Assembly: GCA_963575745.1 (NCBI GenBank)
Contig: CAUYUJ010000019.1
Location: 62,001-119,521, forward strand
Origin: Prorocentrum cordatum
Taxonomy: Eukaryota
Direction: 5' to 3'
DNA length: 57,521 nt
Shown: positions 1 through 57,521 of the stretch, piece after piece
Layout: each line of letters begins with the position of its first letter
Numbering within the stretch: position 1 is the first letter of the stretch
Translations under genes and position numbers: made by a program
Notes under the pieces: generated by a model
The model's database searches: none
What the model was told of the DNA's origin: nothing
Seen by the model: the letters and a program-made list of their open reading frames with translations, nothing else

Positions 1-282
1 GCTACGACGCCAGCTCCGTGGCGTCGAACGGCGCGGAGGCGCGCTGGCCGGATCGGGCTCTGAGGGCGCTGGAAGTGCGGGTAGCCCCGCCTCCGCGCGC
101 CTCGAGCCCGAGGCGCAGTCAGAGCGCGTGGGACGTGCGGGTAGCTCCGCCTCCACGCAGCTCAAACCAGAGTGCGCGGGTAGCACCGTCACTCAGGAGC
201 CCAAGAACGAGCTCGAGTCCGAGACCGAGCCCAAGACTAAGATTAGGAAGGTGTTCATCGATTGGAACGACCTTTAGGAAAC

Positions 283-1932
283 ATGGAGCAGCTACAGCAA
301 CAAAACCAACAGCTTACCGCACAACTACAACAGCAAGCAGCAACGATGCAGCATATGCAGCAGCAGATGACTGAGATGCAGGTCCAGCTGAAGTCCACGA
401 CCGCGGCTTCGTCCAGGGACCCTCAGCCGACCCTCGCGGTGGACACCCGCGTGATCGGCAAGCCTAGGGAGTTCGACGGAGAGAAGGATTGGAAATATTG
501 GTCTATCGTCATGCGGTCGTATGCCGCATGCTGCCACGAGCAGCTTGGGACGTTGATGAGAACGGCGGAGCTCTCTGAGGACCGCGTGGACAACGTGCAC
601 CTTTCTCCAGCAGACCGTCAGTTCAGCACCCAGCTGTTCTACATGCTGGTGATGGTGTGCCGTGGCTCTGCCCTCACGCGGGTGGTCAACCAAGGCGCCA
701 CTGAGGGCCTCTTGGCGTGGGGGGCGCTCTGCCAGCACCACGAGCCGTCAAGTGCGGCTCGCCATGCCAGCTTACTTTTGGACCTCTTATCCTTCAACTT
801 CGATGGTGACACCACTGCCAGGTTGGAACAGTTTGAGCGCGACGTCCACCGGTACGAGTTGTCATCTAGCTTGTTGCTCGACGACGCCATCAAGGTTGGC
901 ATCGTCCTCCGGCAGCTGCCAGACGGAGCATTGAAGCAGCACCTGGTCTTGAACATGGACCGGTTCGACACCTGGACGAAGATCCGCACTGAGATTGAGG
1001 CAGTGCGCCGGGCTCAGCAGGCTGCGAGCCATGGCGCTCGCCCGATGGACGTCGACACTCTGGCGCTGCTGAGGCAGGTCCCCGAGGACGAGCTGACGAC
1101 GCAGCTGGCCGCGATGGGGTTCCAGGTGAAGGGCAAGGGCAAGACAGGTGGAGGCAAGGGGAGAGACAAAGCTCCAACGACCAATTGCCCCATCTGCGAC
1201 AAGCCAGGCCACTGGAAGAAGGACTGCTGGTGCAACCCGGCCAACAAGGGGGCAGGGTCCGGCAAAGGAGCGCCACCTAAGGGCGGCAAGGGCAACGACG
1301 CGAAGGACAAGTCCAAGGCGAACAACACCAAGAAGACATGTTGGAAATGCGGTGAGACGGGCCACCTTCGAGAAGAGTGCAAGATACCAAAGAAGGTGCA
1401 CTCGATCGAAGTGGTCGTGGACGACCAGGGCGGATCCCTAGGACACCTCTTCCTGCTGCATTCGGCCGTGAACCTCGCGGGCGTCTCGTCCGAAAAGGGC
1501 CGCACGATGCGCGTTGGCATCGACTCCGGTGCTGCTGTGACGGCCGTGCCGGATTGTCACTGCAAAGGGTACCCGCTGTACAAGAATACGCCCGGCACCG
1601 GCAGGTCCTACGAGAGCGCCGCCGGGGAGAAGATCCTGGATCGAGGTGAGCGGCGTCTACTCTGTCGTGCGGACGGTCGTTTACGAGGACTGCGAGCGCG
1701 CGCATGCAAGGTGAAGAAGCCCTTGCTGAGCGTGTGCGACATGTGCAAGGCAGGACAGATGGTGGTCTTCGACTTTGACTCCAATGGCAACGACAGGAGC
1801 CATGCCATCCACAAGGCGACCGGCGAGAAGACCAACTTTCAGCTCAGGAACAGGGTGTGGGAGTTGGATCTGGAGGTCGTGCCGCACGACCAGGCAGAGA
1901 AGATCGCCACCAAGATCTTGGACGACCAGTAG
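283..1932 (+). CDS. gag: Gag + aspartic protease polyprotein of the copia element
   Basis: Two CX2CX4HX4C knuckles (CPICDKPGHWKKDC, CWKCGETGHLREEC) and protease motif VGIDSGA; first ATG at 283. TAG at 1930-1932 sits in CAG TAG CAG CAG and is probably a CAG>TAG mutation, since the frame otherwise runs to TAA at 1990-1992. Confidence 0.9.
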   Translation: MEQLQQQNQQLTAQLQQQAATMQHMQQQMTEMQVQLKSTTAASSRDPQPTLAVDTRVIGKPREFDGEKDWKYWSIVMRSYAACCHEQLGTLMRTAELSEDRVDNVHLSPADRQFSTQLFYMLVMVCRGSALTRVVNQGATEGLLAWGALCQHHEPSSAARHASLLLDLLSFNFDGDTTARLEQFERDVHRYELSSSLLLDDAIKVGIVLRQLPDGALKQHLVLNMDRFDTWTKIRTEIEAVRRAQQAASHGARPMDVDTLALLRQVPEDELTTQLAAMGFQVKGKGKTGGGKGRDKAPTTNCPICDKPGHWKKDCWCNPANKGAGSGKGAPPKGGKGNDAKDKSKANNTKKTCWKCGETGHLREECKIPKKVHSIEVVVDDQGGSLGHLFLLHSAVNLAGVSSEKGRTMRVGIDSGAAVTAVPDCHCKGYPLYKNTPGTGRSYESAAGEKILDRGERRLLCRADGRLRGLRARACKVKKPLLSVCDMCKAGQMVVFDFDSNGNDRSHAIHKATGEKTNFQLRNRVWELDLEVVPHDQAEKIATKILDDQ

Positions 1933-3446
1933 CAGCAGTCCAAGAAGTTGCAGGATTTGTGCCCTTTCGAGGGGCAGGTCCTGTGGCCGTAAGTCCAACT
2001 CCGACTCAGCCGCCCCGCGGGGCGGCAGGGCCCAGCGACGTGGAGGGCCCAAAGGAGGACAACTCGGAGAAGGACCAGTCGCTCGAGATGCACCCTGTCG
2101 ACGGCGACCCTGCAGTACCACAAGCTGCGCCTGGCCAGAGCCTTCCGGGGGGCCCGAATGTCCCAGGTGCGGCAGATGAGGCTCACGACATGGACGCCGA
2201 ACAGCCTACACTGCGACCTCGGCGGGCCCCGGCTGAACCTGCGCAGGCGGAGCGCGACGCGCACGAGTGCGCGGGCCGCATGCCGTGCCGCTCCTGGTGC
2301 CGAGCGTGCGTGGCTGGACGTGGGCGTGCTGACCGGCACCACCCTGTGCCAGGCGATCCTCGTGGAGTACCTGTCGTGGCGTGCGATTACGGCTACCTGG
2401 AGCGTCGTGAAGATTGTCCGCCAGGGGACAGCCCCTCCCCGATCCTTGTCACCAAGGACGGATCTAGTCCTGGAGCTGTCACGGCGGACGTGCCCCCATG
2501 CAAAGGGACTGGCGACCCCGCCTGTGTGCCTGCGCTGCTTAGTGCGTATGTTGCTGCCGGCCACCGCAAGTTCATCGCGAGGTCGGACGGTGAACCAGCG
2601 ATCGTGGACCTCAAGAGCCGGGCGGTGGCGACAGCACGAGCACGCCACAGCATGGACGTCATCCTCGAGGAGACTCCGGAGGGGGACTCGCAGGCGAACG
2701 GGCTGATCGAGAGCGCCGTCCGCGATGTGAAGGCGACGGCTCGCACGCTCCGATTCGCAGCTCAAGAGCTCCATGGGTCCAGCATCGAACCCAAGCATCC
2801 GATGCTCCCATGGCTCGTTCGTTTCGCTGGAGACGTCATCACTTGAGGACAGCGGGGTGCAGACGGCGTGACGCCGTGCCAGCGCCGCGCCGGCCGCGTG
2901 TACAGGCGAGCACTCCCGACCTTCAGTGAGAAGGTCTTGTACCTGCCAACGGGGAAGCACGACAGTAGGATCCAGGAGCGATGGAACAGCGGACTGTTCG
3001 TGGGCATCGTGGAGAGGAGCAACGAGCTCTTCATCGCCACACGCGACGGCGTCAAGAGGGCGAAGGCTGTCCGGCGGCTCACGGCTGCCGAGCGGGCCGA
3101 CGCGGACCTCCTGGCGAACATACGTGGGACGCCCTGGCAGCCGATCCCCAGCGTCGGCTTGGACGTCGTCCCGACCGTCATCTACGCTGACCCCGTCGTG
3201 GGCGAGGACGCGTTGCCACCAGGGCCGGCCCCTGGGCAGCCCGCCCCATCTGGGCGGCAGGTTTACATACATCGTCACGTGGATTTGCAGCTGCATGGCT
3301 TCACTGAAGGCTGTGCTGGATGCGACGCCGCGCGTGCGGGCACAGCCGCACGCCCCCACAGCGCAGCCTGCCGCAACATGATCGAGCAGGCCATGATGGC
3401 AGACGAGGCTGGACGCCTACGGATCACGGAGGCGTTTTTGAGACGT

Positions 3447-3740
3447 GGCGACGCCGTGGCTGCAGGTAGCCCTGCGACCGGCGACGCTGTGGCCGCGGGT
3501 AGCCCCGCGCCTGGCGACGCTGTGGCCGCGGGTAGCCCCGCGCCTGGCGGCACTGTTGTCGCGGGCAGCTCCGCGCCTAGTGCCCCGGCGGCTGCTGGCA
3601 TCCCAGCGCCCGTGGACCCGGCGGCTGCGGGTAGCCCCGCGCCGGAGGTCCCTATGGAGGCTTCCACTCCATCACCTACGGTCCTTGCAGCGGGTAACCC
3701 CGCGCAAGGGCGCCTGGAGGCTGCGGGAAGCTCCGCGCCT
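3447..3740 (+). repeat. 33-bp coding tandem repeat (GDAVAAGSPAP-like) in the Pol linker
   Basis: GC(G/A)GGTAGCCC(C/T)GC-like cores at 3462, 3495, 3528, 3561, 3627, 3690 and 3723. Confidence 0.9.
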
Positions 3741-3914
3741 CCGGGCATGGCCGTGCGCAGGCCAGCGGAAGTGCCGCTGGAGGGCGCATCACCGCCCAGG
3801 AGGGCGCGCCGGGGAGCTGACATGGAGATCGGCGGCGTGGATTTGACCAGTGAGTCGACGCACTTGCTGGGCGAGCTCTCTTCGGTGTTGTCTTCGTTTG
3901 GCGTGTGCTGGACA

Positions 3915-4565
3915 GGTGTTGCAGAGGTTTTCGGGCCAGGGCGGTTCACGAGCCGCTCGTCTGCTTTCGACCTCCCGCCTGGCACTGCCATGGACGTCCG
4001 TTCTGGATACGATTTCACACAGGCTGTCGAGCGAGAGCGGGCCCGCGAGACCAGACAGCGGGAGAGACCGGCGCTGCTCGTCGGCTCGCCTCCCAACGTA
4101 GCCCTTTCTGCCATGCAGGGCCTCGCTCCGGACAGCCAGGAGTGGAAGCAGAAACTTGCAGAGGGCCTCACTCATCTTGAATTCGTTTATGATCTGTACA
4201 AAGACCAAATGAAGGACGGCTTGTTCTTCTTGCACAAGCATTCGGCCTCTTCTGCAAGTTGGGACCTGTGGATGGTCCAGGAGATCGCTGGCATGGAGGG
4301 CGTGCACACCGTCCTTGGAGATCAGTGCCCCTATGGCCTTTGGTCTGTTGATCTGTACGGGCCGGCTTTCGTCCAGAAGGCTACCAGATGGCTTACCAAT
4401 TCTGCGGCCATCGCACGTGCCGTCGGCAGCCGGTGCACTAACCGAGACTGCCCGGACAACGCTCGGAAGCATAGGCACTGTCAGCTGATCGAAAACCCCA
4501 GGACTTGGAGGGGTAAAGAGCGCTACCCTCTCAAGCTCGTGACTGCGATACTCAAGGGATTGAGG
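3915..4565 (+). other. C5 cytosine DNA methyltransferase-like domain inside Pol, catalytic motifs degenerate
   Basis: Ordered motif-like segments: AEVFGPGRF (I-like), DVRSGYDF, LLVGSPPNV (IV, PPC expected), FFLHKHS (VI, E expected), DQCPYG..QKATRWLTN (VIII-like), YPLKLVTAI (X-like). Recognised by eye only. Confidence 0.6.
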
Positions 4566-6486
4566 GAGGAGCTGCACGCTAAGCACGTGTTGTTCTCATT
4601 TGAGGCGGGCGCTCACGTTGATGAGCCCGACGCCTGGGACATCCACCCGGAGTGGTACGGCCACGTCGTCGACGCCACGACTGGCGTGAAGTTGGACGCA
4701 GGTCTTGTGTCCAAGGCCCGCGGTGAGGAGATGGACTTCCTCAGCGGCCTGGGCGCGTACTCCTACGACACCGTCGACAGGTGCATCGAGGAGACGGGGC
4801 GCCGCCCCATACCCACCGGATGGGTTGATGTCAACAAGGGGCAGCCCGACGCACCTCAAGTGCGTAGCCGGCTCGTGGTGAAAGAAACGAGGTATCACAC
4901 GAACCTCGACACGAGCGGCGGCAGCAGCTTCAGCCAGACACCGCCCTACGAGGCGTTACGGATGCTGTGTAGCTGCCAGATGACAGTCGCCAGCCAGATG
5001 GAGGTAGACTACGTCATCATCTTCGTCGACATCACCCGTGCACATCCTCATTGTATGATTCGCCGTAAAGTCTGGGTGGTGTTGCCGCCAGAGGACCCCA
5101 AGGCGGCGGAACCTGGCGTATGTGGACTCCTTGAGCGGAGCCTGTACGGCCTCCGCGACGCCGGACAGTCGTTCGAGCTGCTCGTCCGCGAGACCATGGA
5201 GGCCCTCGGTTTCAAGACAGGCCTGTGGTGCGGCGTAGTGTTCTTCCACGAGCAGCGGCAGATCCAGGCGTACGTGTACGGTGATAACTTCGTAGCACGT
5301 GGGTCTCGTGCAGAGGTCCGCTGGTTCCACGAATCACTATCTGTTCACATGTCGGCCAAGGTGGAGGGCATTCTCGGCCCGGATCCATCGCGAGGCGACT
5401 CCCTGGAGGTCGTCTGCCTCAACCGGGTGTTCCGGTATGTCAGAGCAGCCGGAAACGAACCCGAGCGCATCGAGATCGAAGCGGATGCACGGCATGTGGA
5501 GATCTTGCTCCACCAGGCCGGCCTCTCTGCGGGGCGCACCGTGCCCCTCAGCACGCCGGGCGTTGCGGCGAAGGACGTGGACGTCGGGAAGCCGCTGGGC
5601 GCCGAGGCGGCGACGCTGTTCAGAAGCATGACGATGAGGGCGCAGTATCTCAGCGAGGACCGCCCTGACATTCGCTTTGCTTGCAAGGAGATTGCCCGCT
5701 TCATGGCGGAACCCTGCGAGCTGGGGGCGAAGATGCTCAAGAGGCTGTGTCGCTATCTTCTGGGAGTCCCACGACTCGTCCAGAGGATGGAGCGGCAGGA
5801 GTTGCCGACGTTCATGGACGGCATCTCGGATGCAGACTTCGCTGGCTGTTCAAGGACACGGAAGAGCACGAGCTGCCACGCGATCAAGATGGGCAACCAT
5901 ACGATACGCTTTGCGAGTGCCACGCAGAGCGTGATCGCACAGAGCAGCGGGGAGAGCGAGTGCTATTCCCTCGTGCGGTGCGCTTCGGCACTCATCGTCA
6001 TGGGCAACTTGATGCGCGACCTCGGGCGCGAGTTGCCCCTGCGCCTCCTGGGAGACGCAACCGCCGCGAGCGGCGTGGCTCGCAGGCGGGGCGCTGGGCA
6101 AGTACGTCACATCGAAGTTGGGACGTTGTGGCTCCAGCAGATCATCACTGAGAAGAAGATGGTCCTGGGCCGGAGGCCCGGCAAGGAAAACGAGGCAGAC
6201 CTCGGCACCAAGCACCTGGCTCAACGCGAGCTGTGGGAGTGCTTGGCCCGGCTTGGCTTCGTCGCCATGGGCGGCCGCTCAGAGAAGTCCCCGCGTGCCT
6301 CCATCGCGCACTTGGGCCTCAAGTTGGAGGCGGGGGCGAGCGGCGCCGAGGCTACGGCGGCGACGGCAGCAGCAGGCGCGCGCAGGTTGTGCGGGTAGCT
6401 CCGCCTTCGCTGCGTGCGGCCCGGCGGACGCAGGCAGACGGGAAGCCCTGAGTGCGCTGCTGGTGCACCCTCACGGCTTGGAGGGC

Positions 6487-6586
6487 TGATGAAGTATGCC
6501 TGCGTGCCGCGTGTATGCATAGACACTCCTTGACTATCCGTGGGCCCTGTTGGGCTCAAGTGCGATGCGAGCATAAAAGCTTGTCA
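6487..6586 (+). repeat. Candidate 3' LTR (~100 bp)
   Basis: TGA...TCA ends, short purine run GGAGGG just upstream, ATAAAA near the 3' end, and satellite sequence resumes at 6587. The 5' LTR is not available to confirm. Confidence 0.6.
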
Positions 6587-7100
6587 CTCGGGTTATCTCG
6601 ACAGGGACTGTCAGTTTTCTGTACAAAACTCGAGCTCTAGGCCAGCGAAAGAGCTGATACGCACCGAAACCGATGCATAATAAGCAGGCGCAATTGTCTG
6701 TTGCATCCAGAGGTCTGAACTCGGTCTGCTACTCGAGCTAGGTCCGCGAAACTATTTCTATCGTTCGGGTCATCTTGAGAGGTGCTGTCCGTTTTCGCAC
6801 GTAACTCGGGCTGTAGGAGAGCTACAGAGCTCATACGAACAGAAACTGATTTGGAATCACCAGGCCCGTTCGTCTGTTGCATCCAGAGGTCTGAACTGGG
6901 TCTGCTACTCGGGCTAGGCCGCAAAACTATTTGTATTCTTCGAGTAATCTTGACAGATGTTGTCCATTTTCTGTATTGAATTCGGGCTGTAGGAAAGCTA
7001 CAGAGCTGGTGCGCACAGAAACTGGTGCAGAAGCATTGAGAGCGTTCGTCTGTTGCATCGAGAGGTCTGAACTCTGCTACCCGAGCTAGGTTCACAAAAC
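6587..7100 (+). repeat. ~177-bp tandem repeat, about 3 copies
   Basis: TCTGTTGCATC(C/G)AGAGGTCTGAACT..CTGCTAC.CG.GCTAGG recurs at about 6696, 6873 and 7049. Confidence 0.9.
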
Positions 7101-7469
7101 TAGGCGCCGGCGGTAAACCGTCAACCTTTCTTACCGCCGGGGGACTCGTAGAGCTTCCTGACCATATATCATGTCCAAAGAGTTAGCAGAGAACGAATAG
7201 TTTTTCAGCCCGAGCGCTGATAGCAGACTGATCTCAGGCGTCTAGTGATATCCCATTGCTGTGCTGAACAGTTCTATAACTCATCTGCAGCGTGTAGAAA
7301 AAACATTAGAGAGAACATCGCAGAGTACGAATCCGTGTTTGCCGTCTGCGCTCACAACAGACCCAAACCAAGCGTCTAGATGCTTCGCGCCTCATGATGT
7401 CCTTCTGATTTTTCTGCCGAAGAGTTCAGTGAAGAAATTCACCACTATTTGGGAACATTGTCGGTCGAA

Positions 7470-8300
7470 TACGAATAGTTTTGTGAACCTAGCTCCCAGT
7501 GCTTCTGCATTAGTTTCTGTGCGTAGCTCTGTAGCTCTCCTACAGCCCGAATTCACTACAGAAAACGGACAACTTCTATCAAGATGACTCGAAGAATACA
7601 AATAGTTTTGCGGACCTAGCCCGAGGCAGACCCAGTTGAGACCTTTGGATGCAAGTGACGAACGTGCCCGATGACTCCGAATCAGTTTCTGTGCGTATGA
7701 GCTCTGTAGCCTTCCTAGAGCCCGAGTTACGTGCGAAAATGGACAGCACCTCTCAAGATGACTCGAATGATACGAATAGTTTCGCGGACCTAGCTCGAGT
7801 AGCAGACCGAGTTCAGACCTCTGGATGCAACAGACGAACGCGCCTGATTATTCTGCATCGGTTTCTGTGCGTATCAGCTTTGTAGCTCCCCTAGAGCTCG
7901 AGTTGAGTACAGAAAACCGACAGTCCCTGTCGAGATGACCCGAGCGATGCGAATAGTTTTGCGGACCTAGCTCAAGTAGCGGACCGATTTCAGACCTCTG
8001 CATGGAACAGGCGGACGCGCCTGATGTCTCCGAATCGGTTTATGCGATTACCAGCCTGTAGCACCTCTACAGCCCGAGTTAAGTACAGAAAACCGACAGC
8101 ACCTCTCAATGTGATTCGAACAATAAGAATAGTTTCGCGAACCTAGCTCGGGCAGCAGACCGAGTTCAGACCTCTCGTGTAACAGACGAACGCGCCTGAT
8201 GATTCTGAATCTGTTTCTGTAAGTATCATCTCTGTAGCTGTCCTATAGCTTGAGTTAAATACAAAAAAACGGTCAACGCGTATCAAGATGACTCGAAACA
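7470..8300 (-). repeat. Same ~177-bp tandem repeat, inverted, 4-5 copies
   Basis: AATAGTTT(T/C)GCG(G/A)ACCTAGC recurs at about 7601, 7776, 7952 and 8128 (reverse complement of the 6587-7100 unit). Confidence 0.9.
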
Positions 8301-8885
8301 GCCGATCCCGCCGGGCTGCCTTTTGGCAGTAATATCTACCCGATCGAGCTGAGATCAAGACGGCGAGCGGGAATAAGATTGAATATCACGGGAAAAAATA
8401 CTAGAGCTCTAACGAATGGTTGAAGTTCGAGAACAAAATTTTCAACCGATCAAAAGTCACCAAAAGGTCGGTCCGTCGAGATTTTTCTTGCCAACTAGCT
8501 CTCCAGCGGCCCGGAATTACTCTTAAGCTTCCAGCAACTAGCTAAGGGAAGCTCTACGAGCTACTATTCTTATTCGACCGACAGTTTTTTCCAAATGATG
8601 GTGAATTTCGTTGCTGAACTCGAGCTGCAGAGCAGCTCGAGAGCTCTACGGCCGAAAAATCAGAAGGACATCATGAGGCGCGAAGCATCTAGACGCAGAC
8701 GCCAAACACGGATTCGTACTCTGCTATGTTCTCCCTAATGGTATTTTCTACACGCTGCAGATGAGCTATAGAACTGTTCAGTACAGCAATGGGATATCAC
8801 TAGACGCCTGAGATCAGTCTGCTATCAGCGCTCGGGCTGAAAAACAATTCGTTCTCTGCTAATTCTTTGGACATAATATGTGTAA

Positions 8886-8944
8886 GGAAGCTCTACGAGT
8901 CCCCGGCGGTAAGAAAGGTTGACGGTTTACCGCCGGCGCCCAGT
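8886..8944 (+). repeat. Type copy of a dispersed ~58-bp hairpin end motif (Helitron/Helentron-like terminus)
   Basis: GGAAGCTCTACGAG-N3-CCGGCGGTAA-14-nt loop-TTACCGCCGG-CGCCCAGT. Other copies: 7101(-), 9136/12276 (split), 13245/14811 (split), 18422, 18684, 20202(+), 23300, 23587, 23926, 24260, 24786, 25172, 25636, 30043(-). Confidence 0.85.
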
Positions 8945-9173
8945 TCTTGGAAATGGTACTGTTTCCTTGGACTTACTCGTGCTGCAGATGAGCTACAAAG
9001 CTGTACAGCAATGGGAAGGGAATCATCAGGGGCAATGGCGAAATGTACCCTAGACGTCTGAGATGAGTCCGCTATCAGCGCTCGGGCTGAAAAATATTCG
9101 TTCTCTGCTAACTCTTTGGTCGTAATATATGGCAAGGAAGCTCTACGAGTCTCCCGGCGGTAAGAAAGGCTGA

Positions 9174-12100
9174 GAGGTTGAGGAGGTGGAGGTGGAGAGG
9201 CCAATCGTTGAGAGGCCTCTCCGAAGGAGGAGGTGGAGAGGTTAAGGAGGTTAAAGAATGAGGCCAACCGTCTACGCAGAAGTTATCGACGTGATATGAT
9301 TATGTGCAGATGTCCCCCAACAAAGCGTAAGGTCATATATATTATCAAACATTTAGTGGTGGATGGGAGGGAGACGGAGGACCGTGAGGAGTGGAAGGAG
9401 GAGCTCGACAAGTTCGTTCGTTTCAAGGTGTCGTCCGAGGAGGTACGCAATTCCACCAACAGTATGATGGAGGAGATCAGGATGAGGGCTGTACATGAGG
9501 TACGATCCACATCAGTTGTGGGAATTAGTATGGCGCTGCTTCTCAGAGCACGGGCTCGGCTGAAGACCCAGAGGGCTACTGGGCCAGATGGGATACCGTG
9601 CGAGATTCTTAGGAGCTTGCCGTGGTGTGCTCTCAGAGCGATCCAGAAGTTGTTCGATAAAATCATCAAGCTCACGACTCCGTATCCTCAGTCGTGGCGT
9701 GAGATCCTCGTCTCTTTTATGCCAAAAAAATTCCAGGGATTACTAAGTTAAAAGACGGTCGTTTGCTTTGTATGCAGAATGCTGTTTCGAGATGGTTCAG
9801 TTTCTGTATTGTTCTCCTGGTTGAGGGCCATATTGAAAGAAACGGAGTGTTTCGTCATATTGGGTTGTATGGTTTCCAGGAACATCTTCGTACACACGAA
9901 ATCACGGCTAGCATCAAACATATAGGTCAACATGCTGCACACTGGGGAAAAGGGGAAACGGCACACTTGGCGAACGCTGATGTCCTCCAGGCGTTCGATC
10001 ACTGCACGGTGGCCAATGTCAGGCGCGGGTTGGATCATGCGAGTGTGCCCCTGTGCCTACAGTATGCTCTACTTAACCCCTTGTGTGAATGTGTAGGCAC
10101 TGTCTATTATGATGGGATTGAGGTTTTTGGAGGTAAGGTGGGACAAATGTATTCGGACGGGAGGGCCTGAGGGCCCATTGGCTTTCAATCTTATTGTTGC
10201 TGCTATGTGGAGTTCCACGATTCGAGAATGGGACGTACTAGGACTATGTTATCGTATTGAGTTTGCGACTGGCTCGACTAGCTGTGTTTCGATTATTACT
10301 CACTTCCTTTGGGCGGACAACTGTTATGTTCTGGCTCGGAGTCGAGAGGAACTCACGCGCATGTTACACGGTCTAACTACACAGTTACGTGACTATGGTA
10401 TGAAATGGAAAGAGTCCAGTCTATTGTACATGGTGTTCGGGGTTGATTCTCCGCGAGATGCGGAAGGGGAAATATTACGCACTGCTGATCTTGTTCTCTC
10501 GATGGGGTCGGAGGATTCGGGAGTGTATCGATTTAGAAGAGTGACGGAGATGGAGGTGCTTGGGGCTCATATTTGTTCTGAACTACATGTGAATGAGCAT
10601 CCAGATTTGGATGCTAGTATTGACTCTGCTCGCAGGGCTTTCTGGGGGCAGGCGACCTTCTTCCGCTCCACGGCCATCCCGTTGAAAGATAAGTATGAGA
10701 GGTATGCACAGAGGGTTCAGAGTATTGTTCTCTACGCGGCGGAAGGTTGTACGGTCGACTCTAGTTCATTGAGTGCCCTTCATATCTTTGAGGGTAAGTT
10801 CCTGGCTGTCATGTCTCGTTGTATACGGAGGGAAGGGGAAAGTTATCAGGAATGGAATACGAGGAGGTATGCACGTGCGAGACAAAAATTTCATGCTGCA
10901 CACTATGCGGGTATTGTACAGAAGTTTCTCAGAGTGCATTGGATGTGGGCAATCGATGTCCATGATTTTGCCCATAGGTTGATCACAGATCAGGAGGCGC
11001 TGAAGGCAAACTCGACAAGAGCTTGGAGAGATTCTCGTTTCTCATGCCTGGCGTTTGGCCGACTGTGGGATAGAATGAGGACAGATTCAAGCGAGGCTCT
11101 CAGATGTTGGGGGAAATGGAAGGAGGCCAGCTCAATGACACGACATCGTGGGGGACAGGAGAGTGTAGGACTTCGTCCGTGGTACTGTTCATTGGAATCG
11201 TTTTATGGTTTATCCTGGTGGGAGTTCTTTGCTGGAAGTTTTGAACATTTCATGGATTTCGCTGCACATGTTTGTTCTAGTACTATGTTGAAGTATTTCC
11301 AAAAGAAATGCAAAGGCTTGGCGTCCTCAGGAGTGCCTGTGTTCTTGAACTTGGATGAGGATGGAGGGGTTCATATAGGTCAGGATCGGGAGGATACACC
11401 AGCTTATAGGGATCGTCTCAGCAAACGTATCGCGTTGCATAACATGCGTTGCACACAGTGGGACCTCGAAACGGATGGGATACCACTGGATATCCAGGGG
11501 GATTCACTGCTTGTGATTAACTGGCTCTGCGGGAAATGGAAAGTATTAGCTCAGGTATATCAGAAAAGGGTGGATACTCTGATTAATAAGTTGGACGAGA
11601 TGCAGGACACATACTCGGTGAGGCCTCCAGAGGCTGGCCGTGACTTCTTCTCTCATTCTTTTCGGGAATGGAACCAGAGAGCTGACTTACTGACCCATCA
11701 GGCCCGTCAGGGCCACGTGTAGGCCGAGTTCACTTACCTCGGCGATTTTGAATCTCAGTGTTATATTCCTTGCCTTATCAAAGCCGGCTTTGATGGGGGC
11801 GTTTGTAGCCGCGGAAGTGCCTGTGGAGTGTGGATACAGATAGGTCTGCGAAACAAATATATCTTCTCGCGGACCGACATCATTTCAAGGATGTGTATCT
11901 TGCGGCTTGGTGTCTGCCACCAAGCGCCACTGTCACAGATACGGAACTTTCAGCGGCGGAGCGCATATGCGATGTGCTCCCACAGGTTGTGCAGACCTTC
12001 TTTGATCATTCGCAGTGATAAGTCACACATTGTTTCATCTTTATCTGTGTTCTTGTTTATTCCAACAGCTTCGCTGTTCATTACTCATTCGTTTGTCTTT

Positions 12101-12275
12101 TGTGTGCTTTGCGTTTGATTGTGTCATTGCGGGCATGTGATTCTCTTTATTCCTTCAGCTTCGCTGTTGTGTTATAAGAGCTGACTGCTTGCGTGATAAG
12201 TAAGAGGCTCTGTTTCGCCTGATACTTTGTTGGACCTGGCCTTAGTGGCCAAGACGGTCCCAGCAAAGACGCAAA
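9174..12275 (+). mobile_element. 5'-truncated non-LTR retrotransposon (RT + RNase H) inserted in the hairpin loop, 12-bp TSD
   Basis: RT motifs ATGPDGIP, LYGF, ADVLQAFD, IRTGGPEGP, FLWADN and VLGA across ORFs 9233-9751, 9763-10170 and 10109-11722 (frameshifts near the A-run ~9724 and T-run ~10124). T-rich 3'UTR and short A tail. TSD AAGAAAGG(C/T)TGA at 9162-9173 and 12276-12287. Confidence 0.9.
11489..12018 (+). pseudogene. RNase H domain of the non-LTR element, motifs in permuted order
   Basis: IQGDSLLVINW (11498), HSFREWNQRAD (11654-11686), then after a TAG in the same frame AGFDGG..ACGVWI (11789), then after a frameshift TVTDTELSAA (E at 11944). Confidence 0.75.
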
Positions 12276-12309
12276 AAGAAAGGTTGACGGTTTGCCGCCG
12301 CCGCCCAGT

Positions 12310-12440
12310 GGAATATATACCTCGTAGAGCTCTTCGGCATCGATGAGCTAGAGGAATTCCGGCGCGGGGTGGAGCTAGTACCTCGTAGAGCTCTTCGTCA
12401 CCGATGAGCTAGAGGAATTCCGGCGCGGGGTGGAGCTAGT
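12310..12440 (+). repeat. Partner end motif (61-bp unit, two tandem copies) abutting the hairpin terminus
   Basis: ACCTCGTAGAGCTCTTC..GAGCTAGAGGAATTCCGGCGCGGGGTGGAGCTAGT at 12319 and 12380. Related copies at 26325(+), 18741(+, partial), and about 8493-8561, 21407-21467, 22905-23025 and 24739-24784 (-). Confidence 0.8.
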
Positions 12441-12629
12441 TCGCCGACCCGACCAACAGAGACAATGTGGCACATTTGGGTCGGTTTTGCTAAGATTTGA
12501 AAGATATTCGACAATTCATTTTAAGAAACCAGTTTTTTCGCACCTGTAGTTGGATATGCCGCGTTTGCCAGTCAAATTGTCAGGTCCGTAGGTGCAGTAT
12601 TACGATCAAAACACTTGGAGCAGCCGACT

Positions 12630-13160
12630 GTGTTCCGAGTCATCTTGACACGCGTCCACGGTTTTCTGTACTTAACTCGAGATTTCGGAGAGCTATAGAG
12701 CTGATACTTAGAGAAACCGATTCAGAATCATCAGGCTTTTTCGTCTGTTGCATCCAGAGGTCTGAGCTCGGTTTGCTACTCGAGATAGGTCCGTAAAACT
12801 TTTTGTATTCTTCGAGTGATTTTGACCAGTGATGTCGGTTTTATTTACTCAACTCAAGATTCCGAGGAGCTAAAGAGCTGGTGCGCACATAAACCAATTC
12901 AGTATCACCAGGCGCGTCCGTCTGTTGCAATAAGAGGCCTGGACTCGATCTGCTACTCGAGCTAGGTCCACGACACTATTCGTATTTCTCAAGTTCTCTT
13001 TACAGGCGCTGTGGGTATTCTGTACATAACTCGAGCTGTAGCACAGCCACTGAACTGGTACGCACAGAAAGCGATCTAGAATCATCCGGGGCATTCGGCT
13101 GAAGCATGGAGAGCTCTGAAGAGAGTCCGCTACTCTCGAGCTAGGTCCGCAAAACTGTTC
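12630..13160 (+). repeat. ~177-bp tandem repeat, about 3 copies
   Basis: CGTCTGTTGCATCCAGAGGTCTGAGCTCGG at ~12742, a similar unit at ~12919 and a degenerate one at ~13096. Confidence 0.85.
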
Positions 13161-13257
13161 GTAGGCGACCGATTTTTTAAGAGTTTTTTGGCCCTCGCTT
13201 TAGAAGTTTCCTTCGCGTATTTTGAGGAGCGCTGAGCAAGAAAAGAGGTCTACGAGG

Positions 13258-13899
13258 TTCACGATATGAGGGCTCTTTGGCTTGAGCTACACCGGCTCCC
13301 GACACAGGAGTTTCAGCGTAGGACTGAGGCTCTTAATGCATACAGGCTGCAATTGGGAATTGAAAGTTCCGAGGAGGATGATTCGCAACGAGGGGGTCCT
13401 CAGAGTTCTACTTCCAGGAATGCATTGACGCGGAGCGGCAAGAAGCATCGGAAACGGCAGAGATGTTGCACATGCGATTGATCCTGCACGCTTGATTTGT
13501 CATTGCGTTGCCTTTCTTCATTGATTGAGTGCATTCGTTGCTTCCTTGAACGTGACTTTCCGTGATTTGTCACGTGGTGCCTCAAAGTCGGCCTTTGAAC
13601 CTCGCTGTTTTTCACTTTGTTTCACTTTCTTACCTGCATTCTGTCCTTTACTCTCTTGTACATTCTCAGTGGTGTTGAGACGGTAATCGCTGTATAAACC
13701 TGTGGTTACTGTATGGTCTCTCACTGCTTTTATTGTCAGTGAATCTTTGAGTTACATTCTCGTGTATTGTATACTTGTGCATTCCTGTACAGCTGCGCTG
13801 TTTGTGCACTTGTACTTAATCTCTGCAGCTTCGCTGCTTAGGTTCTTTGTGTTTAGGCCTGCTCCCATGGGAGCTCGAACCGGCCTTCGCAAAAAAAAA
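13258..13899 (+). mobile_element. Short retroposed insert (3' remnant or non-autonomous partner) ending at the hairpin-loop target site
   Basis: Preceded by the end-motif remnant GAGGTCTACGAGG (13245-13257). Short ORF 13266-13481, T-rich UTR, nested stem-loop 13855-13886, A9 tail, then CCTGGTTGA. Confidence 0.6.
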
Positions 13900-13908
13900 C
13901 CTGGTTGA

Positions 13909-14812
13909 AGTTTTTGGATTTGATGTTTCACAATCTCGTGCGTACTTCAGGATTTATCGCGAGTGGCCGTCGTGCGGAATTGAACAGAATCAGAGACCTT
14001 TGGAATGATATGTTTGTTGCTATGGAGCGGGACTTCCTGCGGGAGGAGAGGAGGATGAAGGAGTGGACTTCGGCTATGGTTGGGAAAGGTGTGGGAAGGT
14101 GCTGCAAGATTTTCTTTGGCCAGGTTCCGAGCGCACCAAAGCCGCCAGGTGATGGCGGTTCTTCAAGCGTTTACAAGGCCGCTTTGGAGGAGCATCGACA
14201 AACACATCTGCAGAACGAGCAGTGTGAAGCTACGCTTGACATGATTTTTCGTTTAGATGAGACCCAGAGGGGCCTGCTGGGAACGTGGATGAAAGTCGAG
14301 CGCAATCTGAATGATCCCGAACGTCTCCAGTGTAGTTTCAATCTCTGTCATGTAACTTGTCATAGGAAACGGAGTGGAAGGTTGACTCGGGATGAAGATG
14401 AGGCGATGACGTCGCTCATGACTTCTGTATTTCCCTCGGCGTAATTTCTTTGTTTGGGGTGCGCACCATTCTCCTACATTCTTTGGTTTGTGCAGGTTCT
14501 TCCTTTGATGGAGATATCGTAGCACGGTCGGTTGTCGCATCATCGATGTGCCTCTGCGGTTTCGACATACTTCGGACTTTGTGTTTGCGTTGACTCTTGC
14601 CATGCTGTGTGTGTGTGTGTGTGTGTCGGGCATGCGCGCATCTTGGTATAAGAGCTCCGCGTGCTTTTCACTTTGTTCGGAATAAGAGTTTCGCATGTGC
14701 CCACTTCCGCTCAAAGAGTGGTGGGTGTCTTGCCTGACTCTGTATGCCGCCCTTTTTCCTGCTAGCGACTGGGCCTGACGGCCCGCGCAGTCGTCCGCAA
14801 AGACCGCAAAAA
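13909..14812 (+). mobile_element. Second short retroposed insert at the same site, 12-bp TSD
   Basis: TSD AA(A/G)CCTGGTTGA at 13897-13908 and 14811-14822, followed by the right half of the hairpin (CGGTTTACCGCCGG). Frame open from the junction to 14444, T-rich UTR, nested stem-loop 14765-14794, tail CCGCAAAGACCGCAAAAA. Confidence 0.7.
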
Positions 14813-14843
14813 GCCTGGTTGACGGTTTACCGCCGGTTCCAAG

Positions 14844-17800
14844 TTGGCCTTGGGCGAGGAGGACGTCGATGGGGCCCGGGCCACTGCTGGCGCTCGTCGC
14901 AGCGGCTGGGGCGGAGTGCTCGACTCTGCCAGGCGAACTGTCATCAAGCTCACGACCAGCTCGCACCGGGCGCTCCTGAAGAAGCTGCCCGAGATGATGT
15001 TTCAGAGGCAGTATGGCCACGAGTACTATTGCTCTCATCACACCTGGACTTTGTATTGCAAGGGGATCGTGGCGCTGGCGTTCCAGGCAAGCTCCGCCGT
15101 TCATCACAAAATGGACGACTTCTGGACGGACCCGCGCGCAGACCAAATCGAGGTGGACCAGCTGGCCGCGGGAGAAGAGGACGGCGAGGGGGGGGGGGCG
15201 GCATCGTGGATGCGCTGGGCGACGGGCGCGCAAGGCTGCACGCCGAGGTCGTCGACGGCGTTGTCGGGGAGGGCGCGGCCGCCGGTACTGCTGGGGAGGG
15301 GAAGCCCGAGCAGGAGCAGCAGCAGGCGGTGGAATGCAAGGCGCGGCTGGACCACGACATGAAGATAAACTGGCTGCATCGTGGCGACAGGGGCCCCCTG
15401 AAGTCCATGGACATGTACCATTACGCCATGTACGTGTACACGGCGCAGGCCAACCCGCTCCACTTCGACCCGCAGGACTTCGAGACGTACGCGTTCGCGG
15501 GCACGCACCCAACTGCCACCTTCCGAGTGCAGAAGCTCCGCGTCGGCGCGCCGTTCAGGGTGCCCAAGTTCTTCGGCTTCGCGATGCCATCGAAGGAGAA
15601 AGAGGCAGAGGTGAACGCGCTGTTCAAGTCTGTGATCTTTCGTCCGTTGCAGCCTGCTGAGAAGGGGGCTGCGGCCTGGGCGCCCTACAGGGCCGGTGTC
15701 GACGCGTCTGGGAAGCATAAGCCTGCCTGGGAGGAGTGGTGGGCCAAGCAGTTGGCGTTGTCCAGGCAGTGGGAGGAGTGCGAGCGGCGAGCTGGAAAGT
15801 GGTTCACGATCGAGGACATCGATCTGAACCGGGGCTCAGAGGATGGCCTGAGCCATTTTGCACAGCGCCCCAGCGCCGCCGAGTTCATGGCACGCTGGAC
15901 CGTGCAGGTCGCGACGAACCTCGACGTGGAGGCGGAGGCGAAGGAGCGGCCGCGAACCAAGGTCCGTCTGGAGTCCAAGGACTTCGAGCAGTCTGCTGAG
16001 CTGGAGGCAATGGGAATCGGCTTGCGGGGAGGCAGACGAGGAGGGGGGGGCGGGCGCCGGCGGCGGAGCGCTGGGCGGTTTTGCTCAGGAAGTGGACGAG
16101 GGCGAGGCGGACGAAGCGTGGGCGGCGCACCGACAGATGCCCGCGCACGCCGTGAAGGATAGCGAGGTGCCCGCGGTGGCCCAGTTGGAGCTTATTCGTG
16201 GGTCATCACAAAGCTTGGTCTATAAGAATATCTTCCTTGACGGCTATGCGAAAGACCATAAGCCGCAGCCTGCTGCCGCGAGTACTGGAATGTAGACCGG
16301 CTTCCGGTCTCGAGTTGGACGACTCTCAGTTCGAGGAGGGCAAAGCACAGCAGAAGGAGGCGTTCCGATACAGGAAAAAGGGAGCAGAGGGCTTGCCTGG
16401 GGATGGCGACGGGCGGAGCGGCCTCGCGGGTTCGGCGCCTGCCGTGCTCGTTCCTGGTCGGCCGCCGGCGCCCGCGGTTGCCGGCGACGAGAAGTGGCCG
16501 CCGCGGGCGCGCGACATCGCGGAGAGGCTGTTTGACGAGTGGGCGAACAGGGCGGAGAACCCCGTGACGTTCAATAAGGAGCAGAAGGCGGTGGTCGCCC
16601 CGGTCGTGGGCCAGGTGGAGGCCATCGTGGCATGCAACCAAGATCTGGACAGCGGAAAAAGCCCTAAGCCGGTGGAGCAGATGGCTCTCCTGTTGCACGG
16701 GGAGGGCGGGGCGGGGAAGACGGAGGTGGTGAAACTGCTGCGACGTCTGCTCAACGAGGTGTTCGGCGCGGGATCGGAGATCGCCGTGGCCTCGTCGAAC
16801 AGCGCTGCGCGCGTCATCGGGGGGGGGCGATCCACGGCGGCTTCGGGCTGAGCGGCCAACAGGCCATGGACATCAGAACGCTGTCTGGCCAGAAAGTCGA
16901 TGACATCGTGGACCGCATGAACGACCTCAAGGCCGTCATCGTGGAGGAGGTGTCCATGGTGCCGCCCCAGCTTCTCGGCGCTGCATCGTTTCGCGTGTGC
17001 AAAGCCCGTAAGGCTCAGTATAATTGCGATGTGAATCTGTACATGGCGCGGGGCCACATGTTCGGGAGGGTAAAAAAAAATATCAGTTGGGGCCGGTGAG
17101 CGGCAAGGGCAGAAGGTCTCCCTTGCTGCAGCCCGAGGCGCCGGTTCACGTCCGCAATGGGCAGTCCATGTTCCTGGACGGGGTCACCCACGCGATGTTT
17201 CTGTGCGAGACGCACCGCTTCAAGGACCGTCTCGTTACTCCGCACGCGCCCTGCCCTTTCATGCCCAGCTTCTTGAAGACCATGAGGCAGGGCAAAAAGT
17301 TTACGGCCGAGCAGAAAAGGATGGTGCAAAAGTGGGTGGTCCGACCTGGTAAGAACGACAAGCGGTTGCAGGACCCCCATGTCAAGGACGGGTTCGAGAT
17401 GGGCATCGCCTGGGAGGCCGTGCACAGGCAGATGCAGTATCGGGCCGTGCGAGAGGCCAGGGAGAAAGGGCAGATGCTGCTGTACGTGCAGGCCGTGGAC
17501 CTGCCTCCAAGGCCATTCGGTGCGGAGCATCACGAGGCCATGCTGCAGGTGCCGAACGTGAACAACACTGGCCACCTCATCGGCATGTGCCCGCTGTGCA
17601 TCGGCATGCGTGTGCGGTTGAACGTGAAGTTGTCGGCGAAGCACCAGATCGTCCAGGACGCCGTGGGTGAAGTCGTGGACGTGAGGTTCCACCCGCGAGA
17701 GTTCGAGACGCCAGACGCGGATTGGCGCGAAAAGAAGCTTCACGACGCCCACCGGCTCGGATATTATCGATGCAAACGTTTGCCGCGCGGTGTCCTCGTC

Positions 17801-18125
17801 AGGTTTGATGGCCTCGAGAAGGACTTTGGGTTCGGAAAAGGGGTCGTGCTGATCGCGCCGCGCAGGGCGTCCTGGGAGTGGAACCATCACTACGAAGACG
17901 AAGGCGAGCGAAAGCTTCGGAAGGCGAAGGTTACGAGGTACCAGATCCCGTTGCTGCCGGAGAAAGTTCGTACCGTGCAGACTGCACAGGACATGGCATT
18001 GATGCGGCCACCATGGTGCTCCAGAAGCCCATGAACATGGGCGCCGATGACTGGTGGCTACACCTGTACGTCATGCTCAGTTGCGTTCGCGTGGCCCACC
18101 GCGTGCTCGTCTACAACCTGCCACG
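14844..18125 (+). pseudogene. Helitron-type RepHel fragment: post-Rep region plus PIF1-family SF1B helicase, frameshifted and truncated
   Basis: GHEYYCSHHTW, WLHRG..MDMYHY, FAGTHP..VQKL, VIFRP. Walker A LLLHGEGGAGKT, ASSNSAARVIGG, Walker B VIVEEVSMV, YQLGPV, ETHRFKD, GMRVRLNVKL, RYQIPL..TVQTAQ, LYVMLS. Several frameshifts at G homopolymers (15188, 16043, 16819). Confidence 0.88.
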
Positions 18126-21100
18126 CGCCAGTCTCGAGCATCTAGATGCCCGAACTCGGTCTGCTACCCGAGCTGGATCCGAACAACTATTCGCACTCTG
18201 TTAAGTCGTTCCTCTTTTCCCTCTCCACCCTTTCCCTTCCTGCTCGTCATCCACCTCTTCCTCCCCCCCGTCCTTCTCCTTTCCGTTTTCCTCCTCCTTC
18301 TCGTCCTGAGCCTCCTCCGTCTCCTTCTCCTCCTCGCTCGTTCTTCGCCTCCGCGTCCTCCTCCATGAAACCGCGCCCTCGCGCGCGCGGAATGCGAGAT
18401 TGCTGCGCCCGCGCTCCACGTGGAAGCTCTACGAGCTCCCGGCGGTGACCAAGGTTGACGGTCTACCGCCGGCTCCCAGTTCGATCCTAGAACCAGTATT
18501 TTTATTACGGGTAGTGGGTTCTGCCACGTTTGCCAGTGAAATTCGCAGGTCCGTAGCTGCTATTACTTCCAAAAGACGTGGAGGAACCGAGTGTATAAGC
18601 CCCCAAGAATGATGTTGCGAGTTTTTGCGCTGAGTTCGGAGGAATCGCCATTCTGACAATCTGAGCACTCATTCGCGTGAAAAGAGCTCTACGAGGGTCC
18701 CGGCGGTCATCTGGTTGACGGTTTACCGCCGGCTGCCAGTAATTCCGGCGCGCCGGCGGGCTAGATGACCAACAAAAATCTTGACGGAAGTTTTTTGATT
18801 TATTTAGATTGAATGTCTCGAAATCTGCACATTTGCTGGAGCTTTCGTTTTTTCCCCATCTTCGATTTTTTTCTGCTTGCCATCAAAATATCAGGTCGAT
18901 CGGGGACACATTACTGTCAAAAAGCACCTAGGCGGCTGTTTAGTGTGATCTTAACAGGTGCTCTCAGTTTTGTCCACTTCACTCGAGCTGCATATGAGCT
19001 ACAGAGCTGTTTGGCACAGCAACCGTAAGGGAATCATCATATTCGCTTCTCTTAAGTATCTTGATGGCCGAACTTGGTCTGCTGCCTGAGCTGGATTTGA
19101 AAAACTACTCGTACTCTGCTAAGTTTTCAAGAGATGAGGAGGACTTTCTCGAGATAACTCGAGCTGCAGATGATCTACAGAGCGTTTTGACAACAATCGG
19201 GAGGGAATCTAGACGCCCGAACTCAGTCTGCTACCAGAGCCAGAAAAAAAAACAACTATTCATATGCTGCTAATTCGGCAACAGAGGATGATCGTTTTCG
19301 TAAGATAACAAGAGCTGCACATGATGTAAAGAGCTGTTTGGCACCCACATGAGAAGAACATCTGAAGACGGGTAGTCTCGAGTATCCGTATACAATGAAC
19401 TCGGTCTGCTACCAGAGCTGGTTCCGAAAAACTTTTCGTACTCTGCTATGTTTAAGCAGATGATAGTGATCTTGAGATACTTCGAGCTGCAGATGAGCTA
19501 CAGAGCTGTTTGGCACAGCAGTCAACAGGATATCATCACACGCGCTAGTCAGAAGTATCTACATGCTTGAACTTGGTCTGCTTCCAGAGTTTGAACCAGA
19601 AACTATTTTCATTTTATTTCGTCTAGAGATCACGATGCTTTTCTTGATGTAGCTCGAGCTGCAGATGGGACGAGAGCTGTTCGAAACAGCAATGAGACGA
19701 ATCTCATCAGGAGCGCTAGTTGTCAGTCTACATGCTTGAAATCGGTCTGCTACCAGAGCTGGAACCAAAAAGCTATTCGTACTCCTGCTGCTTGTCCTCT
19801 TCCTTATTCTCTCTTTCTCTTCTTTCTCCTTCATCTGCTCCTTCTCCTCTCTTTTTGCACCTTCTTCCCTTTTGCTCATCTTCTTCATCTTCATCATCAT
19901 CTTCCTTCCTCTTCTGCCCCTTCCAGCTTTTTCCTCCTGCTCGTGATGCTCCTTTTCCCTCCTCCCCTCCTTCTCCTCCGCCTGCTCGTCCTTCTCGTTC
20001 TTCTCCTTCTCGTCCTTCTCCTTCTCGTCCTCCTCCCCTCCTCCTTCTCCTTTCTCGTCCTTCTCCTTCTCGTCCTCAACCTCCGACATCTCCTTCTCGT
20101 CCTCGCTGCTTCTTCTCCTGCGCGTCCTCCTCCATGAAACCGCGCCCTCACGCGCGCGGAATGCAGGACTGCCGCGCCCGCATTCCATTCATGTGTGTCG
20201 AGGAAGCTCTACGGGGTCCTGGCGGTAACGAAGGTTGACGGCTTACCGCCGGCTCCCAGTTCTGCATTTCTTTTCAGAGAGAATGTTGGTTTTCCTACTT
20301 ATATCTACCACTTGGCACGCTACGGGGCTGATCGGCGCACGAATCGACGGGAAATCAGAGGCTTCGCGCCTATGCAGACGCCTGGGGGTGAGCCTGTTAC
20401 CAGATGCGACCGCATGCATTGTTTGCGCTCTGCATCTTTTCGAGATATTATATGAGTATTGACTTCACCTGTAGGTCAGCTACGGTGCTCTGATTCACCC
20501 CTCGGAACATCAAATGATCAGGCGCGTGAGTCTACAGTATTGAGACGTTTTAGATCGGCCTGCCACGAGAGCTGCGAAACACCTCCTGTGTGTTCTATAT
20601 ATTCACTTCGCTAGGCAAACTACGGTTCTGAAAGGCACACCTATCCACAGGACGTGATTAGAAACGCTAGTTTGAAGGATCGAGCCGCTTTTGATCGGTC
20701 TGCTGCCAGAGCAGACCGGAAAATATTTGCACTCTTCAAATGTTTGAAAGACGATATTGGCTTTCTCTACCTTGCGCAGGCTGCGGGCAAGCTACGGACC
20801 TGGGAAGCGCACCGTTGAGACAGAAAAGGTTAGGAACGCTAGTCTGGAGCATCGAGACGCCTGAGACCGGCCTGCTACAGAGCTGTGATCGACAAATGAT
20901 CTGTACTCTGCAAACAGCTACTAAGCTGTCAAGCACATCGTTCGATATTAAATCATCATGCTCTACATGCGGTGGGAGCTTCTTAAGATCGACAGATAGT
21001 CTTCAAACATTGTTCAACTTGAGTCGTGTACTTTCTTGCGTGGGGTGGTTGTCTCAACGGAACTCGAGCTGTGGGCAAGCAAAGAAGCTGTCATGCCATT

Positions 21101-22800
21101 TCCATGAAATGGCGCATCCTCGCTCGTTCTGAATGCAAAATTGCCACGCTCGCATGCCATTCATGTATATGGCAAGCAGTGCGGGCGGGAGCCGTCTGGA
21201 GTAGCAGCTGGAAAATTCGAAGACTACATATTTTCAGTTTTAATCTGGGATCCGTTCGAGCAAGTGTTTTGATAGGGATACTTGTGCGACAGAGCTGAGA
21301 ATCTCACTGGCCAGCGCGGCGTAACCTATTACAGGTGCAAGGTCTCTCACAATGTTCGCCCATGCGACCCAAAGTTCCCATGTTGTCCGTCCTGGCCGGG
21401 TTCGTGAACTATTTCCACCCTGCGCCCGAATTTCTTTAGCTTATCGCACCGAAGAGCTGCGAGGTGCCGACCATTTGCCCCAAAGAACTGCAGAGTACAA
21501 ACCGTTGAACGAGTAGGGCTCTAACTCGAGTAGGTGGGCGATCTCAGGCGTTTCGATGCTTCAGACGGATGCTTGCGCTGCTAGGGCAGCTCCCGATGCA
21601 CCTGAGACATATGCAGCTGTTCCAAATCTCGAGATCGAGTTCGAACGTCTGCATACTTGCTCAATAAGTAGAAACGGTTGTTGGATGTCAAGCGGTAGGG
21701 CTCTTATATCTCAACCCGGAGAATTTACAGACTGGCGTAGCGTGATCAGATAGTTAGCAGCAGGATCTGGAATCGCAAACGAATGGTTTATCTTCACATT
21801 CGGAGTATCGACGGTCTTCAGGTAAACGAAGAGCTTCAGCAGCATCATAAGCTTATCTTTATCCCAATCATTGCTGCAGAGTTGCTCGAATCTCGCGTAC
21901 AGCTGCGCGTCAGCTAATATTTTACAGTCTGAAAAATTCATCGGGTAAGGATTGGATAGGCAACCAAGACTGGCGCTCCCAAGCTCTGGATGGGTGCTTA
22001 TCAATCGACCCCAGTTGCTGGGAGCTCTGGAGCTGCGCCCAATATTGCGTTCCAGTCGAAAAACAACACGTCCCACAAAGTTTTAGAGTCGGAATAGTTG
22101 TTCGGTCATAGCTCGAGTAGCAGACGAGTTTAGGCTTGTCGCTTCTGAACAAAGACTCCTGCCGATGCTCCTGCAGCGATTGCTGCGCGTCAACTCGCCA
22201 TGAATGCTCTGGATCGCGAGATCGAACCAAAAAGCGGATCATACATCTAAGAAGTTCCGCATGGCAAATCGTGTTTCGGACATAGAGGGCAGCAGACCGG
22301 TTTCAAGCTTCTCCTTCCTCTAGGCTGATGCGTTCGATGCCAGCTTTGATGCGCATGAACCCGCTGTAGCTGTTTGAAATTTAGAGATCTAGTCGAACAC
22401 TTAACATGCACGCCAAGCAGCTACAGCGTGCGAGTAGTTGTTTTGTGATAGCTCGAGTAGCCGACCGGTCTCAGCCTCCTTGAGTCTCCACACTTATGGT
22501 ATTGCTCTTGCAAGCGATCATGTTACATGTGACCTCTGTAGGTGCTCTCAATCTCGAGCTAAAGCAACCAGAAAATGCCGAGTGCGAATGTTTTTCGGTT
22601 GCAGCTCGGGTGGCAGACCTGTCTTAGGCGCCTCGATGCTTCAGACCGACCCTCCTAGTATTATTGAAGCTCTTGACGCACATCAAAGCAGTGTAGCTGC
22701 TCTAAGTCCGGAGATCCCGTCCATGAACCCAGCGCGTGCTTTATTTTGGTCTCAGGGCGAGAACGCGCCCAAGTAGATTTTGCCCTTCGAAATGTTCCGT
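18125..22800. repeat. Diverged relatives of the ~177-bp repeat, in both orientations, with CT-rich tracts and hairpin ends
   Basis: CTCGAGCTGCA(G/T)ATGAGCTACAGAGCTGTTTGGCAC-like cores at about 18982, 19158, 19311, 19482 and 19653. Blocks 18340-18480 and 20110-20260 are similar. Copies after 20470 are progressively more degenerate. Confidence 0.75.
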
Positions 22801-23294
22801 CCGACCTGCAAGAACAATATTGAAGCTGCCCAGGTAAAATTATGCCAAATTGATTTGTCAAGCCTCTTCCAAGTCGAGCTTTCTTGTAGTATCATGCCAC
22901 AATCGGTCACTTGGCTTCATCCTGCTGCCGAGTTCCTCTCCGCTGGCCGCAGAGCTCCACGATGTACTAGCTCTGTCACGTCGCCGAATTCCTCTAGCCA
23001 TGTCCGGGCGAAAAGCTCTACATATATCTCCAATCCTGTCGTCCTCCAAGGAGCTATCCAGCGACGGGGCGTGGGGGGGCCTGGCGAAGTATTCCGGACA
23101 TCCGAAGGACCTTCTAGTCAGCCAGACACGCGCATTGGAATTAGCTCGCACTTCGGCATCAGCTGCCAGGTCAACAACGCTCTTGGCAGAGGCTTGCCTG
23201 TGCACGTTCGAAAATCTGCCCGATCAGCAATTTTTTCAAAAGGAAGCTTTCAAGATCTTCTGGGGGGTCTATATTGCAACCCCCTCAATGTGGC

Positions 23295-25900
23295 TGATGC
23301 TCCGGCCGTGAACCAAAGTTACCACCGGGAAACACGTGGAGTTTCGGTCCGAAGAGACGCCTTTACAAAGGATTTAGTAATCGATGGCCAGATCTATTTT
23401 TCCGATTTCAACGCAAAGTCGGTTCCCCCAAATGTTTTGATTGTAAGACTGCAGCTACGGGCCTCCAAATTGCGCTGGCGAGCGTGGCATAATAACCTAC
23501 AGGTGCGAAATATTTAGATGTTTGAAACAATTTGAGAAACCGGCCCTACGTAACAACATGTTCCTTTCTTCGCCCGGGTCGCCCAACTGGGCGCCAGCGG
23601 TAAACCGTTCACCAGGTTGCCGCCGGGGGCCTCGTAGAGCTCCTTGCGCGCATAAGAGTGCTGTCAATGCCCTTTCTTGAGCCCAGCTGGACAATCCGAA
23701 CATTTTTTTGGGGCTTCATCGCAAAGTCAGTTCCGCCAAGTTTTCTCATTGTAGTGCAGCAGCTGCAGACTTTGAATTTTTACCAGCGAGCGCCGAATGA
23801 CCTACTATAGGTGCCCGCAATCTTCATTCTGTAAACGATCCAATGCTCAATATGCAAATCTTAGATTCTGAACTGACTTGTCAAATCTTTCAGACTGTTT
23901 GGCAAACCGAGCCCAGGTCACAACGCTGGAAGCCGGCGGTTAATCGTTGACGAGGTTACCGGCGGTGGGCTAGTCGAGCTCCTCGCACGCGTAAGAATAC
24001 AATGCGAAACAGGAATCTTCGAAAACCATCAGTTTATATTCTCGAAATATGTATTTTGTGTTTAGACATAAAGACGATTCCGCCAAGTGTTTTGATAGTA
24101 GTACTGCAGACACCGGCAAACGCGGCATAACCTACTCCAGGTGCGGAACAATTTGAAAACGAATTTTCGAATATCCGAGAATATCACAAAACAACTGACC
24201 CCAGGTCATCACATTGTCCTTTACCCGGGTTGGCCAGCTAGCTTCGCCCTGTTCCTGAGCTGGGCGCCGCGGTAAGCTGTCAACCAGGTTGCCGCGAGAT
24301 ATTTTGTAGAGATCCTTGCACGCATGAGAGTGCTCTCAATGCAGACAGAAAACTTTCTGGAGCACCAGCTGGGAAGCTTGCAAAATGTATTTTTTGGTTT
24401 CAACACGAAGCCAGTTCCGCTAAGTGTTTTCATCGAAGTAGAGCAGCTACAGGCTTAAGTTTTTTTACCAGCGAGCGCTCACTAAAGAGGCGAGTAATCT
24501 TCGTGCTGGGAACGAATCATCAAATGGCTCATAATTTCCAAGGAACCTGAACTTTCTCGAAGCAAGATTTTCTTGAGGTCGGTTCCTGAAGTGAACCGAC
24601 AGAGCTTTTGGGGATACATCCCTGTGACTTGTACCAGCAAGCGCAGCTTTATCCAATGCTCAATATAAGCATCTTGGGTTATTTATTGTCAAATTTCTCT
24701 CAATGTGAGAAAAACCCAGCCAGGCTTACCACAATCTGCTCTACGAGGTATTTCTCTAGCTTTTGAACCAAGAGCTCTACGACGTACTGGGAGCTTGCGG
24801 CAAACCGTCAACCTTGGTTACCGCCAGGAACTCGTAGGGCTTCCGTGCCATGTCTGTGAATAGCGTGCGAGCGCGGCAGTCTCGCATTCAGCGCGCGCAA
24901 GATCATGGACATGTGCTTCGCATCCCCTTTGCTTGCCCTCATCTCGAGTACACGACTCAAGTTCTTTATTGTTTCAAACAGATTTTCGGTCAATCTTAAT
25001 AATGAGAGCTCTCTCGCGCCATGTGTGGCCGCACGTGGTCGATTCCTATCGGAAGGAGTGCCTCCAAACGCCGTGGCGAGCCCGCAGCATGAGGTAAGAC
25101 CAGAAAACGACAGACGGAAAAAAATGCATGACTATAACAGAACAGTTTTGGCAGATTATCTTTCAATTTAGACTGGGCGCCGGTGGTCAGCCGTGAACCG
25201 GGCTACCGCCGGGGACCTTCTAGAGCTCCCTGCGCGCATGAGAATGCTCTGACTGCCAACAGAAAGCTTCCTGGAGCTTCAGCTTGAAACTCAAACAATG
25301 CATGTTCTTTCGTTCCAACATAAAGTTAGTTCCGCCAAGTGTGTTGATAGTAGTACAGTAGCTAGAGACCTGAAAATTGTACTGCGAGCGCGAAGTAGCT
25401 TATCAAACGTGCGAAGACTGTTCATTCTGACCACTATCTGTCGAATCTCTCATAACAGACAACCTGTACTTCCTCCGTCAATTGCCATTATTCAGGTTGG
25501 TTCCTGGAAGAGAATCGATGAAAGTATTGCAGATGCATCCCTCGGATTTTCACCAGCGAACGCAGCGTAATCGAATTGTCAACTCAAACATTCCTGGATT
25601 CTGCAATAAATAGTCAAACGTCTTACAGCTGGCAACTGGTGCCGGCGGTAAACCGTCAACCAAGTTACCGCAGGGGGCCTCGTGGAGCTCCTCGCACGCA
25701 AAAGAGTGCTCCGAATGCAGACCGAAAGCTTCCTGGAGCATCAGCTTGAAATCTAGTTTTTCTCTTGGTATGAGCACAAAGAGAGTTCCGTCAAGTTTTC
25801 CACAGAGATACAGCGGCTACAGACCTCAGAATTTCACCAGCGAGCAAGAACTAACCTACTGCAGTTGCGCGGAATCGGTACTCTGAAAACGAATTGTCAA
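23295..25900 (-). repeat. Tandem array of ~300-500-bp units, each bounded by the hairpin end motif
   Basis: Hairpins at about 23300, 23587, 23926, 24260, 24786, 25172 and 25636. Most units share internal blocks GTTCCGCCAAGTGTTTT and TAACCTAC..AGGTGCG. Confidence 0.8.
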
Positions 25901-26504
25901 ATCCTTCATTATCTGCAAGAAACTTGCATTTTTCAGTCATGTTTTTCTTGAGGTCGGCCCCCGGAAGTATATCGATAGAACATAGCAACTGCAGCCCTAA
26001 GCTTTCTACCGCAAAACTATTTGCACTCGCCAAATTATTGGGGTGCATATTCTGTCTGGCGGCTTTATCTGGAGATTCAGGCCAGCTTGATCCGATGTGA
26101 TTTGTAGCTTCAGCTGTTTCCATATCATCAGTGTAGAGAATGAGCACGGCTGAGATCAGTTGGCTATTCGAGCTACCATTAGAAACTATTTACACTCTGT
26201 AACCTTTTGGTGTGAATGTGGAGCTTTTCGATTACATCTCAGGATTTCGAGCGCGTTGAGGGATCTCAAGAGCCGCAACAACATCACGGGCGTCTACGCG
26301 TGGAGCGAGAGCTCTTTGGATCATACCTCGTAGAGCTCTTGGTTCGACCAGGGCTAGAGGAATTCCGCGGCAGGGTGGAGCTAGTCTGCCGATCGGGCCA
26401 GAATGCACAATGTGACGAATTGGGCTCGGTTTGTCCAACAGTGTGAGAGATTGGTCAAATCGTTTTGAATTCCAAGTTTTCTGCGGTGAGCATTGGATCG
26501 CGCT

Positions 26505-26588
26505 GTGTCTGTGTTTGTGTATGTCTGTGTGTGTGTGTGTGTGTCTGATTGACTTTGAGCGTGTTTGCATGTAGAAGTGTGTGCGTGT

Positions 26589-26623
<35 letters not shown>

Positions 26624-26949
26624 TGCGTGCGTGCGTGCGTGCGTGTGTGTGTGTGTGTGTGTGTGTGGTGCCGCCTGCGCCCCCCCCCCCGTTTTTCCTC
26701 TCTTTCCCCTGGCGCTCCGCGAGGGCGGAGTGGTTAAAGTGGAGAGAGGGCCGGTCCCAAAATGGGGCGATGCCTCCCCCCTCCGAAGCGCCAGCGGGAG
26801 GGGGGGGCCACGTGGGAGGCGGAGGTGGGCGGGGCCGCGGGAGGGGTGCGTTGGGGCTGCGGTGTGTGTGTGTGTGTGTAAGTGCTTGGTCGTCAGTGCG
26901 TGGGTGTTCGTGGCTGTGTGTGTGTGTGTGTGTCCGTGCGTATGTGCGC

Positions 26950-27034
<85 letters not shown>

Positions 27035-27101
27035 CGTGCGTGTTTGTAGGTGCGCGGCGCATGTGTGTGTGTGGTGTGGTGTGCGCGTGCGTCTCTGTGT
27101 A

Positions 27102-27151
<50 letters not shown>

Positions 27152-27301
27152 TGTGTGAGGATGTGCGTGTGGGTGTGGATGTCAGTGAGTGTTGGTGTAC
27201 CGGTCTGTCAGTCTCCTTGTTTCTTTGTCTGTCTGGCTGTCTGTCAGTCTGTCTGTGTGTCTGTCTGTCCATCTGTCTCCCCGTGAGCCTTCCTGCCCGG
27301 C

Positions 27302-27336
<35 letters not shown>

Positions 27337-27958
27337 GTGATCGACTGAGTGCGTGCGTCTTTGTTTGTGTGTGTGTGTGTGTGCGCGTGCGCGCGGGCGG
27401 TGCAGGTGCCGCCTGCGCGCTCCCTGCCCCCCCCTCCTCTTCCCCCGTCGCTTCGCGAAGGCGGAGTGGTTGTAGTGGAGGGAGGGCCCGCCCTAAAATG
27501 GGGCGGTGCCTCCCCCTTCTGGAGTGCCGGCGGGGCGGGTTTGGTGGCGCGCGGGGGTGGATGGCTGTGGGGGCGCGGGAGAGGGGTGCATGGCGGATGT
27601 TGGATGTTGGATGTGTGTGTGTGTGTGTGTGGGTCCGTGTGTGCTTGGTCGTCAGTGCGTGCCTGGCCGGTGCTGTGTGTGTGTGTTTGTGTGCTTGTAT
27701 GTGCGCGGGGAGCGTGTGTGTATTTGTGTTTGTGTTTCTGTGTGTATGTGTGAGAGTGTGTGTGTGTGTGCGTGTGTGTATGCACGGGTGTGTATGTATC
27801 TTTGTGCGCGTGCGTGTAAGCGTGTTTGTGCGTGTGTGTGTGTGTGCGTGTGTGTGCGTGTGTGTGTGCGCGTGATTGTGCGTGCGTGCGTGTGTTTTAT
27901 GCGTGTGAGCGTGCGAGTTGTGTGTCAGAGGGGGCGGTGATGCTTATGGCTTTGTAGT

Positions 27959-27990
<32 letters not shown>

Positions 27991-28034
27991 CTGTGCGTTT
28001 GTGGGCGTGCGGGTGCGTGCGCGCACGTGTCTGC

Positions 28035-28072
<38 letters not shown>

Positions 28073-28257
28073 TTCTGATGTGTGTGTGTCAGTGTGTGTA
28101 TGTGTGTTTGTGTTTGTGTTTGTGTGTGTGTGTGTGTTTGTGTGTGTGTTTGTGTGTGTGTGTGTCTGTCTGTCAGTCTGTCTGTGCGAGTGAGTGAGTG
28201 AGTGAGTGAGTGAGTGAGTGCGAGTGCGAGTGCGCGCGTGTGTGTGCGAGTGCGCGC

Positions 28258-28303
<46 letters not shown>

Positions 28304-28530
28304 GTCTGTGTGTGTGTGTGTGTGCGCGTGCGCGCGGGCGGTGCCGGTGCCGCCCGCGCGCCCCCTGCCCCTCCCTCCTCCCCTTCCCCCGTCGCTTCGC
28401 GAGGGCGGAGTGGTTGGAGAGGAGGGAGGGCCGGCCCCAGAGTGGGGCGGCGGCTCCCCCCTCCAGAGCGCCGGCGGGATGGGCTAGGGGGCGCGCGGGG
28501 GTGCGGATGGTGATGGGGGCGCGGGCTTGT
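26505..28530. repeat. Compound (GT)n/(GTCT)n/(GAGT)n microsatellite with three ~190-bp GC-rich units
   Basis: Direct reading. Unit GGTGCCGCC..CGCT(T/C)CGCGA(G/A)GGCGGAGTGGTT..TGGGGCG at about 26667, 27405 and 28346. Confidence 0.95.
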
Positions 28531-28839
28531 AAATTGGGAAAGCCTTGCGGCTGGTGTTAGCGACTGTGAAGGTGGACGACAACGGCGACGACGGCGGTGG
28601 CGGCGACGACGACGACGCTGACGCTCTGGAGCCCTTTTCGGGGCCCTTTTGGGAGCCTCTTGGGCTGTGCTTGGGGGCCTCTTGGGGGATTTTTGGGAAA
28701 GTCCCTGGTTACGTGGGGCCGCCTCGGACCTGATCCGAGGCCTCTTAGAGGCATGTGGGACGCCACACCCCGCAACAGCAGATGCGAGTGAAGAGGGTGC
28801 TTCCCAGGGGGGGGGGGTCCGAGAGGGGTGGTCGTGGTA

Positions 28840-29190
28840 GAGGTCCCTTTGTCCACAGGGGGGGGGGCGGGGGGAGGGGTCTTGAGTTTCCCCAGTCCAC
28901 AGGGGGACCACCCCCGTGTCCCGCTTGTCCACAGGCGGGACCGCGAGGGGGAACGGAGGGGTAGAGGGGGGCCTTAAGTTCTCCGTGTCCATGGGGGAAG
29001 CCCCTTCCCTGTCCCCCCCCCCGTCCACGCGGGGTACCGGGGGTGGGGTGGGGGGCCCATGGAGTTTCCCTTGTCCACGCGGGGGACCACCCCATGTCCC
29101 GTCCATGTCCTGAGGGGGGAACGGGGAGGGGATGAGGGCTGAAGTCCCCCTTGTCCACAGGGGGGACCACCCCCGGGGCCCGTACCGGCG
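28840..29190. repeat. Short imperfect repeats TGTCCAC(A/G)(G/C)GGGGGACCACCCC
   Basis: Copies near 28850, 28894, 28926, 29072 and 29152. Confidence 0.75.
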
Positions 29191-31429
29191 GGGAAGGGAT
29201 CAAAGAGAAGTGGCTTCCCTTTGATTCAATTGCAACGTTGTTCGATTGATGTCTGGCTGGATCGTTTGAGGAGGAACGTCCAGGGAGAAGGTGGGAACGG
29301 CGCCGTCGACGACTCAAACGGGAAAACGTGTCACACACGCCAACAGGGTCGGCGGATGTCACGAGGCGCAATATTCGTGCCGATGCGAACCGTGCATGGT
29401 GCAATCACTTTGGTGGATTCTGCGTGTTCCCCCGTCAGGCATCGCTTGTGTGGCATCGTCGCGAACACGACAAACAATTACAACACTCGATGGAACGCCA
29501 GGGCAAAAACGCGGAGATCGCCATCATCAGATGCATCTTGTAGCAACATCCACCCGTCAGCGCAAACGCTGTTTTGGGAAGAAGTATACGCCCCTTCCTG
29601 CAAGCGCTGTTTGAGAAAACAGGGCAACCATCAAGTAGAGCAGATAGTACCAGCTGTGCAGCACCATCAAAAGGGCACAAAGGCAAGAGCACGGACCTCG
29701 TAACCATCAATCATCCCGCGGCACGCCATGTCAAGAACGGGAAACTCGCAACTGAATGCAGCATGGGGCACCAGCCGAAGAGTGCCACTCCTGAACGCAA
29801 AATTTGCAGCTATCCCTTTGAGCGCTGCATGGGGTGAAAGTACCGCTAGGTTCCCACTGGATCGGTATTCGTCGATTTGCTGCCAGTGTTCAGTAAATCT
29901 GAGTTCGAGCTATTTGAATCATCGCAGACATTGTTCTCCTCCAGTATACTCTTTTAGACTCAAGCTTCCCGCCTGAACGTCGAAAACAAACTCGACATCC
30001 AATTTCTTTCCTTCGGTTTGACGATCGGGTTACTTCGGCCGGAACGCTGGCGGTCAATCGTGAACGTGATTACCGCTGGGAACCTCGCAGAGGTCTATTC
30101 GTAGTTTTTTCCAATCCAGAGTGTCGCCGAGTTTCGCGCTGAGGCCCCAACGTGAGCAACGTGGGCAATGAGCGTAACGTGCGCTTCACGTGCGTCAGTG
30201 CGAGGTCGGGCGGGCCATGTGTTTCGACTTTTCAAAGTGCAGGAGCGGCTAAAAAGGGCATGCGCAGAGAGCGAGCGAGCACGGGCTTGTCACACAGATG
30301 TTCGGATTTCGTGCCGTCTGGCATGCACCGACCGCAGGTCAGCGCACCTCCTGCTCTGGTCTGGTCGGCGAGTGTGCTGTGCTGGTTCCAGACCCTTGGG
30401 TGAGTACCAGGAGGGGTAATGGGAAGCCTCCCCGAAGGCAAACATTTTTTTCGGGGGGTGGGGGAGAGCTGATCTTCCCAAACAGCAACGCCTAGGTGGT
30501 ATGGTTTTTTGTTTCAACGTGATGGGTTTCCATCGCGTGCGATCTTACTGCAGCTTCTTCTTCCACATCCTTATTAGTTTCGTCTTCTTGGTAATGGTAG
30601 CGTTCAGTCAAATTCGGGGCAGAGAGTGAATACAGTCGGTTTCTTGTCTTGTTGTGGCCATCCCTGTCATGCGTGTTCCTCGTCGGGATGCAGTCCTTCA
30701 TGGGATAACTTGGAAGTTTAAGTGCAACGTGGCGCAGAGATTGGAGCCTGGGCTGCATGAGCATCTTGCGTCGACTAGCACAGTGACATTGGCGCAGCCC
30801 TGCATATTCATGATCGTCCGATGCATACTTTGCGGCTCAAGGGTCCGGGCTCGTGAAGTTTTTTCCTGGCCCCTGGCTCTTGCCTTCCCCTTGCTGGCAG
30901 CCCTTCGGCGTGCTGCGGCGCAACCGGCAAAGCCAGGCTCCGTCGTTTTGTGCAAGCTCTGGGGCCATGCTGGGAGCTGCTTGGTTTGTTTGTGACTTGC
31001 GAGTGCTGCGGCCTACGAGCAACACCGAACTGACGCGAATAACCGTCAGTAGCTCACGGCTTGTCAGGATCGACAGTCGGACAAGACAAATGATATCCTG
31101 CAGTCGATTGAAGCCGTTTGCATCTTCCATCCTGCCAGGCGCATGAGCGATTGCCTGGTCGGCTGTCGGACGGCCAGAGTCTTGCTCACGCGACTTCCTT
31201 TATGACACATTTTTCGCTGACGCGCCTCCTGTTCCTTCTGCTCAGTCTCACGAGGGGTGCTAGGAGGCTCGAGTCGAGGGGCTGGGGCGAGCCTTGAACT
31301 CTCGGCCGTGAGCTCTGGAGGGGTGCACTCTCTGGCTCGGAGCCCGACGCCCAGCATGGCCTGCGCTCGGGCCCCTCGGTTTTCTTTGCAGGGCAGGGAG
31401 GGAGCGGCCTGAGCAAACCAGACGTGCTC

Positions 31430-32222
31430 CCACCTCTTTCCCCTTCCTCTTTCCTCCTCCCTTCTGCCTCCTTCCTCGTCCTCCTCCTCCTCCTCCTCCT
31501 ATTCCTCCTCGTCCTTCCCCTCCTCCTCCTTCCACTCCTCCTCCCTCTCCTCCTCCTCCTCCTCCTCCTCCTCCTCCTCCTCCTCCTCGCCTCCTCTCCT
31601 CCTCCTCCTCCTCCTCCCTCCTCGTCTTCTTCCTTCTCCTCCTCCTCCTCCCCTCCTCCTCCTCCTCCCTCCTCTTCTCCTTCCTCCTCCTCTTCCTCCT
31701 TCTCCTCCTCTCCTCCTCCTCCTCCTCCTCATCTCCTCCTCCTCCTCTTCCTCCTCCTCCTCCTCCGCCTCCTCCCCTTTCCTCCTCCCTCCAGCATCCT
31801 TCCTCCCCCCTCTCCAACCCCCGGGACCTTCGGCCTCCGTAGGCCCCTGCAGCTCTCGGTCCACCTCCTCCCAAGGGCCGGTTTCTCATCCCGGGCCGTC
31901 TGCGGAGGGCCCCCAGGGCTCGAGGCGTGCCGCTGCAGGCCCCACGCAGAGACTGGCGGCCATGTCGTGCTCGAGCCGCAGGAGGTCTGGGGCTTCCCTC
32001 CTCCTCCTTCTACCCCCTCCTTTTTCCTCCTTCTCCTCCTCCTCTTTCTCCTCCTCCTTCTTCTTCTCCCCTCCCCCTCCCCCTCCCCCTCCCCCTCCTC
32101 CTCCTTCTCCTCCTCCTCCTCTTCCTCCTCCTCCTCCTCCTCAACTTCCTCCTCCTCCTCCTCCTCCTCCTCCTCCCCCTCCTCCCTCCTCCTCTTCCTC
32201 CTCCTCCTCCTCATCCTCCTCA
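31430..32222. repeat. (CCT)n polypyrimidine tracts
   Basis: Direct reading; two tracts, about 31430-31820 and 31995-32222. Confidence 0.95.
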
Positions 32223-33469
32223 CGGGAAGGGCAATCCTAGTAGATCCACCGCGTCAGTAGTGTCCTTCATTGAGAAAGTGTTTGAGCTCGTCGTCGTCAT
32301 CGTCGTCATAATGAATGAGTTACTCACATTCAGCAACTAGCCTGGCGAGGGACCCAACCCATGTAACGTTGGCGATGAACCTCTCAATGCACGATAGATA
32401 CCACGGATGAGGGGGACGCATGCAAACTTTTCCGCTGGGGTCTTAGGTGGTTCTCCCTAGGAGGCACAAAGTGTGTGAGAGATGCGCCGACATGTCCGCT
32501 CGTACGCCGTCCAAACTTTCCCATTGTGGTTGCTACGTGGAGTTCCTAAAGAAAGAGAGACGCCGTGCGCGTCAGAAGTGCATTGGCAAGGTGATGAAAC
32601 AAACCGCTACAAGAAAGTTTTGGCGGCTCTGCTGCGGAACAGCAGCGAACTTATCGCATCGCGTATATAGTTTCATTCCAGGGTCCCTTCGGATCTCGAA
32701 CCAAACCTGAAAACACACGCAGATCCAAGGCAGAGACCAGAGGCGAAGGCATTGGGGTAAGGGAACGTGTCAATCAGCACTCATGCGTGAATAACCAACT
32801 ACAGCCAACAGCAAGAGACAGAAGAGTAGGAAGAGGAGGAGGAGGAGAAGGAGGAGGTGTCTTCCCAAGCTCGTTTGGCTCCCGTGTTGTGGTTCCCCTC
32901 CCCTCTTGTTCTCTCCATGTGTGCAGCGCTCTACATCAATGATGTCGCAGCCTTTGGCCTAGGTGTGTGCATGACCCAGATTGTCAACGTTGCCCCTCGC
33001 CCAGTCCCAAAACGTACCTTCGTACTTCCACCCCTAACTCTCTGAGAGTCCACTGCTGTCGTCACTTGGTAAACGACCACTTGGTGAGCGGGAGGAGGAC
33101 GCCCAGGGACCTGGTGCCGAGGCCCGCCACGACGTTCGACAAGGTGAAGGCGCAGCCAGAACTCGCTGGGGCTGAGCAGTCCGCACAGATGGGGAGGACC
33201 AGTGGGCGACGTCAGGCTGGTCGAGGGTCTGGCAATTGGATCGACGCTCGTGGACATCGGCCCGAGGTTATAGTTCTACTGGTTGGCGACATGATAGCAT
33301 GGGCGACAACAGCTTGCGGTATTACAGCATTGGCGACAGCGACTGCCGAGATTATGGCACAGGTGACGACGGCTGGCGAGAGAGACTACGGTGCAGACAC
33401 GCGCGACGGCAGCCACGGTGACGAATGGGATTGGATGTGATATGACGTGGTTACCGTGACAGGGGCTCC

Positions 33470-34930
33470 TGGTGAGATCGACGCAGCAAGGAGTTCGGAG
33501 CCCCCCCTTCTGGCTCGGCCTAGAGAACCTCGACATCTACCGGACGAGCCTCAAACCTTGGACGGAGAGAACGGGTCACCACCCAGTGCACCAAGCTGGC
33601 AAGGCGATTGAGGGACGTCCCGTCGAGCTTCAATGCAAGCTCAAGACCTTTCGGAACCCCTTTAATCAGGGGTGTGCCATCGACAAGCTCCTTGACCATC
33701 TAGCGTTTCTGAACGGTGAGCGCCCTGGAGACAAAGAGCGCGAAGCTCACAACGAAGCTTTTGTTCGACTACCACATCCGCCGGGGCGAGTCGCTGACCG
33801 ACCACTTGCTCTGGCGCGATTCCCAGATCACCGAGGCCGAGAAATTCTGTGCCCAGCTGTTTGACGATGAGGCAGTGTGATGGCCTAGAAGAAGCTGCGA
33901 ATTTTACGCCGCAAAACAATTTCAACGTGCGCAATCTTGCGCAGGGTATGACGGACGCCGCTAGTGTGAGACATGCCATCCGGATGCTTGACGCGGCCGG
34001 GAAAAAGATTTTGCCCAGCGCCCCTCCTCTGCCCGTCAAGCAGCTACAGGTGGACCTCCTCTCCTCCGAGACTCGCGAGCACGAGGGCCGCGACGATTTA
34101 TGACGACGTGATGGAGCTGTCCTTAGAAGACGCCAGCATCTTTCAGGCCGCATTCGAGGAGCAGAACCTAGACGAAGATGACGCGGAACTCGTGCTTGCT
34201 GCGGTCATCGAGCGTATGCTCGGCAGGGGGAAGCTGAGGACATGGCAGGAATCGAGGCGGGTCAGGGCGAAGAAGGCGGATCGTGAATTCTTTGACCGCG
34301 AGAGTTCCAGGCCCGGGTTCAAGAAATCACTGGTGGGGACCTTCGCAAGTCTTCCAAATGCGCGAACTGCGGAGATCGATGATGACAATGTGCTGACGAG
34401 TTCAGGTAACCGGATTGTTCGAAGCTGGACAGGTTCTCGGGCAAGAAACAGACAGGCTTGCTTTCTCAGCAGCACTCAGGTGGCAAACAGTTCAGTGGTC
34501 TTCTATTTCCCGAGAACGCCGACGGCGATCAGCGCAGTCGCGTCAACGGCGTGAGCATCGGCGAGTGGGGCAAGATGAGCACGGCCCAGCTGGCCAGAAT
34601 TCAGGACGCGATCGCGTTCTTGACGCTGCGCGACCCAGGCGCCGGCGCGCTGCTCGCCGCCGCCAGCGGCCAGGCGCTTGTCGGCAAAGACAACCTGGCG
34701 ACCCGCGAACAGGCGTTTTCGGCAAGAGGCTTCAAGGTGAAGATCGACTGGGCTCCGGTTCTAGGCGCGGCGGCCTCGGGAATCCTAAGCAAGGCCGCCC
34801 CCGTCGGCAATTTTCTCATCCCCGTGAACGTGAGCGCGCAAGCCGAGGTTGTGTGTTGCGATCCTTTCGAACCCCTGTACGCCGCCTTGGTTGCTGGCGC
34901 GTTCTCTGGAGATGTTGACGGCCATTATTA
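33470..34930 (+). pseudogene. Heavily decayed Gag-protease region of a second LTR retrotransposon
   Basis: Across frames: PPFWLG..YRTSLKPW, FDYHIRRGESLTD, VRHAIRMLD, RTWQESRR..DREFF, a broken knuckle SKCANCGDR (~34353), and protease-like LLAAASGQALVG (catalytic D lost). Confidence 0.55.
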
Positions 34931-36589
34931 ACGTCGCCGACAGCCAGATGGCGATGAGCACTCCGAGGGGCGACGTGGCCCACGAGCCTCCGCGGCATGA
35001 CTACCAGCGTGGCTACGGGCGCCGTTCTGTGGACCTGATCACCGGGCCCACCGACGGGCGCGACCTCCACCCCGACCTGATGGCGAAGTGTCCGTTTGAG
35101 CGGTTCAAGGTCTGCCAGTTGCCCGCGGTCTGCTTCTCTGCCGCCCTCGAGGGATCGATTTCAGTCTCTCTTCCCCACTCTTCCCCTGTGCACCTACCTC
35201 GGGGGGGTCAGGGCAGTGGGGGTTCCGACGGCGGTCCAGGGTCAGCCCGTCGGATTTCGGCTGAGCCTCCAGTCGGAATGGCGAGGCAGCCCAGCTCGAG
35301 GATGCCAGGGGCTTGGTGAGCGCGAGCAAGATGAGCTCCACGGGGCTGCCGAGGACCGAGGAGGAGGCCGAGAGGGCGATCCAGGAGAAGGGCGCCTCCT
35401 TAGCTGCGATTCTGGAGAACGCCCAGACGGCGATCGCGTCCGGCATGGGCCCTGCGACCAAGACGCAGCGGGAGTGCGTTGGCCCCCCCAGTGCTGGGAT
35501 CTTCCTCGATCGACCCGGAGAGCATCCGCGAGATCGTCGAGCTGGAGGCGCTCTCGCCCCGGGAGATCCTCTGGATGAGTAACGGCCCGGCCGGAACGGA
35601 GGTCGCATTGCTGGCCTGGCGCCGCGTGGCCTTGTGCTGTCTTCGGTGGGGGCAGGTGCGCGCGCAGATGATGGCCCCTGCCGCCGCCGCGCCGAACGTG
35701 AGCGCCGAGTCGCCCGGGGCGAAGGAGAGCTGCCCCCGCCCGCCGTGCGCTGGGATGAGGCGCCAGAGCGGCGCCTTGCTCTACGCGCGCCGCATGCAGT
35801 TATCCGCGACTACCCCCCGCAGCCCCCCGCGTGGACCTCCCCCCCGGCGGGGGCGGGACCATGGGGAGATGCTTCCTTTCGTTGCGCTATTTTTCGAACT
35901 CCGTTCTTTGTTCGACTTCCGCTGAGACGACGACGATTCAAACGAGGCTGGCGTGCTTCAGTTTGGGTTGGGCTGGCCTCGCGTCGGAGGGCCTTTCACG
36001 CGCGCCGAGTTGGTCGGCGGATCCATTTGAAAAACGAGCGCCCGGTAGGCCTGCCACTCCCGCGAGACCCCGCCATGTAAGAATTCACCCTCCGTCCCTC
36101 CTAGCCAAAGGAGCGCAAGGAGGCAGGATGATCAATTTGAAGGACGTATCCAGCGGTTGCCCTGTCTTGAGCAAAATCTGCCCTCCATCCGGGTACGTAG
36201 TGACAGCGCATGTCGTACGTTCTGATTCTAGCTTGCCGATGTTTTCGAACGAGTGCTTAGTTTTTGAAATGGAGCCTCCGTCCACTCGTGCAGCTGTTGC
36301 ACAACTTGGGAGTTCGGGTCGTAGAGTGTGCGGACGGGTCAATCGAGAGTGCGTTTACAAAACAACGAACCAGCCTCCATCCTTGACCGGCTCTTCATCC
36401 TTGTAGCTGTTTGAAGTTTTTGAAAGACATGGAATCATCGCTGAGGCGGTTGCCGCGCTTCGAGCATGCCAACCATCCGTCGGCTCAATCGAATCGCTTG
36501 GCCAGTCTTACGCTTGCACGGAAGAGGGGGAGGAGTAGGAGAGGGAGGGAGGGAAGGAGGGAGGGAGGGAAACGGACACGCACACGAGC

Positions 36590-37870
36590 ATGGAACACCG
36601 CTTGGCGAAGGCCGAGGGCGCCTACTGGAGCGACGCTCGCATTCTCCGAAGCCTGGGATTCATTCCAGCGACGTCCTGAGCGTGGGCCAGCGGGCCTGCA
36701 GCGAGCGCTGCGCACGGAGCAGGCACGTGGCAGCTGTCTCAACACGTGTTGGTGCGTCTGAAGCGTTGGGATTTCTCGTTCCTTCGCAAGGTGCTGGCGT
36801 TTAAGAGGTGCCCTTCTGAAGGACCAGCGCTGTTCATGGAGCGGACGGGCCGCCGCATCGATCTGCATCTTCGAGTTCTATGGGAGTTTTTTGAAGGTGC
36901 CTGGAAAGAGAAGTCCCTGCAAGGGCCAAGAAGGATCAATTCCTTACGGTTCGCGCGGTAATAACATAGCCGCGAATTGTGGGAATTGGGCATATGTCTC
37001 TACTCAGAGAAACGACGACGCAAGGAGGGTATCATTCATCAGGCTTCGGCGACTGGGTGAAGTTTGAGGATGTTTTCGTCACGTATTTTTGCTCTGGCTG
37101 GCAAGATGTCCAGGATAAATATACTTCACGGACTGAACGGATGGGGCTGTAACCAACTTTCGAAGAACACGTTTGCTCAACATGGGGTTTCGTCACGTTT
37201 CAATATGTCTCTGATTATGGCCCGGGGCCAGCGCTCTTCGAACCAAAACGCCGCAGATTGGATTAACACTCGTTGGAGGCCCTTCCGTTCAGCCACGGTG
37301 CTTGTGCTTATGCGGTGATTTTCCAAGCACGTCGACGAGATTTAATCGCTACATGATGTAAGCCCTGGGCTCGTGTTGTCCATGGCGAGAGCGCCCTGAT
37401 TAATTAAAGCCTTGAGCCGATTTTCAATCGCGCGTCGCGTAGGATCTTTGACATGTTGGCGAGAAGGTGGAAGCCCTTTCGTGATATCGATGATGCGGTG
37501 CAGTGGTAACCGCGCGAGTTTCATCACGTTGCTGACCATCCCATTAACCACACCATGGACGCAAATATGTCATGGTCACATGCTTTTCCGTTGCCGGAGA
37601 ACAGTCGCAGCTTCAAGTCTATGAATTAGTTCCTGCACTTTGATGGTGGCTCCCGGGCTTTCTCTTGCTCGGCAGCAGGCTGGTATATTGAATCCGTCGC
37701 GGGCCAGGGGCGTCTTCCAATCGCCATGGTTGGCATGTTCATGCAATGCCCGATTTCATCATGTGAAGCCGAAGCCATAGCTGTCGACGAGGCTGTCGAA
37801 GCTTTGGCACATTGTCTGTCATCGGGCATTTGGCTGTCATCGTGCTGACTTGAGCTCCGGCGAATGAAAG
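36590..37870 (+). mobile_element. Decayed 3' portion of a non-LTR retrotransposon (post-RT region + permuted RNase H), between (GGAG)n tracts
   Basis: MEHRLAKAEGAYW..GAGTWQL..LKRWDFSFLRKVL..E parallels the post-RT region of the 9174 element. One frame over 37321-37848 reads ..VQW*PREFHHVADH..FLHFDGGSR..AAGW..ISSCEAEAIA. Confidence 0.7.
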
Positions 37871-37871
37871 C

Positions 37872-38157
37872 AAGAGGGAGGGAGGGAGGTTGGGAGGGAG
37901 GGAGGGAGGAAAGAAGGAGGAGGAGAAGGAAAAGGAGGACGAGGAACAGGAGGAGGAGGAGGAGGAGGAGGAGGAGGAGAGGAGGAGGGGGGAAACGGCG
38001 GAGAAGGAGGCGGATCGGAAACGAGGGGGAATGGCGGACGAGGGCACGCGTCGGGGTCGGTGCGGACAGGAAGAGAACTCCCAGAGGGAGGGACGGCATG
38101 CGCCGAACGCGTGAATGGGGTGGCTGGAGGGAGCGAGAGAGAGAGAGAGAGAGAAAT

Positions 38158-38210
<53 letters not shown>

Positions 38211-38231
38211 TAGGGAGAAGCAAAGAGGGAA

Positions 38232-38271
<40 letters not shown>

Positions 38272-38678
38272 GTATGTATATGTATATGTATATGTGTACA
38301 TGTACATACACATATACACATACACACATATACATATATACATATATATATGTGTATATAAATATGTGTATATATATTCAGATATCGTCATAAGTATATC
38401 ATACAGTGTTTCTGAGGGACAGAGAGAGGGACAGAGAGAACACGAGAGAGAGATATAGAGAAAGAGAGAGAGAGAGAGAGACAGAGAGAGAGAGGGAGAA
38501 ACAAAGAGGGATAGATAGAGAGAGATAGAGAATGAAAGAGAGAGAGAGAGAGAGAGACACACATAACTGTATAATCCAGTGCGTTTACATTTACGTACAC
38601 ACATACATGTATACACCGAAATGGAGAAATATATAGAGAGGGATAGAGAGAGAAAGGGATAGAGAGATGTGTGTGTGT

Positions 38679-38713
<35 letters not shown>

Positions 38714-39052
38714 TATAGAGGGAGAGAGAGAGAGCGAGTGAGAGAGCGAGAGGGAAAGAGAGAAAGAGAGAGAGAGAGAGAACGAGACTGAGAGAGAGAG
38801 AGAGAGAGAGACAGCGATATAGAGAGAGAGAGAGAGAGAGAGCGATAGAGAAAGAGAGAGAGAGAGAGAGCGAAAGAGCGAGAGAGAGAGAGCGAGAGAT
38901 AGAGAGAGAGAGAGAGAAACACATATATAGATATAAACATATTTGTATGTATATATATATATATAGATAATGATACACATAATGGTTTCAATCATATACA
39001 AATATAGTCAAATACGTGTATATATATATATATATATAACTGAAAACGGGAT

Positions 39053-39086
<34 letters not shown>

Positions 39087-39250
39087 AGAGAAAGAGAGAG
39101 AGAGCGAACGAGAGAGAGGGAGAGAGAGGGGGAGAGGGGCGTGGCTGGGCAGGCGCTGCTAACGCCAATGATCGTGTCGCTTATGGACTTGCATTGCGCG
39201 CGATCTCTCTCTCTCTCTCTGTCGCCCCCCTCTCTCTCTCTCTTCCCTGT
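37872..39250. repeat. Compound (GGAG)/(GGA)/(GA)n/(TA)n microsatellite
   Basis: Direct reading. Confidence 0.95.
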
Positions 39251-40119
39251 CTTTTCAGTCTCAGAATTCGTCTCAGTTCTTATTTCCCATATCCTGAGAT
39301 GGGTTTCTTGTCAGTACTGTGAGTTCTCCTACTCCCTCTTTGCTCCTCGTTCCTTTCCGTTCCATCCCTCTTTTTTCTCTATTTTCCCTTCCGCTTAGTC
39401 TCTCTGCTACTCAGACTCTTCTCTTACACCCATACTCTCTCACGCTCAGACCCGCTGGCATATTCACCCATACTCAGACTCATTCGCACTCAGATTCCGA
39501 CTCGCTCACACCCATGCGCATTCGTAGTCAGATAACGCATACCCAGATCACACCCATACGCAGAGTGGCCATACCTAGGCCGCACACTCATGCCCAAGGG
39601 TACCCAGACGCACTCATACTAAGACCAACTCAGATTCATACCCCCCGCACTCAGCTCCACCCGTACTCATTTTAGTCATGTTCAGATACACGCACTGATC
39701 GGCCACATTCTGACCAGTCACACTCAGACTTACTCATCTCCAGACCCACACGCAGGCTTACCCACACTTGGCCACTCATCCTCATACCCACCCGTGCTCG
39801 CTCCTCACACTTAGACTCGACCATGCCCGCCGTGAAGTAGCAGGCGCAGCACCTGAGCACCCCAAGGGGCAGCCGCCAGGTGGGCGTCACGCTGGCCCGT
39901 TCGCGCCCACGCTGCGGGCACGCGCAGCGAGGCGCCCGTCTTGCACCTTCGACCACGCCCCTTGCAGTTCCCCGCGACCGCCGCGACGCGGCAGGCACAA
40001 CGCCGTGGCACCTCCAGGGGGAGCCGCCGTGGGGTGCTGCAGGTGCCCGCTCGCTGCCGCATCGCGGCGATGCCTGGGGCGCGGCGCTCGCTCTGCGCCC
40101 GTCGCTTCCTCTCCGTTCC

Positions 40120-40355
40120 CCCTCCCCCTCCCCCTCCTCCCCCCCTACTGCCCCTCCTCCTCCTCCTCCTCTTCTTCCTCCCCCTCCTCCTCCTCCTCCT
40201 CCTCCTCCTTCTCTCCCTCCTCCTCCTCCTCCTCCTCCTCCTCCTCCTCCTCCTCCTTCCTCCTCCTCCTCCTCCTCCTCCTCCCTCCTTCTCCTCCCCC
40301 TCCTCCTCCTCCTCCTCCTCCCCCTCCTCCTCCTCCTCCTCCTCCTCCTCCTCCT
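40120..40355. repeat. (CCT)n tract
   Basis: Direct reading. Confidence 0.95.
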
Positions 40356-40374
40356 TCGATTCCTTTCCGTTGCG

Positions 40375-40970
40375 ACCTCATGGTCGCCGCGACGTGGCTG
40401 GTATAGCACCTGGGCGCCCCAAATGGGGGAGCCGCCAGGGGGTATGTCACAGGCCCGTTGGCGCCCAGATCGTGGGAACGTCTCGAGCGAGGCGCTCGTT
40501 TTACACCTGCGACTCCCATCCCTTCACAGCCTCATGTTCACTGCGATGTAGCGAGCACAATACCTGGGCACCCCAACGGGGGAGCCGCCAGTGTGTCACA
40601 GGCCCGTTGGCTCCTGGATCGTGGGAACGTCTCGAGCGAAACGCTCGTTTTGCACTTCCGACTCCCATCCCCTCACAGCCTCATGTTCACCGCGATGTAG
40701 CGAACTCAGTACCTGGGCACCCCAACGGGGAAGCCGCCAGTGGTTATCTCACGGGCCCGTTGGCGCCCAGATCGTGGGAACGTCTCGAGCGAAGCGCTCT
40801 TTTTGCACCTTTGACTCCTATTCCTTCACAGCCTCGTGTTCGCCGCGATATAGAGAGCATGATATCTGGGCACCCCCATGAGGAGCAGCCAAAGGTATCT
40901 CACAGGCCCGTTGGCGCCCAGATCGTGGGAATGTCTCGAGCGAAGCGCTCCTGTTGCACCTCTGACTCCT
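40375..40970. repeat. ~152-bp tandem repeat, about 4 copies
   Basis: CTGGGC(A/G)CCCC..GGCCCGTTGGC..GATCGTGGGAA(C/T)GTCTCGAGCGA units near 40409, 40563, 40712 and 40865. Confidence 0.92.
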
Positions 40971-41899
40971 AGTCCTCAGTTCTGGAGTTTTTCCTTTCAG
41001 GTGTGGCGACGCATAGGGCTTGTAAGCGGGCTGTATGTACTCCGATGGTTGGTCGTGTCGAGTCGTAAGTCTGATGAGTGTGTGTCAAGGGCTGTGGGTG
41101 CCTCTGAGCTCTGGGCTGTAATGCAGAAGTGTGATGCTCCCTGCTAGTTCCCAGCCCTCGACTTGGCCCTTGAATGATGCTCTTGGCCGTTCTGCAAGCA
41201 ACTTCCCGACGCTACTCCCAACCAGCTTGTCACTTTGCCAGCGAGTTCTAGGGTATGCCAGCCATCAGGGGCGTAGACGCTGCAGAGTTCTTGCGGATCT
41301 GATGAGACTAGCGACATTACGACGGCATCGACCCTGGCATCTACGAGAGTGCAAGCGGTGCCAAGGAATGCATAAGCGTGTGGCGGAGTGAGGCGTTCAT
41401 CATTCCACACTTTCCCCAGGAGGCGGATATGCCCAGACAGGGACAGCCCCGAACGCGAGGCCGATGTGATCGGCAACGGGCACGGCCTGCTTCCTTTCTT
41501 TCTTCTCCTCCCCCTCCTCTCCCCGAGGAGGACAAGGAGGAATACAGCGAGGAGGACGAGGAGGGCTCTTCTGATATTCGGTTTTTTTCGCGCAACAGCT
41601 CACGCACGTGAAGACGAATTCATGTCCTGTATTGCGACGAGAGGCGAGGGTTCCCAGTTTCGCCGCGCCCTGGACAAGCTCCGACAGCCCAGAAGCGGTG
41701 GCGGCAAATCCTCATCTCCTGCTCTTCGTCCCCCTCCTCGTGCTCTTGAGCCATCCTCTTCCCTTTCCTCGTCCTATCCTCGTCCCCTTGCGCATGGCTT
41801 GTACCAAGATTCCTCTGGCAATTCCGCCTCCGTGACAGCACAGCATTTTGGGTGGCAACTTCTCAAAACGGGAAGGGGGGATTCTTGGTTCGTGGTTCC

Positions 41900-43160
41900 A
41901 CTTTTGGGTCCTTCTTGGGGCCGTCTTGGGGCCCTGTGGGCAGTCTTGGGTACCTCTTGGGCCGTCTTGGAGCCCTCTTGGGCCGTCATGGAGATTCCTT
42001 GGGGGCCTCTTGAACTTTCTTGGGGGAGTCTTGGGGGCCTCTCGGGCCGCCTTGGAGCGTCGGAAGCTCGAAAAGGCGAGAACGCAGCCAACAGTGAAGA
42101 CGCTAGGGTAAATACATGGTTTTCTCTTCTCGGGGCCCTCTTGTACTCCTCTTGGGGGCCTCTTTTGGCCCTATTGGGGCCTCCTCAGCCTGCTTGGGAC
42201 GGAAGGCTCGAATTGTCGGTTCGTGTTCACTCTCTTGGGCCCTTCTTGGAGCCGTCTTGTGGCCCTCTGGGGCATTCTTGGGCGCCTCTTGGGGCGTCTT
42301 GGGCGTCTTGGAGCCCTGTTGGGCCGTCTTGGGATCCTCTTGGGGTCTCTTGGGCCGTCTTGGGGCCGTCCTGGTGGCCTCGTGGGTCGTCTTGGGACGT
42401 CGGAAGCTCGAAACGGTGAGAACCCGAAACACATTGAAACACCTGAGGAACATCATTGATTTTTGCCTCGAGGCCCTGTTGGGAAGGCTCCTGGGGCTTT
42501 CTTGGGACGCCTCGAAGGCCTCGTTTGCGGTCTTGAAGGCATCTTGGGCCGTCTTAAGGCCAAATTTGCCCAGTCAAGGGGCCTCTTGGCAGCCTCTTAG
42601 GGGCCTCTTGGGAGTCTCTTGAGGGCCTCTCGGGGCTTCCTAGTTCCTGGGGGCTTCTTGGTGGCCTCTTGGGGCCTCTTGGGGGCCTCTTGGGGGCCTC
42701 TTGGTTCCTTCTGGGAGCCTCTCGGGGCCGAGGGCTCGAAATGTCCGTTCTGGTCCCTCGTCTGGGCACCTTCTTGGAGCCGTCTTGGACCGTCTTAGAG
42801 GCGTCTTGGGCCGTCTTGGGGCCCTCTTGGGCCGTTTTGGGTCCCTCCTGGAGCCCTTTTGGGCCGTCGTGTGGCGATCCGGGGGGCCTCTTGGGCCGTC
42901 TTGGAGCGTCGGGAAGCGGAAGAGGCGAGAACGCCGAAATGCTTCAAAAACAAATCGGAAATTACTACATTTTTCTTTTGGGGTCCTCTTCGGAGTGCTG
43001 CTGGAGGCCTCTTGGGGCGTCTTGCAGGTCTCTTGGGCGTCTGGAGGCCATCAAGGCGTCTTGGACAGATCGTTTGGTGATTCGGTGCCCTCTTGGATCA
43101 TCTTGGGGGCCCCTTGTGGCACTGGGCCCGTCTTGGAGCTTTCTTGGGCCCCGGGACCCC
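41900..43160. repeat. GGGCC(G)TCTT(G)-rich minisatellite family with higher-order units; also at ~28625-28750 and ~47680-47965
   Basis: Dense GGGCCGTCTTGG/GGGCCTCTTGG repeats; CGTCGG(G)AAGC..GAGAAC landmarks at about 42058, 42398 and 42907. Confidence 0.85.
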
Positions 43161-44521
43161 CCGAGGGGGTTGTCGTATCTGACCAGGGACCCCCCCGGGA
43201 CCGCCACCCCCGCCACCGCAACCACCATTCCACCAGGGATCCCCGCCTCCGCCGTCGTCACGATCGCCCCCACAGGTTCCCCAGCCTCCGCCGCCTACGC
43301 CAGGTCCAGGGCCCCCTCCATGCCATCAACTCCGCTGCGTCCAGGGCCGCCTCCAGGTCCTGCTCCTCCTCCCCCTCCTAGGCCTGGTGGTCGCTGAAGG
43401 AGTCGGCGGGCTCTGGCGTCGGCGGCCTGCTCGTCTGCGATGTCAAGGCGGCGGCGCACCGCAGCGGCGCGCGCGGCCTCTCCTCGGCGGTCCTTGTGGA
43501 GGGAGCCGGTGGTGGGATGGGCGACTCCCAGCGAAGTGTGGTGCTCGTGGTGCTCTTTCTGGTGGTGATGGTGGTGGTGGAGCTGCTGCTGCTGCTGCTG
43601 ATCGCGGTCGCGGTCGTGGTGCTGCTGGCCGCAGTCGTGGTGGTGTTGTGCTGCTCGTTGTCTTGCCGCTGCGTGGAGGGACTGGTGCAGGCACCGACCT
43701 CGACGACTCTATACTGGGTTTGGGTCTGGGTGCTCTGGTCTGTGCTGGTGCTGGCGTCGGTGTGGGACCAGGCGTTGGCATGTGTGCTGGCGTGGGCCCG
43801 CCCTCTGTGCGGTGTGGCGCCCATTCACGGTCAGGCCACTCACGATGCCGTTCACCATGGAGCCACTCACGACGGTCGTGGTCAAAGTGGGCCGCGGGGG
43901 CAGCGCCAGTGCCGCGCGGCCGCCGCCTCGGCAGCTGTCAGGGGTCGGCGCCGCGCGGGGCGGCGGGCCGCGGTGGCGCCGAGGGCGCTAGGGGGCCGCG
44001 GGCCGCGGGCGCCCCCACCGCTCCCGCCTGGGCCAGGCGGCCGCCGCGCGGCGTCGCGGCCGCCGCGGCGCCAGCCCATGGCGCGAGCGGCTGCCTCCTC
44101 CTCCTCCTCCTCCTCCTCCTCCTCCTGCTCCTCCTCCTCCTCCTCCTCCTCCTCCTCCGCGGGGCCCTAAGGTTTTCACCACCCTCCCTTATCCCCTCCC
44201 TCTCCCAGGAGGCAGAGGAGAGGAAGATGAGCGTGGAGGAGGGAGGGGGAGTGGAGGTGGTGGGTGGTGTCTATTATCTGGGCCCGCATCCTCGCCTTCC
44301 GCCTCTGCCTCCGCCCCCTGTTCCGCCTCCCCGTCCGTCCGCCGAAGCCCGTCACTGCTCCGCCCCGTCGCCCCCCGCGGCCTGCGCGGCCGGAGAGGAG
44401 ACGCTGCCCGCGGTTGCCGGCGCGCCCGCCATGGCCGGCGAGGCGCCTGCGCGGGAGGGACGCCGTGCCCGGCAGGGATGCCCAGCTCTTGTGCACGGAC
44501 CAGCATTTCGTCCCCAGCATC

Positions 44522-44727
44522 GCAGAAGAAACAGAACGCCACAGACATACTCTGTTTGCGATCCGCGCGGATTTCTTGGATCCGCGCCGGGCACGCCGGG
44601 GCGGCGCCTCCGGCGCCGCCCCTGGCGCGCTCCGCGCTCCAGGGAGGAGGGTCCAGCGCAGATCCAAGAGATCCGCGCGGAGCGCCAAAAGTTTACGTTT
44701 GTGTTTTTTTTTTTCTGTCTCTTCAGC
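44522..44727. mobile_element. MITE-like foldback with ~65-bp imperfect terminal inverted repeats
   Basis: GCAGAAGAAACAGAA..GCGATCCGCGCGGATTTCTTGGATCCGCGC versus GCGCAGATCCAAGAGATCCGCGCGGAGCGC..TTCTGTCTCTTCAGC. TSD not evident. Confidence 0.6.
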
Positions 44728-45001
44728 AGCGGTTCCGTCAGACCAATATGACCGCTTTACCTTGTGCCGATCGTCCCGATCGTCCCAAGGTCGTGCCCGT
44801 GTAGATGCCTGCGCATGGTCGCAGCAGAGCCGCGCAACGTCGGGCCACGCGGGATTTCCTCGCAAGGCTCATGCTTTTATCCAGCTGCCTGCGGCAACTC
44901 CGGCCACCGTGCCAGTCCAGCATTCTGGGTGGCGACTGTTCGAGGGGGCGCGGGAAGCCGTCACGTGTGACACCTCGTGTCCCCAGGCTTGAGGGACCCG
45001 C

Positions 45002-45026
45002 GATGATGATGATGATGATGATGATA

Positions 45027-45093
<67 letters not shown>

Positions 45094-45252
45094 GGATGAG
45101 GATGAGGATGAGGATGAGGATGAGGATGATGCTGATGCTGATGCTTATGCTGATGCCGCTGCTGCTGATGATGATGCTGACGATGATGATGGTGATGATG
45201 ATAATAATGATGCTGATGATGATGTTAACGACGATGATGATGCTGATGCTGT

Positions 45253-45299
<47 letters not shown>

Positions 45300-45455
45300 T
45301 TGATGCTGATGCTGATGCTGATGCTGCTGCTGATGATGATGTTGATGATGACGACTGTGATAATGATAAAATGATGACAGTGCTGCTAATGATGCTGGTG
45401 CTGATGCGAATGCTGATGAGTATGATGATGGTTATGATAATGATGATGCTGCTGC

Positions 45456-45487
<32 letters not shown>

Positions 45488-45527
45488 GTGGTGGTGGCGA
45501 TGCTGATGATGAATATGATAATGATGA
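45002..45527. repeat. (GAT)n microsatellite
   Basis: Direct reading. Confidence 0.97.
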
Positions 45528-45528
45528 G

Positions 45529-47045
45529 TTTTTTTTGTTTTGTAGTTTTGTTGCCTGTTTGTTTAGTTGTTCGTTTAGTTGTTTGCTTGTCTCACCGATC
45601 TGGAAGAACAGGTGCTCCATCGGCCCCAACAGTCGAGGCGATCTGACATATTGCCTTCAGTCCATTAGTGCCTAACGTATGATGCAGCCACTGGCTTATA
45701 CACTTTCCTAACTTGTGATCTAATGCAACAGCCTTCCGCGTCATATGATACGGCTGAAAGAACAACAAAGTCATCTGTGCTTCATATCATAGTGCCATGG
45801 GTGAAAATCGACCATGGCCTTGCCTGTCTGAAAGTTTGTGCAAATTCAAACGGTTCTCCGAATGACAATTCTATTTGAATATTTTGCATAACAACAGCTC
45901 TAGGGCACTGTCCGTGAGCTGGCCGACGTGCCGAAAGTATCGGTACGTGCGCCGAGCAGCGAACACGTCCAAATCAGCAAAACCGTCCTCGACCTTGATG
46001 TTCCTCAAAAGGCGCCTCTGTCGACGACAATAATGCTCCTCAGCTTCACCAAGATGTAGAAGACAGGGGCACCGCAACATAGCGCCGTGTTGGAGTGCTC
46101 GCAGATTTTGGTCGGCCTGCTGATTGTAGGTCCACACTCCAGCTGACCGCGTGTCGCAGACACGCAACTCTGGTCGAGATGAGTCCGCAGCGTTGCTTCC
46201 GAGCAGATGCTTTGGAAGACAAAACACTTGCCGAATGAGCAACGGCGCACCGCGCGGAATACAACTTGACTCGCATGTTCTCCCTGGTGCGGCCATTAGC
46301 GTTGATGTAACTGCCAACGCATCACATGAAAGCACCACGCCCCTCGCATGTCGTTCCCGGCCTCGAGTGTTCGCAATCACGGTGGTTCTGGCTCACCCGA
46401 CGCACCGTGCTTGTTGGGAGATCAAATCCGTGGTCGCGCAAAGCAGTGCCAAGTAAGTCGAAGATCCGGCGTGCATTGCGAATACAATGAGCAGTAATGA
46501 AAATGCTGTCTTGGACAACAATGAAGGGTACGATTTTGAAACGTCAAGTCCAGCAATACTTTGCACCGTGCGTTGCGCACGTGGTGATATTGCGTATAGC
46601 GTCGCCCAATTGCAAGTGCTGGAATTAAGTCAAACGTGTGGTAAGCAGTCTTCCAACACAATTGTCCAGAATTTCGGCCCCACTTGCTACCCTAAGGGAG
46701 AGATATCGCGATTGGGGATGTCAAGGCTTGGCGTCCATGCAGCCGCACACGATGAGACACTTGTCATATGTGCCGGACCATCCATGCGCACAGTTTTGGG
46801 TCAGCTTTGCGTTTCTAAAGGCTTCTCAGCAGCACTGTGTTTGATCCAATCGAACGCATTCGGCACATCAGAACTAACCAATACGATGCCCAGCCTACTG
46901 TGAGCACATCGCTGAGCAAGAACCACGAGCATTGCATTCAAGTCGGCTATATAATGACCTGGGATGTATGCAAATGACCACTCGCAGCTGAACAAAAAAT
47001 GCCGCCCAGTGCCTTCGGCAAATTCGGCAGGACGGTGATGGGCCG
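45529..47045 (-). mobile_element. Decayed 5'-truncated non-LTR retrotransposon with A-rich tail, between (GAT)n tracts
   Basis: Minus-strand FAYIPG..IVLVSSDVPNAFDWIKH (RT, DV..AFD) and later SAGVWTY..LRALQ. Plus-strand T-rich 45529-45590 corresponds to an A-rich 3' tail. Confidence 0.65.
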
Positions 47046-47108
47046 TAGGTGGCGGAACCACTCCACCATCGCCTATCTGGGCAGAAGCGCAAGGTCAGCA
47101 AGACAGCG

Positions 47109-47137
47109 GTGATGATGATGATGATGATGATGATGAC

Positions 47138-47174
<37 letters not shown>

Positions 47175-47223
47175 TTGATGATGATGATGATGATGATGAT
47201 GATGCTGATGCTGATGCTGATGC

Positions 47224-47255
<32 letters not shown>

Positions 47256-47408
47256 GTGGTGGTCGTTATGATGATGATGGTGGTAGTGGTGGTGGTGGTT
47301 GTGGTGGTGATGCTGATGATGATGCTGCTGCTGATGATGATGGTGCTGATGCTGGTGCTGATGATGCTGATGATGATACTGATGCTGATACCGATGCTGT
47401 GTATGCTG

Positions 47409-47477
<69 letters not shown>

Positions 47478-47650
47478 CTGATGATGATGCTGATGCTGAT
47501 GCTGATGCTGATGCTGATGCTGATGCTGGGGCTGCTGCTGCTGATGATGATGGTGAGGAGGAGGAGGAGGAGGAGGAGGATGAAGATGAGGATGATGATG
47601 AGGAAGATGATTACTGTAATGATGTGAAGGAGGAGGAAGGAGGAGGAGGC
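47109..47650. repeat. (GAT)n/(GCTGAT)n/(GGA)n microsatellite
   Basis: Direct reading. Confidence 0.97.
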
Positions 47651-47989
47651 ACTCGTAGCCCTCATGGAACTCGTTTGGGTCGACTTGTGGCTGTCTTGGC
47701 CTCCTGTGAGGCAGTCTTGAGGGCCCCTGGGTGCCCTCTTGGGCCATGCTGGGGCCCTCTTGGGTCCTCCTTGGGGCCGTCTTGGGGCTCTCTTGGGCAG
47801 CCTTGGGCGCCTCTTGGGTCGTCTTGGAGCCCCCTTGGGCCGTCGTGGGGCACTCCTGGGGGCCTCTTGAGCCGTCTTGGGATTCTGTTCGGGGCCTCTT
47901 CTTTTTGTCTCGAGGCCCTCTTGGGAAGGCTCTTGGGTCTCTCTTGGGACGTCTCGAAGGCCCGTCGCGTTTTGCTAGGGATTCTGACC

Positions 47990-48960
47990 TCGGGAGGGGA
48001 GCCAGTGCATGCGGCGAAGTACGACCAGAGGGGGCGATCCTACCAGACAGCACTCGGCATTCTAGCACGCCTCGTCGTGCCAGGGGGCATGGTGGCGGTT
48101 TCGGGCCGTTCTCGGGCCCTGGGGCAATTAGAAGTCGGTTTCGGGCGGCGAGAAACCATGCCTGGGAGAGGGTCAGGATGTTTTCAGAGCCCGCGGGTAT
48201 GAACGATGATGACGAGCAGAGGAGCTGGCAATGTGCACCCAACGCCATGGGATTCCGCCGACCTTCCTCGTGCCAGGACATCCCGAGGATCACGGCCATT
48301 TTCTTCTGCAACTCCCATCCCCGCTTTTCATCTCCACGCCCGTTTTCATGCCCCGTGGTCATTTTACTGGGATTGTCGGCGCGCTGATGCAGGCAGTCCA
48401 AGAAAATGGCAGGAATTACTGTTTGTCTTTCAATTGGGACAAGTCGGAAGCTCTGCCCGTGCGCTGCGAAGCGGGTATTCGCAGGCCCGACGGCGCACCG
48501 ATCCCGCAGAAAGACAGCATGATGTACGTCGGAGGCCTTCTGGATTCTTCGGGCTCCAGCAGTGCAGAAGTGAGCAGGAGGTTTTCCACATTGCAAAATC
48601 TGGAAGCGCGCTCGTTTGCCTCTGCAAACAAAAGTTGCCATATTGGAAGTCTGCGTCGTAGCTGCATCAATGTATTGCCTCCATACGCTGTGGCCCAACG
48701 TGCCTGACTGCAGCAAGCTCGACGCTTTCCGAGCGCGTTCAAAGCGCACAGTGGCCAGCATCGGCCATTCATATCACTGCCGTCTGCAATGCGACCGTGT
48801 TGCAGACTTGCGAATGCCGCAAATTCAGCACCACTCCTACGCAAAGGCAAGTGTGCCCGTTGGGTCGGATCGCAGTTCTCTCGGCCCTGCGAGTCCAAAC
48901 CACATTCTTTCCCCTTGATTTATGATGTTTCAACGTACTTTAGCCTTGATCACCAGAAAG
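47990..48960 (+). pseudogene. Decayed LINE (RTE-like) RT C-terminal fragment
   Basis: AVQENGRNYCLSFNWDKSE..PDG..KDSMMYVGGLL..EVSRR, then in another frame KVAILEVCV..MYCLHTLW..KLDAFRAR..IGHSY. The upstream boundary is uncertain. Confidence 0.75.
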
Positions 48961-49598
48961 AATTTCGGGCACACAGCAAACTCGAGGTTTTTCACGTGTC
49001 GGGCCCTGGGAGACACTCGTCCGACACTTTTTCGACTCTGTTTCGACACCCTTTCGGCACTTTTTCAGGTGCTCGAAATTGTTTCTGGGATGTGGTCCTG
49101 AAGCACGAAAGGAGCAACATAACCCTTGATCAGGGGGAGACGCCCCCCGTAAGGGGAAGCCAAGACACTCGCGGATACGAAAAATCCACGAGTCGCCCGT
49201 CGGAGTAGCCGGCAGTGCCGACGCGCTGTGCGGACTGCCGCGAGGTAGTTGCCTGGCACGTGGCAGGCAGCTGCCAGGCCCTCCTCTCTCGCGCGGGTCG
49301 TGCTCCCTCCCCGTCTCTCTCTTCCTCCTCCCCCAGTCCTCTCCCCTCTCATCCCTTTCTCCTTCGCCTGTGATTCTTGTCAGGAGTGTTACGGGATGAA
49401 TTGGCCGAGCCGGACTGCTGCCTCGGCTCCCCCGCCCGGTCGCCCTCCAGGTGGTGTCGTCGCCCCCTCCGCCGTCTCGCGCCGTTCCTTTGCCTGCTCT
49501 CTATCCTCCTGCTCGTGCCCCGGCTGTCGCCCGGACTTCCGCCCTCCTCCCCTCCTCTCGGTTCTGGTGCCTGCCGCTCGCCTCTCCCTCCCTTCAGC

Positions 49599-49785
49599 GG
49601 CAACGATAGGGGGGGATAGGCATGGGGGGGGGCTGCATCGACCCCCAATCGCCCATGGATCGCCGACAGGGGTCCGATAGCCCCACCCCTCCCAGGAAGG
49701 TGCGGATTCGCTATCGGGGGCCTGTCGCCGATCTATCGGCGATGTATCGCCGATTGCAGGTCGATGCTTCCCCCCTATCGTTGCC
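49599..49785. mobile_element. MITE-like foldback (~187 bp)
   Basis: GGCAACGATAGGGGGG / CCCCCCTATCGTTGCC ends; inner pairs GCATCGACC/GGTCGATGC and CGACAGG..CCGATAGC/GCTATCGG..CCTGTCG. Confidence 0.7.
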
Positions 49786-49844
49786 CCTCATCTCTCCCCC
49801 AGCTCCGGGCTCGTCCTGGTCATCAGGTGTCGTCCCTTCTGCCC

Positions 49845-49891
<47 letters not shown>

Positions 49892-50604
49892 CCCGGGCCG
49901 TCCGCTTTTTTGGGGGGATGCCTCCAAGCGCGCGGGGCGTGCACGAGAACGGTTTTCATGTTTAGACACTCTCTCTGCGCACAGAAACGGTGCTGCTGGG
50001 TTCCTCGAGCTGTTTCGCAGCGTCCGGATGCTGCCGCGTCGGCGCCACTTTTCCCGCCCATGCGCCCATGACGCGCGTGGCGTCTCCTCTCTTTCCTCTT
50101 CTTCCGTTCCACTCCCACTATTTCCTCACCTTTCACTTGTAATCATATGTACTTCTACCTGTGTGCATCCTCATTCGCTCCAGTTCTCCACGTCCTCCGC
50201 CGCCTGGAGTCCGACGATGTTTTTGAAAACCGATGACGACCACGCCGATCACGGCGACGATGCCGGCGGCGACGACCACGACCATGCCGACGGCGACGAC
50301 GGCTGCGGCGGCGCCGACCACGTCGATGACGCCGACGCCGAGGACAACGACTGCCACGATGACGGCGACGACAACGATGGCCACAGCGACGACTGTTCCC
50401 GGAAGTCGGCTGCGCGCCAAGGAGGGAGGTGAAAGGGGGCAGGCCGTTTCAGAAGGCGGAAATGCTTCTCCGAAGCTCTCCAGCCCTCTTAGAACCGAAG
50501 CCGCCTGATGCTTCGGAGAAGGCTCATAATGCTTCTCACAATTCCAGAGGCCCTGTAAGCCTTCCGAGAATCGGGACCTCTCAGAGTGTGTGTGTGTGTG
50601 CCAC

Positions 50605-50641
<37 letters not shown>

Positions 50642-50977
50642 TTCAGTCGGTTGACACATCGAACAGTCCCAAACAGATGCTGGATTGGGGTGTAGCTAGG
50701 GCATGCGGGAGTTGGGCCCGGGCTATCGAACCCTAGCCCCCTCTCGGGGTCCCCCCCCCTTTCGTGTACAGCCAACCCGCGTGGTAAGGAGGAACGACCT
50801 TCCAAGGCTGCCCTTGCACCCTGGTCCCTTCGGCTCACCCTTGGCAGCTTTCGCTGGCCAGCCTCGCTCGACAAACGGCAACATGGCCCTCCAAGGCCCC
50901 CTCGTCTCCATGCCGCGCCCCCCTCCTATACGAGTTGACCTTGTGAATTCCGAGAGACGGCCCGCCCCCGTGTGCCC

Positions 50978-51141
50978 AGGAGGAGGAGGAGGAGGAGGAG
51001 GAGGGGGAGGAGGAGGAGGAGGAGGAGGAGGAGGAGGGGAGGAGGGAGGAGGGGGAGGGAGGAAGGGAGGAGGAGGAAGGAGGAGGAGGGAGGAGGAAGG
51101 AGGAGGAGGAGGAGGAGGAGAAGGGAGGGAGGAGGAGGAGG
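50978..51141. repeat. (GGA)n tract
   Basis: Direct reading. Confidence 0.95.
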
Positions 51142-51312
51142 CCCCCCCCCCCCCCTCGGGCGCGCCGCCGAGCGAGAGGCGGTGCCCCTGGGCCCGCCTC
51201 CCGGCCTGGGCCCCGCGGGCGCGCCGGCGGCGGAGGCCGCGTGCAGCGAGGCCGCGCGCGCCGCCCGCCGCGGGCGTCGGGGCGCCCGGGCTCACTTCGA
51301 TTCCTCTAGGAA

Positions 51313-51468
51313 GGCACCAACTATACACCAACACCGATCCTGGCCAGGATCACCCTGGGCCCAGGATCGGCGTATACGCCCTCCTGCCTTGGGCAAGAAG
51401 GCATATACGCCGATCATGGGCCCAGGGTGATCCTGGGCCAGGATCGGTGTTGGTGTATAGTTGGTGCC
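51313..51468. repeat. Near-perfect 156-bp palindrome (foldback)
   Basis: GGCACCAACTATACACCAACACCGATCCTGG.. pairs with ..CCAGGATCGGTGTTGGTGTATAGTTGGTGCC; ~75-bp arms with few mismatches and a minimal loop. Confidence 0.92.
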
Positions 51469-53064
51469 CTCCGATCCTCCGATTCGGTTCGACTCCGATG
51501 GCTTCCGATTCCGATTCGAGTCGACTTCGGATTCCGATTCGGGCTCCGATTTCTTCTTGGACGCATGCCAGCCTGCCCATGTCCGCCGATTCGACGTTTC
51601 CCGACTCGGCTGCCGAGTTCCGCCGATCCGGCGTGTTTCGATCGCCGATCCGACTTATCGATGCGATTCTGGGCTCCCCTGGGGCGCAGGCGGCGGGCTG
51701 CCAACAGCACGCCCCTCCAGAGGAGGGATCCTCAAGAGCAGTCCGAACGTAGCGTGGGGACGATCTTTTTAATCATTTTTTGTGGGAGGCCATTTCCCGC
51801 CTGAGGCCCCGCCTGCCTGTGCCCTGTCTCCCTGACTAGAGCTGTGCGTAGCCCGCCTAGCTTTTAGCGGACGAGGTTCGCTCTCGCCCCGCCGACCAAA
51901 AATTGTGGGAGGCCATTTCTGATTTTTTTTGGTCCTTCAAGCAAGGGTTCGCCCAACATCCGCCTGCAGGAGGACACGCCCCACCGAATGGCAGCCTGTG
52001 AGACACCGGCGGCCGGCGCGCCCAGGCCGCCATGGGGGAGGCGGGCCCCGAGGGAAGCGGGTCCCGAGGTTTCAGGCGATCGAAAGCATGGACGAATGGG
52101 GGCGTGGATGAGCGACGGGTCCCGTTTCCACGGGAAAGAGCGGATGTCCGCCGCCGCACGAGGCGGCACTGGCCGCCTTTTGGGGACGGCACCTCCTCCG
52201 ATCCATGGATTTGACGACCGCGCGCCAAGTCCATGGATCGCCGATCCATGTTTGCGCGTCCCCGAGTTAGGTCGGGCATGTCCCCCTACAGGCGGATTTT
52301 GGACGGAAGATATTTTTGTTCGTCCCAAATGCGGTGGGAGCAGACGGCACGTATTCCACATCAGCACATGGAGCATGCCACCAGTGACGATTCGACGCAG
52401 ATCGACTTTTACCACCAGTCGGGCGAGAAGCTCTCATCAGCCAGCTCGGTCAACAGAACCAGTCCCCTGGCGATGCGCGCCATCAATCGCACCTGGCCAG
52501 CACAGGTATTCCAGCCATCCAGCCACAGCTGCCACCACCAAGTTGCTGTAGGGTATTGCATGCAGCCGACGGTTGCAGATGCATCCCGCCGGCCGTAGGT
52601 GCCGGCTGCCGCGACTCTCTAAATAGTCCTCCGTCTGAACCGTTGCCGAACTATCCCACGACAAATTCTGGGACGGGTACGGCATGCGTCGAATCAAATA
52701 CGCTGCTTCGGCACCAAGCTTGGATGGGATCCAACCGTACCAGCAGTGCCAACGAACCCATGGGTCTTTCCTCGCCACGACATTGCCCACCAATGAACTG
52801 ACCTTCCGACGAGCTTACACTTCTCACATAGCCTTAAGTCGGGCCTGTCCCCCTACAGGGGGACTTTTTGACGAAAGATAAGCAATAGTCAAAACATAGT
52901 TTAAACATAGTCCAACAATAGTCTGGGGACTATTTTTCCCAACCCTCCTATGGCTGGGTACTCGTTTTGACTAGAGCAGTGTGGTCGCCCCGTCCTTCTC
53001 CTCCTCCCCCCTCCTCCCCTCCTCCTCTCCTGTTTCCTGTGTTCTCCTCTTCTCTCGTGCCGTC

Positions 53065-53508
53065 GGGCTGCGATCTGCGCAATTGTCGCCACTTTCGTGG
53101 GCTCCTGGGAGGCCCAGCGGGCGTACGTCCCACGCGGATCACCTTGGGACCTCGCGGTGCCCTGTGGGCCGCGATTTGCGCAATTGTCGCCACTTTCGTG
53201 GGCTCCTGGGAGGCCCAGCGGGCGTACGTCCCACGCGGATCACCTTGGGACCTCGCGGTGCCCTGTGGGCCGCGATCTGCGCAAATGTCGCCATTTTCGT
53301 GGGCTCCTGGGAGGCCCAGCGGGGGTACGTCCCACGCGGATCACCTCGGGACCTCGCGGTGCCCTGGGGGCTGCGATCTGCGCAATTGTCGCCACTTTCG
53401 TGGGCTCCTGGGAGGCCCAGCGGAGGTACGTCCCACGCGGATCATCTCGGGACCTCGCGGTGCCCTGGGGGCTGCGATCTGCGCAACTGTCGCCACTTTC
53501 GTGGGCTC
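53065..53508. repeat. 101-bp tandem repeat, about 4.4 near-identical copies
   Basis: AA(T/A/C)TGTCGCC landmark at 53081, 53182, 53283, 53384 and 53485. Confidence 0.97.
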
Positions 53509-54111
53509 CTCCTGGATGGCGTTGCGGATGGTCAAGCAGTAGTTCACGAGGCCGTATTTCGCAATGAAGGTGTCATCTGGCGTGGACTGGGACCTCTCCA
53601 CGTTCCTGGCTTGCGGCAAGGTCGACTCGACGATCTTGACCTCGGAGTTCGCGACAACGACCGTGTCTGCCACGCCGTGGGGGCCGTCCGCGTCGCTGGC
53701 GTCCGTGGAGCTCTCCGACCCGTCCAGCTTCTTGACCCAGGTCGCCATGTCGCCACCGATCCGCGCCGCCGCGCCAGGGTTGCGCAAGGGGGCGGCAGCG
53801 GTGTCAACGCGCCTGGCATCGCGCACCCTGGGCAGGCGGCCGCCACGGGCGCGGAGGCCCTGCAGCCCTCTGGCCGCTGTCTCGCCACCGAGGGCTGCCA
53901 CGACGGCCGACGCAGCGAGCGCGGCCTCAGCGGCCTCCCCTCCTCCGATCGTCGCACGGCCGCCGCGACGCGCTCCCAACGCGCTGCAGCCGCCGACTTC
54001 CGTGGCGCGCAGCAGCTGCGCTGCTACTGCCTCGGCTTGCCCCGCCGAGCAGTGTGCGACCACTGCGCCAACACTCACAGCGACGGAGCTCTTGCCCCTT
54101 GAAGCTATCAT
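53506..54111 (-). pseudogene. Intronless ORF downstream of the SL (retrocopy), ending in an Hsp70-like fragment and truncated by the 101-bp array
   Basis: ATG at 54111, 53 nt after the SL. Ala/Gly-rich product whose last residues, IAKYGLVNYCLTIRNAIQEE, resemble the Hsp70 lid segment EAKNGLENYC..RN.LQEE. Confidence 0.55.
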
Positions 54112-54164
54112 CCGCACCGCTCGCCGTGGGGCGCCGCGAGAGGCCCGAGAGGGCGCGAAAGCCG

Positions 54165-54186
54165 CTTGAGCCCAAATGGCTACGGA
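54165..54186 (-). other. Genomic copy of the dinoflagellate spliced leader (DinoSL relict)
   Basis: Minus strand TCCGTAGCCATTTGGGCTCAAG versus DCCGTAGCCATTTTGGCTCAAG (21/22). It is followed by CGG rather than a GT/GC donor, so it is not an SL RNA gene. Confidence 0.93.
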
Positions 54187-54244
54187 GGAGGAGGAGGAGG
54201 AGGAGGAGGAGGAGGAGGAGGAGGCGGAGGGAGGAAGAGGGGGA

Positions 54245-54309
<65 letters not shown>

Positions 54310-54440
54310 GCGGCGGCGCGCGGCGGCAGCGGCGGCGGCGGAGGCGGCGGGAGGAGGAGGAGGAGGAGGAGGAGGAGGAGGAGAGGAGTAGGAGGAGGAG
54401 GAGGAGGAGGAGGAGGAGGAGGAGGAGGAGGTGGAGGAGG
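54184..54440. repeat. (GGA)n/(GGC)n tract
   Basis: Direct reading. Confidence 0.95.
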
Positions 54441-55969
54441 CGGACGAGGAGCCCCTCCAGGGCTTGCTCCTGGGCTCCTGCTGGCCGCTCTTCCCCCCAG
54501 AGCGCGCCGCCGCTCCATTCTGCCGCGCCCCTTCTGGCGGCGCCCTCGCCCCGGCCGCCCGACGGCGGCGGCGGCGGCGGCGGCGATGGAGAGGGCGGCG
54601 GCGAGGTTTTCGTTGGCTCCTGGAGGTTTTCTCGCCTCGGGATGCTTTCCAGCAGCTGCGCCTCGTCGCGGGCTTCCGGGGGGTGTCCAGGTCGCCCCAG
54701 CGGGCCTAGAAGGCCAGAGTCATGACCCGAAGACCGCCAGGCGACGAGGGCGATGACGATGACGACGACGACGACGTTGGCGATGAGGACGAGGACGGCG
54801 GCGGCGGCGACGACGGCGACGACGTTGACGGCGAGGGCCAGGGTGAAGACGATCACGACGACGACGACGACGGCGGTGGTGGCGACGGCGTTGACGACGC
54901 GTTGGCGACGACGACCACGCTCCCGACGAGCCGTCTGGTCGCTTCCGGCGGCCGAGAGGATCTAATAGTTGGGCGTCGTTTAATGGGGGTGCGACAGTTG
55001 GGGAGGCGAAGAAGCGTGCACCTTTCGTGCTCCGTTTGGGCCCCAGAGGGCCCCTAGGAGCACGACATGTGCACCTTGCTTGGCCCCCGAACTCATCGCC
55101 CCCATTTACGCGATGCCCGAAACAGCGTCCAGAAGCCTGCAGTCGAGGCGCTGGAGGTCAAGGAGCACTTTGGGGCTCCGCAGGGGCTCCGCTGGTCGGG
55201 CCGTGCCGCAGACCTGGGCCAGGGGACCCGTTCGTGGCCGAGGCTCTTCGCGGCCACGGAAGAAGCCCTGCGTGCCTTCTTCAGCGCTCCTCGTGGCAGC
55301 ACGGTGATTGTAGACCCTCTCACCTCGTTGCCGTTGCCGACGTCGCCATCGCGGACGCGGGCGTGGACGACGACGACGACGACGACGACGACCGCCTGAC
55401 TCCGTCGCGGGGCAGCGCCGCGTCGGCGCCAGGGGTGCAGGCCGATCGTCCAGGCCGTCGCCCCAGTGCCGAGGCTGCCCCGCGAGGGAAGGAGGGGGGA
55501 GTATCACCTTTATGTGAGCACTAGCGAGCCCTGGACCTCTTCGTCCCCAATCGGCGCGGAGGTATCGGACAGTTCACTTCGCTGCAGACGTCCTCCGAGT
55601 TCTGAACCCCGGCCAGTCTTGCAGAAGCAGGGGCAGGGCTCACGTGTGGTCGCCCCACCCCCTCCCTCACCTCCCCCTCCCGATCCTTGCTTCCTCGATC
55701 CTCCTCCCCCGAGGAGGACTGGGGAGCGAGGAGCCCCCCCGATCCTCGCTTCCTCGGTCCTCCTCCCCCGAGGAGGCCTGGGGAGCGAGGAGCGCGCCAC
55801 CACCACCACCCGGGGGGGGGGGGCGCAGGCCGAGCTGACCCGCGAGGGCGAGGGCGCCGCCTCCACGGCCACCCGCGGCACCTTGCTTGCGAGCGGTGGC
55901 GGTGGTGCGCTTCCCCCCGCCCTGCCAGGCAATCACCGAGCGCGCTCCACACTGCTCGCAAAGTGCCTA

Positions 55970-56151
55970 CTCCGGATTCCATAATAAAAAGGGGGGGGGT
56001 CACATTTGGCGGGGGTGTCTGATTTGAGCTGTCTCGGAGGGTTCGGGGGGGTCTGGGCGAAGGGCCGCCCTTTCATGGACGGTCTGGGGGGGTCTAAAAC
56101 TTATGGTCCGGGAGGGTTGAGACCCCCTCCCTTTTATTACGAGATCTGGAG
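55970..56151. mobile_element. Tc1/mariner-type (Stowaway-like) MITE with TA duplication
   Basis: TA|CTCCGGATTCCATAATAAAAAGGGGGGGGGTC ... GACCCCCTCCCTTTTATTACGAGATCTGGAG|TA; ~32-bp imperfect TIRs, TA at 55968-55969 and 56152-56153. Confidence 0.75.
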
Positions 56152-56641
56152 TACTCGCAAACGTCCGAAACACACATGTCCGCTTTGAGGTGATTCATCG
56201 CAGGTCCTCCGCGGGGGATCCAGGCCATTTGCGAGCAATTCCTCTGCGAGGAGTGGAACGCGCTCGTCTATGCCGGAAGGACCGAGGACCCTCGACCCTC
56301 GACCCTCTACCCTACCAGGGCTGCTCGCGGTCCCATCCCATCCGATCCGATCCCCGAGCTTCGGCTCCGCCCTCGGGCCGACTCCCCCTCTCCGGCGTGC
56401 AGGGGCCGACGAGCTCTGTTCTCGCGATCCTGAACGGTGTGGTGCCGATGCGATCCGAGTCCGCGGTTCGATCCAGCGCAGGCCTGCTCGACTTTTGAGT
56501 GGGCGTACGGCACGCTTCAGAGAGTTGGCTCGCGCCCTGGGCGCAACTGGAGGGCCCAGGCTCGACCCCAGCGCTCCCTGGCCCAGGATGGGCGTGGCCA
56601 GCGTCGGTGCAGGTGTGCCCTTGGCGCACTCCTGCCCACGG

Positions 56642-56717
<76 letters not shown>

Positions 56718-56817
56718 CGTCGGCGTCGCCGTCGCCGTCGCCGTCGCGGTCGCCGTCGCCGTCGCCGTCGTTCGCCGTCCGTCGTTCGCCGTCCGTCCGT
56801 TGTCGTCACCGTCGTCG

Positions 56818-56867
<50 letters not shown>

Positions 56868-56905
56868 GTCCGTCGTCGCCGCAGTCGCCACAGTCGTAGT
56901 CGTCA

Positions 56906-56969
<64 letters not shown>

Positions 56970-57148
56970 TGCCGTCGTCTTCGTCGTCGTCGTCGTCGTC
57001 TCGGTCGTCGTTGTCGTCGTCGTCGTCGTCGTCGCCGTTGCCCTCGCCGTCGTCGTCGTCGTCGCCGTTGCCGTCGCCGTCGTCGTCGTTGTCGTCGTCG
57101 TCGTTCGCTGTTTGTCGTCGTCGTCGTCGTCGTCGTCAACGTCGTCAA

Positions 57149-57186
<38 letters not shown>

Positions 57187-57446
57187 ACGTCGCAATTGCC
57201 GTTGCCGTCGCCGTCGCCGTCGCGGTCACCGTCACCGTCGCCGTCGCCGTCGTCGTGGCCGTCGCTGTCGCTGTCGTCGTCGTCGTCGTCGCCGTCGTTA
57301 TCGTTGTTGTCGTCGTCGTCGTCGTCGCCGCCGTCGCCGTCGTCGTTGTCGTCCATCGTTATCCTCATAGTCGCCGACGCCGCCGCCGCCGTCGTCGCCG
57401 TCGTCGTCGTCGTAGTCGTCGTCGTCGCCGTCGTCGTCGTTGTCGT

Positions 57447-57521
<75 letters not shown>
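56642..57521. repeat. (GTC)n/(GCCGTC)n microsatellite running to the window end
   Basis: Direct reading. Confidence 0.97.

What the first reader, a model, noticed from the sequence alone, without database searches (positions are those of the whole stretch)
9136..14843. Candidate site-specific retrotransposon system that targets the hairpin loop of another (rolling-circle) element's terminus
Seen: the intact motif (8886) reads CCGGCGGT-AAGAAAGGTTGA-CGGTTTACCGCCGG. At 9136 the motif stops after ..GG(C/T)TGA and resumes at 12276 with a 12-bp duplication around a 3.1-kb RT element. A second motif copy carries two stacked inserts (13258-13899, 13909-14812). The later one has a 12-bp duplication, AA(A/G)CCTGGTTGA, ending at the same GGTTGA|CGG position even though the loop sequence differs. 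That makes three insertions, one register, one orientation, in two motif copies. Known: sequence-specific non-LTR elements (R1/R2 in rDNA, CRE/SLACS in SL genes, Tx1 in Tx1D DNA transposons) exist and stack in tandem. Inference: a family specialised on a Helitron/Helentron-like terminal hairpin, disrupting the host's end signal. I do not know of this being described in dinoflagellates.
Basis: partly seen in the sequence, partly recalled or inferred. Interest (0 to 1): 0.87.

Follow-up and report, generated by a model that had tools for sequence, protein, structure and literature searches.

The report
Retrotransposons nested in a transposon's hairpin
Three A-tailed retroelement copies sit at the same position inside the end hairpin of an abundant Helitron-type transposon, which suggests a jumping gene that aims at another jumping gene, though this could only be checked within this one window.

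Summary
A ~60-bp motif occurs 10 times in the window (0 expected). It consists of an inverted-repeat word (GCTCTACGAG), a hairpin and about 8 nt. It has the architecture of the right end of Helitron2/Helentron-type (HLE2) non-autonomous elements.

Two of the 10 copies are split inside the hairpin loop.
- Copy 1 holds a 3.1-kb, 5'-truncated, mutated non-LTR retrotransposon (9174-12275) flanked by a 12-bp duplication (11/12 identical).
- Copy 2 holds two stacked A-tailed inserts (13258-13896 and 13909-14810). The second has a 12-bp duplication (11/12). The first has none; the left hairpin arm is missing instead.

All three 3' junctions share one register and one orientation. Full-length relatives of insert 1 carry an N-terminal APE-type endonuclease, a reverse transcriptase and an RNase H-like region. 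Inserts 1 and 3 share a 3'-terminal module.

None of 101 assessable copies of the motif in marine metagenome contigs carries such an insertion.

My best reading (confidence 0.6) is a target-specific APE-type LINE lineage that integrates into the HLE2 end hairpin. Genome-wide specificity could not be tested: no genome is held and the read tables were truncated. This would be a new variant of a known kind; Tx1L in Tx1D is the precedent.

The parts
8886..8946 (+). Intact reference copy of the target: right terminal sequence (RTS) of an HLE2/HINE-like element. It comprises the 3' subterminal inverted repeat GCTCTACGAG (8890-8899), a 10-bp stem, a 14-nt loop and the end CGCCCAGT.
   Evidence: DNA fold (stem predicted; whole 61-mer z -1.2)
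9136..9173 (+). Left half of the interrupted RTS copy 1. It ends with the upstream copy of the target-site duplication, AAGAAAGGCTGA (9162-9173).
   Evidence: (9050-9173 aligns to 8800-8922, 89.6%)
9174..12275 (+). Insert 1: a 5'-truncated, inactivated non-LTR retrotransposon. The ORF2 remnant spans 9239-12006 (RT, then an RNase H-like C-terminus). It has at least 2 frameshifts, an in-frame stop at 11720-11722 and a further frame change near 11860. The 3' UTR is about 12019-12275, with a two-tier hairpin (about 12225-12268) and the tail GCAAAGACGCAAA. The origin of 9174 to about 9215 at the 5' junction is uncertain.
   Evidence: RVT_1, E 0.002; 348 homologs at E<=0.001; best 51% identity; tblastn: aligns to residues 372-1240 of P0002 and 361-1278 of P0153
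12276..12309 (+). Right half of RTS copy 1: the downstream duplication copy AAGAAAGGTTGA (12276-12287), then the right arm and end. The arm carries 2 substitutions.
   Evidence: (aligns to 8911-8944, 94.1%)
12318..13257 (+). Body of the HINE-like element that carries RTS copy 2. It holds the 5' inverted repeat CTCGTAGAGC (12321-12330, repeated at 12382-12391 within a 62-bp tandem at 12317-12440), a central ~175-bp satellite (12631-13163) and the 3' subterminal repeat GGTCTACGAG (13247-13256).
13258..13896 (+). Insert 2: an A-tailed retrocopy with an ORF remnant (13266-13481), a 3' UTR with a hairpin, and an A9 tail (13891-13899) that overlaps the next duplication. There is no target duplication; the left hairpin arm of the target is missing at its 5' junction.
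   Evidence: (contigs of two runs match 13262-13521 and continue with unlike sequence to the left of 13262)
13897..13908 (+). Upstream copy of the duplication of insert 3 (AAACCTGGTTGA).
13909..14810 (+). Insert 3: a 5'-truncated A-tailed retrocopy with an ORF remnant to 14441. Transcript-derived relatives extend at least 55 aa further upstream. Its 3' end is a hairpin plus GCAAAGACCGCAAA, homologous to the 3' end of insert 1.
14811..14843 (+). Right half of RTS copy 2: the downstream duplication copy AAGCCTGGTTGA (14811-14822), the right arm TTTACCGCCGG and the end TTCCAAGT.
15359..18123 (+). PIF1-like helicase pseudogene with at least 5 frame changes. It has the same orientation as the motifs and is followed by an uninterrupted RTS copy at 18422-18482. 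It may be a remnant of an autonomous partner. No Rep domain was found.
   Evidence: RTS
7098..8565 (-). An uninterrupted HINE-like element on the minus strand. It has the RTS at 7098-7165, a central satellite (7500-8300) and the 5' inverted repeat at 8551-8560. It shows the full architecture of the target family.

Best explanation
A lineage of APE-type non-LTR retrotransposons (LINEs) integrates by target-primed reverse transcription at one position in the loop of the 3'-terminal hairpin of an abundant Helitron2/Helentron-type non-autonomous transposon. Non-autonomous or related RNAs that share the LINE's 3' hairpin-plus-GCAAA(n) module use the same site.

Inferred steps:
1. The element-encoded endonuclease recognises the right part of the hairpin region (GGTTGACGGTTTACCGCCGG).
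2. It nicks the bottom strand 9-12 nt upstream of GGTTGA|CGG. The T-rich 3' end released there primes on the A-rich RNA tail.
3. The top strand is cut at GGTTGA|CGG, giving a 12-bp duplication.
4. Most copies are 5'-truncated.
5. Because recognition lies on the right side, a new copy can enter behind the tail of an earlier one. This explains the stack of inserts 2 and 3.
6. The insertion separates the two hairpin arms and should disable that transposon end.

Shown: the anatomy, the duplications, the LINE identity of insert 1, the APE domain in full-length relatives, and the HLE2-like architecture of the target.

Inferred: the specificity, which part of the site is recognised, the order of the nicks, and the effect on the target element.
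For: (1) Two insertions have 12-bp duplications (11/12 identical each) that end at the same GGTTGA|CGG in loops of different sequence. The third A tail abuts the same register. All three have the same orientation as the motif.

(2) All 3 of 3 plus-strand ends of the form CGCAAAAA in the 57.5-kb window abut a loop plus GGTTGA. The only other match, on the minus strand at 18629, is unrelated. No other non-LTR RT was found in the window.

(3) Chance under mere A-rich preference is 3e-6 to 8e-5 for two events.

(4) Insert 1 is a LINE. It has 348 homologs at E<=0.001, with the best at 51% identity. A profile of 5 full-length relatives matches LINE-1 ORF2p (2e-14), R2 proteins, exonuclease III at N-terminal profile positions 12-265 (4.8e-5) and RNase H (0.0055). 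P0070 hits Pfam Exo_endo_phos at 5e-5, which is 23.6 bits against a cut-off of 24.5. APE-type LINEs make staggered nicks and include the known target-specific R1 and Tx1 clades (passages).

(5) Inserts 1 and 3 share GCAAAGAC(C)GCAAAA preceded by a two-tier hairpin. Each variant occurs once in the window.

(6) Insert 3 entered after the left arm had been displaced. It still used the same top-strand site and the same spacing.

(7) 0 of 101 assessable copies of the same motif in marine metagenome contigs have an A run at the site. This comes from 106 distinct contexts, 5 of which were too near a contig end. The loop is therefore not a general hot spot wherever the motif occurs.

(8) Uninterrupted paralogous forms, in which the motif end runs straight into the next element's 5' repeat, are present in contigs of 4 of 4 runs laid (joints 8943->12318 and 8944->12317).
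Against: - Everything rests on three events in one window, and this window was picked because it looked like this.
- Only two of the three events are clearly the same machinery.
- Insert 2 has no duplication, and its 5' junction deletes the left arm.
- Inserts 2 and 3 have no detectable RT, and their coding parts are unrelated to insert 1. A search for longer homologs of insert 3's ORF found none.
- Both first-nick sites are A-rich, and one lies at an older A tail, as for ordinary L1-like endonucleases.
- The endonuclease is absent from the copy in the window. It is known only from relatives of 24-45% identity.
- No copy of these retroelements was found anywhere else to look at its flanks.
- The metagenome copies come mostly from other organisms, and assemblies tend to lose repeats, so their emptiness is weak evidence.
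Confidence: 0.6

Rival explanations
1. Structure- or composition-driven hot spot. Ordinary, non-specific LINEs of this genome insert preferentially where a GC-rich hairpin exposes an A-rich loop, through cruciform or single-stranded character or through stalled replication. The shared register would then reflect the DNA structure, not an element-encoded sequence specificity.
For: The first-nick sites are A-rich: T|AAGAAA, and an A9 tail. The stem-loop is predicted in all copies folded. The three inserts have different coding parts, as expected if several families use the site.
Against: The top-strand site and the 12-nt spacing are identical in two events with different loop sequences. One of these came after the left arm, and hence the hairpin, had already been separated by insert 2. 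None of 101 assessable metagenome copies of the motif carries an A-tailed insert. Eight of 10 copies in the window, including the two at 7107 and 8917 with the same AAGAAAGG loop as copy 1, are empty. Inserts 1 and 3 share a specific 3' module.
Confidence: 0.22
2. Coincidence plus ascertainment. Non-specific retroelements fell by chance into a very abundant repeat, and the window was noticed because of it.
For: The target family is very abundant. Summed word depth of the motif flanks is 20,000-190,000, against 300-800 for insert 1, in runs X1 and X2. These figures are not copy numbers. The region 6.5-26 kb is a repeat cluster. The scan covers many windows.
Against: The loops make up about 0.1% of strand positions of the window. 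Chance is about 1e-6 to 8e-5 for two events and below 1e-6 for three, before also requiring the same nucleotide register and orientation.
Confidence: 0.08
3. The retroelement uses nicks made by the rolling-circle transposase, or by repair at the hairpin, rather than its own endonuclease. This would be endonuclease-independent priming at a recurrent lesion.
For: HUH Rep proteins recognise hairpins and nick nearby (passage). The copy in the window lacks an endonuclease.
Against: Regular 12-bp duplications point to two defined staggered cuts. The expected Rep cleavage is at the element end, about 8 nt after the hairpin, not in the loop (architecture passages). Full-length relatives do encode an APE domain.
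Confidence: 0.05
4. The insertions are not retrotransposition at all. The Helitron-type element captured foreign DNA at its 3' end, by end bypass or by recombination.
For: Helitron-type elements are known to capture sequence (abstracts listed).
Against: Capture by end bypass leaves the old hairpin whole and adds DNA after it. Here the hairpin is split in its loop, each insert ends in an A run in the same orientation, and two inserts are flanked by 12-bp direct duplications of loop sequence.
Confidence: 0.03

Closest known systems
Tx1L / Tx1D of Xenopus laevis (an APE-type LINE that inserts into a specific site of a DNA transposon)
   Same: A non-LTR retrotransposon with an APE-type endonuclease whose target lies in another transposable element. 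The element-encoded endonuclease is thought to set the site (passages read).
   Different: Here the target is the terminal hairpin of a Helitron2/Helentron-type element rather than a cut-and-paste transposon, and the host appears to be a dinoflagellate. Clade membership (Tx1 or L1) was not tested. Specificity here rests on three events.
R1-clade target-specific LINEs (R1Bm in 28S rDNA, TRAS1/SART1 in telomeric repeats)
   Same: APE-type endonuclease, defined bottom- and top-strand cuts that give a fixed target duplication, and insertion into a multicopy target (passages).
   Different: The target here is a transposon end, not a host multicopy gene or telomere. Relatives of insert 1 carry an RNase H-like C-terminal region. 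No phylogeny was made.
Helentron/Helitron2 (HLE2) elements and their non-autonomous derivatives (HINE, DINE-1)
   Same: The target element matches the described layout: an 11-nt inverted repeat a few nt from the 5' end and about 50 nt from the 3' end, a stem-loop between the right repeat and the 3' end, central tandem repeats, and head-to-tail neighbours (against passages). A Helitron2-like RepHel is reported from Symbiodinium microadriaticum (passage).
   Different: No Rep domain was found in the window. The TT target was not confirmed. The stem-loop has an unusually long, conserved loop (GGTTGACGGTTT).
RLE-type target-specific LINEs (R2, Utopia, NeSL, CRE)
   Same: Strict insertion into one site of a repeated sequence, sometimes in tandem stacks (passages).
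   Different: Those encode a restriction-like endonuclease C-terminal to the RT. Relatives of insert 1 have an N-terminal APE-like domain instead.

Membership tests
Non-LTR (LINE) retrotransposon | Reverse transcriptase of the non-LTR type | tested here: met
   Insert 1: Pfam RVT_1 is weak on the broken ORF (E 0.002). There are 348 homologs at E<=0.001. Nine of the 10 relatives scanned, including 8 of the 9 that are 678-1455 aa long, carry RVT_1 at E 4e-13 to 6e-4; one (P0053, 1660 aa) has no hit. P0153 carries RVT_1 at 3.6e-6. The profile of 5 relatives matches LINE-1 ORF2p at 2e-14 and R2 at 3e-10.
Non-LTR (LINE) retrotransposon | 3' A-rich tail, variable 5' truncation and target-site duplication (marks of target-primed reverse transcription) | tested here: met
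   A tails of 5, 9 and 5 nt. 12-bp duplications (11/12 identical) around inserts 1 and 3; none around insert 2. Insert 1 starts at residue ~361-372 of ~1300-aa relatives. Insert 3 starts at least 55 aa inside a related transcript ORF.
APE-type target-specific LINE (as in the R1 and Tx1 clades) | N-terminal apurinic/apyrimidinic-like endonuclease | tested here: inconclusive
   It is absent from the truncated copy in the window. It is present in relatives: the profile matches exonuclease III at N-terminal positions 12-265, E 4.8e-5. P0070 hits Exo_endo_phos at 5e-5, just under Pfam's cut-off. The motifs GLQE, D.N.E and SDH are conserved in the alignment.
APE-type target-specific LINE (as in the R1 and Tx1 clades) | The great majority of genomic copies lie at the same site of the same target sequence | not testable with these tools
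   No genome is held. In the window it is 3 of 3. No further copies were found in 120 metagenome loci, viral contigs or prokaryote genomes. The read tables were cut before the junctions.
APE-type target-specific LINE (as in the R1 and Tx1 clades) | RT phylogeny places it within the R1 or Tx1 clade | not tested
HLE2 (Helitron2/Helentron) and HINE non-autonomous elements | Short inverted repeats (about 11-16 nt): the left one a few nt from the 5' end, the right one subterminal | tested here: met
   CTCGTAGAGC(T) without an adjoining hairpin lies at 12321, 12382 and 26327 (+), and as its complement at 8551, 24738 and 24774. GCTCTACGAG lies directly before the hairpin in 10 of 10 motif copies, with up to 1 mismatch. 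In the metagenome loci, the exact 10-nt complement was found upstream in 12 of 83 copies, against 0.3 in shuffles; 2 of the 12 (L011) may be the right repeat of an oppositely oriented copy.
HLE2 (Helitron2/Helentron) and HINE non-autonomous elements | [quoted passage not shown] | tested here: met
   An 8-10-bp stem and a 14-18-nt loop lie 2-4 nt after the repeat. Similarity between copies stops about 8 nt after the stem. The criterion comes from passages.
HLE2 (Helitron2/Helentron) and HINE non-autonomous elements | Insertion between T and T, without target duplication | tested here: inconclusive
   The elements end in ...AGT or ...CAT. The next base is T in 6 of 10 window copies and is variable in the metagenome copies. 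Empty sites were not available.
HLE2 (Helitron2/Helentron) and HINE non-autonomous elements | An autonomous partner encoding Rep (HUH) plus a Pif1-type helicase with the same ends | tested here: inconclusive
   A PIF1-like pseudogene (15359-18123) is co-oriented with an RTS copy and lies about 300 nt upstream of it. No Rep or DUF6570 was found in the window. P0182 has DUF6570 and Helitron_like_N and is listed in the same cluster as the helicase hit. It shows no significant alignment with that hit (best E 3.9) and none with the window, so I did not use it.
Canonical Helitron (HLE1) | 5' TC, 3' CTRR, hairpin about 11 nt from the end, no inverted repeats, AT target | tested here: not met
   The ends are ...CCCAGT or ...GACAT, and inverted repeats are present. 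The criterion comes from the passage.
Replitron | Short direct terminal repeats; Rep without a helicase | tested here: not met
   The terminal repeats here are inverted, not direct. The criterion comes from passages.

The most novel reading that the evidence does not exclude
Dinoflagellate genomes may harbour a lineage of APE-type LINEs, with partners that borrow its 3' module, whose endonuclease reads the conserved terminal hairpin of Helitron2-type elements. That hairpin is present in very many copies and is nearly invariant across marine protists. The LINE would be a parasite of a parasite: it gains a safe, inexhaustible landing site and at the same time disables the rolling-circle element's end signal. 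That would set up an arms race between a retrotransposon and a rolling-circle transposon.
Probability: 0.45. Interest if true: 0.72.

Novelty: new variant of a known kind. Interest (0 to 1): 0.6.

Why it matters
Target-specific LINEs are known for rDNA, telomeres, small RNA genes, microsatellites and one DNA transposon (Tx1D). A LINE aimed at the end hairpin of a Helitron-type element would add a new class of target. It would also be a direct case of one mobile element disabling another's transposition signal. It would further give a defined 20-30-bp recognition site for an APE-type endonuclease from a very divergent LINE clade; single relatives gave no sequence match to solved structures. That site could be tested directly in vitro.

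In the listings of six literature searches I saw no paper describing a LINE targeted to a Helitron-type hairpin, or a target-specific LINE in dinoflagellates. I read only titles and abstract starts of those listings, plus the passages cited elsewhere.

Separately, the target motif itself is conserved almost letter for letter in at least 95 distinct contexts from marine metagenomes of very different base composition. That is of interest for the spread of Helitron2-type elements among marine protists.

Tried and rejected
Searches that found nothing or could not be run:
- Whole-genome search: no genome is held for this window.
- Earlier notes of the scan: none by place, by sequence or by words.
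- Rfam on 6500-26500 at E<=1: no match, so the motif is not a described RNA family.
- Viral contigs: 0 matches to the 20-mer and no relative of the LINE proteins.
- Prokaryote genome contigs: 0 matches to a junction pattern (A tail, up to 14 nt, right arm). There were 3 matches to the 20-mer. One is the same contig as metagenome locus L006, binned into a MAG. None was useful.
- BLASTN and TBLASTN of the three inserts and of full-length LINE relatives against the 120 metagenome loci and the window: no further copy. The flanks of other copies could therefore not be tabulated.

Read laying (4 runs, Logan contigs only): the tables of loose ends and joints are cut to the best-supported rows. They hold nothing for 9173/9174, 12275/12276, 13899 or 14810. 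Nothing can be said from them for or against specificity. Depths are sums over contigs and organisms, not copy numbers.

Protein searches that gave nothing usable:
- Single-sequence PDB searches with the helicase-region ORFs and with P0005 and P0002: nothing meaningful.
- Insert 3 ORF: no longer homologs.
- Protein Atlas: low recognition (1594), with hits to dynein coiled-coil clusters at or below 0.90. I discarded these as unreliable.
- P0182 (DUF6570 plus Helitron_like_N) is listed in the same cluster as the helicase hit P0151, but aligns to neither P0151 nor the window. I dropped it as evidence.

Ideas considered and rejected:
- A relic spliced leader at the 5' ends of inserts 2 and 3: judged by eye, there is only loose resemblance. 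No search was made on the insert ends. The search used a tolerance of up to 3 errors and found one match in the window, at 54187.
- Replitron and canonical Helitron identities for the target.
- Duplication of a single insertion: the inserts and loops differ.

Full report
**What is in the sequence**

The 20-mer GGTTGACGGTTTACCGCCGG occurs 10 times in the 57.5-kb window with up to 3 mismatches. None of 100 shuffles gave a match. All 10 copies lie between 7.1 and 25.7 kb.

With flanks, the conserved block is about 60 bp:
- (A)GGAAGCTCTACGAG
- 2-3 nt
- CCCGGCGGTAA
- 4-6 variable nt
- GGTTGACGGTTTACCGCCGG
- CnCCCAGT

Upstream sequence is shared only within subfamilies. Downstream sequence is unrelated between copies. 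As single-stranded DNA the block folds into an 8-10-bp stem with a 14-18-nt loop. The stem is predicted in all copies folded, but only one of the five whole segments is significantly more stable than shuffles.

**The interruptions**

Eight copies are uninterrupted. Two are split inside the loop.

In copy 1 the motif runs to 9173 and resumes at 12276. AAGAAAGGCTGA (9162-9173) and AAGAAAGGTTGA (12276-12287) are a 12-bp duplication, 11 of 12 identical. Independently, the self-BLAST aligns 9050-9173 to 8800-8922 and 12276-12309 to 8911-8944 of the neighbouring intact copy. The two halves overlap there by exactly those 12 nt.

In copy 2 the word GGTCTACGAG (13247-13256) is followed at once by foreign sequence. 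That sequence ends in A9 (13891-13899). Then comes AAACCTGGTTGA (13897-13908), a second foreign stretch (13909-14810) ending in GCAAA, then AAGCCTGGTTGA (14811-14822) and the right arm.

There are two amendments:
- Insert 2 has no duplication. About 10-14 nt of the target, the spacer and left arm, are missing at its 5' junction.
- Because of the A residues, only 9 nt of each duplication are unambiguous.

All three inserts have the orientation of the motif.

**What the inserts are**

Insert 1 (9174-12275) carries the remains of one long ORF in three frames, with an in-frame stop at 11720.

An exhaustive HMMER search with its largest piece found 348 proteins at E<=0.001, 75 at 1e-10 and 11 at 1e-30. 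The best has 51% identity. Several are 1263-1455 aa long. Insert 1 aligns to residues 372-1240 of P0002 and 361-1278 of P0153, so it lacks the first ~360 residues.

A profile of five of these long relatives matches:
- human LINE-1 ORF2p, E 2e-14, RT region
- R2 proteins, E 3e-10
- E. coli exonuclease III over N-terminal profile positions 12-265, E 4.8e-5
- an RNase H, E 0.0055, weak

One relative hits Pfam Exo_endo_phos at 5e-5, just below the curated cut-off.

The family is thus an APE-type LINE with RT and an RNase H-like tail. The window's copy is a dead, 5'-truncated member without its endonuclease.

Inserts 2 and 3 have no RT and no similarity to insert 1 in their coding parts. Insert 3's ORF has 81-86% identical relatives among protist transcriptome proteins. 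One of these extends at least 55 residues beyond insert 3's 5' end, so insert 3 is also 5'-truncated.

At the very 3' end, inserts 1 and 3 share GCAAAGAC(C)GCAAAA preceded by a two-tier hairpin. Each variant occurs once in the window. Insert 2 has a comparable hairpin and ends in CGCAAAAAAAAA. Only insert 1's 3' region folds significantly better than shuffles (z -3.1; the other two give -0.7 and -0.6).

I read inserts 2 and 3 as relatives or passengers that use the same 3' recognition module. This is inference.

**What the target is**

The word GCTCTACGAG precedes the hairpin in all 10 copies, with up to 1 mismatch. Its reverse complement CTCGTAGAGC(T) occurs without a hairpin at six further places. 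These are positioned as the other end of elements:
- (+) 12321...14843
- (-) 8560...7098
- (-) 24783...23585

These elements contain central tandem repeats: a ~175-bp satellite and a 62-bp unit.

Contigs of all four sequencing runs laid join the end of an intact motif (8943/8944) directly to the 5' repeat at 12317/12318. Head-to-tail neighbours without the LINE are therefore common elsewhere.

This layout has a left repeat a few nt from the 5' end, a right repeat about 50 nt from the 3' end, a stem-loop between the right repeat and the end, and central repeats. It is the layout described for Helentron/Helitron2 (HLE2) elements and their non-autonomous HINE/DINE-1 derivatives (passages read in PMC4067079, and PMC11417382). 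It is not the layout of canonical Helitrons or of Replitrons (PMC10288648). A Helitron2-like RepHel has been reported from Symbiodinium microadriaticum (one passage of PMC8788227).

One uninterrupted motif copy (18422-18482) lies just downstream of a co-oriented PIF1-like helicase pseudogene. That pseudogene spans 15359-18123, is 57-77% identical to a 996-aa protein with Pfam PIF1, and has at least 5 frame changes. I found no Rep domain in the window.

The same motif is widespread. The tally is as follows:
- 134 matches in 120 loci
- 16 matches in loci I judged to be chance bacterial hits
- 106 distinct contexts among the remaining 118 matches
- 95 of these with the left arm
- 5 too close to a contig end
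- 6 with a mutated or variant left side

The 10-nt complement of the pre-hairpin word is found upstream in 12 of 83 copies, against 0.3 in shuffles.

**Is it site-specific?**

For:
- There are three events with one 3' register and one orientation, in two loops of different sequence.
- The second cut falls at the same GGTTGA|CGG, with the same 12-nt spacing, in the two events that have duplications.
- One of those events occurred when the left arm had already been moved away by insert 2. Recognition must therefore lie to the right.
- All 3 plus-strand ends of the form CGCAAAAA in the window abut a loop.
- There is no other non-LTR RT in the window.
- If only A-richness mattered, the chance would be 3e-6 to 8e-5 for two events and 6e-9 to 7e-7 for three.
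- 0 of 101 assessable metagenome copies carry an A run at the site. The loop is not a general hot spot.

Against:
- This is one window, chosen for this feature.
- Both first-nick sites are A-rich, and one is an older A tail.
- Insert 2's 5' junction differs from the other two.
- The endonuclease is inferred from distant relatives.
- I could find no other copy of these elements whose flanks could be read.
- The genome is not held, and the read tables were cut before the junction rows.

I put 0.6 on an element-encoded target specificity. I put 0.22 on a structural or compositional hot spot. The remainder is split among chance, priming at foreign nicks and Helitron capture.

**Comparison with what is known**

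Target-specific non-LTR elements fall into the early-branching restriction-like-endonuclease clades and the APE-type R1 and Tx1 clades (passages of PMC4640811). Tx1L inserts into the DNA transposon Tx1D (passages of PMC1919474 and PMC6719617). That is the closest functional precedent.

The present case works like these elements. It differs in the target, the end hairpin of a rolling-circle-type element, and in the host. The host is apparently a dinoflagellate. A one-substitution match to the spliced leader, which I recalled from memory, lies at about 54165-54187 on the minus strand.

Clade membership was not tested. Six literature searches listed no description of such a system. I saw only the listings and the passages cited.

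**Verdict**

The claim of a specialised family is plausible but rests on three events. I rate it a new variant of a known kind, with interest 0.6.

Noticed in passing
window 247-6395 (+): A Ty1/copia-type LTR retrotransposon coding region lies just upstream of the repeat cluster. It has a gag-like ORF with a zinc knuckle (zf-CCHC, 5e-8) and a 1183-aa ORF with RVT_2 (6e-12).
   Followed up: partly
loci L001-L120 (metagenome contigs); e.g. L051:144-161, L014:2341-2358: The ~55-nt right-end motif is conserved almost letter for letter in at least 95 distinct contexts from marine metagenomes. The base composition of those contigs ranges from 36% to 56% GC. Some copies lie next to ordinary intron-free genes: RNase HII and Glu/Gln-tRNA synthetase in L051, pantoate ligase in L014. 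This suggests a Helitron2-type family spread widely among marine protists.
   Followed up: partly
window 11440-12006 (+) and relatives P0002, P0005, P0153: In this LINE clade the RNase H-like motifs appear in unusual order. GDS...W and RE.N..AD come first. FDGG...G.G and T.TELxA.E follow at the very C-terminus. This could be a circular permutation or two half-domains. The only support is a weak PDB profile match (E 0.0055).
   Followed up: no
window 15359-18123 (+): A PIF1-like helicase pseudogene of a repeated family. Summed word depth is about 500-1300 in two runs. It has a conserved N-terminal region of about 440 aa of unknown family, shared with P0151.
   Followed up: partly
window ~54165-54187 (-): A sequence one substitution away from the dinoflagellate spliced leader, as I recall it. 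It lies next to a long GGA repeat and may be a relic of a retroposed transcript.
   Followed up: no
window 12317-12440 and 26323-26432 (+): A 62-bp unit that begins with the 5' inverted repeat is itself tandemly duplicated: 97% identical between the two units at 12317-12440, and 78-85% identical to the copy at 26323-26432. The 5' end signal of the element is therefore present twice.
   Followed up: no
L086 (minus strand as fetched), upstream of the motif: In one metagenome contig an A-rich run (aaaaaaaataaaataaaaaaaa) replaces the right inverted repeat directly before the hairpin's left arm. It may be an A-tailed insertion at a different position of the same motif in another organism. Only 300 nt of flank were held.
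   Followed up: no
window 26400-28300, 38100-39000, 44900-45500, 47000-47600, 56500-57521: Long imperfect microsatellite blocks, (GT)n, (GA)n/(TA)n, (GAT)n and GC-rich triplets, fill much of the rest of the window.
   Followed up: no
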